NCBI GenBank assembly: GCA_977017575.1
Contig: CDRNVI010000054.1
Location: forward strand, 124,001-188,000
Reading direction: 5' to 3'
Source of the DNA: Paramoeba atlantica
Lineage: Eukaryota; Protista; Discosea
Length of the DNA: 64,000 bases
In this document: positions 1-64,000 of the stretch, piece by piece
Layout: every line of letters begins with the position of its first letter
Numbering within the stretch: position 1 is the stretch's first letter
Made by a program: the position numbers and the translations under genes
Notes under the pieces: generated by a model
What the model was told of the DNA's origin: nothing
The model's input: only the letters and a program-made list of their open reading frames with translations
The model's database searches: none

Positions 1-590
1 ACGTGATTTATTAAGTGTGGATAAGAGTTTCTCGCTAACGCGGTTTTTGTCCCCTACAAAGGCCCCTAGAGTTTTTATGGCTTCAGACTCATTCTGAATC
101 CCCTCCAACTCAAGCGACTTCGGTAAGGCAAGCCTTTGGTGACCGGCAAGCCATACACACTTTTGAGGTGCCATATCAATCATTTTGGAGATCATTAGTT
201 CTTTGAGCCTTTGGTAAGCGCTTTCTAACATTCCAGGGTCCGTAGCAGCGAAGTTGATATCATCTATGAAAGCGTAAATCTTAAGCGTAGGAAACTCTTG
301 AGCGATGGTGGCTAGAATAGGTTGCATGAAAGTACAGAAAAGCATTGACGACAGCGGCGACCCTTGGCGAACACCGGCTGAGCTTTTCAAGATTGCCTTA
401 AGCTCTCCATTTCTTCCATAGTAGAGAAGTTCGGACGGGTTGCAATATTCGGCGGCGAATAGTCTTTGAAATGGACGCAGCGAAGCAAAGGCGAATAACG
501 CTTTGGCTATTTCGTCGCGAGACGGCGAGTTAAACGCGTTGCGAAGATCTACCGATAGTATTGCACAACCATCTTGGTAGTGTTTGAGGA
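1..590 (-). pseudogene. CRE/SLACS-like RT fragment (family 2), frame open to the window edge
   Basis: Manual minus-strand translation: ILSVDLRNAFNSPSR...GVRQGSPLS...IYAFIDDI...KTLGAFVG; homologous to 13639-14892. Confidence 0.85.
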
Positions 591-734
591 AGAGGAGGAT
601 GGGAGTAGCTCGGCTAGCGCATCGTCTTTGGCTAGGAAAGAGCAAGTAACTAGGTGGAAGAAGCAAAGTGAAAGAAGAAGCAAAGTGAGAGAAGACTGGG
701 GGAGGGAGAGTATTCGAACACACTTAGTGACCTT

Positions 735-3700
735 CTAGAAGCGAAGTCCACCTATCCAGTTATCCTTCGGAATGTACTCACGTAGTTGAGATACCACCGT
801 GTATGCGGACATCTTTTCAAGCTCAAGTTGAAATCCCTGTCGTACATTGTCGTAGTTCATTTTTGCGCGCTGCGCTATTGCCTTCAAAAGTGCCTTGGTG
901 TCATTGTGTAGAAGGCCACAGTCTGAGGTGGCCAGACAACGGAAGTATTCACTATCGACACCCTTTTCGGAGACATATTTCTTGATTTTTCGATCGATCG
1001 CTTGTTGTATGAGTGCTGAACTGGTCTGTTTCGCGTAACTGTTGCAACAGGTGTGCACCACCGTGAAGTCATAGAGCACTTCCCCCATGTGTGGCCACAT
1101 GATGGCGAGATCAGGTCCCGAGCGGATACGGCGTGCTTTACATGGATGCTGTTCGGCTACGTCGGCGGCGATGGAGCATTTACATTTGGTGCAGTAATAT
1201 GAGGAGTGAATGCGCGGTTCAGTGATGTTCGGAAGACCTGCTTTGGAACATAACTCTGATAGGTAGCGGACGATGTGGGAATGTTTGCGTGTGCAGTTCA
1301 TACCAGAGCAACGAGAGCAGCCTGCAACATGTGGAATGATGCTGGATGGGGATTCTTGGGTGCAGCATCCAGGGCATGTGACTTTGGCAGGAGCTTGGGG
1401 TAAACTGATTCCTAACCGCATCATGAGTGTGTATCGAAATAAATAAGGATTGATATAATTGCTCGTGCTTTCGAGATGCAAGTTGTTCTCCATAGTGCGT
1501 TTCATTACAAGCTCCAATTGCGAATTCTTCCGTAGCTCGTAAGCCTTCTTTTCGTGTTCTTCTTTCATCTTTTTTTTCAGCAGCTTCTGGGCGACTTCAC
1601 TACGACTTTGTCCGTTGGCGTGTACTTTATCTCCACCTTTTATACCTACTGGAGCGTTATTGGGTTTTGGGTGCTCAACAATAGATTTCCGGGCAGTTTC
1701 AAAGTAGTATTTCTGCTTCAAAGTCGAGGAGATCAATCCTAGGCCGCCTAGTTTCTGAGGAAGTACCGCTAGTTGCAAGGCTTGTGTGTCAGCTCCGCAC
1801 CATTTCTTAAGAACTTGTTGAACGTGGTCTTCGAAGGCTTCGGCTAGCCGCGTGGTTGCTTCCGGACGATGAACTCGCATATGATAATCTTGTCGCGGAA
1901 TTGTGCATCGACGTAGAATTGCGAGGGACAGATTGCTTGGACCCATTAGCAGGAGTCGACGGAAGAGGCATTTGTGTTTTTCCATCTTCCGTAGAAGAAG
2001 ATCTTTTATCACCTCATTTGCTCCTATGTACGCTCCCAATATTTTAAGCGCATCATTCCGGGAGTTAACACCTAAGCGGTTCAGGGACAATAGTTCGTCA
2101 TCAAATGTAGTATTCTTTTGGAACCATTCACATTTCTGAAACTTGACATGCAGGTTAAGATCACTGGTAAGTTCGCGCAAGTGCAAGAACGCTGCCTCAA
2201 GTGACAACACGTTTTTCGAGCTTAGGGTCACGTCATCCTGGTATGCTCTGATCGTTACGTCGGGATATAGGCTGGCTACTTCTCGTATTGGGCTTTGTAG
2301 AAGGGCACAGAAGTACATGGAGGATAGAGCTGAACCTTGGCGGATTCCGGAAGAACTTTCCAAGACGGCGTAGAGGGCATTATGCGCGAAGAAGAGGAGC
2401 TCCGAAGGTAGCCCATACTCAAAGTAGAACGGGCGCAGGAAAGGTTTGAATATGGGATTGCTTACCAGTGTTTGTGCAATGGCATCGCGTCGCGGGGTAT
2501 TATACGCATTGCTGAAATCTACCGTAAGCAACGCATGTCCGTCCTCGTATTCTTGAAGCAATTCGTGGACGATGGATTCGCAGGCATTTTTGTGTAGGAC
2601 TCCTCGTTGAATTGGTGCAAAGAATGTCTTCAAGGTGGTTTCATGTCGCTGCAGTAGAATAGATCCACAGATTTTCAAAATAGTGTCTCCCATGGCAACT
2701 GGACGTATCCCGTTCTGCGGCTTTGGTAGGGCGATGATTCTGCAGCGAGTAAGGCGCTTCCGGACGCTTAGTGGAACTTCTCCGTTGATTACATCTCGAA
2801 CCATGTGGCACAGTGAAAGGCATGATACATCATCGTCTACAAGCAACCGCATCATACTCTCACTTAGCCCGCTTGGTCCGGGGGAAGCTCCACGAGCCAA
2901 TTTTTCAACTGCCAGACGAAGTTCCGAACTTTCAACAACTCCGATGCGTGGGAAGTCAGCTTCCGGTATTTGGATAGGGGGTCCATCAGGATGCAATTCT
3001 CGTAGTTTCTGAAATTTTTCTTCGGCCGAAAGAGTGGAGTCCTTGTAAACGTTATCTAGAATTCGAGTGGCTTTCCCCAGATTCCCTGCTTTGGCTGTTC
3101 GCAACGCGTTTCGGATCGCGCGCCTGTCGATTTCTAGTTCGGCTCGTTGTTCTGCACTTAGATTTATGCCATCTGATAGCTCGTTACGTTCCTTTCGCAC
3201 GTGTCCCACTCTTTGGGTTCTTCTAATTGCATCCCGCACTGTAGCAAGTGAGTCTCGCGGCGCATTCATAAATTTGTGCCAGATCGCTGCTTTCTCAGAA
3301 TCAAGTTCAACAGTGGCATAGCCTCGGATAATCGCCCGGAAGATTGCTACCACATGCACCGCGAAGGATGGCTCGATGTTGGGAAGGTCCGGGAGGGGGT
3401 CGAGATCGCAGCCACTGTCGTCAGACGAGACATTTTCTGATTCCTCCTCCAGGTTCTGGATCGCCGTCTCCACTTGAAGAAGTTTCGTCGCCCGAAGACT
3501 GTAGATTTTAATTTTGTCCGACTGTGGAAGGTATAAGACGCCGCTGGGTCCTTGGTTTCCTAAGGCTGGTTCGTAGGATGCTTTAATTTTAACATTGCCT
3601 TTTCGCGCGGTTCGTCCAACAACAGTCCCTTTCGATTTGTAGCTCTCTGAATTCTGCCGAAACCCCCATTCTATTACGCATTCAGTGCCTTTCCCCCATT

Positions 3701-4187
3701 TCGCCACAGTGTTGTGAACTTGATCTGCTGCTTTTGTGCTGTTGTTTCGCATCGCCATTTCTCCCTGATCAGCGTCGGAATCACTGTCTAGCGTCATTTG
3801 ATCACGCTCACTTTCGATGTCACTCTCTTGCCCGTTTTCAGCTGTTGGAAACGAAAATTGTGTATTGATTTCGCGTGCGTTTCCAGAGTTTTCTTGGTTC
3901 GAGACTATTTTGAATTTTTGCGGAGTAATTTTGATGATGTTCTTTACCGGGGTGATGGTGGGTGTTCCGTGATCGACCCAGTTCTTCGATAAAGGTTCGG
4001 CTCCAATGACTCGGATGCGTGGTGTTTTCTTCGGCTTTTCCGTGGTAGAATTCTTAATTACTGCATCGCTTTTTACGATCTTTTCTTTGCTGTTCGTGTC
4101 TTGCGTCCGTATTTTTACAGTTACACGACCAGATTTCACACTCATACTCTTCGGTGTTTTGGCGGATCCCCGAGCAGGGCGCGTCAT
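735..4187 (-). CDS. Intact 1150-aa non-LTR retrotransposon protein, RT + Zn knuckle + RLE (CRE/SLACS-like family 1)
   Basis: RT motifs VDFSNAYN, GIRQGSALS, AYQDD, LKILGAYIG; CPGC..HVAGC knuckle; GPDL..YDFTVVH RLE core; SL copy 26 nt upstream of the ATG. Confidence 0.93.
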   Translation of the reverse strand: MTRPARGSAKTPKSMSVKSGRVTVKIRTQDTNSKEKIVKSDAVIKNSTTEKPKKTPRIRVIGAEPLSKNWVDHGTPTITPVKNIIKITPQKFKIVSNQENSGNAREINTQFSFPTAENGQESDIESERDQMTLDSDSDADQGEMAMRNNSTKAADQVHNTVAKWGKGTECVIEWGFRQNSESYKSKGTVVGRTARKGNVKIKASYEPALGNQGPSGVLYLPQSDKIKIYSLRATKLLQVETAIQNLEEESENVSSDDSGCDLDPLPDLPNIEPSFAVHVVAIFRAIIRGYATVELDSEKAAIWHKFMNAPRDSLATVRDAIRRTQRVGHVRKERNELSDGINLSAEQRAELEIDRRAIRNALRTAKAGNLGKATRILDNVYKDSTLSAEEKFQKLRELHPDGPPIQIPEADFPRIGVVESSELRLAVEKLARGASPGPSGLSESMMRLLVDDDVSCLSLCHMVRDVINGEVPLSVRKRLTRCRIIALPKPQNGIRPVAMGDTILKICGSILLQRHETTLKTFFAPIQRGVLHKNACESIVHELLQEYEDGHALLTVDFSNAYNTPRRDAIAQTLVSNPIFKPFLRPFYFEYGLPSELLFFAHNALYAVLESSSGIRQGSALSSMYFCALLQSPIREVASLYPDVTIRAYQDDVTLSSKNVLSLEAAFLHLRELTSDLNLHVKFQKCEWFQKNTTFDDELLSLNRLGVNSRNDALKILGAYIGANEVIKDLLLRKMEKHKCLFRRLLLMGPSNLSLAILRRCTIPRQDYHMRVHRPEATTRLAEAFEDHVQQVLKKWCGADTQALQLAVLPQKLGGLGLISSTLKQKYYFETARKSIVEHPKPNNAPVGIKGGDKVHANGQSRSEVAQKLLKKKMKEEHEKKAYELRKNSQLELVMKRTMENNLHLESTSNYINPYLFRYTLMMRLGISLPQAPAKVTCPGCCTQESPSSIIPHVAGCSRCSGMNCTRKHSHIVRYLSELCSKAGLPNITEPRIHSSYYCTKCKCSIAADVAEQHPCKARRIRSGPDLAIMWPHMGEVLYDFTVVHTCCNSYAKQTSSALIQQAIDRKIKKYVSEKGVDSEYFRCLATSDCGLLHNDTKALLKAIAQRAKMNYDNVRQGFQLELEKMSAYTVVSQLREYIPKDNWIGGLRF

Positions 4188-4213
4188 AGTGATTAAATTG
4201 ATATAAAAAAAAT

Positions 4214-4248
4214 CAACAAGGTACAGAAACTGTATCTTTATCGTTAAA
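4214..4248 (-). ncRNA. Spliced-leader exon copy at the 5' end of the 735-4187 element
   Basis: TTTAACGATAAAGATACAGTTTCTGTACCTTGTTG shares TAACG and CAGTTTCTGTAC..TTG with the trypanosomatid SL; followed by A-starting 5' UTR, not by a GT donor. Confidence 0.85.
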
Positions 4249-4249
4249 G

Positions 4250-4509
4250 AAAGGAAAAACCGGAAATACGTGCAAGAGAAAGGGATGGACCCGGAATCTT
4301 TTCAATGCATCTCAATGACTGATTGCGGCCTGTTGCATGAAGAAACGAAAAGTCTCCTCAAGGCTTTGTCGAAAAGGGCTGACTGCGATACTCAAGTAGT
4401 GCGTCAAGCCTTTCAGCTCGAAATTGAAAAATTCTCTGCTTATGCAGTTGTTTCTCAACTACGACAATACATTCCTGCCGTACAGTGGGTAGGAGGGCTT
4501 CGTTGTTGA
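4250..4509 (+). pseudogene. 5'-truncated RLE C-terminus of a family-1 sister element
   Basis: KYVQEKG..DCGLLH..QLRQYIP..WVGGLRC aligns with the C-terminus of 735-4187; head-to-head with the SL copy. Confidence 0.85.
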
Positions 4510-4748
4510 AGCGGGGCTTTGCCTTTCTTCTGTCCGGGTCACCTTTTTCTAATGTTGGATGCCCGCCTTGAGTCTTTCGGATATTGATTGGATTCTGGTC
4601 CTAATATAATTATTTGATAGGTAATATTCCAATGTCCGGAAAATGAGTATGTTAAAAAAAAAATGAGTATGTGCTGTTATAGAAGTCTTGAAAATTGTGA
4701 AGTATTTTCTGACATGTAATGTTATTTAAGTTATGGGCTACGTCTCTA

Positions 4749-4800
4749 CTTCGTTGAATATTCAACGAAGCGCCGTCGGTTCGTTGAACGATTCAACGAA
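4749..4800. repeat. Paired palindromes of TTCGTTGAA
   Basis: CTTCGTTGAAT-ATTCAACGAAG perfect 22-bp palindrome, then TTCGTTGAA-CGA-TTCAACGAA. Confidence 0.9.
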
Positions 4801-4808
4801 TGAGATTC

Positions 4809-4934
4809 CATAATACGATATATAGATAGAATTCACATGCACAAACATAGTTCAAAAGAAAGCCTGCATAAAACAAATAATCATGTGTCACGTTGTTAAC
4901 GGGATTCCCCCCCACCGGAACCCTCGGCCAACCT
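4809..4934. repeat. ~125-bp dispersed repeat, inverted copy at ~17565-17691
   Basis: Near-identical reverse complement (cataatacgatatatagatag...gggattcccccccaccggaaccctcggccaacct). Confidence 0.9.
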
Positions 4935-4935
4935 G

Positions 4936-5001
4936 CCTTAAACAAAACCTTAACAAAACCTTAACAAAACCTTAACAAAACCTTAACCTTTAACAAAACC
5001 T
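4936..5001. repeat. Short tandem repeat (TTAACAAAACC)n, about 5 units
   Basis: Directly visible; truncates the gag fragment. Confidence 0.9.
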
Positions 5002-5242
5002 CAGCTTGAACCTTAGCTTTGTGCCCTTTGCGCAAGAAAACACGTACACGCTCACAGAATTCTTCCAACCGTGATCCTGGCATTACCCTGTCATTTTGAG
5101 GAGGTTGATGCACTTCATCAGGATTTAAAGTACGTTCGCGCGTGCGTCGCGTGGATTGGACGGGATCATCAGGTTCAGGACTTTGCGCACGAGAAAGGGA
5201 TAAGGTTCTACGCACAGCTTCCGCAATCCGGCTCATTGTCAA
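5000..5242 (-). pseudogene. N-terminal gag fragment of a YR retroelement
   Basis: VRRTLSLSRAQSPEPDDP..RTLNPDEV..EFCERVRVFLRKG aligns with VRRTLFMARQDSPNPQDP..HTLNPEQV..EFAAKVKSLVARG at 22852-23517. Confidence 0.7.
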
Positions 5243-5479
5243 AGACTTGTACGTATCGTGTATTGAAGGTGAATGTATTCTACAAATATATTAATAAATA
5301 TATTAATAAATGAATAAAGTTCTAAATTCTGTACTAAATTCTGTATTAGAATTTAGTACACGTGCGTTACATAATAAATTATTGTATTCAAATATTTTTG
5401 GTGAATTTTCACACCCCCCCTTCTCGGGGGGGCAGCACAAATGCACTTATTACTCGTCTAAATTTCATCACGTAAACTA

Positions 5480-5790
5480 ATAATGGGAGCGGCGATCCTG
5501 GCAAAGCGTATTCGTTCTCCAAATGGCAAAGGTATTGAGCAACCGTTTTATCGCTTTAAACCTCGTACAGATGCACCGCAAATGCGGCTAGGTATATCTC
5601 CTCCTCGAGGTAATGTCCGTATTCTCGGAGCCGCCCCACATAACTTTGATACCGTCGCCATATGCGACGCATAATGTCCATTGTTTCTTCCGCGAACTTC
5701 TCGCGAAAGACATTTTCGGCTTTCAAAACTTCTTGGCAGACTGTTTCTTCTGATAATTGCTGTATAACTATATTTTTTGGTATTTTTGTT
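5480..5790 (-). pseudogene. Possible N-terminal (core-binding) domain of a tyrosine recombinase, with in-frame stop
   Basis: RRIWRRYQSY..YLAAFAVHLYEV*SDKTVAQYL resembles DIRS-type YR N-termini; no catalytic domain present. Confidence 0.4.
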
Positions 5791-6239
5791 TGTAATAATG
5801 ACCCCTCTTCTGGGAAAGATCGGCCGGCGCCGAGGAAACTTTGCATTAGGTGCACTGTACGGTCTTCTCCCTCCCCGTACAGTTTGATGGGGCGTCCGGC
5901 CCCGGGGCCGAGTCACTTTGACCCGGCGATGTTGTGGCCGTTTCGGGAGGCCATTCCCCGTCCGCCTCGGGCGCGCCCTATGTTGTTGTTGTTGTTGGGT
6001 CCGGGCCATTTGTCTCCGAAGAGATGTGGCCTCCTCACTTTCCGCGTAGGTAGCGGTGCGGGTGCTCCACGCGGGGAGTAAATCTACAGCGCGAGAGCCT
6101 AGGCTCAACCGCAGCATGTAGACACCCGACTTGCCTCCTCCGGGAGAATGAGGTGTCATGCCCTAGTTGTTTAGTGTCTTGTTATCTTGACACCGGGCGA
6201 CCCATGCAAAGGGCGTGGCGATGGGGGTGTTGGCAAGCG

Positions 6240-6520
6240 CGGCGGGGAGTGTGGCAGGGAGCGCGGCGGGTGGCGCGGCGGGTGGCGCGGCGGGTGGCGC
6301 GGCGGGTGGCGTGGCGGGTGGCGCGGCGGGTGGCGTGGCGGGGAGCACGGGTGGGGAGCTCAGCGGGGAGGGATGCGGGGAGCACGGCGGGTGGCGTGGC
6401 GGGGAGCACGGGTGGGGAGCTCAGCGGGGAGGGATGCGGGGAGCACGGCGGGGAGAGCAGCGGGTGGCGCGGCCGAAGCGCGGCGGGTAGCACGGTGGGT
6501 GGTCAGAGGGAGGGGTGAAG
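6240..6520 (+). repeat. G-rich minisatellite: (GGCGCGGCGGGT)n plus ~48-bp duplication
   Basis: About 7 units of the 12-mer at 6261-6342; agcacgggtggggagctcagcggggagggatgcggggagcacgg at ~6343 and ~6404. Confidence 0.9.
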
Positions 6521-6800
6521 GGGGTCATGGGGGTAATCTTCTCCAAAGATTATGCTGAATGACACCCTCCCTAGTTCCTTAGTACCTTGTTATAAAACTC
6601 TTGGAAATGTAATTGGGCCTTTGTACTAGTGTCAGGAATTAAGGAAAACATGAAGGACTTATTCGTGAACTACGGCATGATATTATTTGCAAAATTAGAC
6701 AGACTTTTCTTATTTGTATTTCGCACGAATAAAAGTGGAGCGGGCGAGCCCCGTCGTAAGTAACCGCAAGTAAAGATCTAGCAAGTACATAAGATAAATA

Positions 6801-6815
6801 TTCTGTACCTTGTTG
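6801..6815 (+). ncRNA. SL 3' remnant TTCTGTACCTTGTTG at the YR-1 transcript 5' end
   Basis: Exact match to the last 15 nt of the SL copies; joined to ACAGACTTTT, which follows TTAG in the other two copies. Confidence 0.8.
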
Positions 6816-6857
6816 ACAGACTTTTCTTATTTGTATTTCACACGAATAAAAGTGGAA

Positions 6858-8108
6858 ATGGTGCAAACACGTTCGAAAGCACATGATTCTCAAGAGGACT
6901 ATGCCACGGATAGCGACACTGAACAAACGTGCGGCACATATTACCCAAAACCGAATTCGACACAAATCACTTCGAGCCACTCACTTCCAGATGTTTTCCT
7001 CACCGAACAGGTCAATACAGTCGTGGAAAAGCTAACGCGTGCACTTGAAAAAGTCACTTCGAAGGTTGATGCGATGGAGGAGCGTGAACGGAAAAGGCGA
7101 AAAGAGACAAACATTACGGATCCATCTGCACCGCGACACGGACAAGCACCTGGGAACACCTTATGTCCTCTTCCAACCTCCTTGAAAAAGAGATGCAGTG
7201 TGCCAGAAGAGCTCAACAAGTAATACGCCGCACAAAGGGTTATGCTCCCAGAGGAAGTAGAGAGTCAAGTCAATGAGGTTATGGCGACCATGCAACAGAA
7301 TGACATAGAAGTCGAAGTAACCTGGTTCCCCGTTGGAGGTAGGAAAGAGACAGCGACAACATGGCGAGGTACGGTAGAGGACAATGGAGACGAGGAAAAT
7401 CCTATCATTGTTTCCTACCCATGGGGTAACTATCCTCTGCCTAATAGCAACGTGTGTTATACGCGCATCGTGATATCAGCAAGTGAGCCAAAGATGCCAG
7501 GCAAATTGCCCGAATCGGACGATGAAACTGCACCATCAGAAGAGACGAACGACAGTTTCAACCTCCGGGACGTTACAACATGGAACACATACATTACCCA
7601 GGGGCCACTAGGGATTGAAATATTGAAACAGCGGTTGCGAACGGCGCTGGATCTCCCTTCTCGAATGTCACCACAGCTACAAGCCCTTTGGGATATCTTG
7701 TGTGCTTGGATAGACGATAGCGCAGAAAGAGGGGGCGTGAACAGCGACGCCGTCAATCACAAAAACGTCGGCCAAAGCACAGTTGACCAGATACGCATTC
7801 TGCAAGGAATATATCGAGGAGCAGATGCTCGATATATACGCTCACAATACGTTACCCAGAAAGACCCACAGGACCGACTTGGTAATGTAATTGAGCAAAG
7901 CGTAACCTACAATCAAGCAACCACGTATACGAGCCGTGGATCCCAGCGGACCCGCTATACGCCTCGCATGCCGATACGAGGGCGAGTATATGCAAATCGG
8001 ACCCCCATAAATCGGACTGGCATACTAGAACATGGCATTACGCGTCAAGCGACCATCGCACCACGCGCTCCGGATTTTCGTGGACGGGGGATCGGTCCAC
8101 AGCACTGA
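6858..8108 (+). pseudogene. YR-1 gag-like ORF, one in-frame stop at 7221-7223
   Basis: Track ORFs 6810-7223 and 7242-8108 share a frame; first ATG at 6858, 42 nt after the SL junction. Confidence 0.7.
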
Positions 8109-8204
8109 CTCTCAAGAGTCCTCCCTCCGAGGAAGAGCAAGTACACACCAATAAAAAGGAAGTTAAAAGATCAAATACAGAATCCAAAATACAAAAATAT
8201 CAAT

Positions 8205-9365
8205 ATGAAGCAGAACACGAAAACGAAAACGAAAATACAAAGTCAAATTACAATAAACAAAGCAAGTACAAAACGGAAAAACATTTATCAGCCAGTATTA
8301 CGGATCAGCACCTCTATCCGACCCGTTTGCAAGACACAAACGGAAAAACTACCGTCTCACACGTGCAAATTTCGAATCAGCAATATCGATACCCACAGAT
8401 CCACTACCCGACGTATCATCACCAAGGCTCATCGTCAGACCAATGGATCCCACATCAAAATATCGAATATCACCCAGCCACCGAGACACAACATACCCCA
8501 GGAACAGACCCCCTATTACGTTATGTCCAATTTCCTCAACGTGACATCTCCTTCGGTAATGGAGGCGTTGAAGCCTATGTGGGCGGAGACAACATGGACT
8601 ACCAGGTGCCATCTGCTATGCCATATGCGGAGTGTGGGAATACCCATTACGGATACGGGGGTCATACGATTTATTATGGGACGCCCGATATCTACACAGA
8701 CCAAGCTCACGTACCTAAAACACCTTATAGCAATTTTAAAGCGACTGGAACTCTCTACGCGGCAATCCCAAATGTACACGAAAGTGTTGATCCGCAAGGG
8801 GGCATCTATCCCACAGCACCAGGCGGCCCCAGTAACCAAGAAGGATTTGCAGAAAACGCTTATGAGCATGCCGGAAGACAGAGCAGTGGTTGCACTCCTT
8901 GCTTTCAAAACAGCTTCCCGGGCTGGGGAAATCGCCAAGCTACGCAGGAAGGATGTTATAGTGCTCCGCCCGTCACGTATTATCATCAACTGGGGTACGA
9001 AATCGAAAACCTCCAAGGCATAACCATTCCGCCCCGACAATCTAGTGGTAATCGAGGGAGAAACCACCAGGCGTATCTACAACTACCTGAAGAGGTTAAG
9101 CCCGCATCAGCGGATCAGCAACTGTACAACACAAGACCTCACTCGGACGCTCAAGAAAGGACTGGGGAGCAATTACAGTTCCCACTCCCTCAAGCATGGA
9201 TCAGTCCAATACCTGATGAGGCAAGTCGCCAAAGGCTCCATAACTATGCCGCAAGTCATGCAGCTGGCCAAACACAAACAATTGTCAACCCTTATGCGCT
9301 ATGCAGGTATGAACGAGACTACGGCACTGGCACTGGGAAGTCAGAAGCTGACCAAACTCCTATGA
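8205..9365 (+). pseudogene. YR-1 tyrosine recombinase, one in-frame stop at 9021-9023
   Basis: FKTASRAGE (Arg), HSLKHGS, LAKHKQLSTLMRY (His, Tyr); overlaps the RT ORF in another frame. Confidence 0.85.
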
Positions 9366-11026
9366 AATCTAAGACGCTCGAATACCAAGGTGGGTGGATC
9401 GGAATCACGGAGAAAATGCAGTACGGTATTCGACGTACGATAACCAGAATGTTTCGCCGAACATGCCGCCCTACGGCGGAGCAGATGCAGACGCTACCTA
9501 TCCACGCGAAACATGTACCGCCGCTGTACCTGGAACGTTTAACTTCTTTGATGAATGCGCCTACGCGAGAACGTTTCACACAAGTGTGGGAACTACTTAT
9601 TAACCCAACGAACGATGCACCAATCACCACTATACCTCTCGTATCTCCCACATGTCTGAGCAAGAAAGACGTATGCATCTTGATCGATGTTGATGTCCTG
9701 GAAAGAGTAAATGACCAAACATTGCACAAATATCCGACCAAAGGAATCGTACACCCTTTTACGAACGTCGAAGAACGCGACACTGGATTACGTAGACGAT
9801 TTATTTGTTGGCCTAAAGAACATAATGCTGCTATTGAGGATGCATATAAAGCTGACGTACCAATAGGACACCCCACGATGTATATGCCCGCCGTACAACA
9901 ACAGTATGCAGTGAAGAGAGACCTCAGTTGTGGTTTTTACCAAGTAGAATTGCCGGTTGAAGCTCGGGCACATTATCGTTTCGCATATAACGGCGGCCTA
10001 TACCAACTGAAGCGCATGCCCATGGGACATGCGTGCGCGCCAGAGATTCAACATATAGCAACCAGTGTCTTAGCTGGAGACGGGAAGTATACCTCATTGG
10101 CACATCGATTCAAGGGACAGTTAGATATCTATCTGGACGGGATCCGCTTCAGTGGCACAGCAGAGCAAAGCCATGTATATGAACAGTGGCTGGAGGAACG
10201 GGCTAAAGATATTGGAATGACCTTCAAACCGAGTGATTCTTACATAGGTACGAACTACAATTTCCTGGGAATAGAATATGACCATAGCCAACAAAAATGC
10301 CGAATAGGAGAGCGTTTTCTCAACAAGATCCCAAAACAAGCACCCGAGTTGGCGCAACTTCACGTATACGAATCCTTAATTGCTCGCCTCATTTATGCAT
10401 CCGCGGTATCAGGGATCTTATTACCAAAGTACTATTGGGTGATAAAATATATTAGAAGACAGCTCTCAAAATTAAATAGAGGGGTGATGCAGGACACAGA
10501 TACAATTGTGCCATCCGCTAACATATACCAGCAAATGAACGAATGGGTATACCAAATACATAAGAATCCATGGCGCGCTTGCGCAGACGTCAGTACCCCA
10601 GTAACAGTAATGTACACCGACGCGTCGAAAGCTGGATGGGGCGCAGTATTATTCCCTTCAATAGGCCCAATGACGGCCACAGGCAGCTTATGGGAAGAAC
10701 CCTATGAAATAAACAAAGCGGAAATTTTGGCGGTCGAGCGGGCCTTACATACGTTTGAGGCGTATTGGCACGAGAACAAACGTCTCCACGTATACGTAGA
10801 TAACACTAGTGTGCAAGCCGCCATGACACGTAATTGGGCGGATTCGGAGGGATTGGCCGAGGTATTATATCGAATACTAACCTATTTACGCGAGATGAAT
10901 ATTATACATTCAACATCATACGTTAATACAAAACAAAACCTCGCAGATCCGTGGAGTCGCGGAAAATTTGATACTTCGCATGGGGTGATACTTGCGAAGG
11001 GGTGGAGCGGGCGAGCCCCGTCGTAA
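8327..11026 (+). CDS. YR-1 reverse transcriptase / RNase H (899 aa)
   Basis: KRDLSCGFYQV, RMPMG, IYLDG, YNFLG; RNase H YTDASKAGWGA, INKAE, VYVDN, NLADPWSR. Confidence 0.92.
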   Translation: MQDTNGKTTVSHVQISNQQYRYPQIHYPTYHHQGSSSDQWIPHQNIEYHPATETQHTPGTDPLLRYVQFPQRDISFGNGGVEAYVGGDNMDYQVPSAMPYAECGNTHYGYGGHTIYYGTPDIYTDQAHVPKTPYSNFKATGTLYAAIPNVHESVDPQGGIYPTAPGGPSNQEGFAENAYEHAGRQSSGCTPCFQNSFPGWGNRQATQEGCYSAPPVTYYHQLGYEIENLQGITIPPRQSSGNRGRNHQAYLQLPEEVKPASADQQLYNTRPHSDAQERTGEQLQFPLPQAWISPIPDEASRQRLHNYAASHAAGQTQTIVNPYALCRYERDYGTGTGKSEADQTPMKSKTLEYQGGWIGITEKMQYGIRRTITRMFRRTCRPTAEQMQTLPIHAKHVPPLYLERLTSLMNAPTRERFTQVWELLINPTNDAPITTIPLVSPTCLSKKDVCILIDVDVLERVNDQTLHKYPTKGIVHPFTNVEERDTGLRRRFICWPKEHNAAIEDAYKADVPIGHPTMYMPAVQQQYAVKRDLSCGFYQVELPVEARAHYRFAYNGGLYQLKRMPMGHACAPEIQHIATSVLAGDGKYTSLAHRFKGQLDIYLDGIRFSGTAEQSHVYEQWLEERAKDIGMTFKPSDSYIGTNYNFLGIEYDHSQQKCRIGERFLNKIPKQAPELAQLHVYESLIARLIYASAVSGILLPKYYWVIKYIRRQLSKLNRGVMQDTDTIVPSANIYQQMNEWVYQIHKNPWRACADVSTPVTVMYTDASKAGWGAVLFPSIGPMTATGSLWEEPYEINKAEILAVERALHTFEAYWHENKRLHVYVDNTSVQAAMTRNWADSEGLAEVLYRILTYLREMNIIHSTSYVNTKQNLADPWSRGKFDTSHGVILAKGWSGRAPS

Positions 11027-11809
11027 GTAACAGCAAATAAAGATCTAGCAAGTACATAAGATAAATATTTAGATGCACTTTTGAGACCATACAAAATTAC
11101 GTTCTACTACTGGAATAAGCCGAATGGTAAACCGCGACGGAATATTAGACGATACACACATAATAGATGACAACAATACAGCTACTAAGTTGTTTATTAA
11201 ACAATGGATTAATTAATATGTGTTACCCAGAGACGGCTTGTCAAGGAGGATTCAACGTGTTGTCAAGGCCCAATTATAAAACTCTTGGAAATGTAATTGG
11301 GCCTTTGTACTAGTGTCAGGAATTAAGGAAAACATGAAGGACTTATTCGTGAACTACGGCATGATATTATTTGCAAAATTAGACAGACTTTTCTTATTTG
11401 TATTTCGCACGAATAAAAGTGGCCCACCCACCTCCCCGCTCCGCGCGGGCGAGCCCCGTCGTAAGTAACAGCAAGTAAAGATCTAGCAAGTACATAAGAT
11501 AAATATTTAGATGCACTTTTGAGACCATACAAAATTACGTTCTACTACTAGAATAAGCCGAATGGTAAACCGCGACGGAATATTAGACGATACACACATA
11601 ATAGATGACAACAATACAGCTACTAAGTTGTTTATTAAACAATGGATTAATTAATATGTGTTACCCAGAGACGGCTTGTCAAGGAGGATTCAACGTGTTG
11701 TCAAGGCCCAATTATATCCGGTACCGGGCGGTGTCATTCTCACGCTGCGATGTCTGGGTGACCGTTACCCTAGTTATTTTGTGCCTTGTTTTGTTGGCAC
11801 CGGGTAGTG

Positions 11810-12621
11810 TCATCCGCGGGACCTTGATCGTACCCACCCTAGGTATGTAGCGTCTTGTTGTGCGACGCCGGGTGAGTAGGACATAGGACGCCGGGCGCGC
11901 CCTATGCCTCGGAAAGGTCCTCGAAAACGCTCTCCGTACCCGCTCCCTCCTCCGTTTTTTGCGTTCATAGCGGCTCCTTGCGCGATTGACATATTTTGGT
12001 AATACGACATGGTCGCCTCGTGCGCCTGGGTATATTGATCGTCCATCGGGGCGCTCCGCGCAGTTTCTTTCCAATAGCGGCCGTATTCTCGACCAAACTT
12101 ATGTTTGTAACGAAGATAGTGCAAATTCTCAAACGCGGGCTCCACTGAAACCATCGAAAACGGACTTCCTGCTCGCGCGTGCAACCCGCAATCTTGGAGG
12201 TGTTTCGAGATCGTGTCGAGGCTTTCTCTCAAACTTATTTCATCCCCCGCAACCGCACCAGGATCTTTTGAGTTTCCAAATTGTTTACGAATTTCATGCT
12301 CCATTCGTCCAAATAAATTGTCCCGGTATAGATCACTGCAGAAATGTCGGTATTCCCATTCTTTTGGGCGGAAAAGCTTTTCGTGGGGGAGGTCATGGGC
12401 CGCAGGATCATACCCGCCCGGCGCCGACACACCCTTTGCTGCCATCCCCAGAGCTTCCCGAATTTGCGCGGATTGCCGCTCCACCGTAGCTTCCAGCATA
12501 CCGATGCGCTCTTGATCAATCTTCGTTGACGCCATGAGTTCCTCCATACGCTGCATCATTCTGGTATTATCCCCCAACTGCTGGATCACATCTCTTGGAG
12601 AGGGTGGCTGACCTTCGGCCA
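11810..12621 (-). CDS. Gag-like protein of unknown retroelement
   Basis: Coiled-coil N-terminus, KLFRPKEW motif like the P..W motifs of the YR gags, RG-rich tail; TTAG acceptor ~44 nt upstream of the ATG. Confidence 0.4.
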
Positions 12622-12859
12622 TGGGAATAGACGATGAGTTAGTAGTTTTCCGAAAACGGAAGCGTTCTAAATATATATATATATCTTTCGGAATTTTTCT
12701 TTTTATCTTTTTCTTTGTTTTTGCACAGATGCTTCGAGCATCAAGATCCGCACAGCGCACCTAGGCTGGAACTAGGGAGCCATATCTCTTCGGAGACAAA
12801 CGGCTCTGAAATATACTACTACTACTACTACATGTCTATGATATAAATTTCACTAGATT

Positions 12860-13640
12860 CTAGAGACTAATGACTTGAGTTTCACGATCGGCCAAATATT
12901 GGCGCAACTGAGCGTATATTTCGCTTCCATTTAAATCCTGCAATAACAACTTAAAGTCCATTTCGTTCCACCCTAATTCGGTCTAGCCTCGCAGCATCGG
13001 CCAACGCATGCAAGAGAAATCTCGTGCTTTGGTGCAAGGAGCCGCACGAGAGAACCGGGAGACATTGAAAAGCCGATTCGGGTATCATTCCGGAAGCAAC
13101 GTAGGTCTCGTTCTTGCGCTTAATCACGTCCTTAACAGTGTTGTGCAAGATTTCTGTTGATTGCTAGCCGCTAACTCGTGTACCACGGAAAGATCGTAGA
13201 AAATCTCCCCCGTGTTCCAGTACACGACAAGGTCCGGCCCAGAACGGTAGAGCTGTCGACCGGGGCATAACTTTCCGTGTAGGGCTCTGCTCTCTGGGTC
13301 TACTTTCTGACTGCATCTTCCACATTTCCAAGTGCTAAATGCCCTTGGCTCCCTCTCGCATGGAATGCCGGCTTTGCTGCTTAGTTCGAACAAGTACTTT
13401 ACCAACGCATTGTGCTTCGTGGTCGCGTTAAGGCCTGTGCATTGTACACATCCGGAATATGAAGCAATGCCGTCCTATTCGTTAGAACGTTCTAACGAAC
13501 TTTTAAGCATCAAGCACCTCCGCCAATTGATGATATCGTGACATCGTGACATCCGGAATATGAAGCAATGCCGTCCTATTCGTTAGAACGTTCTAACGAA
13601 CTTTTAAGCATCAAGCACCTCCGCCAATTGATGATATCGT
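12860..13640 (-). pseudogene. 3' (Zn knuckle + RLE) fragment of family-2 CRE-like element, with ~92-bp tandem duplication
   Basis: KAGIPCEREP..SGPDLVVYWNTGEIFYDLSVVHE aligns with 15910-17391; ~13448-13540 repeated at ~13549-13640. Confidence 0.85.
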
Positions 13641-15200
13641 GCTACGCGACGCCTTCATGGAAAACAATCAAATCCCAGAACGCACATACTCCGCGGAAGG
13701 AGTTGATCACCTGCCGATTCCGACAATGCGATCAGTGAGCCCCGATTTTATTCCATGCGTTTTGGCCACACTGCGCGATATAGTACACGATTACATTAGC
13801 TCCGAGCATCCGCAGCGCAATCGAATTTGGCATCGCCTACTTTCAGCGATGAAGCTTTCTCTATCCACAATAAGACGAGCGGACAAGGGAAGCAAGAGAA
13901 AACGACCGTTCCGACAGCAGGCCGAAGTCCATGAGCGGGACGAAGCAAAGGCTCAGGATGTCCGAGCAATAAAGAAAGCGACACGGCTGGTATTGGAAGG
14001 CTGTGCGACGAAGGGCGCCAGAGTCATGGGCCAAAACTTCACTTCATTGGATCTGACGGATGAGGAGATATTGGACAAACTTGCACAGCTACACCCCCAA
14101 CGGCCTTGCGACTTCACAGCCCCTGAGGACGCCCCAGTTCTCGCCGGTATATCACCGAAAGAATTAAGGTGTGCGGGAAAACGCCTGGCGAAAGGTGTAA
14201 GTCCGGTGCCAACCGGAATGACCGACAGCATTGTAAGACTCATGTTAGACGACGAGGTTTGTTGTTTGAATTTGTGTCACATGTTGTGTGATCTTCTGAA
14301 CGGTTTCCTTGCCAAAGAAGTCATCTTTCGTTTGAACCGGGCGCGGTTGGTTGCCATCCCCAAGGAAAATGGCGGGGTCCGTCCGGTGAATAAACTGGCG
14401 GGAATTGTGTTAATGCAACGATACGAAAACACCCTCGCCCCTATGTTCACGCCAGTGCAACAAGGAGTTCTCTCCCGAGCCGGTTGCGAAAGAATAGTGC
14501 ATAAACTGCGTGACAGGTACGACAAGGGATACTCGATCCTATCGGTAGATTTCAAAAATGTTTTCAACACGCCCTGCAGGAAAGAAATCGCCCGACACGT
14601 TTTCGCTTTCAGCGCCCTTCGTCCTTTCCAGCGGTTCTTTGAGGTTGAATATGCGGGGGCGTCTGAGCTCTTGTACTACGGCTCTGAGGGAAAGTTGGTG
14701 GGAATCGTCCCCAGCTCGTCGGGACTCCGTCAGGGATCTCCTCTCGCATCTTTGTACTTCTGTGTATTCATGCAACCGATCTTGGAAACCCTAAACGAGG
14801 AATTCCCGGAAGTGGAGTTTCACGCCTACATTGATGACATCACGACGGCTTCACCACATCCGGAACAAATTGAGAAGGCTTTTTTTTTTTGAGACTCCAA
14901 GAAATCATGGCTACCCAATCAATTGAACTTGCGTCCAAAAAGTGAGTTTGGTTTGGAGGGAAAAATCAGCTAACAATACCATCATGCCTGCATGAGGCGG
15001 GGGTCGTCAATGCGAAAGATACTAAGAAGATTTTGGGGGCCCAAATCGGTTGTGGGAAGATGGTGAAAGAACTTTTAGCGGGACAAGTATCGAAGCATGA
15101 AATCAGTTTTGACCGATTGAAGAGGATGGGATCGAACAACGTGTCACTCATAATTTGGCCTTTGCATCAAGGGGAAGGTTTGCATTGCTCGTCTTCATCA
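13639..15200 (+). pseudogene. Family-2 CRE-like RT region, frameshifted at the T run near 14880-14890
   Basis: RARLVAIPKENGGVRP, VDFKNVFN, GLRQGSPL, AYIDD; continues in ORF 15033-15230. Confidence 0.88.
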
Positions 15201-15520
15201 CATTGTTTCACATGTAGAAGTATTTACTAATCTTGTTCTAGAATCAAATGCTTTTTGCTCGTCTCCTTCACTGCGCCTCGTTCAAAATAGTACTTCTTTT
15301 CTATCTGACTCCGTTGTTAAAATACCTTGAGTTATGTACTTGCTCGTTTTCTACTTGCTTGTTACTTACGATGGGGCTCGCCCGCGCGGTGCGGGGAGGT
15401 GGGTGGGTCACTTTTTCTTCTCAATGTTAAAAGAATCGTAATACAGATCTACCAACAAATAGAATATGAACTAGTAAAATAATAACAATACAACTTTGAA
15501 AGTTTTATGTCACCAGACAC
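15170..15520 (-). mobile_element. Solo A2-linker-B2 relic of a YR-1-related element
   Basis: Minus strand AAAAAGTGA-CCCACCCACCTCCCCGCACCGC-GCGGGCGAGCCCCATCGTAAGTAAC matches YR-1 11415-11470. Confidence 0.75.
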
Positions 15521-15680
15521 TGGCCAAATTACACTTCCTAGAGTCCGATGTTTGAAAGCTACTTCTAGAGAGGCTTCATTTTTGGAACTCATTGTGACGT
15601 CATCCTGATAAGCTCGTAAGGTGACTTCTGGATACGCATCCGCGACTTCCTTCAAAGCTCCTTGTAGCAGTTCAAAGCTC
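15520..15680 (-). pseudogene. Short family-1 RT fragment
   Basis: EVADAYPEVTLRAYQDDVTMSSKN vs EVASLYPDVTIRAYQDDVTLSSKN in 735-4187. Confidence 0.8.
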
Positions 15681-15766
15681 CTTGTACCTTGTTGCTTGTT
15701 GTGAATAAGGGGGGAGAAGTATGAAACGCGGCATTGCCTCTATTTTTTTACCCAGTAGACGAACCT

Positions 15767-17400
15767 TTTTTCTTTCTTTTTTTTTTGATGTTCGGCGCTA
15801 CCCCCACTTATTGTGGGGACAGAATATATTTTGGAAGCTTACGCGACTTCGTAAGCTTGAATTAAAATTATGATAAATTGAAATAAATTGCTTCAAAATA
15901 ACCCAGGGCCTATAGACTGATTTTTCGATCCAAGACGTCATTCTGCAAGTATTGACGCAAATGGCTCAGCACCTGTGCTCCATTGATATCCTGTAGCTTC
16001 AGCTTGAACGACTGCTCTGCCACCTGGCGCTCCATCTGCGAAGCGTCTGCAAGCGCTCGGATTAAGTTCCGAGTGTTCTCATGCAGCGCTCCTCCTGACA
16101 GCACGGGGAGACATTTGAAACTTTCATGTGGGAACATGCCGGATTGCACATACGCTTCATTTTTCCGTTGAATAGCATTTCGTATGAGAGTCGGAATTTT
16201 CTGCATGTGGTTCGAGGCAGCGAGTTCATGAATTATGGTTAAGTCATAGAAAATTGGCCCCGTGTTCCAGTAAATAACTAAGTCCGGCCCTGAACGATGC
16301 AGATTTTTGCCGCCGCATATCTTATGATGCCATTGCTGGCTGGGAAAATCGAAAACGCTTTTGCAGGTTAGGCAGGTGTATGTGCTCACTGATCGAGGTT
16401 CCTTTTCACAAGGAATTCCGGCCTTAATGCAAAGATCATAGAGAAACCGTACCATTGCATTATGCTTGGAGGAAGCATTTAAGCCCGTGCATCGCACACA
16501 ACCTGGGATGTGAGTTATTATGTCCTTGGAATCGAATATCAATTGGCAGCCAGGGCATTGGAGATTCTTAGGCAATTTGGGGTGCGCCACTCCGAGTCTT
16601 GCAATGATGGATAGTTCGTAGTGCGAGGCAGAGACATATCGAGCATTGGACGTGAGCCAATCTGAGTTTCCTTTAAATGACGTCGCTTTGAATATTGGTC
16701 CGATTTCAGGATGCTTGATTAATTTTTCAAATTTGCCTTGATGTAACATTGCGGTCGTTGTGCTTTCGTCGTCTGGTGGGATTGGGGCCGTACGTTCGCT
16801 GTCAGATGAAATGGTCTGAGCAGAATTGGATTTTGTGCGCTCGAAAACCAAATATCTAGAGCCATTGTACGCCTCCTTGCGCGTCGCGTGACAAGCTGTT
16901 AGACCTAAGCCCCCTTTCTTAATCGGGAGTCTTGCAATGTCGATTTGATCAGGACTGAGCGTTCCGAACCAAGTGCTTAGCACATCCTCAATATTCCGAT
17001 CAAATTCTTGGGCAGAGGCTTCCGTTGTGGATGGATGGTGTACTCTCATGAAGTACTGCTGCCTGACATTGACACATTTGGATATCACGGCGAGGGAAAT
17101 GTTGCTCGCTCTCATCCGCTTTAATCGCCGAAAAATGTTGCCGTGTTTTTGAAGTTTATTCATCAGTTTGTTGCTTATCGTTTCATCATCGCCGATGAAC
17201 GCTCCTAAGATTTTCGTGACTTCGGGAGCGGAACCAACACCTATACTTCGTAGACTGTCTGGGATTGTAATTCCTGACGACCCCCCGAACCAAACACATT
17301 TTTGCATTGACATTTGAATTTGTTTCTCCTGTAAGAGCTCCTTTAGTCGTAGAAATGCGTTTTCGAGTTCTGCGCCGTCTGCCCCTACCAAGTTTATGTC
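15767..17400 (-). mobile_element. 5'-truncated family-2 CRE-like element (ORF 15910-17391) with poly(A) at 15767-15786
   Basis: KILGAFIG, LPIKKGGLGL, CPGC..HIPGC, SGPDLVIYWNTGPIFYDL; A tract after the 3' UTR. Confidence 0.9.
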
Positions 17401-17775
17401 TAATAGTCCACGTTTTGAAATTTAGCCGAGGGGCTGTTATGTATTTGCCTGCTGGCTCTTCGGGGCACATAGTTTCTTCGAATTATGATTTGTATTCAGA
17501 ATTTTACATGGGATGGGTATTTACTATTATCTTATATATCCTTGTTAGGTTGTTATTTTGTTTGTTAGGTTGGCCGAGGGTTCCGGTGGGGGGGAATCCC
17601 GTTAACAACGTGACACATGATTATTGGTTTTATGCAGGCTTTCTTTTGAACTATGTTTGTGCATGTGAATTCTATCTATATATCGTATTATGTGTTCTTT
17701 GATTTTGGGACGATTTGGAAGTGTGATTATATTAGTCATAGGTATTTACTTATATTTGTTTGTTACTTATAAGTT

Positions 17776-17990
17776 TCATGGAGCCCCCATGAATGCATGG
17801 ACTTCAATCTTCGGGAATTCCGCAGCAATGTTCTCGAGAAGTGGTTGCAGAAACGCACAGAAGTAGAGTGTTGCTAAAGGGGAACCCTGACGAACGCCTG
17901 CAGAGCTTAAGATCGAGCCTGATAAACTCCCACCTTTGCCAAAGAACAGTAGCTCTGTCGACTCGGAATATTCAGTTACAAAGAATCGTT
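17776..17990 (-). pseudogene. Family-2 RT fragment
   Basis: RPFQRFF..SAGVRQGSPLATLYFC..VHAFM. Confidence 0.85.
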
Positions 17991-18564
17991 GGAATGGTCG
18001 TAACAACAACAACAACACTGATATATCAGTTGAGGCCTTTGTACTCTTTCACTCTCTAGTTGGCCCCCCGTTTCCAATTAAGTGCAGGGCTACTTGCCCT
18101 GTTTAAGTACCGTAAATCCATCAAAATGGCTACGCAGCACGTTTCCTAGCATGCGTCGGTGAACTTTGCACCTACAAACTCAACTAATTCTACAAACAAT
18201 GCCCCTCCCTCCAAATTTGACAACAAATGAAATACAAATACAAACAGACTAACAAATATAATAAATTAACGCATATAAGCAGGAAACCTAGGTCGATTCG
18301 TTTCACACCTTTTAGATTGAAATATAAATAAATAATAATACTGTTTCATCAATCTAGTCCACCCCTCGTTGCAACAACCGAGAAATTCTGTTAGTTCGAC
18401 AATTTATCTTCCTCATCTGCCTGCGATTGGCTTTTGCCTTCGTTGGCTTTTCGTTTAATTTGTGGATGCCGTGGCAGTTTAACCTTTGAAATAATTTTCT
18501 TATCAGAACGTGAATTATCTTCAGAGGCCTTGTTTAGTTTCTTGAGTTTAGGTTCCTTAATGTT

Positions 18565-19095
18565 TCACAGCTCAGCTTCCTTTTCTCTGGACCTTTTTTG
18601 TTCCGTAATTACGACTTTTTTCATAGGTGTTTTGGGTGATTTTCTAGAAATACTATTCGATTTTAAAACTTTCTCCTGTATTTGCACCGTTCTGTCCGGA
18701 CAATTCGGAACTTTTCTTTTACCGTTCGATACCGCCTTGGGTTCTCGATAAGTAAATGATGAACCAATATCAACTGTATCAATTGCCTTTTTTGCCACCA
18801 AATCAGCACTCTCATTATATGGGTTTCCTTCGTGAGCTCGAACTTTAATACAGTACACATTTCTAGCATCAGTCTCAATTTTATGACAAGCCTGGCTAAT
18901 CTGTCTCAGCAGTTCCGAATTCTCAAATTTCTGAAATCCAACTAAGCGATTTTGATGCCTATGTATATGGAAAAATTCCCAGAGGTTATGAGAATCATTA
19001 TGCAACACAACATCCCCATTAAATTCCATTGTGAATTGAAATTCACGGATCCTATTCCCCGTCATAAAAGAAAGAATAACAACATGTAAAGACAA
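18565..19095 (-). pseudogene. RNase H C-terminal fragment of a LINE
   Basis: CIKVRAHEGNPYNESADLVAKKA is the RNase HI terminal motif. Confidence 0.75.
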
Positions 19096-19257
19096 ACTAA
19101 TATCACAGTCACTGCTTTCCTCCGTCGTACCAGATTAAACACTGTTTGTAGAAATCGAGATCCTTTAAAGAATATTTGAAATAGAGCTCTGAACCTAGCA
19201 ATACATTCCCTTGAGGTATCTTACGAATGGGCGTCATGCCCACCACGTCGCGAACCA

Positions 19258-19406
19258 ACCCATCTTAGCCTCCTCGGTCATGGCCTCCGCGCCGTCTCCC
19301 CCACGAAGCAAAGCCGCCACTTGCTCCGGGTTGAGTGTATGTCGTTGCTCTCTTCCTTGTCTGAGAGTAGGTGTGACAGGTTCATTGGGATCTTGAGGGT
19401 TTGGGC
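19258..19406 (-). repeat. Near-identical copy of YR-2 gag segment (23316-23462)
   Basis: SPNPQDPNEPVTPTLRQGREQRHTLNPEQVAALLRGGDGAEAMTEE in both places. Confidence 0.9.
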
Positions 19407-19557
19407 TTTTTGAGTTCTTTTTTTTTATGATTTTAAAACAAGCAATCAAATTAGCAATTTCATATTTTGGAGCCCAAAACTAGCAATTCAAGCTGTCCTA
19501 AATTATTTATGATTCTGATAATACTAATAATAAAAAAGGAAGCAATCCACGCCCAAT

Positions 19558-19790
19558 CCATTCGCGCGTTCCGGACCGGGTCTTTCGACCTCTCCACGGC
19601 CTGACTTGTGAACCCTTCCCTTGTTATATGGGAGGGCGCAGGCGCGGGCCTGTGTCGACAGCGACACGGTCGCGAAACAGGATGCTGGCCGACGGGGAGG
19701 AGATTCACTACCCGTGTACTACCTCACTTGGGGTACCTAGCCCTTTCGAGCTAGGCGTGAGCATAGACTCTGTCGACCCGACCAGCACCC
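19558..19790 (-). ncRNA. ~233-nt structured cassette, copy 1 (HDV-like ribozyme candidate)
   Basis: Highly similar to 39730-39962, 41578-41810, 50895-51127, 55820-56052; stems tolerate G-U changes only on the minus strand; followed by U-rich tail and poly(A) at ~19418-19426. Confidence 0.6.
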
Positions 19791-19815
19791 GTCCTGGATA
19801 TTATGGCGTCTTACT

Positions 19816-22800
19816 TTCTTTAATTCGCGCGCTATGTTGTCTGAATTAGCGACTCGCCGATTGATTGCGCCCTGACAGGATGCATTGTCGATGTATAAGT
19901 CGATGCATGTCCCCTTGTCAAAGTGGTGTATAAAATCCTTGAGTGCATTGGTGACGGCCATACCCTCTGCATGGTTGACTTCATATTTAAAGTCAATAGG
20001 CCAGGAATCCCCCGTAATCTGTACCTGCCCGTCATCGAGGTAAAGCACCGCCCCCCAACCCTTGCTAGATGCGTCCGTATACAGTCGATGCGTATGGGGT
20101 ACCACATCCGGGTGCGGTGGCGGTTCAATCGGAACATTCGTTAGTACCTCGTCACGCCAACTGGCTAGTATACATCGCGTCGGTTTTGGAAGAGGTACGG
20201 CCTTATCCGCCAGAAGGAGATTTCGATTCAACATGTTAATGCGGCGTCTCGCGAGTTTGAGTGTAAAATGAAAGCGTGGAATAACATACCCGAGCACAGC
20301 TGAGGCATATAGGAGACGCCCCACCGCCGTCTCCAATTGGGCGTACGTAATTTTAGAAAATCTGTCGCGCTGCAGCTTCGCCAGAACACGTGGCCCCAGG
20401 CTGACCTTGTGAACTGCGTGATCGTACTTCACCCCATTGAACACATATTCCACCTCCGGGGGAGAGCCAGCTTCCTTGAACATCCCATTAGCGTCCTTAC
20501 ATCGCAAATCAATACGCTTGGCTTATTCAGTGGCTTCATCTTTACTCGCCGCGAAGCGAACCCCGTCGATATAAATATCGATCCCACTCTTCGCAAAAAT
20601 AGCCTCTGGTTTGCATACACCAGGGTCGCCTGCCAACACCGAAGTTATGGTATGCATAACTTCTGGGGCACACCTATGCCCCATTGGCATCACCGTCATT
20701 TGGAAGAGATCTCCATATGCATCATGAAACCTGAACTTCGCTTGCGCCCTCTCCGGCACAGGAACTTGGTAAAACCCGCATTTGAGATCTCTTTTGACGC
20801 CAACCTCCATATTCACTCGATGGAGGTACTTCGCCGGATGGAGAAGCGGTACAACAGGTTCATAGTTTTTCAGGCGTTCATTGTCATCTCGCGTCCAAGA
20901 TATAAAGCGACGCCGTAATTTACCAGATTCGTCAGCCTCCAGGACAGTAAAAGGAACTAAGTATTGGATCGTCGGAATTTTGCGGGAGATTTCGTCAGGC
21001 ACTCGTTCAATCACTTTAGCTGCCAGCAGATCTTTAATATCGCTCCAATGGAGATTACCTCTAACTGGTGGTTCGGGTTGAGGCGAGATCCGGGTGCATA
21101 ACATTTTACTGATCACCTGCTCGAAACGATATCGTGCGTCATTCCTCATCCAATACTTGATTTTGTCTAAGTCCATATTAGGTATTTCGGTTTTAACATG
21201 CAGAGGGTAATGCATATCGTGAGGCTTCGCCAAACGTGAGGTTCGTCTAGCACAGATGATGCTATAGCGCTTGACGTGCGGGATCTGGTCCAGTCACTTG
21301 TCCACGTCTGCCTGTGTTATTGGAGTGGGAGGAGCACCGAAGCTCGATGTGTACCGAGTGCCTTCGCGGTTGTTACCAGGCTTGCATTGTACCGTAAGAG
21401 GGAAGTAACGCTCTGATGCTTTGCGAGATTTTGTACGTCTGCGATTGTTACCCTTCCTCGAGGTACCGCACCTCGTTTGATTGAATGAGTGTCGAAATTC
21501 GTTCCCCATACTTTCCGGATGATCTGGTCCATTTCTCTTACCGTCGTGCTGGTGAATCTTTGACCTGTTGTCATCCACTTTACATGTTCTGCTATTTCCT
21601 GTGTCCCTTGACCGATTATTGTTGTGCACATCGACATGCGGTAGGGGTTCTGTCGAGTCGTTTAGGTGTTTCTTCCCCAATAAATGATAACTTCGTTCCT
21701 GTCGATTTTGATGAACCGTTCTTTCGTTAGTTCCGCAACTTCTGTCCATCTTGCAGCTGCCTTCCAGCATATCAGTACTGCGATTGAGTCCTTTGAGGTA
21801 GGTTTGGCTCGAAGCTTGCTCAGTAGCCATGGTGTGGCTGGATTCATCTGCCTTATGGGTTCTAGCGCTCCTTTCGCCTGCAAAGCCTTCGTGTATAGCT
21901 GAAGTGGGCCTGTGGGGATTTTGGCGAGGTTGAATACGGATTGGAGGCTTCTGGTATACGACAGAACCGTGGAGGGCGCCGGATTCAGCTGGTCGAGAAA
22001 TACAACTGCTTGGACGGGTTCTACGTATGTCTACGTTTGCGTCGTTGCAGAAGCGGGTAAGTCGGTCCCAGAGACGACTTCTGGACGTCCATGTGTTGTT
22101 TGTCCACATAGGTGCAATCGCGCGACACAATGGTTCTACCACCGTGCTCCGGGGATGTAATCGCAACATCGTGCATGTTAGCCTTCTCTTTGCTTGCAGA
22201 CCGAACTCTTCGTGATCGATGCGTCGGTTGCCGTCGCTCGCGTCGATGCGTCGTTTGCCGCCGAGGTGATGGAATGGGGTTCTTTGGTTCGGAAGGTTGC
22301 GGTTTGGCTGACATGGCGCACAGGCAAGGGAACGCTCCGCATGTATGTCGCGGATAAAAACGAATAGCCGCTGGATTAGTTCACCCGCCGCCTCTTCGGC
22401 AGCTGGGCACGTGCGAAATTTCCTGGTTGAGTCGCCCTCCTGCAGGGCACGAGCGAAATAAGGGGTGGGGGGCCTTCCCTATTGGCCCCTCTTTGCACCA
22501 ACGGTGCCGCTCGTCACCCCCGAGCGAAAACCCGTTTGAAAGGTGCGTTGTGGTGCCTGAGTTAGGGTAGGGCAATAGGCGCGGATGTGACCTGGCCTGT
22601 GGCATTTATAGCAGAGCAAACCAGGTTTCGCCGGCGCTTTTGCGGTACGGAGTTGTCGCAGTTTCTCGTCAGCCACGGCCTTCGTATAGGCATCCTTAGT
22701 CTCGTCTTCCTTGTGGGGTTTCAACTGGAGATTTTTCAATCGGAATTCCCTGAGTGCCCCAGTAATGGTTGCGCAACTCCTCTATGGCCGTTTGGACTAT

Positions 22801-23517
22801 GCCCAAAAAATGCTCTTCACGCCACATAGGGTACATACGGGCCGCATAAATCTAGTCTTGGACAATCTTAAAGAGTCGCTCTCGAATGGGCGGAGGGTGC
22901 AACAACAGTCCAAACTCTGGGGCACACCTGAGGTCACGTATGAGGTCCCGGACGCGAAGCTCGTCTTCTGACTCAAGCCACGGCCCCCATGTTAAAGGTG
23001 CGTAAGTTGTAAACTTTGCCGGGTCCGTTACGATTTGCGGTGTCAGTTGCCCGTCCTCGGTTTTCCGCCCCCCTGGCATCACAGCACGCGCGCTGGAGAT
23101 TTCCAAAGAATAATAGTTAATATCCGGGTAGGGGAAATCATATGCCAAACCAGGCTCGTCCGACCACTTGGCCTCCAATGCTCCAGACCCATCGTCTTTG
23201 ATCGACATATTTCCAACTACTGTCTGACGATGCGTATCCCCGACATGGCCCCATACCGCTTCGACCGACACCTGGTAACCCCGCGCCACTAAGGACTTAA
23301 CCTTAGCGGCGAACTCCATCTTACCCTCCTCGGTCATGGCCTCCGCGCCGTCTCCCCCACGAAGCAAAGCCGCCACTTGCTCCGGGTTGAGTGTATGTCG
23401 TTGCTCTCTTCCTTGTCTGAGAGTAGGTGTGACAGGTTCATTGGGATCTTGAGGGTTTGGGCTGTCCTGTCGCGCCATAAACAATGTGCGTCGTACGGTA
23501 TTTAAGATACCGGCCAT
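19816..23517 (-). mobile_element. YR retrotransposon YR-2, frameshifted, 3' end replaced
   Basis: gag 22852-23517, CCHC knuckle CYKCHRPGHIRAYC (22479-22739); YR WKAAARWTE, HSIKRGA, LAKHQSVTSLLRY; RT KRDLKCGFYQ, IYIDG; RNase H YTDASSKGWGA. Confidence 0.9.
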
Positions 23518-23721
23518 GGAAACGTTTTTGTTGTTTTAGGGAGGAATGTTACTAATACATTATTCACATAATGAAATCTCATAATAACAACACGTTGAAA
23601 CAATCAAATAGTTTAGACCCATTTCGGGGCTGGATTAGAAAAATAGTTTAGACCCCTTTTGGGGCAGCCAATATATAATCATGCTCCTAATATATAGTCT
23701 CCTAAATTTCATCTCGTAAAC

Positions 23722-24619
23722 TCATAACAATGCTGCAAATGCCCCATACGCCTCAACTGCCATAATGGTAAACGGTACATCTTCCGGTGGGCGCATCCCT
23801 ACCATAAGTTTTTGATTCCCAACTCGTAACGATACATACGCACATCCCGTTGCTATTTGATTTTTCTTTGTAGACAATGCCCCGTCAGTATATAAATGCA
23901 TTTCATTTGCACGAATTTTGAACGGCACATCGCCCTCTTCTACGAATTGTGCCTCCTTGGAGGAAGTAACCCTTTGATGTTTACCTGCCCACGGCCCTGT
24001 TTTCCATTTGACGTATTTTGGGCGAGGCTCCAACCGGTCCTCTAGTTGTTGTATCTTAGAGTTCAGAGATGCGCGACTGATGGAGAAGTAAAGAAGTTCT
24101 GCCGCATTCATGCCAATGTCGCGTGCACACGCCTCTAGAATTGATTTTGATTTGGTATTTACTTCTTCTCTCCAACCCATAGCCTGACAAAATATGGAAG
24201 AATGTCGTATAAGATGTTCCATTAGTTTTGCTCTCTGACATCGCGCAATGGTGCTTAACTTTTTATCCCCACAATATAAAGATTCTAGTCTCATTCTCTT
24301 TGTCCCATGAGTTCTTGACTCCACACACTATGCGACGCATTTTTGAGATTTCAATGTCAAGATCGTGTAGCTCAAGTTGAGATGCATTCCATGCACTACA
24401 TCCATAGGACACAATAGACAAAACTAGTATCTTAAACAATCTTAAGCGACATTGCGTTGAAAGTGAAGATTTCCATATCGGATTAAGTCTTTGCATTGCG
24501 TACCATCCTAGTCGAATACGGTCTCGGGGAGCAAAGTGCGCGTCCTCAGGATTTATGGAGCTCCCCAAGTACCGGTACGTTTTTACAAGCGGAACTTCTC
24601 CCAACAAGGTAACTTTCAA
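23722..24619 (-). pseudogene. RT thumb and RNase H N-part of an APE-type (ingi/RTE-like) LINE
   Basis: VKTYRYLGSSI..RIRLGW..RLRLFKILVLSIVSYGCSAW; LYTDGAL..GCAYV..MAVEAYG. Confidence 0.75.
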
Positions 24620-24622
24620 AGA

Positions 24623-27600
24623 AGAATTGTGCCTCGCATCATACTACAAATAAATTCAAACAGAAACAAATCTCCTATAGCATGTTCAACCTCATCACTT
24701 TACTTTCAACCCATTCATATCATGATGTACATTATCAGATATCTTACTCCTGTGATTCACATTCAGATTCATATTACACATTCATATCTCGTTTTCATAC
24801 CTCAACATATTTCACCTTCTTTGTCATATTCACCTTCTTTGTCACTTGCGAACGGGTAGTCCGCCCCACGTGGGGAGTGGATGGGGGATGGTGGGCGGGG
24901 CAAACTTTTCGTCGCGGAAATATGAAAAAATATTCTTATATCAATCTTCATGCTAATACATATTCACATGTACATTAATATTATCTCACAAGTTGAATTT
25001 CAAAAACATGCGTACAATGCCCGCCGGCTATTCGGCAAAATAAGCTCAATCATGTAAATTCAAAATCAATATTAAAATCAAAATGATGCGCTGGACAATT
25101 CTTATCGTAAACTCTTAGAATTGCGCCTCGCATCATAGTACAAATAAATTCAAACAGAAACAAATCTCCTATAGCATGTTCAACCTCATCACTTTACTTT
25201 CAACCCATTCATATCATGATGTACATTATCAGATATCTTACTCCTGTGATTCACATTCAGATTCATATTACACATTCATATCTCGTTTTCATACCTCAAC
25301 ATATTCATCTTCTTTGTCACTTGCAAACGGGTAGTCCGCCCCACGCGGGGACCACCCAATCGCTAGTCCCTCGTACGTTCCATTCACCCTTTCGCACGTC
25401 CAGTTTGCCGCCGTCGTTGATTTAAATGTTCTCTCTTTTTTTTTTCTTTTTTCCGGGGTTAGGTTTTTTATTTATGTGTGCTGTATTATGTATTGCGTGC
25501 ATCTATTTACTATCAATAATGTCCTCGGCTTACTGGGTCTGCAGGATTATTTTCAGATGATACATAACGCGGGGATATTGCGAAGCCATGTCGTCGAAGC
25601 GTTTTCAATACTGCTTTTAATTCTGTTGTAATACCATCTGATTTTGAGACCTGTCGTTTCATCGCAGCTAAGCAGGAGGTATTGTCTATATACAAGTCGA
25701 TACACGTGTCGCGATTAAAGCGATGAACGAAGTGCTCCAAAGCAAGACGAACGGCCCTCGCCTCCGCTTTGTTGACTTCGTACTCGTATTCCTCGGGCCA
25801 TTTATCTCCAGCACACAGCATTTGCCCATAATCTAAGTATAGAACGGCGCCCCATCCCTTGGACGAGGCATCTGTAAATAACGTGTGATTGTGCGGAACG
25901 GCATCTGGGTGCGGCAAAGGGGTTACAGGAATATTACTCAACTTTTTGTTCCATCTGGTCAATGAGATTCCGACATAAGCAGGCAACATTGCGCGTTTAA
26001 TTCCCAAATCTGGATTCCGATTTAATGCATTTATGCGTCGTCGAACAATTTTTAATATCATGTGATACTCCGGTAACGGTTCTCCCAAAATTCCGGATGC
26101 ATATATCATTCTACCTACAGCTGATTCTAAATCGTCGTATGTTATCGTACGGAAACTATGTTTTCTCAACCGTGCTACAATTTTCGGCACAAGCGCTACT
26201 TTCTTCTCGCGATGTAAATATGACACTCCATTGAAAATATAATTTTGCTGGGGAGGAGTCCCGTGGTCTTTAAATCTTGCATTTATGAATGATGACCTGC
26301 GATCTACGAATTCACGGAACTTACTCGCCGTCTGGAAATCCCCGGCAAAACGAATTCCATCAATGTAAACATCGGCGCCTTTTACCGGAAATCTATCTTC
26401 TTTTGAACAGGATTGCGGGTCGCCAGCCAAAACTGCGGTAATCGAATGCATCCACTCTGGAGCACATCGATGTCCCATGGGCATAACTGTTAGTCATGAC
26501 TGATCGGAAACGAAATTTCCGACAGTCAACTGATCGGAAACGAAATTTTGCTCTCGAGTCAATTGGAATTCCTACTTGATAAAAACTGCATGCGAGATCC
26601 CTTTTAATTCCGTAATCTTGCTTCACCTGGTGTAAATAGTAGGCAGCATGTCGTAAAGGAATGGAAGGCACGTACGATTCCCGAATTCGAGCGTTGTCTG
26701 CTCTCGTCTATGCAATGAATCTTCTTCTTTCACAGATACCATCGTCGCCGTCAGGCTCCACTACAGTGAATGGAATGACCCATTGATTTGTCGGGCGTTT
26801 TGTCTCTTGTTCGTGGGACACTTTCGATACAAAGCCTGCGTCAATTAATAACTGTACATCGCTTAATGGGACAAAGAAAAATTGAGGAGATTCTTTTTCT
26901 GGTTCTGGTAACAGAGCAAACATTTCACGTGGTAGGTACTCGCAGCGCTGACGCGTTTCCTCATTCATTAAACTCATGACTCGTTTGAAATTAATTTGTG
27001 CAATGTCAAATTTCACATGTAGCGGTAAATGAAAATTCTCTTTCGTCGCTAGCTTGGTAGTTCTTTTGGTTCGCACGATAGTGTGCTTGATTTTCTCCTG
27101 CGGCATGTCCCGCAGGAACTCGCGAAATAAAGACCCTGATTCTATAGCGTTTTCAGGAGGGAGGTCGCGTTTGCGGTTCCCAACGCCAAAGCTGTTGTCA
27201 CTGGGTCGCTGTTGTATCGGAGGAGTGATTCGATCTCTTGATGCTTCGCCAAATTTTTCAAATCTTCCAATGTTAACTTTCCCTGTGCTACCTCTCGAAA
27301 TAGCATTGTAATTGCCCCCCTCTTGGCTGAATGAGTCCCGAACCCCGCACCTAGAATGTCGCGAATCTTGCTGTCCATCTTTCGCACTGTTGTTCGACAC
27401 AGGACTTCGTAAGACTTCAGAATACGTAGGTGATCCGCTATTTCGAGAGTTCCCTGTCCCGATATGACTGTATACATTGATTTTTTCCACGGGTTGCATC
27501 TTGAGGTCTTTGTGCCTCGACCCCACCATATTATGATCCGGTTGGAGTTTACTTCCACAAAATTTTCCTTTCGCAGGGCAGCCGTTTCGCTCCATCTCGA

Positions 27601-27770
27601 TGCACTCTTCCAACATATTAGCATTGTGACACTTTCGTTCGCCTCCAGGTTTGATCTTAGACGACAAAGAAGGTGTGGTGTCAGCGGCGTCATTTGGTGC
27701 ATCGGCTCTCCCGCTCCCTCTGCTTGCAGGGCTCGAACAAAGAACTTGAGTGAATTTATGTTGGCCCCCG
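24623..27770 (-). mobile_element. YR retrotransposon YR-3, 5'-truncated, with B1-A2-linker-B2
   Basis: YR WKSASRWSE, HSAKRGA, LAKHQEIESLLRY; RT KRDLACSFYQ, VYIDG; RNase H; B1 ~25117-25350 = B2 ~24623-24875. Confidence 0.9.
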
Positions 27771-28097
27771 CTAGGTTGAATAAGGTCATGAGATTTCTGC
27801 CGTACGTTACACTGCCGCCAAAATTTAATGTTTTTTTAATTAGTGTTGGACCCATGCAAATATTAATTAAAAAAACATTAATTTTTGTCCCACTAATATT
27901 TGTATGGCGAAACAAAAAATGCCAGAGAGCTAGAAAAATTTCGAGAGGAGAAAAAGCATTACAGTATGTCCATAACACGGCGTAAAAAACCCCAAAATAA
28001 CTAATGAAAGCTCTCTGGAAATTCAAAAGTTTACCAATAAAGAAGTAATCATTACTCATCATTTTTTTCATGACTATATTGAGCGAATCCAGTTTGA

Positions 28098-28583
28098 TCA
28101 ATTGCGCGGCCCTATTCCATAGGATGTCAATGGGGCAATGTGCAATTCTTTGGCGGACTTATATTGCTCTCTACGCTTACGTGTCATTCCGCGTAGGCGG
28201 TGGCGCAGATTGGCAATATCTTCGGCTTCGCGTCGCTGCATTTCGAGGTCCCCACTCGATAGTATTTTCCGAGGGCGTCCGCGTTTTCTTCTTTCACTAG
28301 GTAAATTGGAGGTAGCTATCTCGTCGTTTGGTATAGGCAATGGAGTTTGCTCTTGATCATCCGCGTCAACGAATATGTTGTCCCCTGATGATCCTAAGTG
28401 AGTTTGTAAGTTTTTATACGCATCAAGGCGAGAAGAGCGCGTTTTTACTTCACCAAACAAAACCTTGGGTATTTCTGTAACTTCCCAAGAGGCAAGAATT
28501 TGCGCAGGAGAAATTTCATTCATTGCTTGGATGATATAGGAAACCTTTTTTTCGCGACAGAGAGTGCGGGATGTGCTTACCAT
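28098..28583 (-). CDS. Hypothetical 161-aa ORF with AT-hook
   Basis: KRGRPRK motif; no other recognisable domain. Confidence 0.3.
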   Translation of the reverse strand: MVSTSRTLCREKKVSYIIQAMNEISPAQILASWEVTEIPKVLFGEVKTRSSRLDAYKNLQTHLGSSGDNIFVDADDQEQTPLPIPNDEIATSNLPSERRKRGRPRKILSSGDLEMQRREAEDIANLRHRLRGMTRKRREQYKSAKELHIAPLTSYGIGPRN

Positions 28584-28643
28584 ATTAGATACTGCCGTGC
28601 TGTTCTCAGAGCCCGAAAAAATACGGGCTATACATACCCCTGC

Positions 28644-28705
28644 CGGGTAAATGGGTAATTACCCGGGTAAATTACCCATTTACCCGCTTTACCCACGTTT
28701 ACCCG
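28644..28705. repeat. GGGTAA(A)T palindrome/iterons upstream of hAT-like ORF
   Basis: CGGGTAAATGGGTAATT ... AATTACCCATTTACCCG 17-bp arms plus two more TTTACCC. Confidence 0.85.
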
Positions 28706-28856
28706 CTCGATGACAGGAACTGAAAAGTTGTACCTTAAATGATTTTGAATGTTTTATTTTTGTATCTCTATCGGAAAAATCTCAGATTCTTTTTCCTTCA
28801 ATCATAATATCATTCACTTTGCTGATAGCGTTGCACTTTTATCTTCTATTTATTAC

Positions 28857-30350
28857 ATGCCCAAACGAAGATCATCGACAGTCAGTACGCCCGAACCGAT
28901 CGCTTCATCTGAATCAAGCTCTGAGGATGAGATGGTGACCCCGGACCCAAAGCGATCAAAGCGAAACGAGCGGCACAAGATGACGGTGAAGTCTTTGTCT
29001 GGGCACTTTAATTTGGCTCGTTGCCCGCCAAACTGTCCGCATGAACACGCGGATGTTCTCACAGACCCCCTTAACCAAAAAGTACACTTTGTGTGCACGA
29101 CAGAGGGTTGCACGTTTCAATCTCATTGCCGATTTAAAAACGTCTATCATAAGCATGTACGCGAGTGTCGTGAGGGCGTGGAGCGAGCTCGCTTGGCGAC
29201 TGCGCAGGTTTCGTTTATTCAAAGAGCGGCCGTTCAAAGATTCGCTGGGAAGGTGCTCCCATGTCTACAGACCCTAACAAACCTTCCGTCGAGTAAATTC
29301 GTTTGGCTGATTCGCAAGTATGAGGATCTCCGCCCCGACCTTCCACCGAATGTTATCAAAAAGGCTATTCCGGAAACAAATTTGAAGCAGTGGCATCAAC
29401 ACTGTGAAATTTTAGCCCACGAAGTCTGGGAGAAGCTTTGCGCTGCCATTGACTTACACATGGTGTACGGAATTGCCGTTGATGCAGGAATCGACCGAGC
29501 AAAGTCTGAGCACATTTTATTGTCCGTCTTATATGTAGGCCCTGAAGAATACGTCTTACCTCCCATTTATTCTCCTAGTCATCGTGCTTTTGATGGAAAA
29601 ACAGTAGCCGAACAACTAGTGTTTACTCTTCAGGCGAATCTTGGTGAGCACCGACTTTTAAAGCTAAAATTCATGATCGCGGACGGAAGTTCTGTGAATC
29701 ACGTGGCACGTAACAATTGCGAAGGAGCTCTCAAACGCATATATGACCAAATTTCCCCGATTGGGGAGAGTGAAACTGCAGCACTTCAGCAAGGCATATC
29801 TTCTCGTGTCCCTTCGATAATACTCCTGTCTTGCATAGGTCATATGCTGAATAACATTTGCCAAACGACCTTGAAGCCCTACGAAGAGTCGCCGTGCTTT
29901 CTTTTCAAAAAAGCGTTCAGTCAGTCCTTTTATTCAGGAGGACGAGCGAGTGCATCAAAAGGGAAATACAAGGGAGTTGCTCTGGATCTCGCTCTGGCTC
30001 GCTTCGATCAGGGAGTTATGAAGGCGGAAGAAACCTTCCGTCAATCGTACCATGGCCTTGGGGAGGATGCCCCAGTTTTCTGCCGTCAACAACTACGATC
30101 TACTCTAATCGGATGCCTCGAAAAGCTGAAGGAGGTATCTCCGGACATGTCCAATTCTCTAATAGGGAGAAGCACTTCTTTTTCACAAGACTCGTCTACA
30201 AAAAAATCATAATATGCGCTTTTGGAACGATGTTCTCTGGTTCCGTCCCGGATGGATCGTTCAGTTCGCTCGTCCTTGTGGTCTTCTCCCCATCTCGGTA
30301 GCTCGAGCAAATAATGTTTTTGACAAAAATGCGGACGGTCCGTCGGCCGA
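28857..30350 (+). pseudogene. hAT-like transposase, frameshifted after 30212
   Basis: Zn-finger-like C-x4-C..H..H, GIAVDAG (Asp), FMIADGSSVN (Asp), LLSCIGHMLNN (CxxH). Confidence 0.65.
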
Positions 30351-30360
30351 GCAGCCGATC

Positions 30361-31254
30361 TTAGCATATATCACTGTTATAAAGTTGCACAGCACGCTCT
30401 TTTAACCCAGAAATAATGAACTGATCCGCTGGCTGAAACACGTGAGTCATTTTTTTCGGGACGCAAACTACTCCACAAGACGCATCCTGAAGTATAGAAT
30501 CTGTACTACCATGCTGGGTCGCTTCATCAATGATCAGAAGAGCCCGAGCTTCCGGTTTCTTTTGCGCTTCACGCTCCAAAGAAAGTATTTCTTTAAAACG
30601 CGCTAAAAAGGTCGATCAAGTTGAAGAATCCTGGAAATGAGATTCTTTTCTGGCACATTGAAGAACGCGTGGGTCATTGCCTGTGTTTACAAATGCACGA
30701 CTTGTTCCTTGGTAAATGAATTGCAACATCTTAACACTTCCTGCCGCAGATGACAAAACATTGCAAGTGAATCCCTGTTTTTCTTTACGAACAGATATTG
30801 TACGCTATTCTCCGCGATCAATGCGCTCCCATGTCCAAGTAGCGTTCGATCTGCCTAATCCCAAACACGCAAAAAATTCGTCAGAATTGAATACAAACTC
30901 TTTATCGCATATACCTTTGAAGACCTCAAGTTGGAAGAAAAATTTCTTAGATGATTCGATTACTTCGCCTGGAGTCACGGTACGGTCGCTTGTGGCATGA
31001 CGCACGCGTATGTTATTTCTTTTCATCCAATCCTTTGCCCAAGAGGAAGAAAACTTTAGACAACCCCCATTCAAAGTCGTGGATCTAGGTGAACAACCCT
31101 CTTTGATTCCTCGGGCGACGCTTGCTATAAGTGATGCGTAAATAGGGATACTTTGTTCACGTAATTGGTCGAATACTCGCAGGAGAAGAGATGACTCCTG
31201 ATCATTCAGTATATTATGGCGACCACGTGAGCCAATTTCGTTTAAATCCTTCAT
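30361..31254 (-). pseudogene. pogo/Tigger-like (CENP-B HTH + DDE_1) transposase remnant
   Basis: FSSSWAKDWMKRNNI, VFNSDE, LLIIDEATQH, PKKMTHVFQPADQFIISGLK. Confidence 0.8.
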
Positions 31255-31289
31255 GCCTTTGTATAACCCTACGCACGTTATAGAAATGA

Positions 31290-32090
31290 CGCGGCCAAAA
31301 TGCCCACATCGACGCCATGGCGTCCAGCGCTATCCGTACTTCGTGCGTTACCAAAGTCACTCCCATGAGATGCTGTGTCAATTTCCTTCTCGCTTGGTTT
31401 GATTGTTGCAAACTCAAAACTCCTCCGTACACTTGCGTCGAGTTCACCAACCTTCCTTTCAAGTTTACTGAGCTTGTCACATATTCCCCTGAACAGTTCT
31501 TGAAACGTTTGGTTACTAGCGAGGTTTCCGCCCCAAAGCGCCCCCGTTTCCGGGGGGCCGGGACACTGGCAATTTTCGGGTGGTCGTCCTATAACGACTT
31601 TCCGCTCTGATGAGCGGTGCCAGACACCCGCGACCGAAAATCCGGCTGCTGGCGTAGATACGGACACTGGCGTAGGATATGATCGGGGGAACGACAATTG
31701 AAACACAATAAACGATTACGGCAAGGTAGTCCACCGGGAAATATGTTGGCTTGCATCGACGGTCCCGGTGGTGGTGGTGGTGGTGGGAAACCTTGGAACG
31801 GTGGTGGGTAATAGGGCGCAGAAAAGTTCGCAGCGTAATACTTCTTCTTGGCTTTATCCCGTTCAGTCAATTGGTCTGCTACGTGCTGGTAAAATTTGTC
31901 ATTAGAACGTTCATCCTTGCTGATTTTACGGTGTACATCTTCAACGTCAATTGCATTTCTTCAACGTCACTTGCGTTTCGAAGTGCACGTTTCGTGTGAA
32001 GATTTCGCCCCCAAACTCTGAAGAAATTTTCGTAAATCTTTGGCCCTTTTAGAATAGCACTTTCTACCTCCTGCTGTTTGCAATGGTGCA
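31290..32090 (-). mobile_element. YR-5 fragment (gag C-terminus and start of YR/RT)
   Basis: CFNCRSPDHILRQC knuckle; AMASMWA like ALKPMWA/AIAPMWT at the other YR starts. Confidence 0.6.
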
Positions 32091-33023
32091 TTCATGTCCC
32101 CACAAATAACCTTCATTGCAGCACTCGATTCGTGCCAGGCATCGAAAAGGGATTTGTCGAAATCATCTTGCTTCTCCTTCTTGGCCGTTACAATCGGGGA
32201 GTACACGTTAAAAATATTGACTTTACTATTCCCAATTCTAACCTCTGCCTCCATAATTCGGTGTGATATTTGTTCGACTGTAAGCGGTTTCGTACTTAAG
32301 AATGCCATACCATTATAACCGGCCGTAGCGCTCATAAGATACATGAATCCATCCTCTCCCAATGTATAATTTTTGATGCACGATGGAGTCATTATTTGCA
32401 AAGCTTAGTCTCGTCTCTTGTAGTGCAAAGATGGATATGCCGTAGCTCTTCATGCAGTTAACCACTTGATGTAACCTAAGGGACCTACGCAGTGCGTTCA
32501 CTTCCGTACTCTTAATTTTCAACGTGTCCACGTTCAAGCTGCCAAGTACAAAGTCCTCGTTCATAGCATAAATGTTGGGTCTCTGCTCCCGGACGCCACG
32601 CCGAGAACAGCATTTGCGCTTCCTATATCTCTTGCGAATCCTTTTAGTATCCAGAGAAGCAACTCGCCCCCCTGACACAAGTATTCGAGGATCCTTCGGA
32701 GGAAAATGAAAAAATCGGTCAACTACTGCATCAAATTTTACCTAGCGGAAACCGTCCGGTTCAACCGACACAACAGAACCTTCCCACATCCTCGTACTAT
32801 AGTCATATGACTTGCACCAGGTTATGACGAACCTCTTCCCCGGAACCATAAGTGACTGCATTCGACACAGGGCCCGCTGCCGGAGTATCGCTACTCCCTC
32901 TCTCCGCTGAGTAGGCAGAAAGAGGTTTCCCCGTTGACACGTGGCCTTCCGTAACTTCTCTTTGACCGAGAGCAAGCTGGCAAAAGGTCCGGACGCCTCC
33001 GCCTTCTCCCTAGAAATATTCAT
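32090..33023 (-). pseudogene. 5' part of an APE-type LINE: N-terminal module + AP endonuclease
   Basis: LGSLNVDTL, IFALQETRL, NIFNVYSP, VICGDMNA; stop at 32742-32744 and one frameshift. Confidence 0.8.
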
Positions 33024-33992
33024 TAATAGGAAGAAATCAACTTAATAGGAAGAAATCAACTTAATAGGAAGAAATCAACTTAATAGGAAGAAATCAACTT
33101 AATAGGAAGAAATCAACTTAATAGGAAGAAATCAACTTAATAGGAAGAAATCAACTTAATAGGAAGAAATCAACTTAATAGGAAGAAATCAACTTAATAG
33201 GAAGAAATCAACTTAATAGGAAGAAATCAACTTAATAGGAAGAAATCAACCTAATAGGAAGAAATCAACTGAATAGGAAGAAATCAACTGAATAGGAAGA
33301 AATCAACTTAATAGGAAGAAATCAACTTAATAGGAAGAAATCAACTGAATAGGAAGAAATCAACTGAATAGGAAGAAATCAACTTAATAGGAAGAAATCA
33401 ACTTAATAGGAAGAAATCAACATAATAGGAAGAAATCAACTTAATAGGAAGAAATCAACTTAATAGGAAGAAATCAACTTATGGGAAGAAATCAACTTAA
33501 TAGGAAGAAATCAACCTAATAGGAAGAAATCAACTTTAATAGGAAGAAGTCAACTTAATAGGAAGAAATCAACTTTAATAGAAAGAAATCAACTTTAATA
33601 GGAAGAAATCAACTTATAGGAAGAAATCAACTTAATAGGAAGAAATCAACTTAATAGGAAGAAATCAACTTATGGGAAGAAATCAACTTAATAGGAAGAA
33701 ATCAACCTAATAGGAAGAAATCAACTTTAATAGGAAGAAGTCAACTTAATAGGAAGAAATCAACTTTAATAGAAAGAAATCAACTTTAATAGGAAGAAAT
33801 CAACTTAATAGGAAGAAATCAACTTTAATAGGAAGAAATCAACTTAATAGGAAGAAATCAACTTTAATAGGAAGAAATCAACTTTAATAGGAAGAAATCA
33901 ACTTTAATAGGAAGAAATCAACTTTAATAGAAAGAAATCAACTTTATAGGAAGAAATCAACTTTAATAGGAAGAAATCAACTTTAATAGGAA
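33023..33992. repeat. Tandem array (TTAATAGGAAGAAATCAAC)n, ~50 units of 19-20 bp
   Basis: Directly visible; no spacers; variant units form a duplicated higher-order block. Confidence 0.97.
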
Positions 33993-34920
33993 TGTGCTGA
34001 GACCAAAGACGTGTTTCGCAATGTCGTTTCTGGATGGTGAGTTAAAGGCATTTTTAAGATCAATGGAGAGAATGGCCTGGCCTTTAAGATATCGATCGCG
34101 CAAAGTGTGTACAATGCGTTCACGTCCCGCTCTGGACAGGTTTCCTTGTTACATCGGGGCGAAAAGGGGCTCAAGCGTGTGCTCGTATCTTTGTAGTAGT
34201 ACAATCCCTGCGAGCTTTCCTATGACCTCCCCCATAGCTATTGGTCGAAGCCCCCCGTCTGGCTTAGGAATCGCAACGAGTCTAGCACGGTTCAATCGTT
34301 GTATTACTTGCTTTGAAAGGAAGCCATTCAGCAAATCCGCAATCATATGACATAAATTGATAACCGCTGGCTCATCGTCGACTAGAAGTCTCAGGGTGGT
34401 ATCCGTAGTCCCTGATGGCCCTGGGCTGGCACCTTTGGCCAGTCGTCGGCAAGCTGCCCGCAACTCCTCTGGTGATATTCCGGCAATTATGGGGCATCGC
34501 TCGGTACCCGTAACTCGGAGGGTCGTTGGGGGTGAAGTTCTCCCAGCTTCTCGATAGTTTCTTGATCCGATAATTCATTTTTCTGGAATGTTTGATCAAG
34601 AACTTTCGCTGCCTTAGTGTTGCATCCTTCCAGAACCAATCGTGTCGACTTTTTTATTGCTCGATCATCGCTGTCTTTTTCTTGATCAGTTTCGCTTTCT
34701 TTATCGTGAATCGCTTCCAACGAACGTCCTTCTTCATTATTGTGGTTCGAATCAGATGGCGGGCGTCGTTTCCTTTGTCTGTTGCTGAGCGTTCGTATGT
34801 TGGCTAAGGAGAGCTTGGTGGCCGATAGCACTTTATTTCATATGCGATTACGTTCAGGGTAGTCACTGTATCCGTACGCGTGTATTATGTCACGATAGAG
34901 TGCCACTACTGCGGGAATAA
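33993..34920 (-). pseudogene. Family-2 CRE-like RT N-region fragment
   Basis: RLAKGASPGPSG, RARLVAIPKPDGGLRPIAMGE; homologous to 13639-14892. Confidence 0.85.
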
Positions 34921-34934
34921 ACTCAGGGCTAAGA

Positions 34935-35045
34935 TCGAACTCCGTTCGATGAATATTTTTTCGAACAGGATGTCCTGTTCGATGAATGTATTGCAGTACG
35001 ATCCGTTCGATGAATCATTCATCGAACAGGACATCCTGTTCGATA
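34935..35045. repeat. Nested palindromes of GTTCGATGAAT / TCGAACAGGA
   Basis: tcgaacaggatgtcctgttcga, gttcgatgaatcattcatcgaac, tcgaacaggacatcctgttcga. Confidence 0.85.
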
Positions 35046-35349
35046 AATGAAAACGCAATTTTTTTTGTAAAAAAATGCTCGACGAACGGAGCTTGGTTTT
35101 TTATTGTAAGCGAGACTGAATTACCGTTATAGTCCTTGCGCGCACTAATAGGGATCGTGAGGACACGTACAGAAACAGCATCTTTATGTCTTGAAGGATT
35201 AAACCTTGCTTTCATGGTATTCTTGCGCCCAAAACAATTTTTTTTATTTTTTCTTGTTTTTTTTATCCAGTCAGGTTGAGCCCTGAGTCCCAGCAAAATA
35301 AGTAATACACAAAAAAAAGACTGCGTATGAACAAATATTATAAAAAGCG

Positions 35350-36270
35350 TCATCCCTCGTAGTCTGATGCGCAACTATCGGAACTGAGTTCCTCAAATTC
35401 TTCGTGAACGGGAAAACCGTAGTTGTCTTTAATACACTTCATTATATTAACAAAGCGACTCTGCCAAGACTGCTCGCGGCCATTATGGGTCTCCCCATAC
35501 TTTACACACTGGAGCGCGACGTTTCGCTTCAACTCCAACGTTGTTGCCCCAAAATTATAGTGTTGGAGTCTTACCCAATACTTAATGGTGTTGTGGACAC
35601 TCCCAGCACCATTAGTATGATATCCGTTCTTGTTCACAAACTCCTTACTATGATTCACGGAGTAGTGACGACAAACTTTGTCCAAACCATTGTAAGCCCC
35701 CCAACAATCGCTCACTACCACGGATCGCGCACTGGCAAGATGGGGAATGATGAAGCCATGAAGGGTAGGCGTATCACGACGCTTTACCAATTTCCAATGG
35801 GTCCGCCCCGTTTTACCAGTGCCACGAGACTCCGTGACAGTTGCGAACCACCATCCCCTTTTCCGCTGTCTACGGTCCCGATTATACTTCCGTTTGCCGA
35901 TGAAGGTCTCATCGACCTGCACTCGACTGAATTCATAATGAGACATGGTTTCGTTACGGAGCGCTGCATCAGCAAGAGTGTGCAGGAGATCCTGAACCAC
36001 CTTGCGATCAAGTCCACGATTACGCGTTATTTGACCCGTGCACATGTTGTTCGCAATGTCTGCCCATACGAGCAAGACTTGCCCTGGAGTAAGTTGCGTA
36101 CGGGGAGAAATAAATGGTGACCACTTACAAACTTTCAATCGGCAACGGTTCACCTTGCCGGGTTCTCGATGCCCACACATACTTAGATTTGGTTTCCCTG
36201 GAACGTCGGACATAAAGTGCATCCCGTGCGAAGGACAAATAGGTGGGAAAAACAAATCATGATTCCGCAT
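35350..36270 (-). pseudogene. Merlin / IS1595-family (ISXO2-like) transposase, probably inactive
   Basis: VQVDETFIGKRKYNR, VVSDCWGAYNGL, VNHS, HTNGAGSVH (expected Glu replaced by Gly). Confidence 0.85.
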
Positions 36271-36559
36271 CCAGTGTTCTGCACCAGTCCTTGTTGCATC
36301 AGTCCTTGTGGAATATCTGTAATACTCCGCCAATGAGAAACACAGGTAAAAGCGGGACAGGAACAGGTCGTCTGCGCAAAATAGAGAAATCGAGTTGTTC
36401 TTGTTGGGGAGGAGGTAATTCACGCAGCCCAGTAGGCGGCCGCTCGTAAGTAGCAGTTTCCAGGAGAGCCATTTGTAGGATCAAACACAAAGTCACGCGA
36501 TTCCCCGAATCATACAGGAATAACATCTCCATACATCGGAAAGCCCCAAGACAGAGAAA

Positions 36560-38891
36560 GAATGGCATGCGTGTACGAAAAAGGCTTGAATGACGCGGCT
36601 TGGAGCCCAAAGAGGGTATGGTCGCGTATACACCGGAAAACTGAACGTCCGACCCAGGAAATGATGCAAACATTGCCGATACATGCACGTCGGGTAAAGC
36701 CGCTACGACTGCACCGAATTAGAGATTTGATGTTGCCACACGTACGTACACCACACGTCTTTACAATGCAAAGACAAGCGAGTGTGCCTCCATAAATGCT
36801 GCAAGAGACATTTTCCAACAGGCTAAGAAGTCGCGTTTAGTGTTTAATGTTTAAAGTCATGATTGATCGACTCCTCACCACTAAGAACAAAGTGGTACAT
36901 TATTATTATTACGTACGTACACGCTTTGATCAGATATGGGGGAAGATAACGAATCCAACAGGATTACTACGCCAACTAAAACCCTCCCCTGTCACAACAA
37001 AAGATTTGACGCACTCACATATCAAATCTTTAATGCAGGCTGACATAATCGAACTCGTGGAACATACGTACAGCAACTCCATTCGGGCGTGGGTGATCCC
37101 ATTTACAAATCTAGAGAGTAGGAACGGTCAATTCCGGCGCAGATTCATAACCTGGACCAAGCAACATAATGAGGCAATTGCAACGACATACAAGGCAGAG
37201 ATGCCGTTGGAACAGCCGGTCAAGTATGTCTCCCAAGTCCGAGAGGAGTGCGCCGTGCAGCGTGACTTGTCCTCTGCATTCTTCCAGCTGGAATTACCTG
37301 CACCTAGTCGGCCATTTTACCGCTTTATCCACTCTGGAGCCACATACCAGATGACACGCATGCCTATGGGGCATAGCATGGCTCTGGAAGTCATGCAAAT
37401 TATTACATCCGTGATTGCCGGACACACTTCATATACGACAGACCCTATCCTGGAGGATGCGTCACATCTCGATGTGTAGGTTGACGGTTTTCGTCTGTGC
37501 GGGAAAAGAGATGTCTGCAGAGATTATGCAGGATGAGTGTTTGATCGCGCTTTGTTTTCCGGCGTAACACTTAAAGATTACTCCTTTGACCCAGAGGTGG
37601 AATACGACTGGTTGGGGGTGAGGTATCACCACGAGAGTCAGTGCTATCGTATGAACGAATCATTCATCGAGAAAATCCCCGGAACATTGCCGCTAGAGGC
37701 CCCTTATTACTTCTATGAGACGCTTTGTGCGCGTCTAGTGTATGCGTCTGGCATACTCCAAATTCCATTGCCAAGGTACTATTGGATCATAAAGTACGTA
37801 CGGCGTCAGGTTTCGAAGTTAAAAAAAGGGATGATATCAGATACTACATTATTACAGCCGCCTCCGGGAAATATGAACCAGTTACACGACTGGGCGCAAA
37901 AGGTTAAGCGTACTACGTGGCAAACGTACGTTGGATACTCTTCGCAAGCCGCAACACTTTACACAGACGCATCCCTCGATGGATGGGGTGCAGTCCTCTT
38001 TCTTCCGGGCGGAACAGTGTACGGTACAGGGGCGCCATGGATCCACAAAACTGAAATAAATGAAGGCGAAGCCCTGGCCGTAGAAAATGCCCTTCTGTCC
38101 TTTCAACGACATTGGAAGACTATTACAACAATAAATCTGTACGTCGATAACACGAGCGTAGGATTCGCCCTACAGAAACAGTGGGCGGATTCAGAGAGTA
38201 TCGCACGCGTCTTAGTCCGACTTTGTGATTACATGTCAAACCACAACCTCAAAGTAATACCGCGCTATGTGTCGACGAAGCAGAACTACGCCGATCCCTG
38301 GAGCCGAAATCGGTATTTGACTTGGCGACAGGATGGAATGGAACTAGCGAACGCGGCGGGTGCGGACGGCCCTTTCGTTAGTTAGTAATTAGTTATTCGG
38401 AGACCAAAGCAAAATTGAGAAGAAAGTTATAAATTTAGACATTAAAAGCTGAAGCGGGAAGTCATGTGAAATTGAATTCGAGCAAGTCATCTATATACTA
38501 TATATCTTTCATTTCATGGATCACGCGCGAGCCTGTGCCCCCGAATGTCAATTATAAAAGCTTGCGTAAGTAATTGATAAACGGGTGGGTAAAATAAGAT
38601 AATAGGGATACGACCGTATTTTCTATAAATTGTCTAGTATCCATTTTGTACTGTTCATATCCAGATAAAGTTTCCCACCCACCTCCCCACGTCCACGTGC
38701 GGACGGCCCTTTCGTTAGTTAGTAATTAGTTATTCGGAGACCAAAGCAAAATTGAGAAAAAAGTTATAAATTTAGACGTTTAAAGCTGAAGCGGGAAGTC
38801 ATGTGAAATTGAATTCGAGCAAGTCATCTATATACTATATATCTTTCATTTCATGGATCACGCGCGAGCCTGTGCCCCCGAATGTCAATTA
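36560..38891 (+). mobile_element. YR retrotransposon YR-4, 5'-truncated, in-frame stops, with B1-A2-linker-B2
   Basis: QRDLSSAFFQ, RMPMG, V*VDG, YTDASLDGWGA, NYADPWSR; B1 38361-38554 = B2 38698-38891. Confidence 0.9.
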
Positions 38892-39368
38892 GGTCATAGA
38901 ATTTTTCTCCGGAAGCCCAGTAGATAACAAGGTCTGGCCCTGTAGAAGCGTTGAGAGAATAATTTTTATATAGAAGTGATTTATCTTCTTAAATTGTTCT
39001 GGAGATAAATTCCATGTTGAATTGCACTTCGAGGAACATAAAATATCAGACTCTCGTAAACAATATAAACCCAAGAGATAAATAAATATACTTTGATCTT
39101 CCGTAATGAATCACACTCCCGAATTATATGCCTTGCTTCCGTATATCCTGATAACATCAATCCTTGTAAAACACAAATTCAAATATTCACCTTCACCAAG
39201 AGATCTCTCTTCCTAACGCGAACGGGTGTCCACGCGGGGACCACCCTTTCGCAAGTCACTGAACTGTCCCTTTCGCTGGTTCATTATGTACACTGCCCAA
39301 ACACCATTTTTATAACCTTACCCCCCCTCCTTGTTTTTTTTTCTTTTTTTTTAAGTGTTATCGTTAAG

Positions 39369-41339
39369 TTTTTTTTTTAATTATTATATTTTCACCCCCC
39401 GCTCAAATTAGCAAATTTTATCAAATCAAATTAGCAATTTTACTTTGTTTTTATGAAAATAAAGAATTTTTTTTTCTCTCTTTCTCCTCTTTCTTTTTTT
39501 TTGCAATAAATAGGGGGGGAGAAGTATAAAACGCGGCATTGCCTCTATATTTTTACACAGTAGACGAACCAAGTAGGTCCATTGGTGGGGGTATACGATT
39601 TTAAAACAAGCAATCAAATTAGCAATTTCATATTTTGGAGTTTTGCCCAAAACTAGCAATTCGATCTCCCGTAAGTATAAGAACAATAATAACAATAATA
39701 ACAATAAAAACAAGCAATCCAGACCCAATCCATTCGCGCGTTCCGGACCGGGTCTTTCGACCTCTCCACGGCCTGACTTGTGAACCCTTCCCTTGCTAAA
39801 TGGGAGGGTGCAGACGCGGGCCTGTGTCGACAGCGACACGGTCGCGAAACGGGATGCTGGCCGACGGGGAGGAGATTCACTACCCGTGTACTATCTAACT
39901 TGGGGTACCTAGCCCTTTCGAGCTAGGCGTGAGCATAGACTCTGTCGACTCGACCAGCATCCGGGATCACATTGGAGAACCTCGCTCATGAGAGCGAGGC
40001 CCCTTCCAAGGGGGCGTTGGGGTCACTTACGACCATCCTGGAGACCATCATTCGGGCCTGTGAGCGCATGAGCGTCACGTTCAACTCTTTTAAGAGTTCA
40101 TTTCGAGCCTGTGTGTCAGTAAGAAGACCATTAGACGCACTGGCGCGTAGCGCCCCCACCTTCCACAAGACTGCTAGAGCACTTTTGCTCCACGATCCAA
40201 AGGACTCAACCACCATGACGGTGAAGAGTAATTTTTCCTTTTCCGCTTCCTGAAGTTGAGTATTCTTTGTTGTTGAGTAATGTTCAGCGAAAGACCCCGC
40301 AGCCACCCAGCTAGCATTTCGGACGGAGTCCAAATACTTTAGTTGCTGTGCGTGGGCGAAGTCTAACACCATACCATTTCCCAGGGTGAAGTTGGGTATG
40401 AACACGTCGGAGGGCCTGGTGAGACCCCTTCCAGGTCCCCGATTGCCCAAGCTTTTTTCCCTTTGTGGTGCCATGTCGGCTTTCCTGCAAAATGAGGCGA
40501 ATTGTTCGCACACCGCGTTATGCCTGGTGATGAGGCCGTGCCCGTTCTTGCATAGCAAGGCATGTTCCCCATCTCTCTGCAGGGGTAATGCGCATCCTTT
40601 TGCGGGACAAGGTCGATCTTGTTGGTAAATATCGGAGCCTAGCCACCAGCGTGATAGCGTGCGGAACTCGGTGGGTGTGAAAGCGTATCCCTTGTTCCTA
40701 GAGGGCGCGACAAAAGCCCAGCTGTCAGCTCCCTTCCCCGACTGCGAGACCCATCGTGCGCGCGTGCGGGGGTCGGCCTGCCCGTAGGCTGTGGTGAATT
40801 CCTGTTGGGAGATAGCCTGGCTGAGCTGTTGCTGCCGGGGGATGACCATCTCCGGCTCTGTCGCCCTGTCTGCCTCCATTTTGTTGAGCGTACACCGTGG
40901 GCGTTTTCGAGAGGAAATTGTGACGTTGGACTGAGTCATGGTGTGACTTGTTCTGCTTGGGTGTGCGCCCCGTACTAGGGTCCACTAGAGCTACTCCTGC
41001 CTTACTGTTTACATCTTTTACCGAGGCAGTAAATCCGTCAGCCTCTGTAGGGTCCCAGTCATCCATATCGGCGGCGTGCGCATCGGAAGAAACGTAAGCG
41101 GCCAATGCATGAAGTGTCGAAGACCTTAGGCCGAAACCTCCATGACGCTTCCTGCGTTGGATTTGGTCTCGTGCGTGGGGTTCCAGGGGAAAAAGTGCCC
41201 ACTCCACGGCTGTTAAAACGTTTTCATCAAGTATACTACAAAGCTGGGAAAGAGCCTGAGGGGGTGTGGTGCGGAGTGCGTACACCATTTGACAAAAACC
41301 TGTGCATTGGCGAATTAGGGCGATGGCGACTTGTAGGTC
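39369..41339 (-). mobile_element. CRE-like family-3 element A, 5'-truncated, with cassette (39730-39962) and poly(A)
   Basis: RWWLG..CPAKGC..HALLC, RPSDVFIPNF..VLDFAH; A10 at 39369-39378. Confidence 0.9.
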
Positions 41340-44300
41340 TTTTTTTTTTATATTTTCACCCCCCGCTCAAATTAGCAAATTTACTTTGTTTTTATGCAAA
41401 TAAAGAATATTTTTTTTCTCTCTTTCTCCTCTTTCTCTCTCACTTTCTCACCTCTTGACATACTTTTACCACCTTTCTACTTACTTTCCTACTTTCCCCT
41501 ACCCAACTTTTCAACTTTTCAGGGAGGGTAAGGTCTCCCTCAGCTTCGTTTCACCCGGCCTGCAGGTGGCTCCTCAACCATTCGCGCGTTCCGGACCGGG
41601 TCTTTCGACCTCTCCACGGCCTGACTTGTGAACCCTTCCCTTGTTATACAGGAGGGCGCAGGCGCGGGCCTGTGTCGACAGCGACACGGTCGCGAAACAG
41701 GATGCTGGCCGACGGGGAGGAGATTCACTACCCGTGTACTACCTCACTTGGGGTACCTAGCCCTGACGGACTAGGCGTGAGCATAGACTCTGTCGGCCCG
41801 ACCAGCACCCGTCCTGGATACCATGGCGTCTCGCTCAGGAGTTCTGAGCCCGGATGGCCTTACTGCCCTTCTAGGGGCGTGTTGGGATCGCTTACCGTCA
41901 TGTGAGAGACCATCATCCTCGCCTGGGATCGCATGAGTGTGATATTGAGCTCGTTGAGCAAGTCATTCCGAGCTTTTGTTTCAGTGAGCAGACCTTTCGA
42001 CGCTTTTGCGCGCTGCGCTCCGACCTTCCACAGGACCGACATTGCGCTACTGCTCCACGAACCAAAGGACTCAACGATCATGGCAGTGAAAAGTAACCGG
42101 GCCTCCTCCGCTTCCTGGCGTTGTTTCTTCTTAGATTCGGAAAAATGGTCAGCGAAGGATCCTGCAGCCACCCAGCTAGCAGTACGGACGGAGTCCAAAT
42201 ACTTTATTTGCTGGGCATGGGTGACTGCAAAGCCCAACACCATACCATTTCCGAGGGCGTAGTTGGGAATAAAGACGTCACCGGGTCTGGTGAGGGCACC
42301 TCCTGGGCCTCGGTTTCCCAAGCTTTTTTCCCTCTGGGGAGCCATGTCTGCCTTGCTGCAGAAAGAAGAAAACTGATCGCAAAAGGCGTTGTGTCTGGTG
42401 ATCAGGCCATGACCGCTTTTACAACAAAGCGCGTGTTCTCCGTTTCTCTGAAGGGGTAACGTGCATCCTTTTGCCGGACAAGGACTAACCTCTGGGTAAA
42501 TACCCATTCCCAACCACCAGCGTGATAACGTTCGGAACTCGGTGGGTGAGAAAGCAAAACCTCTGCTTCTCGAGGGAGTTACGAAGACCCAGTTCCCGGC
42601 CCCTTTTCCCGACTGAGACACCCACCTTGCCCGTGTACGAGGGTCCGCCTTTTCGTATTCTGTGAGCATTTCCTGTTCGGCAATTGCCTGACTCAATTGC
42701 TGTTGCTTGGGAATCACCAGTTCCGGTTCCGTGGAGCCGTCTACCGCCATGCTGCGTAGCATTTGTCTTCGACGTTTCCTGTTTGGGGATGAGATGCGTT
42801 GTGAGCCGGAGTCCGGTCGCGGGTTTTGTTTGGGTATGCGACCTGTGCTGGGGTCCACAAGGGTCACTCCTATTTTGTTGTTGACGTCCTGCGCCGAGGC
42901 GGCGAAACCTTCGGCGTCTGTAGGGTCCCAGTTATCCTCGTCGGCAGCGTGTGCTACAGAAGCAACATAAGCCGATGTTGCGTGGAGAGAGGCAGATCTG
43001 GGACCAAAGCCCCCGTGGCGTTTCCGACGTTGAATTTGGTCACGTGCTTGCGGGTCCAAAGGAAAGAGTGCGAGCTCTACAGCAGTGAGGACGCTCTCGT
43101 CGAGAAGACCGCACAGGTGGGAGAGGGCTTGCGGAGGCGTAGTTCGAAGGGCACAGACCATTTGGCAAAAGCCCGTGCACTGGCGAATTAAGGCCATAGC
43201 GACTTGAGGGTCTCTTATTAATCCGACAGCGGCAAGGGTCTCAAGTGCTGGTTCTATTGCGTTTAAGAGAAGGAATTCCGCGCAATGCTCTGCAGATCCA
43301 ATCGGACTTCCGAGGATATCAAAGTTTCCGTCAACATGGATTTTCTCCGCTGGGATTTCAGGGAATTGTTCAGTGACATGGGCTGAGGGTGGCGGTGTTA
43401 TGATTTCACACTTTTTTGGATTTAAGAACAAACCACATTTAGGGCCAAACTCAGAAAACACGTCCAATGCCTTTCTGACTTCACCCGCCTCCCCCATAAG
43501 GATCCCGCCATCCAAATACCAGAGCTGCGAGTCGAGGTTAGCCCGTGATGGTATTTCTTCGGTGACGTTCGAGAGGACTAGGGAGAATAAGAGTGGACCT
43601 AGGGGGTTGCCCTGTTGTACACCTTCCGCAGATGATATGAAGTGATTTCCGTAGGTGAGAACGCTCGGGTGTGAGTAGCACCATTCTACCCATGGCGATA
43701 ACTCTGGAAAGTATATGCGCGTGAGCAGAATGAAAACAGGTCGACTTACGTTGTTAAATGCGTTTCGCAGGTCCATCTTACAGAACGCGAGGTTATCACT
43801 CCCTAGGTTGTTTAGCATGTTTTTTCTACATAGGTGAATAACTCTTTCGGCTCCCGCTGAAAAAGCGACGCCATATTGGTGCCCTCGAAATAGCTCTCCG
43901 ACCTTTTCCTTGACTGCGAAGCAAGCTGCCTTGCTAACCATCCGTCGTAGGGTTTCACCTGCCGCTATCGGTCGCACCTCATTTTCCCCTTTCTCCAGAG
44001 CACAAAGCCGGGCTCCAGCGTAGAACATTTGTGCTTCGAGGGGCGCATTTCCTTCCAATAAATGATTTGCCAGGCGAGTGAGTGCTGAGAGAGGAGTCAG
44101 ATCCTTATCGGCGTGTTCCCGAATAGCTGCTTGAATGTGTTCCGGTCGCAGGCCCATTGTTCCGGCTGATGACCCTCTGTGAAAGCTGTCGATCGCTTTC
44201 CTTACCTCTGCTTCCTCCAGGCGTAAAGGGGGATCCTCGATCAGTGGTATTTCCTGCGTAGTGGGGTTTTCGTGTGGTTCTGTATGTTTTTCTACGAGTT

Positions 44301-46850
44301 TCGCAAGGGTCTCCTCATTGTCCGGGGCCATTGGTGCTGCAGCTAGGGCGGCCATTCCCCTGGAATATTCGCCCTGACGAGTCAGGAGTTCGGCTCTAAT
44401 TGCTGCTTACAGGCTGGAGGGGATAAATAAATCTGTTCTTGAGCCAGAAGCGTCTCCTTGCTCTTCACCCTTATCAATCCAGTCTTTCGATTCAACAGCG
44501 TCGTTTGATTCTGCTACTGTAGAGCCGGAAGCGTCTGTAAGTTACGACGCTCAAGTATTGGACAATGTGGAAGAGCTCCGGGACGCGGTTCTTCCTGTTG
44601 AAATTGCCACTCCGATTATCTCTCACGCACTTGGCCCTACAGATTCCGAAATTCCAACGCCCTACATATAGATCAGATCCTAACGTTCTCGAACTGCGTT
44701 CACTAAAAAGGAAAGTGACCGCTCAGCACCGGGCCTTAAAACGTGCACGGACTGATCTTCGTTCGTGCAAACAGAAACTGAGAAGACTTGAGTCTGCTGA
44801 TATTTCCTTCGTCAAAGAGCGGGAAGAATTGCGAGCGGCTTCTCGAGAGGCTGAAATAAGATCTGCACTCATAGAAAAGGCATACGTGGAAACGAAAACT
44901 GAATGTAGACACTTGCGTCACAGCTGCGAAGCTCTTACTAAGGAACAGAAGGAAAACATAAAAATTTTACATGAGTTGCGGTCCCTTTTAGATCAGAGCA
45001 CACAGCAAACTACAAGCGACGGGAAAAGGGGAGGTCGGCCTAAAACAGTGCGCAATCAAAGAAGAAAACTTTTGAAACGGTTCAAGCGTCAAAAAGGCGC
45101 TCTCTCAGAATCAGATTTATACCTACTAAAAGGTGTTTACGAAACAGGAATTTTCTCTCAGGCTGATCTTTGTTATATGTTTTCTATCTCAAGTGGGACA
45201 TGCTCACGTTTACTTAACTGTGAATCGCATGTAGACCAACGCTTGACTCAGATGAAAACAGTGAGGACATCGCTTTTCACATGGGAGCACTTCGACCATG
45301 TGAAAGAAATTGTTCCCACAGTTATTGCAAGTCTTCCTTATCGTTCAGTAACAGTAATTCGTCGAGCTCTCGAGAAGCATACTGAAGGGCGTATTTCTTT
45401 TTCCAACAACCGAGTTCGCGACATTTTGTATTACTTCAATTATTCCTACTCTACAAAGGAAAATACCCTTCAACTAACGACCAGAAGCGGGAGGCACGAG
45501 TTCACTTTGGCAAACTACTACTGGAAGAAAGTGTAGCCTCGGATGAAATTCTATTCTCAAATATTGTTTTCTCCGACGAGACTTATTTCCAAGAGGGTGA
45601 CACGTCACGAAAAAGTTGGCAGAGCCCCACAGATCGCGTTCCAATGAGTCGAACGCATTACCCAATAAAAACAAAAAGGTTATGCTGTGGGGTGCCATTG
45701 ATAAGGAAGGCAATATCCTCTATCATTGGTGTGACAATTTTACCGAGTTTTACGCTCGAGAAGCAACTCGATTATTGGAACTGGGTGAGAAGCGCGAGAC
45801 TCCCCCAGACCAATTAAAACTGGGAAGCCTGTACTACCGAAAACAAATTCTTGATACAAAGTGGATCCCGTACGCTTCTCTTCACAAAGATGCAGTGTAC
45901 ATGGATGACGGCGCGCCCGGCCACACAAGCAAGAAGACACGAAAATGGTGGCTGTCGCACGCCGAGCGTGATTTAGTTTGCGCCGATCTTCGTCATAGAA
46001 AAATGCAGAACGGAGAAACACTTCCAAAGGGGCCAGCCGATTCACCCGATCTCAATCCAATTGAGAATTTGTGGAGCGAAGCGAAAAAGGCGAAAAATAA
46101 AAGAATTCCGCAAACAGCAGTTGAAATTAAGCGTGCTGTAGAAGAATACTTGGACTCAGGTGAGGCTAAAGACTTCGCGAAAACTGTGCATGCATCTTTC
46201 AAGAAAAGACTGCATTGTTGCATCAACAGATTGGGGAAAAAATTCCATACTAGTTATGCGCTCCATTCCGGGTGACTTTTTCGCACTACACAGAGCACGA
46301 ATTTATATAAGATGGGCATATCTACTATAGGTTATCCTTTCTGAACGTTACTTTCGGATAGAATCCACATATACCGGCCTAGTAAATAGTTTTCATGAGT
46401 AGTGAAATCACATAGAACATTCATGTTTTTGGAAAAAATGACGTTTTATTAAGTGTGTTTTATTATATGTGTTATTGTTCTCTATAGTTTTCCAAGCAAG
46501 AGCTCTTTCCAAAAAGCACAAATATGCCTTTTATTTTTTTTTCTGACTCTTTTCGTCTTCATGAGCCATCCTTCTTTTTCTCCGGCAGGCCACTAGTCCT
46601 AGAGCGTTTTTTCGCTTGGTCCTTCAGAGCCTGTTCCCAAAAAACAAGGTAATCTCCATCGATCCAGAGCTCCATGCATTTCTCTACATGTGAGGCGTAT
46701 GATATGTGTCCTTTACGTCCGCCTCGGTAAGGCGCCGGTAGAGCGCACTTTGGAAGCATTGCTAGGAGTGTCCACGCCTGTATCGTGTTTTCGCGTACAG
46801 CGCATGTTAGAGTTCGGGTCAAGATGTTAGCCCACAAAAACCTGCAGCTG
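41340..46850 (-). mobile_element. CRE-like family-3 element B (ORF 41860-44355, N-part 46534-46850), interrupted by Tc1-like element; cassette 41578-41810
   Basis: KMDLRNAFN, GVQQGNPLG, WYLDGG (YLDD mutated); WTLLAMLPKC part resumes after 46533; A10 at 41340-41349. Confidence 0.9.
44410..46531 (+). mobile_element. IS630/Tc1/mariner-like transposon, frameshifted transposase (44565-46275)
   Basis: IVFSDET, VMLWGAI, MDDGAPGH, SPDLNPIENLW; TA at both junctions with element B; no matching TIR pair found, so ends are tentative. Confidence 0.8.
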
Positions 46851-47810
46851 TTTTTTTTTTTTGCAATTGATAAGGGGGGAGAAGTATGAATCGCGGCATT
46901 GCCTCTATATTTTTTAACCTTAACCCCCCTCCTTGTTTTTTTTATCCTAGAGTATTACAACGTTCAACTTCGAACTTTCCCTATTTTCCTCGCCATTACG
47001 TGCGTAATGGCGGATACAAATCTTCCGCGGGCATGCGATTAACTAGCATGCGCGCCTGGGCCCTCATCAACGTGACGTTCATTTCGGTCAGGAGCCGAAA
47101 GGAAGCTTTAGAGCAAGAGAGGATTCCCTGGGATGCTGCAGAGCGACGTTCGGCCACCTGGCGCAAGATGCCCATGGCACTGTCGGACCAGGATCCGAAG
47201 GTCCTTCGGATCCTTCGGAGGCGGAGTCCGCGGGGCACAAATTCACCGCAATGGCGGTGGAGTCTAACTAGTATACTATAGTATACTATACTATAGTATA
47301 CTAGTTAGACTCTATAGTATACTATACTATAGTATACTAGTTAGACTCCACCGCCATTGCGGTGAATTTGTGCCCCGCGGACTCCGCCTCCAGACGCTCC
47401 GAACTTTTGTGCTCGGAGGCGTACCTCTCGGCGAAACATCCTGCTTTTCCCACGTTAGCACCTCGGACCATGTCCGTATAATTGGTCTGCTGAACGTGTG
47501 TCACACAGAAGTCTAACACCAGAGAGGTCGCCAAGCCAAAGTTCGGCAGGAAAATGTCCGCGGGCCTGGTAAGGCCGCCAACCGGGCTGTAGTTCCCCAG
47601 GCTTTTTTCTCGCTGTGGGGCGAGGTGTGCCTTGTTGCACACGTCGCAGAAATGTTCCGCAAGCGCGTTGTGACGGGAAATTAACCCGTAACCGCTCTTG
47701 CAGACAAGTGCGTGACTCCCATCCGTTCCCAGGGGCTGAGGACATTTGTCCATGGGGCATGGCCGGGATTCGTGGTACACATCGGCCCCCAACCACCAGC
47801 GATCCAGTGC
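46851..47810 (-). mobile_element. CRE-like family-3 element G, RLE-only 3' fragment with poly(A), broken by palindromic scar
   Basis: RWWLG..CPMDKC..RPADIFLPNF..LDFCVTH..AMAVES / FGSWS..NVTLMRAQAR; A12 at 46851-46862. Confidence 0.88.
47191..47391. repeat. Fold-back palindrome with 69-bp arms and TATAC/TATAG filler
   Basis: 47217-47285 is the reverse complement of 47323-47391; extra palindrome GGATCCGAAGG-T-CCTTCGGATCC at 47191-47213. Confidence 0.95.
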
Positions 47811-48665
47811 TGGTCCTGGGTTTTGTTCCACCCCGCCCCGAAAAACTTCGGTTTTCATGCACATTCGGCTCCATCCCGTTTCGGAGGAGAGCGACGAGGA
47901 GGGAAAAAAGGAAATTGGGTTGCGTAGCGCTTGGGGGAGCAACGTGTTCTGTGTTTTCGGAGAAAATTTAAATCTGAACAAGTGTGGACAAGGGTTTCGA
48001 GGGCCCAGGTTCCACTCCACCCCCCCTCGCATAAGACCGATGTCTATCTGCGTTTTACTCCATCCAGATTTGGCAATCAGGCCTTCGGCTGGGGCGTAAC
48101 ACCAAAGCGGGCCGTCCGGGGAGGGAACCTCTCTCCAGGCAGAGGCAAATTCCGTGTCGATCCCGATTTGGTTGCAAAGGGCGAAGGGATACCGGTCGGG
48201 GGGTGTGGTCTTGGGGATGACGATAAGAGTGCGTCCCGTGGGATGGCTAAAGACTGCGGTCCTGTGGCCAGGGATCATGCTAGGTTGGGAAGCGCATTGA
48301 AGTGCTGCGCTCACAGAGGTACCGGCGGGAAGTTGTCCAATGGCACAGTCTAGGTCAAAGCTGTTTCCGGAGTGAGTTTCGTAGAGGGTCACGAGTTCGT
48401 TGCGCAGACCGGTGTTCAAAGCGACCCTGTCGCGGACGAATTGTAGGGAATGGCTGGGAGATATTTGTTTTATCTGTATACTTGCAGCGGAGTCCGGGGA
48501 AAAGCACAGGGGTACATCTATACTAGTGTCTCCCGGTTCCCGCTCGTTGTCGTCGTCGTCGTCGTCCATCCACTCCTCTATGGGGATATCGGAAATTTCT
48601 CGATCGGGGCTGTCGTGAGGCAGATTCGCCCGAGTACCGGGCCATGGGCAACAGGACGGTCTCAA
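47337..48665 (-). CDS. Chimeric 442-aa ORF: acidic region, possible ubiquitin-like domains, two 2A-like motifs, in-frame RLE
   Basis: LMRGGVEWNLGP (48000-48026) and VFRGGVEQNPGP (47811-47837), then ALD-RWWLG of element G. Confidence 0.5.
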   Translation of the reverse strand: MRPSCCPWPGTRANLPHDSPDREISDIPIEEWMDDDDDDNEREPGDTSIDVPLCFSPDSAASIQIKQISPSHSLQFVRDRVALNTGLRNELVTLYETHSGNSFDLDCAIGQLPAGTSVSAALQCASQPSMIPGHRTAVFSHPTGRTLIVIPKTTPPDRYPFALCNQIGIDTEFASAWREVPSPDGPLWCYAPAEGLIAKSGWSKTQIDIGLMRGGVEWNLGPRNPCPHLFRFKFSPKTQNTLLPQALRNPISFFPSSSLSSETGWSRMCMKTEVFRGGVEQNPGPALDRWWLGADVYHESRPCPMDKCPQPLGTDGSHALVCKSGYGLISRHNALAEHFCDVCNKAHLAPQREKSLGNYSPVGGLTRPADIFLPNFGLATSLVLDFCVTHVQQTNYTDMVRGANVGKAGCFAERYASEHKSSERLEAESAGHKFTAMAVESN

Positions 48666-49695
48666 AGGCTTTACTTTCTTCTAAGAGGGTCTTCTCTCTC
48701 TCTTCCAAAGCTAATCGGAAGGCCTTTTTAATGTCATGTTCAAGATGGGTTTTCTGGTGTTCGTGGAGGAGTGAAGCGTCCATGAATTGTTTGCTGCATG
48801 TGGAGCATACGTGCCCCAGCTTCGTGATGGATAGTTTACGGGTCAAGGCGATGTGGTACTGTTTTATGACCTGTAAATTAGCGACGTAAATCTTGTGTCG
48901 GGACAATTCCTCCTGGGCAAGCAGCTGTGCCACGGCTGAGGAGAACTCGTGTGCTTCCGAGCATGCTTCTATATAGGCCAGGAATCCATCATTAGGCGTC
49001 CGAGTTCTTTTCATAACCTGGGGCCGAGACTCCTTCTGAGCCTTTTCAATTAATGAGAAGCGCTCATCGAGAGTAAGTGCGCGGTGTCGCTCCACTTTGG
49101 GCGCGCTTGTATTTGGGCCCATTGGAGCGAAAGAGGGCTTCGGACGTTCGCCAAAATGTGACTCGAGTGCTTGAGCATATGTGCACCGATAAGTTCCCTT
49201 GGAGGGGGCGGTGGACTGCGGCGAAAGTTTTGAGGTCACACTACGGATGTGATTCGCGGAGGCGGTGATACGACGGGGCTTCGACGATGAAGCAATGGTG
49301 CGTTTCTGCGGGAGTAGCAAGTCACACTCGTCGCAGCGTCTAAAGTAATGGCGCGCGGGGGTAAAGGAGGAGGAGCAGACTTCGCATGTTTTGGATTCTG
49401 ACGAAGCGTTCGATTGTGATACCGAGCAAGACTCGCACCACCGGAAGTACGGTCTCGCTGGGTAAAAAGGGGCGGAGCAGCCCACACAGGATTTCTTGCG
49501 GGCGTCGGGAGGGGAGGAAAGTGATTTCGGTGCGAAAGCCTTGTGCGGAGGGTACGACCTGATAGTAGGTTGTGTGGGAGGGGACACGCATTTGGATGAG
49601 CAATTCGCGCAAAAGCGATGGGAGGGGCTCTGTGGGACAAAACGTGTGCCACAGTGACAACACCAGAGCTTCCCCCCTGATCGAGGGTCATTCAT
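48523..49695 (-). CDS. SL-capped zinc-finger protein (three CxxC-x-CxxC modules, one C2H2)
   Basis: CCHCGTRFVP..FCANC, CVGCSAPFYP..WCESC, CEVCSSSFTP..RCDEC, CSTCSKQF..HEHQKTH; ATG 41 nt after SL copy. Confidence 0.65.
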   Translation of the reverse strand: MNDPRSGGKLWCCHCGTRFVPQSPSHRFCANCSSKCVSPPTQPTIRSYPPHKAFAPKSLSSPPDARKKSCVGCSAPFYPARPYFRWCESCSVSQSNASSESKTCEVCSSSFTPARHYFRRCDECDLLLPQKRTIASSSKPRRITASANHIRSVTSKLSPQSTAPSKGTYRCTYAQALESHFGERPKPSFAPMGPNTSAPKVERHRALTLDERFSLIEKAQKESRPQVMKRTRTPNDGFLAYIEACSEAHEFSSAVAQLLAQEELSRHKIYVANLQVIKQYHIALTRKLSITKLGHVCSTCSKQFMDASLLHEHQKTHLEHDIKKAFRLALEEREKTLLEESKAFETVLLPMARYSGESASRQPRSRNFRYPHRGVDGRRRRRQRAGTGRH

Positions 49696-49736
49696 TGGTG
49701 TATGTAAAGTCAATAGGAAGGAAAAGAGAAATAATT

Positions 49737-49772
49737 CAACAAGGTACAGAAACTGCATCTTTCTCGTTAAAG
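49737..49772 (-). ncRNA. SL exon copy upstream of zinc-finger ORF
   Basis: CTTTAACGAGAAAGATGCAGTTTCTGTACCTTGTTG followed by AATTAT. Confidence 0.85.
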
Positions 49773-49775
49773 ATA

Positions 49776-50564
49776 CAGTGGTTTCAGTTGATCTTGCCCC
49801 CCCCCTCGGAATTTTGATTTTTTTTATCCATTTTTGCTCATCTTTGCAGCATTGGAGAGATCTCGTTCCCCTAGCGAAGAGCTTTGCCGCCTTTTTTTCA
49901 TAGAGACCCCCTGGCACCCCCTGGGTGACCCGAAAGTTGACCAAAATAAAAAAAAATGGCATTTTTTTACCGTATCAAAAATGGAACGAAAAACGGATTT
50001 TATGTCCAAAAGTTAACTCTGAAGGAAAAGAACTAGTATCCGGAATGGCCTCCATTGTTTTGCAACATTTTTTGAAGTCTATTAGGGACTGAATCAATTG
50101 TGTTGCACACTTTACTTTTTTCTTGAGGACGTTTTAGAATCCGAAAAGCTATTGGGGGATTGTCTTCTCTTTTGTCATTCCATCCTTGTACGTACTCCCC
50201 CTGTTTGGGGTTAGAGGGTCTGGTCTGCATAATGTAGAGGTGTTGACTATATTAAATTAGGCGATAGGGATGGTAATAGACATAGAGCTTTCAAATTATC
50301 AATTTAGAACACTATTACTCGTACTTACATGTTCAAAATGTACAAAAAATCGAGAAAATGTGACAAAAAATGGTTGTGTACACAGAAAACGTCCAAAAAA
50401 AACAGTGTTTTTCGGACCCAGGGGGCACCAGGGGGTCTCTATGAAAAAAAGGCGGCAAAGCTCTTCGCTAGGGGAACGAGATCTCTCCAATGCTGAAAAG
50501 ATGAGCAAAAATGGATAAAAAAAATCAAAATTCCGAGGGGGGGCAAGATCAACTGAAACCACTG
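49776..50564. mobile_element. 789-bp Tc1/mariner-type MITE with ~150-bp TIRs and TA duplication
   Basis: TA-CAGTGGTTTCAGTTG...CAACTGAAACCACTG-TA; internal remnant DSVPNRLQKMLQNNGGHSGY typical of Tc1 transposase C-termini. Confidence 0.93.
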
Positions 50565-51271
50565 TATGTTTTTTTTAAAGATATTGTTTTTTAAAGATAT
50601 TGTTTTTTTTATCGTTAAAGATATGTTTTTTTTTGCGAATAATTGGGGGGAGTAGTATTGATTCTAATGTTTATATCGACGTTTCGAACTTATGACTATA
50701 AGATTGTTTTTCTCTCTCTTTCTCCTCTTTCTCTCTCACTTTCTCACCTCTTGACATACTTTTCCCACCTTTCTCCCTACTTTTCCCACCTTTCTCCCCA
50801 CTTTCCTACTTTCCCCCACCCGACTTTTCAACTTTTCAGGGAGGGTAAGGTCTCCCTCAGCTTCGCCTCACCCGGCCTGCAGGCGGTTCCTCAACCATTC
50901 GCGAGTTCCGGACCGGGTCTTTCGACCTCTCCACGGCCTGACTTGTGAACCCTTCCCTTGTTATACAGGAGGGCGCAGGCGCGGGCCTGTGTCGACAGCG
51001 ACACGGTCGCGAAACAGGATGCTGGCCGACGGGGAGGAGATTCACTACCCGTGTACTACCTCACTTGGGGTACCTAGCCCTGACGGACTAGGCGTGAGTA
51101 TAGACTCTGTCGACGCTACCAGCATCCGTACCGGGAGTTTCCCATGAAAGTCACCTGGCCATACCCCTGGCCATACCCAACGAGAGCCGGGTCGGCGTTT
51201 GCCGCGGGAAAACATTGTATAGCGGCCAGATTTCGCAGGCGAGGAAGTCGTCGGGTGTGGCGAGTGATCCA

Positions 51272-54200
51272 CTACTCCTCTTTCCCATAGCCTAGGAGCG
51301 CTGAATCAGGACCCACAGCAGGCCGTCGTAGGACGAGCATGCGGGCTTGGGATCTCATGAGGGTTACATTTAGGGATGTAGGCAACCGGTGTAGAGCATC
51401 CCCTTTCGGTAAAATATCCCCGGAATTGGCATTGGATGCCCTACCTGCAGCAACCACCCTAAGGATCGACATTGCGCTAGGGCTCCACGAGCCAAACGAT
51501 TCTACCACCATGGCGGTAAAATTCATTCGCGCCGCTTCAGCCTCTTCTCGTTGTTTAGCCTTGTTGGCGGTCGCGTATTGCTCCGCAAACGACCCCGCCG
51601 TCACCCAGTTAGCGTCACGGACTGTGTCCGTATATTTTTTTTGCTGGACATGAGTGACAGCGAAGTCGAGTACGAGGGCCTGACCGCGACCGAAACTTCG
51701 AATGAATACGTCCCCAGGTCTGGTGAGTGCGCCACCCGGACCTATGTTCCCCAAACTCACTTCTCCTTGAGGGGCAAGCCCGGCCTTTGAGCATTCTGCA
51801 GAGAATTGGGATACCAAGGCACTGTGCCGAGCAGTGATCCCGTGCCCGCATTTGTATGCCAGTGCGTGTTCACCCCCTGGGCCTAGGGGCTGTTTGCACT
51901 TTTCCATGGGGCAGGGACGGAGGCCCGGGTAGATGGTTTCCCCCAGCCACCAACGGATTAACATGCGAAACTCCGTGGGGGCGTACGCAAAGCCGTTCTT
52001 TTTGGGCGGCAACACGAAAGCCCACTCCGACGCCCCTTCCCCCGTTTCCGAGCTCCACCGAGCCCTCGTGCTTGGGTCAGCGTGGGCGAGTGCGTGTTCG
52101 AACGCGTGGGACGAAATAGCATGGCTCAGGTCCCTTTGTCGAGGTATGACCAATTTATTGTCTATTTCTTGGATCGGATTGGTTTGAAAGGGTTGGTGCT
52201 CTGAAACGGCCGAGCTTTGTAGAATTTTGCCCGTTTCATTGTCAACGATATTCTTCCCTGCGCGTTTGTTCACGTCGATCACTGCCTCATTGAAATCTTT
52301 TGCGTCCGTTGGATCCCAAAAGTCTTTCTCCGCTGCGAAGGCGACTGAGGCCACATAAGCGGAGGCAGAATGCTCCTCAGCTGAACGGAGTCCCAAGCCA
52401 CCAAACCGTTTGCCTCTCTGTGCTTGTCGCCTTGCTGCGTCGCTGAGTGGCCCGAAAAAGTGTGAGGTAGCGTCTTGCACTGCGTCGTCGAGACGTCGAC
52501 AGAGATCCTGGAGCTCCGACGTTGGGGTAGTACGGAGTGAGTAGACCATCTGACAGAAGCCCGTGCAATGCCGAATAAGTGAAAGGGCCACCTGGGGGTC
52601 CTCGAGTTTGGTAATGGCTTCCAGCGAGTCCTCTGCGTGTTCAATGGCGTTGTCAAGGAGAAATTGACGGCGGAACTCGGTTGACCCTAAAGGGCTATCT
52701 AACATATGGAAATTACCCTCAGTGCTTTTATTCGGTCCAGGTAGGTCGGGGAAGACATAAGAACGATGAGACGATGCGGGGTGCGCAGCGAGTTCACATT
52801 TCGCAGCGTTCAGATGTAAACCCCATCGCGGGCCGTTTAGTTCTAGCACATCAAATGCGTGTCGTACATCGCATGATGCGCCCGCCAGTATTCCGTCATC
52901 TAGATACCATAGATTCAGGTCTAGTTTCGGTGTTGCCGCGTGGATTTCCGAAGCAAGCTCCCTCATAACCAGTGAGAAGAGGAGGGGGCCAAGGGGGTCG
53001 CCTTGTTGTACCCCTTCAAAAGACTTTACCGTACGCGTACCGAACGTGAGTAAACTTTCTGTATAATAACACCACTCTACAAAATGACTGAGTTCGGGAA
53101 AGTGTATGCGCGTTAAATCAGTGAACCTGTCACGGGACACCTGGTTGAAGGCATTCCGGAGGTCTATTTTGCATAGAAGGAAGTTATCATCGTCTACGCG
53201 GGCCGCGAATGTCTGTCGGCAAAGATGGATAACACGTTCCGCCCCGGCCGGTGTAGCGACCCCGTATTGGTGTCCCTTAAAAAGTTTGCGGGCTCTGGTT
53301 TTGGCAGAGAAGCATGCAACTTTGCTCGCCAAGCGGCGAAGGGTTTCACCAGCGGCGATCGGGCGTACGTCGTGTTCCCCCTTCTTCATGGCACACAATC
53401 GACCTCCAGCGTAGTGGCTTTTGACTTCTAATGGTGCTTTTCCGGCTAGCATGTGATTGGTGAACTTTGTGAGTATTTCCAAAGGACCGGTCTGACCATC
53501 GTGATGACCATGTATAGCAACTTGCACGTGTTCCGGCCGCAGACCAAAGGCACCCCCGGAGGAACCCCGATAAAAAGTTGAGAGTGCCGCCGATACTTCA
53601 TCCTCCGTCACTTTAAGAGGTTCCACGTCCACTGATGGGCTGGGTGTATCTGATGCGGAGAGTCGGGGGGGATGCTTTGCCTGAAGCTTTGCGTAAGTCT
53701 CATCATTGTCCGGAGCGAGTGGCGCAGATGTCAGTGCGGTCATGGCGCGTGAGAGCTCCCCGTCACGTACGAGTCTTTCGGCTCGTAGTGCGGATTTTTT
53801 TTCTTCTTCTTCGAGACTCTGCGCTTTCTCCACGCTTCTCTTCTTGCCCGTGACGCTCTTGACAGCTTCATCCCAGAGGGCCAGGAAGTCTTTCTTGGAC
53901 CAGCGAGAAAGGCATTTCCGTACGTGGGAAGCATACGATGTTTTCTCCCGGCTACCTCCTCGATGGGGGGCAGGTATAACGCATTTGGGCAGCATAGCGA
54001 GGAGAGTCCACGCTTCAATGGTATTCTCTCGGATTGCCGAATCTAGACACCCGCAAAGCGCCTTTTCCCACTCTGGTCGGCAGCTGTTGGGTATATCTTT
54101 GCAAGTGATAATGGGCAAGGCGCATATGGAAAAGAGGCTTGGAAGAGGTGTGTCACTGTTCATTATATAGGTTTCGTCGGTAGTGATCTGGTCTGCCTGT

Positions 54201-55297
54201 GCGTCGGAAATTTCGTTTTTCTCTAGCGGCACGTCAGCACTCGAGACAGAAGTGTCGTCACTCGGTGTGGGGTTCCGTTGAGTGTGCGTCGAGGAAGCGC
54301 GGAACTTGCAATTCTTAATGTGAGCGTCCTCTTTGCTTAGATCATAATGTTTTTCACATTTTCGGCATCGAAATCTTCCTTCCCCTGTCCACCAGCTGTC
54401 CGGAGCTTCGTCTCCATGTCTGTGGGCTACGTGGTTATAGTATGATTGCCATTGACCACCGTGCGGCCCCGTCTTCCAGGTACACCCCTCAATAGGACAT
54501 TTCCGGAACGTGTCACTTTGTGAAAGTGCCTTTCTGGGTGTGGCAACCACATTTCTGGGTGTATTCGGTTGGGTGTAAGCTTTTTTAAGGGTTTGATCGT
54601 GGCGCTTGCGCTTTCCTTCGGGGGGGACGGGGGTTTGGTCTTTCGGAGGAGAGTCTGTGACATCCCCGTCACTGCTATCACTTGTGGGAACACTACTCAC
54701 TTGAGAATACTGGGTGGTCTTAGGGCTCTTCTTCTTTTTTCGTCTTCCTGGCCGTGTGCTGATCGAAAAATCGAAGTCATTTGGAGTAAGGTCTGGAAAT
54801 ACTATGTCATTCTCGTTTTGTTGAGAGTCGTTCGGATTTGTTTTCCGGAGGACGCGTTCGCGTTTCTCCTTTACAGCCTTATTTGATAACTTGGATTGGC
54901 TGAGCAAAGAAGAGTCAGAGCCTATGTATTCGAATCGAAAACCCTCATTTTCCTCCTGAGCGCAATTTTTCCCCCCAAAGCGAGCGCCTACATTTTCCTC
55001 CTGAAGGACATTGGAATGAATATCTGCCTCAGTCATTCCGTCAACGTGACCTGTGTCAGGTGTTGGGCCGGCAGGCGCGTTTGTTATGCTAATGGCAATG
55101 CCTTCCGCTTGCTGTATCTTTTCAGAGGAAAGGTCCTGCGGTATTTCTGTGGTGTAAAGTAGTTCGTCGTAAGTACTCTTCCCGTTCGTTAGGTGTTCGT
55201 TGGCCTTAAATTGATCATACGACCCTACCTTGTGAGAGGCAGCTTCCTTCCCAAAGTTACAGTCCGTTCGTGTTTTAGAACGCGTTGACACGCCCAT
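51272..55297 (-). CDS. Intact 1341-aa Zn finger-RT-RLE protein of element C
   Basis: CPIEGC..H..H and C2HC fingers, KIDLRNAFN, GVQQGDPLG, WYLDDG, RPGDVF..LDFAVTH; last knuckle Cys is Tyr (HALAYKC vs HALxCK in sisters). Confidence 0.93.
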   Translation of the reverse strand: MGVSTRSKTRTDCNFGKEAASHKVGSYDQFKANEHLTNGKSTYDELLYTTEIPQDLSSEKIQQAEGIAISITNAPAGPTPDTGHVDGMTEADIHSNVLQEENVGARFGGKNCAQEENEGFRFEYIGSDSSLLSQSKLSNKAVKEKRERVLRKTNPNDSQQNENDIVFPDLTPNDFDFSISTRPGRRKKKKSPKTTQYSQVSSVPTSDSSDGDVTDSPPKDQTPVPPEGKRKRHDQTLKKAYTQPNTPRNVVATPRKALSQSDTFRKCPIEGCTWKTGPHGGQWQSYYNHVAHRHGDEAPDSWWTGEGRFRCRKCEKHYDLSKEDAHIKNCKFRASSTHTQRNPTPSDDTSVSSADVPLEKNEISDAQADQITTDETYIMNSDTPLPSLFSICALPIITCKDIPNSCRPEWEKALCGCLDSAIRENTIEAWTLLAMLPKCVIPAPHRGGSREKTSYASHVRKCLSRWSKKDFLALWDEAVKSVTGKKRSVEKAQSLEEEEKKSALRAERLVRDGELSRAMTALTSAPLAPDNDETYAKLQAKHPPRLSASDTPSPSVDVEPLKVTEDEVSAALSTFYRGSSGGAFGLRPEHVQVAIHGHHDGQTGPLEILTKFTNHMLAGKAPLEVKSHYAGGRLCAMKKGEHDVRPIAAGETLRRLASKVACFSAKTRARKLFKGHQYGVATPAGAERVIHLCRQTFAARVDDDNFLLCKIDLRNAFNQVSRDRFTDLTRIHFPELSHFVEWCYYTESLLTFGTRTVKSFEGVQQGDPLGPLLFSLVMRELASEIHAATPKLDLNLWYLDDGILAGASCDVRHAFDVLELNGPRWGLHLNAAKCELAAHPASSHRSYVFPDLPGPNKSTEGNFHMLDSPLGSTEFRRQFLLDNAIEHAEDSLEAITKLEDPQVALSLIRHCTGFCQMVYSLRTTPTSELQDLCRRLDDAVQDATSHFFGPLSDAARRQAQRGKRFGGLGLRSAEEHSASAYVASVAFAAEKDFWDPTDAKDFNEAVIDVNKRAGKNIVDNETGKILQSSAVSEHQPFQTNPIQEIDNKLVIPRQRDLSHAISSHAFEHALAHADPSTRARWSSETGEGASEWAFVLPPKKNGFAYAPTEFRMLIRWWLGETIYPGLRPCPMEKCKQPLGPGGEHALAYKCGHGITARHSALVSQFSAECSKAGLAPQGEVSLGNIGPGGALTRPGDVFIRSFGRGQALVLDFAVTHVQQKKYTDTVRDANWVTAGSFAEQYATANKAKQREEAEAARMNFTAMVVESFGSWSPSAMSILRVVAAGRASNANSGDILPKGDALHRLPTSLNVTLMRSQARMLVLRRPAVGPDSALLGYGKEE

Positions 55298-55331
55298 GTA
55301 ATGGTTGAATGTAAGAAAGAAAAAAATAATT

Positions 55332-55367
55332 CAACAAGGTACAGAAACTGTATCTTTGTCGTTAAAG
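55332..55367 (-). ncRNA. SL exon copy at 5' end of element C
   Basis: CTTTAACGACAAAGATACAGTTTCTGTACCTTGTTG, 34 nt before the ATG. Confidence 0.87.
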
Positions 55368-55376
55368 ATAAGGTAA

Positions 55377-55590
55377 GGCTCTGTGGGACAAAACGTGTGC
55401 CACAGTGACAACACCAGAGCTTCCCCCCTGATCGAGGGTCATTCATTGGTGTATGTAAAGTCAATAGGAAGGAAAAGAGAAATAATTCAACAAGGTACAG
55501 AAACTGTATCTTTATCGTTAAAGGTATGTTTTTTCTAAAGATATTGTTTTTTAAAGATATTGTTTTTTTTATCGTTAAAGATATGTTTTT
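55377..55590 (-). repeat. 214-bp direct repeat (SL stutter + SL 55488-55523 + start of Zn-finger ORF); partner 49626-49775 + 50567-50630
   Basis: About 4 differences once the MITE and one TA are removed. Confidence 0.92.
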
Positions 55591-58500
55591 CTTTTTTTGC
55601 GATGAATAAGGGGAGAGAAGTATGAACCGCGGCATTGCCTCTATATTTTTACCCAATACTTGAACCCTGTAGGTCCATCGGGGGGGTATACGATTTTAAG
55701 ACAAGCAATCAAACTAGCAATTTCATATTTTGGAGCCCAAAACTAGCAATTCGATCTCCCGTAAGTATAAGAACAATAATAACAATAATAACAATAAAAA
55801 CAAGCAATCCAGACCCAATCCATTCGCGCGTTCCGGACCGGGTCTTTCGACCTCTCCACGGCCTGACTTGTGAACCCTTCCCTTGTTATATGGGAGGGCG
55901 CAGGCGCGGGCCTGTGTCGACAGCGACACGGTCGCGAAACAGGATGCTAGCCGACGGGGAGGAGATTCACTACCCGTGTACTATCTCACTTGGGGTACCT
56001 AGCCCTTTCGAGCTAGGCGTGAGTATACACTCTGTCGACACGACGAACATCCGGACCAGAGGATGCAAGAGAGGATGTCACTACACCACTTCCATATTGC
56101 CATAGCCTATCAGGGATGGGTCAGGTGTCGGTAGGGATCGTAGCACCATCATACGTGCCTGCGACCGCATTAAAGTGACGTTCAAGCCAGCAAGAAGTCG
56201 GTGTAAGGCTTCTTTTTTGGATAGGTTACCGGAGTGCATTGAGTGCTCAATTGTCATGTCACGGATCACCGCCATAGCGCTGGGGCACCATGAGCCGTAT
56301 GATTCTACGGCCATGGCCGCAAATCGGAGTTTGGCTGCGGCGGCTTCTTCTCGTTGTTTCTGCTTGTGTTCCGTTGCGTATCTTTCCGCAAAGGATCCAG
56401 CTGTTACCACGCTAGCATCACGGACTAGATCCGTATATTTCGTTTGCTGGACGTGTGTGACAGCGAAATCCATTACAAGGCCCTGGCCCGCTCGAAAACT
56501 TGAGATTAATACGTCCGCCGGTCGCGTCAGACCGCCGCCAGGGCCCGTGTTATGCAGGCTTACTTCGCGCTTCGTTGTAAGCCCGGCATTTGTGCATGAT
56601 ATCGTCGGAGTTTGCTGTCTCTGGGTTCAACTGTTCAGGTGGGGAAGACGAGAGCTTTGGAATTTTCCCGGTATTTGAAACGAAGTTATAGCCCGCGCGC
56701 CTATTGACGTCCCGTACTGCGAATTCAAAGCTTTCACCATTCGACATAGGGACTAAGCTCAGGAAAATATTGACGGGTGAGCGAAATAATGCTGTTGCGT
56801 GATACGTGGTTGAACGCGTTTCGGAGATCAACTTTACATAAGACGAAGTCCTCGTCATCAACGTGTTCCTCCATGGTCAATCTGCATAAATGTATTACCC
56901 TCTCGGCTCCAGCGGGTATTGCAACCCCGTACTGGTGTCCCCTGAAGAGCCGACAGGCCTTTGATTTGACAGAAAAACACGCAACCTTGCTTGCGAAGCG
57001 CCGGAGGGTTTCTCCTGCGGCGATGGGCCGAACATCGTGTGCTCCCTTATGATGTGCACATAAGCGTCCGCCTGCGAAGCGCGGCTGGACCTCGTCCAGC
57101 GCGCCTCCGGAAAGAAGATGGTTAACGAACTTGGTGAGCTTTCCCAATGGATCTATGCGCTCATCGTTGTGATATGCCATGGCTATCTGCACATGTTCTG
57201 GCCGAAGGCCGAACGCCCCTCCGGAGGATCCTCTGTGGAAACTTGAGAGTGCCTCGGTTACATTTTCCTGTGTGATCTTGAGAGGGGTTACGGACGATGA
57301 AGGAAGTTGTTCGCCTGGGTCTTCGCCAGAGAGTCGTGGAGGGTGCTTGTTTATGAGTTTATTGTAGGTGGCATCGTCATGGGGAGCGAGTGACACCGAG
57401 GTCAGTGCTGTCATGGCACGCGATAGCTCTCCATCTCGGGCAAGCCTAGCCGCTCGTAGAGCTGCCTTGTCGTCATTTTCTTCTACGCTGGTTGCTTGCG
57501 CCGGGGATTTGCGTTTGCGCTGTAGACTGGCGATTGCTTCACTCCAGAGGGGTATGTACTCCTTTTGGTTCCATCTGGAAAGACATTTTCGGACGTAGGA
57601 CGCATAAGAGGTTTTTTTCTTACTGCCTCCACGGCGGGGGGCCGGAAGGACACATTTCGGAAGCATCGCAAGGAGAGTCCACGCCTCGAGTGTGTTATCT
57701 AGCGTGGCTGTCATCAAGCAGGAAGTGAGTACTCGTGCCCATTCAGCCCTGCAGCAATAAGGGATATCCTTGCTCGTAATCACCGGCAGTGCGCACACAG
57801 AAGATAAGGTCGGCAGCAAGTTGTCTACATCCTCCACCTGATCGGGCTGATCATTAGGGTTCGTACCCGGGGGGCGTTCAGGCATCACAGCGGCGTTTGT
57901 GGTAGGGTTGGAGGAGTCGTTCAACTCACGGGAAGGATCCTGAGGGTTATCGGATGCGAGTGTGCGAAATTTGCAATGTCGCGTATGGGACTCCTTTTTG
58001 CCTAAGTGGGAATGTTTTTTGCAGTATGCACATCGAAATCTGCCTTCCTCTGCCCACCACGTGTCCGATACTTCCGCCCCGTGCCTGTTTGAGATGTGAT
58101 TATAATACGCCTGCCATTGATTTCCATGAGGACCGGTTTGCCACAAACATGATTCCACTGGGCACTTTCTAGCGTTATATGATGTTTTTGTCGTCCGCGT
58201 GAGGTTGGGTGATTTAACAGGCTCGGATTTGAAAGTGGCTCGGTTCCGCTTAAGCTTTACTTCCGATGTGACGCAGCTGTCTTGTGATGGTGCCGGTTCA
58301 ACGAAGACTCTGTCGCTACCGTGCTTTCGGAGCCTGATTGGTTGAAAGATGTCTGTGAGGTGGTACTTCTTTTAGAGCACTTCTTGTTCTTGCGCCTCTT
58401 TGGACTGCTAGAAACGGAGAAATGAGAAATGAGGTCCGTCGGAGTGAGGTCTGGGAACGTGGCCGTACTGCTTTCGGATTCGTAACAGTTCTTAGAGTGT

Positions 58501-59180
58501 TCTGAGTTTCGAAGGTGTCGTAAAAATCTCGCCTTCACAGCTTTATTAGATTTTCTCAATTGGCTGGGTGAAGTCGCATCAGTTCCCTCGAAGTTGACAT
58601 TAGGACCCTCATCAGTGGTCTTCACAGCCTTGCTAGATGTGCTTAATTGGCTGAGTGAAGTCGAATCGGTTCCGTCAGAATTGACATTAGAGCACTCATC
58701 GGTCATCTTCGCAGCCTTGCTAAATGTGCTTAGTTGGTTGTGTGAAATCGAATCGGCTCCTTCGAAATCAACATTATTAGACTTATCGATATCACGCTGG
58801 ACACTACAATGGATCTCCTCTTCAGTTCGGTCATGTACGTGACCCATGTCGGGCGTTTCAATATCCTTTTCTAAAGCGTGCGCACGGCGCATCCAATCGT
58901 GCGGGATATTTTGCGGGATGGCAGTAGTGTATAAACTCTCGTCATAGGTGCTTGCGCTTCGGATAAGATGTTCGTTGCCCTTAAACTGGTCCCAACTACC
59001 CAATTCATGGGATTTTTCTTCGTGGACAAAATTCTGATTAGAATCCATGATTCCAGGGTCGAAAGGTGTATCCTCAGGATGGTTGGCTGAGTGTGTCTCG
59101 TTCATTACCATCAAAAAGAGAGTAGACAAAGAAAAAGAAAATAATTCAACAAGGTACAGAAACTGTATCTTTATCGCTAA
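55591..59180 (-). mobile_element. CRE-like family-3 element D: SL (59147-59180), RT core deleted, cassette (55820-56052), poly(A)
   Basis: ORFs 58257-59129, 56734-58158, 56081-56473; jumps from ELSPYVEW to AVRDVNRRAG near 56736, skipping QQGDP and YLDD. Confidence 0.9.
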
Positions 59181-59181
59181 T

Positions 59182-61430
59182 CTTTTTTTTTGTACCTTTT
59201 TTTTTCTCAGCTCAAAACTAGCAATTTAATCTCCCCTAAGTATATACTACAAACAAGAAACAGTAAAAATTAAAACAAGCAATTCATGCCCATTTTTCCC
59301 GCATTTTTTTTAAAAAACTAGCAATTGGTGAGCCCAAAACTAGCAAATGTATGTAAAGCCCAACCAAACCGAGCAAACCCAAATCGAGCAAACCCGAAAC
59401 GAGCAAAACCTCAACCTGCCACCTCTCTCACTACCCCGGACCTTATTGTCCGCAGGACCGCCAGAAGCTGGCCACAACCTCCCTGCAGAACCAGGAACCA
59501 AACAAAGCAACCACGCCACTTACCGCCCCACCCTTGCCCACGAGGTTTTCCACCTCTTGGCCGCTTGCTACTCTTCCTTCCCGTACCCCAGGAGAGCCAG
59601 GTCGGGGCCCGTTGCGGGTAATCGCAAGACTAACATTCGGGCCTGCGACCTCATCAGTGTTACATTCAGAGCTGTGAGAATCTGATGTAAGGCCGCCCCC
59701 TTCGCTATGTCACTGCCCGATTTGGCCGTCCTAGCTACCGCGACCTCTCGGAGAACAGACATTGCGCTGGGACACCACGAGCCGTAGGATTCTACGACCA
59801 TGGCTCCGAACTTAAAGTGTGCTGCAGTCGCCTCTTCGCGTTGCGTGCTCTTGTTCACGGTGGCATATTGTTCCGCGAACGACCCCGCCGTCACCCAGTT
59901 GGCGTCACGGACTGTGTCCGTATACTTTTGTTGCTGGACATGGGTGACAGCGAAGTCGAGTACAAGGGACCGACCGAGGTGGCTGTCTATAAAGACATCT
60001 GCAGGCCTAGTGAGGGTGCCCCCCGGATCCTTGTTTCCCAGGCTGACCTCTCGTTTGGGGGCGAGCCCGGCCTTGGAACACTCCGCCGCAAACTGTGTTG
60101 CCAGAGCATTGTGTCGGGAAATGATACCATGCCCGCTTTTGCACGACATCGCGTGATCCCCCTCTGGACCAAGCGGCTGCGTGCATTTGTCCATGGGGCA
60201 AGGTCGGGTGCCGGGGTATGTGTTCTCCCCAAGCCACCAGCGTACCAGCATTCGGAACTCTGTCGGGGTATATGCGTGACCGTTCTTCTTGGAAGGCAAA
60301 ACAAATGCCCACTCCGACGCCCCTTCCCCCGTTTCAGAGATCCATCGGGCCCTCGTCCGCGGGTCAGCGGTATTAAGCGCGCTGTTGTATTCCTGGGAAG
60401 AGATCGAGTGACTGAGATCCCGTTGTCTGGGAACTACCGCTTCATTGCTAGATTCGCTCGCTTCGATAGTACTAAAGAGGGAACGATCTGACACAACCAT
60501 GCTCTTGGGTATTGTGCCATTTTCACCGTCTACCAGATTTAGTCCAGCGCGATTGTTGACATCGCTCACTGCTTCTTCGAAACCTTTTGCTTCGGTGGGG
60601 GCCCAGCCATCCTTCCTTGATGCGAATGCCACGGAGGCCACGTAAGCAGAAGAGGAATGTTCCTCTGCTGAACGGAGCCCTAGCCCTCCGAAGCGCTTGT
60701 CTCGTTGTGTCTGTCGCCGGGCGTCATCGCCAAGTGGGTGGAAAAAGTTTTCGACAGTGGACTGAACAGCGTCATCCAGGCGTCGACAAATATCTTGCAA
60801 TGCAGATGTCGGGGTGGTACGGAGAGAGTAGACCATCTTGCAGAAGCCTGCGCAATGCCGGATGAGGGAGAGCGATCTGGGGATCCTCGAGCAAAGTTAT
60901 GGCGGTTAGAGAATCTTGGGCCAGTTCGAAGACATTGTCCAAATGGAATTTATGACAGTATTCAGTGGATCCGACTGGGCTACCTAAAATGTTAAAATTA
61001 CCCTCTAAACTTTTATTCGGACCAGGGATGTCAGGGAAAACGGAGGCGCGAGGGGATGATGAGGGGTGTAAGGCGAGTTCCCATTTAGCGGCGTTGATAT
61101 GGAGTCCCCGTTGTGGTCCTTTGATTTCCAGCACGTCGAATGCGTGCCGCACATCAGCAGATGATCCAGCCAGCACCCCGTCGTCCAGATACCACAGATT
61201 CAAGTCGAGCATTGGGGTTACCGCGTGAATTTCCGCCGTTACTTCTCTCAGGACCAGGGAGAAAAGGAGAGGACCTAAGGGGTCGCCTTGTTGCACTCCT
61301 TCAGAAGACGGAATGGTGCGTGTTCCGAAAGTAAGTAGGCTGTCCGAAGAGTAACACCAATCTACGTAGTGACTGAGAGCGGGAAAGTGTTCGCGAGTAA
61401 GGGCAATGAAAGCACGCCCTGCCACTAGAC
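59182..61430 (-). mobile_element. CRE-like family-3 element E, 5'-truncated, one frameshift
   Basis: GVQQGDPLG, WYLDDG, RLE motifs; A9-GGTAC-A9 tail abutting the SL of D. Confidence 0.9.
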
Positions 61431-61446
61431 AAGTTTCCAGGTAGGC

Positions 61447-63076
61447 TTTTTTTTTTGGTGGTAGAAATACTGAACTATATTATATTTGTATGTATCTTTT
61501 TTTTGAAGTCTTTTCAAATTCGTATTTGTTCTCGTCTAAATTTCCTCCCGTAAATTATCAGCCCAAAACTAGCAATTGTATATTATTATTATTATTTCCG
61601 CTCAAAGCTAGCAATCGATCTTACCATCCAGAAATAATAATTTCAAAACTAGCAAGCAATCCCCCCCGAAATCCATCCCTAACCAAATCACCCACGGACC
61701 AAAACTAAGACCCGTAACGGCACGCCGGTTAGTGGACTTGGTACCTCCCCCCCTGCCTGCCTGAGAAACCGAGGGGTCCCGATTTTCGGCTAATCCTCTT
61801 TGCCATACCCCAAGAGAGCTGCATTGGGGCTCTCTGCAGGGAGTCGCAGGACGAGCATACGAGCTTGTGACCGCATCAATGTCACGTTCAAGGAGATGAG
61901 AAGGTGATGCAATACCTCTCCTTTTAGCAGGGTGTTTCCTCCGTAGGCCGCCCTATCTGCGGCTACCTTCCGAAGGACTGCCATGGCGCTGGGACTCCAC
62001 GAGCCGTAGGACTCCACGACCATCGCGGCAAATTTCATTTTCGCTACCTCGGCCCCTTCACGCTGCTTCACCTTGTTAGTGGTAGCGTACTGCTCCGCAA
62101 ACGACCCCGCCGTCACCCAGTTAGCGTCACGGACTGTGTCCGTATATTTTTGTTGCTGGACATGGGTGACGGCGAAGTCGAGTACGAGAGGATGACCTAA
62201 ACCACTATTCGTAAAGAAGACATCTCCGGGCCTAGTGAGGGTTCCCCCCGGGCCCTTGTTCCCTAGGTTCACCTCTCGCTTCGGCGCAAGCCCCGCTTTC
62301 TTACATTCATCCGAAAATTGAGAAGCAAGCGCGTTGTGGCGAGAGGTGATGCCGTGGCCACTTTTGCACGACAGCGTATGGTCTCCTTCTGGACCGAGAG
62401 GCTGCGTACATTTCTCCATGGGGCAGGGTCGGGGACCTGGGTATATATTTTCCCCGAGCCACCAACGCACCAGCGTCCGGAACTCCGTGGGCGTGTATGC
62501 GAAGCCATCTTTCTTTGACAGCAGCACAAATGCCCATTCCGAAGCGCCTTCCCCAGTTTCAGAGATCCACCTGGCCCTGGTCCGTGGGTCAGTGTGTGCA
62601 AGCGCATTCCTAAACTCATGTGAAGAGATGGCGTGACTGAGGTCTCGCTGTCGGGGCACTACTAGGTCGTCAACCGACTCGTCAGTTCCAATCGTGCGAA
62701 ATGAGGGACGTTCTGATGAGACCCAACTTTTGGGTATTCTACCGGTTTCGCTGTCCACTATGCTCTGTCCAACGCGTCTGTTAACATCCCGCACAGCCCC
62801 TTCAAAACCTTTTGCTTCAGTGGGGTCCCAACCGTCTCTTTCTGATGCGAAGGCGACTGAAGCCACATATGCTGATGTGGCATGCTCTTCCGCCGAACGA
62901 AGCCCCAACCCACTAAACCGTTTGTCTCGTTGCGTTTGTCGCCGCGCCGTATCACTCAGTGGAAGGAAAAAAGTTTCTATGCTGGTCTGAACAGTGTCGT
63001 CTAGGCGCTGACATAGATCCCGTAGCTCCGATGTAGGTGTGGTTCGGAGTGCGTAATCCAATCCAATCCAATCCAA
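61447..63076 (-). mobile_element. CRE-like family-3 element F, 5'-truncated at (GGATT)4
   Basis: ORF 61790-63076 with RLE motifs; A10 at 61447-61456. Confidence 0.9.
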
Positions 63077-63314
63077 TAGACCGACATAAGTCGGTTAGAA
63101 TATATAACATTGTTCCCTCAAACTTATACTCTTCCACCTCCAAATTCAGAGGGGACGCGCTTTCACCACTTCACCCCTCCCCGACTCACTCCCCTGGAGT
63201 GAGTGTGCTTCCCCCTCTCGGCTTTTTTTCGACTTGTCTTTTTCCTCTCCGAGAGGGCCATGCGTCACGGTGGCCTCCCTTGAGGACCACTAGACGTGTC
63301 CTCCGCCGACGAGA

Positions 63315-63490
63315 CTCGGCTCTCTGCACCTGGCGGTCGTCCAGCTCTCCGCACCTCGGCTCTGTCGCAGCTCTCTGCACCCGGATTGCCCCCGAAACTG
63401 TAATATGGGGATTACGCATCCGGCTCTCTGCACCTGCACATGACAACCGAGCTCTCTGCACCTGGGACGCCAGCTCTCCGCACCCGCACA
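63315..63490. repeat. Degenerate repeat of GCTCT(C/T)TGCACC, 6 copies
   Basis: Motif at ~63317, 63343, 63369, 63421, 63450, 63472. Confidence 0.7.
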
Positions 63491-63829
63491 CCTCCGGCGA
63501 GGACGAAACCTCACATGATCCACCCGTCGTATGCGGGATAAGGACATGGTGAGCAAATCTCTGCACTATAAGTGCATGATAAAACACAGGGGGGTAAATC
63601 AGATCCTGCGGGGGGTCAAAAAATTGCAAAACCCTTCTAATTTTGGAAAATGATAGCGCATTCGAGAGCTCTCGCAGAGTTCTATGTTTTTGCGCTATTT
63701 TCACCCCCAAAAGAAAGCATTTGTGTTTATGGCATTTCTTTTAAAGTTTTTTTTCCCCTCTAAAATTTGCAGTTTTTCCCAAATTTGCTCATTTTTTCGT
63801 TTTTTCTCCATTTCGTCTCAGTTTTATGC

Positions 63830-64000
63830 CGCGAAAGCGATCCCGTTCTATGCAGAACAAAGGATCTCTCTCCGATAGATCTCGTTGTTTTGGACTTTCC
63901 CCCAAAATCCCCAGATCTTAACCCCATTGAAAACAATTGGGAAATTATGGATGCCTTTATTAAAAAAGGTACAAATCCAGAAAATAGGACTGAACTTTTG
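63830..64000 (+). pseudogene. Tc1/IS630-like transposase C-terminal fragment running off the window
   Basis: Manual translation LDFPPKSPDLNPIENNWEIMD. Confidence 0.8.

What the first reader, a model, noticed from the sequence alone, without database searches (positions are those of the whole stretch)
6590..11422. YR-1 keeps the splice acceptor lost by trans-splicing in an internal repeat; frozen strand-transfer junction at its 5' end
Seen: the 40-nt block ACAGACTTTTCTT...AAAAGTGG occurs three times. At 6699 and 11383 it follows TTTGCAAAATTAG; at 6816 it follows SL sequence TTCTGTACCTTGTTG, i.e. SL replaces everything up to the AG exactly. The 5' end reads A1 - 64 nt of repeat B - SL remnant - 40-nt block - ATG, with GTGG and TT microhomologies at the joints. 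Inference: the split repeat A2 is the template that restores outron and acceptor removed from the RNA 5' end, with the 40-nt block as the transfer homology. This copy overran into the SL, jumped to B, then to A2. That would give split direct repeats a trans-splicing-specific function.
Basis: partly seen in the sequence, partly recalled or inferred. Interest (0 to 1): 0.9.

Follow-up and report, generated by a model that had tools for sequence, protein, structure and literature searches.

The report
Spliced-leader fossil inside a VIPER-like retrotransposon
A dead copy of a tyrosine-recombinase retrotransposon in a euglenozoan genome keeps, as DNA, the host spliced leader joined exactly at a splice acceptor inside its terminal repeat, so the element's RNA was trans-spliced before it was copied; the way the lost repeat is rebuilt is inferred, not shown.

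Summary
The 40-nt block lies at 6699, 6816 and 11383. At 6816 it follows the last 15 nt of a genuine spliced-leader (SL) exon; in A1 and A2 it follows an AG. An SL RNA gene with a GTATGAGAAGC donor was found in a metagenome contig.

The element is a VIPER/TATE-like YR retrotransposon with split direct repeats (A1, gag-like ORF, YR, RT/RH, B1-A2-spacer-B2). It sits at a TTATA core in an SL-like satellite. This copy is dead: it has a stop in gag at 7221 and one in YR at 9021.

Logan contigs of three runs indicate that most copies are plain A1-ATG. None carries the B64-SL joint, so the 117-bp insert is private or rare.

The SL-a40 joint is best read as a fossil of a trans-spliced element RNA. Rebuilding A1 from A2 is the standard split-repeat model. 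It fits here (A1 = A2, 149/149), but it is not specific to trans-splicing.

A direct A|B joint is common in two runs, so a single illegitimate switch onto such a template is at least as likely.

No RNA data could be laid. The scan noted similar A-SL-A' joints elsewhere in this genome (s1-369850, s1-370024, s1-369998).

The parts
6530..6589 (+). 5' flank: unit of an SL-like, highly repeated satellite that is the target site
   Evidence: Depth up to 3884 in X1, and an empty-site contig that continues TTCGGTACCGGG after TTATA. An uninterrupted paralogue, L004:305-160(-), aligns across the insertion point without a gap.
6590..6594 (+). TTATA crossover core, shared by the target, the B end and the A start; repeated at 11274-11278 and 11712-11716
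6590..6738 (+). Repeat A1 (149 nt), identical to A2
   Evidence: family D4; 0 mismatches.
6697..6698 (+). AG inside A1, the inferred SL trans-splice acceptor (same AG at 11381-11382 in A2)
   Evidence: The block that follows this AG is the block that follows the SL exon end at 6816.
6739..6802 (+). B': copy of the first 64 nt of repeat B, joined directly to the A end through a shared GTGG
   Evidence: family D5. The same A|B joint is seen in X3 contig 6710-6764 at depth 90.
6801..6815 (+). Last 15 nt of the host SL exon (the first TT is shared with B63-64)
   Evidence: SL RNA gene with its splice donor in L005.
6816..6855 (+). a40': second copy of the last 40 nt of A, with a private G>A at 6840
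   Evidence: The body contigs carry one unlisted mismatch near their start, inferred to be G at 6840.
6858..7223 (+). ORF1, the N-terminal part of the gag-like ORF, ended by a stop at 7221-7223 that contigs of all three runs read as C (CAA)
   Evidence: 7221 T>C in X1, X2 and X3.
7242..8108 (+). ORF2, in frame with ORF1: the C-terminal part of the gag-like ORF (416 aa when fused). No Pfam match.
   Evidence: A similar gag-like tail occurs in L003:14280-14450.
8205..9365 (+). Tyrosine recombinase ORF, broken by one in-frame stop at 9021-9023
   Evidence: The two pieces align colinearly, at 50% and 59% identity, to the intact YR of L004, which passes Pfam PF00589.
8327..11026 (+). RT/RNase H ORF overlapping the YR ORF (RT about 9896-10276, RNase H about 10604-10837)
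   Evidence: Relatives at 31-48% identity.
11006..11278 (+). Repeat B1, preceded by the G-rich GAAGGGGTGG. Its first 20 nt encode the end of RT/RH.
11274..11422 (+). Repeat A2, with the AG at 11381-11382 and the 40-nt block at 11383-11422
11423..11444 (+). C-rich spacer between A2 and B2 (CCCACCCACCTCCCC...), conserved in four other VIPER-like families
   Evidence: Probably corresponds to the roughly 30-bp unique region of SIRE (PMC6681497).
11445..11716 (+). Repeat B2, ending in the TTATA core
11717..11790 (+). 3' flank: continuation of the target satellite unit
   Evidence: X1 empty-site contig.

Best explanation
YR-1 is a VIPER/TATE-like tyrosine-recombinase retrotransposon with split direct repeats, in a euglenozoan (diplonemid- or kinetoplastid-type) genome. 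It integrated at a TTATA core in an SL-like satellite.

Its RNA is SL trans-spliced at the AG 40 nt before the end of repeat A. The RNA therefore starts SL + a40 + gag and lacks the first 109 nt of A1, including its own acceptor.

In normal copies (plain A1-ATG, the majority) a complete A1 must be rebuilt. Most simply, the minus-strand cDNA pairs its a40 end with the a40 of the internal A2 and is extended. This is the standard split-repeat model, with trans-splicing as the cause of the 5' loss.

The window's copy is a rare aberrant product. The cDNA ran 13-15 nt into the SL and then switched illegitimately (TT overlap) to position 64 of a B repeat. Most likely that template already carried the direct A|B joint, as an abundant non-autonomous derivative does, after which completion was normal. 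The result is A1 - B(1-64) - SL15 - a40' - gag.

Shown: the anatomy; that the SL is genuine; the exact joint at the AG; and that the insert is missing from the read-derived contigs. Inferred: that most copies are plain A1-ATG; trans-splicing of the replicative RNA; A2 as template; the order and number of jumps.

The copy has since died, with stops in gag and in YR.
For: - The block occurs three times, against none in shuffles.
- The SL 15-mer is joined to the base that follows the AG in A1 and A2.
- The SL is real: SL exon plus GTATGAGAAGC donor next to a 5S gene in L005. It is of euglenozoan type (PMC3795323) and heads five other ORFs in the window and four in the ENA loci.
- VIPER-like anatomy: gag-like ORF, YR overlapping RT/RH, repeats A1...B1-A2-B2 (PMC6681497; PMC12278014).
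- Clean insertion at TTATA (X1 empty-site contig).
- A1 = A2 at 149/149, while a40' differs at 1 of 40.
-, read by de Bruijn logic: the body contigs start at 6826/6827, which equals 6709/6710 + 117. They therefore begin with the last 30 nt of A and continue AAATGG (depth 280.6 in X1). The A contig is not split at 6699 by any SL entry. The depth in 6803-6825 is fully accounted for by the neighbouring contigs in all three runs.
- X3 contig 6710-6764 carries the direct A|B joint at depth 90 and is a sister branch of the plain form (depth 52.8).
- Five VIPER-like families all have a T-rich tract plus TAG 31-41 nt before the A end.
Against: - No RNA data. The only RNA-labelled run (X5) laid nothing, so use of the AG rests on one DNA fossil here plus unchecked notes from elsewhere in the genome.
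- The pyrimidine tract before the AG is weak (12 of 25 pyrimidines).
- The contig evidence is indirect. Logan contigs drop rare variants, a filter removes some records, and the G at 6840 in the majority is inferred from an unlisted mismatch, not read.
- The replicative template could be an unspliced precursor that still holds all of A1, with the fossil coming from a by-product mRNA.
- The TAG spacing was noticed after the fact.
- Three other VIPER-like copies (YR-2, L001, L004) have no A1 at all, so rebuilding of A1 clearly often fails or those copies are truncated.
Confidence: 0.6

Rival explanations
1. On a single RNA, the minus-strand cDNA overran into the SL, jumped to B (TT microhomology), copied B back to its start, and made a second jump (GTGG microhomology) from the sequence before B1 to the end of A2.
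For: Both microhomologies are present. B' starts AG like B1, not CG like B2. Other family variants also break exactly at the A end (6737 to about 7111; 6738 to 6969), so the A end looks like a recurrent landing point.
Against: It needs two illegitimate events in one molecule. The direct A|B joint already exists at high depth in X2 and X3 and continues there as normal B without any SL, so it does not have to be created in this event.
Confidence: 0.2
2. DNA-level recombination. A non-autonomous A|B-A-spacer-B derivative was resident at this site. It acquired the internal region by homologous recombination in B(1-64) with a circular or end-joined cDNA of an element mRNA (SL - a40 - ORFs - B1..64) whose 3' end lay at B64, about 310 nt upstream of the A2 acceptor.
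For: A single crossover reproduces the exact arrangement. It explains why the joint is at B64 (the RNA 3' end), 44 nt after the RT/RH stop codon. The derivative with the A|B joint exists.
Against: There is no poly(A) remnant at the B64|SL joint. The position of the RNA 3' end is unknown. It requires a cDNA circle that lacks A2 and B2.
Confidence: 0.1
3. The insert is not a one-off. It is a heritable 5' UTR variant of a small subfamily, because a copy with this structure would regenerate it when trans-spliced at the A1 AG.
For: The structure is in principle transmissible. Earlier notes report A-SL-A' joints in other pieces of this genome (s1-369850, s1-370024; unchecked).
Against: No contig of X1-X3 covers 6803-6825, although its neighbours have depths of 50-280. 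This copy carries two nonsense mutations.
Confidence: 0.07
4. An artefact or a DNA-level coincidence: a misassembly or chimeric read, or integration next to an SL-like target sequence rather than copying of a spliced RNA.
For: The joint has no support in the Logan contigs. The element's own target is an SL-like satellite (...TAGTACCTTGTTATA), so SL-like DNA does lie beside YR-1 ends.
Against: The 15-mer matches the true SL, not the satellite variant. Both boundaries are exact (last base of the exon; first base after the AG). A YR crossover at TTATA would not yield an element starting at a40.
Confidence: 0.03

Closest known systems
VIPER and TATE (VIPER-like YR retrotransposons of kinetoplastids; order DIRS) and their short derivative SIRE
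   Same: A gag-like ORF, then overlapping YR and RT/RH ORFs. Split direct repeats A1...B1-A2-B2. No target-site duplication. A short unique spacer between A2 and B2, as in SIRE (A2 + about 30 bp + B2) (PMC6681497, PMC12278014). From my own recollection, not retrieved here: SIRE was reported to supply a trans-splice acceptor to T. cruzi P2-beta genes (Vazquez et al. 1994).
   Different: The host has a different SL (…CCTTGTTG) and is not a known trypanosomatid. No direct comparison with VIPER or TATE sequences was made; the nearest database RTs, all unnamed, are at most 48% identical. This copy carries an SL fossil inside its 5' end, which I did not find described for VIPER or TATE.
Ngaro and PAT-like elements and the Goodwin-Poulter split-repeat replication model
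   Same: The same A1...B1-A2-B2 layout. The model holds that the internal repeats restore ends missing from the transcript, which implies A1 = A2 at insertion (summarised in PMC6681497). Here A1 = A2 at 149/149.
   Different: By my own recollection, the 5' loss in those hosts is ascribed to an internal promoter. Here the cause would be SL trans-splicing at a defined AG, which gives a measurable 40-nt overlap.
Relict spliced leaders of dinoflagellate retrogenes
   Same: DNA copies of SL-capped RNAs mark retroposition (PMC5585692, PMC6050394). The window also holds SL-headed ORFs and tandem partial SLs.
   Different: Here the relic sits inside an otherwise complete YR retrotransposon, between its restored terminal repeat and gag. 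It does not head a host retrogene.
R-region strong-stop transfer of LTR retroelements
   Same: A short repeat at the RNA 5' end that recurs near the 3' end could guide minus-strand transfer and rebuild the upstream promoter or processing signals.
   Different: The 3' end of the YR-1 RNA and its primer are unknown. The repeats are split, not LTRs. Integration is by a tyrosine recombinase at a B|A junction.

Membership tests
VIPER-like (VIPER/TATE) YR retrotransposons | ORF order gag-like, YR, RT/RNase H, with YR and RT/RH overlapping | tested here: met
   ORF map. RT and RNase H Pfam matches in 8327-11026. The YR frame 8205-9365 overlaps that ORF.
VIPER-like (VIPER/TATE) YR retrotransposons | Split direct repeats: A1 at the 5' end and B1-A2-B2 at the 3' end | tested here: met
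   Families D3 and D4; identities.
VIPER-like (VIPER/TATE) YR retrotransposons | A tyrosine recombinase domain | tested here: inconclusive
   The element's own two pieces score below the Pfam cut-off (15.6 and 17.1 bits against 27.1). They align colinearly, at 50% and 59% identity, to the L004 YR, which passes PF00589. The gene is broken by a stop at 9021, and the conserved HxxR reads HSLK.
VIPER-like (VIPER/TATE) YR retrotransposons | No target-site duplication; integration at a short shared core | tested here: met
   TTATA is shared by the target, the B end and the A start. An empty paralogue aligns across the site without a gap, and an empty-site contig exists.
VIPER-like (VIPER/TATE) YR retrotransposons | RT/RH phylogenetic placement with VIPER and TATE | not tested
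   No tree was built. The nearest database proteins are unnamed.
DNA relic of an SL trans-spliced RNA | The sequence equals the 3' end of the host SL exon | tested here: met
   15 of 15 to the exon of the SL RNA gene in L005, which is followed by a GT donor, and to five longer relics in the window.
DNA relic of an SL trans-spliced RNA | The SL is joined at a position that follows an AG in the unspliced copy | tested here: met
   6697-6698 and 11381-11382 are AG; the block starts at the next base.
DNA relic of an SL trans-spliced RNA | SL-bearing transcripts of the element are seen in RNA data | tested here: inconclusive
LINE-mediated processed retrocopy | A poly(A) tail and a target-site duplication around the SL-headed segment | tested here: not met
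   There is no A run at either joint. The segment continues seamlessly into B1-A2-B2 and the TTATA core.
LTR-type R-region strand transfer | The same short repeat lies at both ends of the genomic RNA | not testable with these tools
   The 5' end is inferred from the fossil; the 3' end of the RNA is unknown.

The most novel reading that the evidence does not exclude
In SL-trans-splicing euglenozoans, VIPER-like elements replicate from an SL-capped RNA that begins only 31-41 nt before the end of repeat A. That short stretch would work like the R region of LTR elements. In every cycle the internal A2 would regenerate the outron and the acceptor that trans-splicing removes. This would be a host-specific use of split direct repeats, visible as a conserved T-rich tract plus TAG at a fixed distance from the A end in five divergent families. 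Copies such as this one would then be natural snapshots of failed strand transfers.
Probability: 0.45. Interest if true: 0.7.

Novelty: new variant of a known kind. Interest (0 to 1): 0.5.

Why it matters
To my knowledge, how tyrosine-recombinase retrotransposons are reverse-transcribed has not been worked out experimentally; the literature I read cites it only as a proposed model (PMC6681497). I found no paper that asks how such elements cope with hosts that replace every mRNA 5' end by a spliced leader. This copy fixes one point of the cycle in DNA: the RNA 5' end lies at a defined AG, 40 nt inside the terminal repeat. It also preserves one illegitimate template switch. That turns the split-repeat model into something testable with 5'/3' RACE and a census of copies. 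[quoted passage not shown] It is not a new kind of element, and the scan has noted similar joints elsewhere in the same genome.

Tried and rejected
- RNA test of the acceptor. The look-up of sequencing runs was first busy. It then gave four runs of unknown kind and one RNA-labelled run.
- Other YR-1 copies through proteins. The RT/RH search found nothing above 48% identity, so the family is absent from that database. The ENA loci L001-L004 are other families of the same or a sister organism.
- Metagenome scan for the 40-nt block: no match. The second scan, with the SL, gave the SL RNA gene.
- Rfam on the window: nothing at gathering score.
- My first reading, that the 23-nt C-rich stretch at 11423 was an oddity of this copy. 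Rejected: it is conserved in L001, L004, YR-2 and the relative at 15.4 kb.
- My first reading, that the majority carries A at 6840 and that something unknown lies upstream of 6826. Replaced by the unitig-overlap reading (6826 = 6709 + 117), which also explains the sister contigs in X3.
- Other SL-headed segments in the window and loci were searched for a repeat of their post-SL sequence behind an AG. Only YR-1 shows it.
- A1 was sought upstream of YR-2, L001 and L004: none found.
- A Y-branch or poly(A) origin of the B64 joint was considered and dropped. There is no intron sequence and no A run.
- Literature linking split direct repeats to trans-splicing: none found. PMC15765 is not held.
Full report
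**1. What is in the sequence.**

- The 40-nt block ACAGAC...AAAAGTGG lies at 6699-6738, 6816-6855 (one mismatch, 6840 A for G) and 11383-11422. It occurs nowhere else in the window and in none of 100 shuffles.
- At 6699 and 11383 it follows ...TTTGCAAAATTAG. At 6816 it follows TTCTGTACCTTGTTG.
- The repeat finder gives A1 6590-6738 = A2 11274-11422 (100%), B1 11007-11278 versus B2 11445-11716 (99%), and a 68-nt family 6735-6802 / 11002-11069 / 11440-11507.
- Exact counts: A1/A2 0 of 149 differences; B1/B2 2 of 272; B' against B1 and against B2 2 of 64 each; a40' against a40 1 of 40.

**2. The 15-mer is a true spliced leader.**

- The window holds five further copies, all on the minus strand (4214, 49737, 55332, 55488, 59147). 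Each is part of a longer ...TTTAACGATAAAGATACAGTTTCTGTACCTTGTTG, followed by a short T-rich leader and the ATG of a retroelement ORF.
- A scan of metagenome contigs with the last 20 nt gave one contig, L005. There the same 38-39-nt sequence is followed by GTATGAGAAGC, the splice-donor start that I recall from kinetoplastid SL RNA introns. A 5S rRNA gene lies about 400 bp away.
- The sequence fits the euglenozoan SL pattern ...ACAGTTTCTGTAC..TTG tabulated in PMC3795323. Linkage of SL RNA and 5S genes is described for diplonemids and other euglenozoans in PMC10161547.
- So 6801-6815 is the 3' end of the host SL exon. It is joined to the very base that follows an AG in A1 and A2. That is the signature of a trans-spliced RNA copied into DNA.

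**3. What the element is.**

- ORFs: 6858-7223 and 7242-8108 (same frame, no Pfam match, gag-like by position). A YR frame runs 8205-9365. A long overlapping ORF 8327-11026 has RT and RNase H matches.
- The two YR pieces on either side of the stop at 9021-9023 align colinearly to the intact 246-aa YR of locus L004 (50% and 59% identity). That protein passes Pfam PF00589.
- Gene order, overlapping YR and RT/RH, and repeats A1...B1-A2-B2 are the published anatomy of VIPER and TATE (PMC6681497; PMC12278014).
- Ends: the B end, the A start and the target all share TTATA.
- Joining the two flanks gives a sequence that aligns without a gap across the insertion point to a paralogous satellite unit, L004:305-160 minus strand.
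- A contig of run X1 shows the empty site (...CCTTGTTATA then TTCGGTACCGGG).
- The target is a very abundant satellite (depth up to 3884 in X1) whose core, ...TAGTACCTTGTTATA, resembles the SL 3' end.

**4. The spacer is canonical.**

The 22-23 nt between A2 and B2 (CCCACCCACCTCCCC...) looked odd at first. The same C-rich motif sits between A2 and B2 in four other VIPER-like elements:
- L004 9800-9823;
- L001 10741-10764;
- a second element in the window (YR-2, 38674-38697);
- a YR-1 relative at 15407-15385 on the minus strand.

In each of the three that have a B1 (L001, L004, YR-2) a G-rich run lies just before it, as in YR-1. It probably corresponds to the roughly 30-bp 'exclusive' region that separates the A and B parts of T. 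cruzi SIRE (PMC6681497).

**5. Is the 117-bp insert fixed in the family?**

The single reads call laid Logan contigs of three runs of the same organism (X1-X3) on 6530-7429.

- These contigs behave as assembly pieces whose neighbours share their last and first 30 nt (I assume word size k = 31).
- In X1 the A contig covers 6605-6738 and ends exactly at the A end.
- The body contig (1645 nt, depth 280.6) starts at 6826, which is 6709 + 117. It therefore begins with the last 30 nt of A and continues AAATGG....
- In X2 and X3 the body contigs start at 6827 (= 6710 + 117).
- In X3 a 55-nt contig 6710-6764 (the A|B joint, depth 90) starts from the same node. The two are sister branches after ...GTGGA.
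- Each body contig carries one mismatch that the table does not list. It must therefore lie near the contig start. The only candidate is 6840, with G as in A1 and A2.
- The A contigs are not split at 6699, as they would be if many copies had an SL entering there.
- The depth of bin 6800-6829 is exactly the sum of the two neighbouring contigs in all three runs, so nothing covers 6803-6825.

Taken together:
- the common form is plain A1-ATG;
- the B64|SL15 joint is private or rare;
- the direct A|B joint is common in X2 and X3, but there it runs on as normal B (contigs continue TAGATGCAC after 6802).

Caveats: the tool states that contigs drop rare variants and that a filter removes some records, and the G at 6840 is inferred, not read.

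**6. State of this copy.**

Contigs of all three runs read C at 7221. That turns this copy's TAA into CAA and fuses ORF1 and ORF2 into one 416-aa gag-like ORF. With the stop in YR, this copy has at least two disabling changes. It is a fossil, not an active element.

**7. How it most likely arose.**

*Shown.* An RNA with SL joined at the A acceptor, followed by a40, gag and the rest, was reverse-transcribed at least 13-15 nt into the SL. It ended up in a copy that has a complete A1, correct ends and a clean TTATA integration.

*Inferred.*
- (a) This RNA is the normal template.
- (b) Such an RNA lacks the first 109 nt of A. Complete A1s in the plain majority must therefore be rebuilt, most simply by pairing the cDNA's a40 end with the a40 of A2 and extending. 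This is the general split-repeat model, under which A1 = A2 at insertion (PMC6681497). The 149/149 identity fits.
- (c) In this copy the cDNA did not transfer at a40. It ran into the SL and switched, with a 2-nt overlap, to B position 64.

From there two routes reach the observed A|B joint.
- My preferred route: plain copying of a template that already has the joint. Such a template, a non-autonomous derivative lacking the whole interior, is abundant in X2 and X3. After trans-splicing it would read SL-a40|B-A2-spacer-B2, so the ordinary a40 transfer would then complete A1.
- A third route: DNA-level recombination between a resident derivative and a cDNA of an mRNA that ends at B64. This also reproduces the structure, but no poly(A) remnant is present at the joint.

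I cannot separate these routes without RNA ends and a census of copies.

**8. Hints of a general design.**

In five VIPER-like families whose A repeats show no evident sequence similarity, A2 ends with:
- a T-rich tract plus TAG at 40, 36, 41, 38 and 31 nt before the A end;
- a purine-rich end (AAAGT followed by G or T);
- the C-rich spacer.

This was noticed after the fact and AG dinucleotides are common, so it is only suggestive. It is what a conserved acceptor at a conserved distance would look like.

Against generality, YR-2, L001 and L004 have B1-A2-spacer-B2 but no detectable A1 upstream.

**9. Comparison with what is known.**

- The element is a member of the VIPER/TATE-like group by anatomy; no phylogeny was done.
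- Relict SLs marking retroposed RNAs are well known in dinoflagellates (PMC5585692, PMC6050394).
- That the VIPER terminal repeat (SIRE) can supply a trans-splice acceptor is, to my recollection, in the older T. cruzi literature. I could not retrieve it here.
- I found no paper that links split direct repeats to recovery from trans-splicing, or that reports an SL inside a YR element.
- By my own recollection, the same layout occurs in Ngaro and PAT-like elements of hosts without SL trans-splicing. The repeats therefore cannot have a trans-splicing-specific origin; at most they are put to a host-specific use here.

**10. Earlier notes of this scan.**

Similar joints were flagged in other pieces of the same genome (s1-369850, s1-370024). 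One follow-up (s1-369998) concluded that an SL was joined at an AG of a YR terminal repeat, but in a LINE chimera. Here the SL-headed segment is the element's own body inside a complete element, which goes further. I did not check those notes and do not count them as support.

**11. Verdict.**

- Observation: confirmed.
- Interpretation: partly supported.
- Ordinary in kind (a VIPER-like element), unusual in detail (a preserved SL joint and an illegitimate switch).
- Worth an RNA-end experiment and a genome-wide census.

Noticed in passing
window 4214-4260, 49737-49790, 55332-55390, 55488-55620, 59147-59190 (minus strand); L002:3400-3444, L004:13975-14015: Near-full-length SL copies sit directly in front of a short T-rich leader and the ATG of large retroelement ORFs (for example 51272-55297 and 735-4187). 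Upstream of 55500 lie tandem partial 5' pieces of the SL. Retroelements of this genome are commonly copied from SL-capped RNA.
   Followed up: partly
SL relics listed above, compared with L005:26-63 (minus): The first 3-4 nt of the relics vary (ATC, ACC, AC, C) against AAC in the SL RNA gene. This is what reverse transcription through modified cap-proximal bases might give. Not tested.
   Followed up: no
window 6530-6594 and 11717-11800; L004:160-305 and 3620-3756 (minus): The YR-1 target is a very abundant satellite whose core, TAGTTTCTTAGTACCTTGTTATAT, resembles the 3' half of the SL exon. It is flanked by inverted GGCACC / GGTGCC. Other YR-1 copies have different flanks (loose ends), so the preference is not absolute.
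   Followed up: partly
window 11423-11444, 38674-38697, 15385-15407 (minus); L004:9800-9823; L001:10741-10764: A conserved C-rich spacer (CCCRCCCRCCTCCCC...) lies between A2 and B2. It is partly complementary to the G-rich run just before B1 (GGGGTGG / GGGTGGG). It may be a long-range pairing or priming signal. Its function is unexplained.
   Followed up: partly
window 6737-6738 (contigs of X2 and X3): Three independent family variants break at the last base or two of A: 6737 joined to about 7111, 6738 joined to 6969, and A|B. In X3 the ORF1-deleted variant is the deepest continuation of A (324.6). The end of A looks like a hot spot for joins. Unexplained.
   Followed up: no
window 35350-38891 (YR-2) and 15170-15720 (minus): A second VIPER-like element has B1 38360-38554, A2, spacer and B2 38697-38891 but no A1. 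There is also a solo A-spacer-B unit related to YR-1 at about 15.2-15.5 kb.
   Followed up: partly
L003:13277-13291 and 14461-14477: Two more SL relics are cut to 15-16 nt (TTCTGTACCTTGTTG), like the one in YR-1. The second interrupts a gag-like ORF at a TTTCTGT microhomology. Truncation near SL nucleotide 24-25 may be recurrent.
   Followed up: no
window 6205-6510 and 32910-34000: A G-rich 12-nt-period satellite (GGCGGGTGGCGC-like) lies just upstream of the YR-1 target. A long array with a 19-20-nt period lies at 32.9-34.0 kb.
   Followed up: no
L005:450-568: A 5S rRNA gene (Rfam 98 bits) lies next to the SL RNA gene in a JGI metagenome contig. An organism with this SL therefore occurs in an environmental sample.
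   Followed up: no
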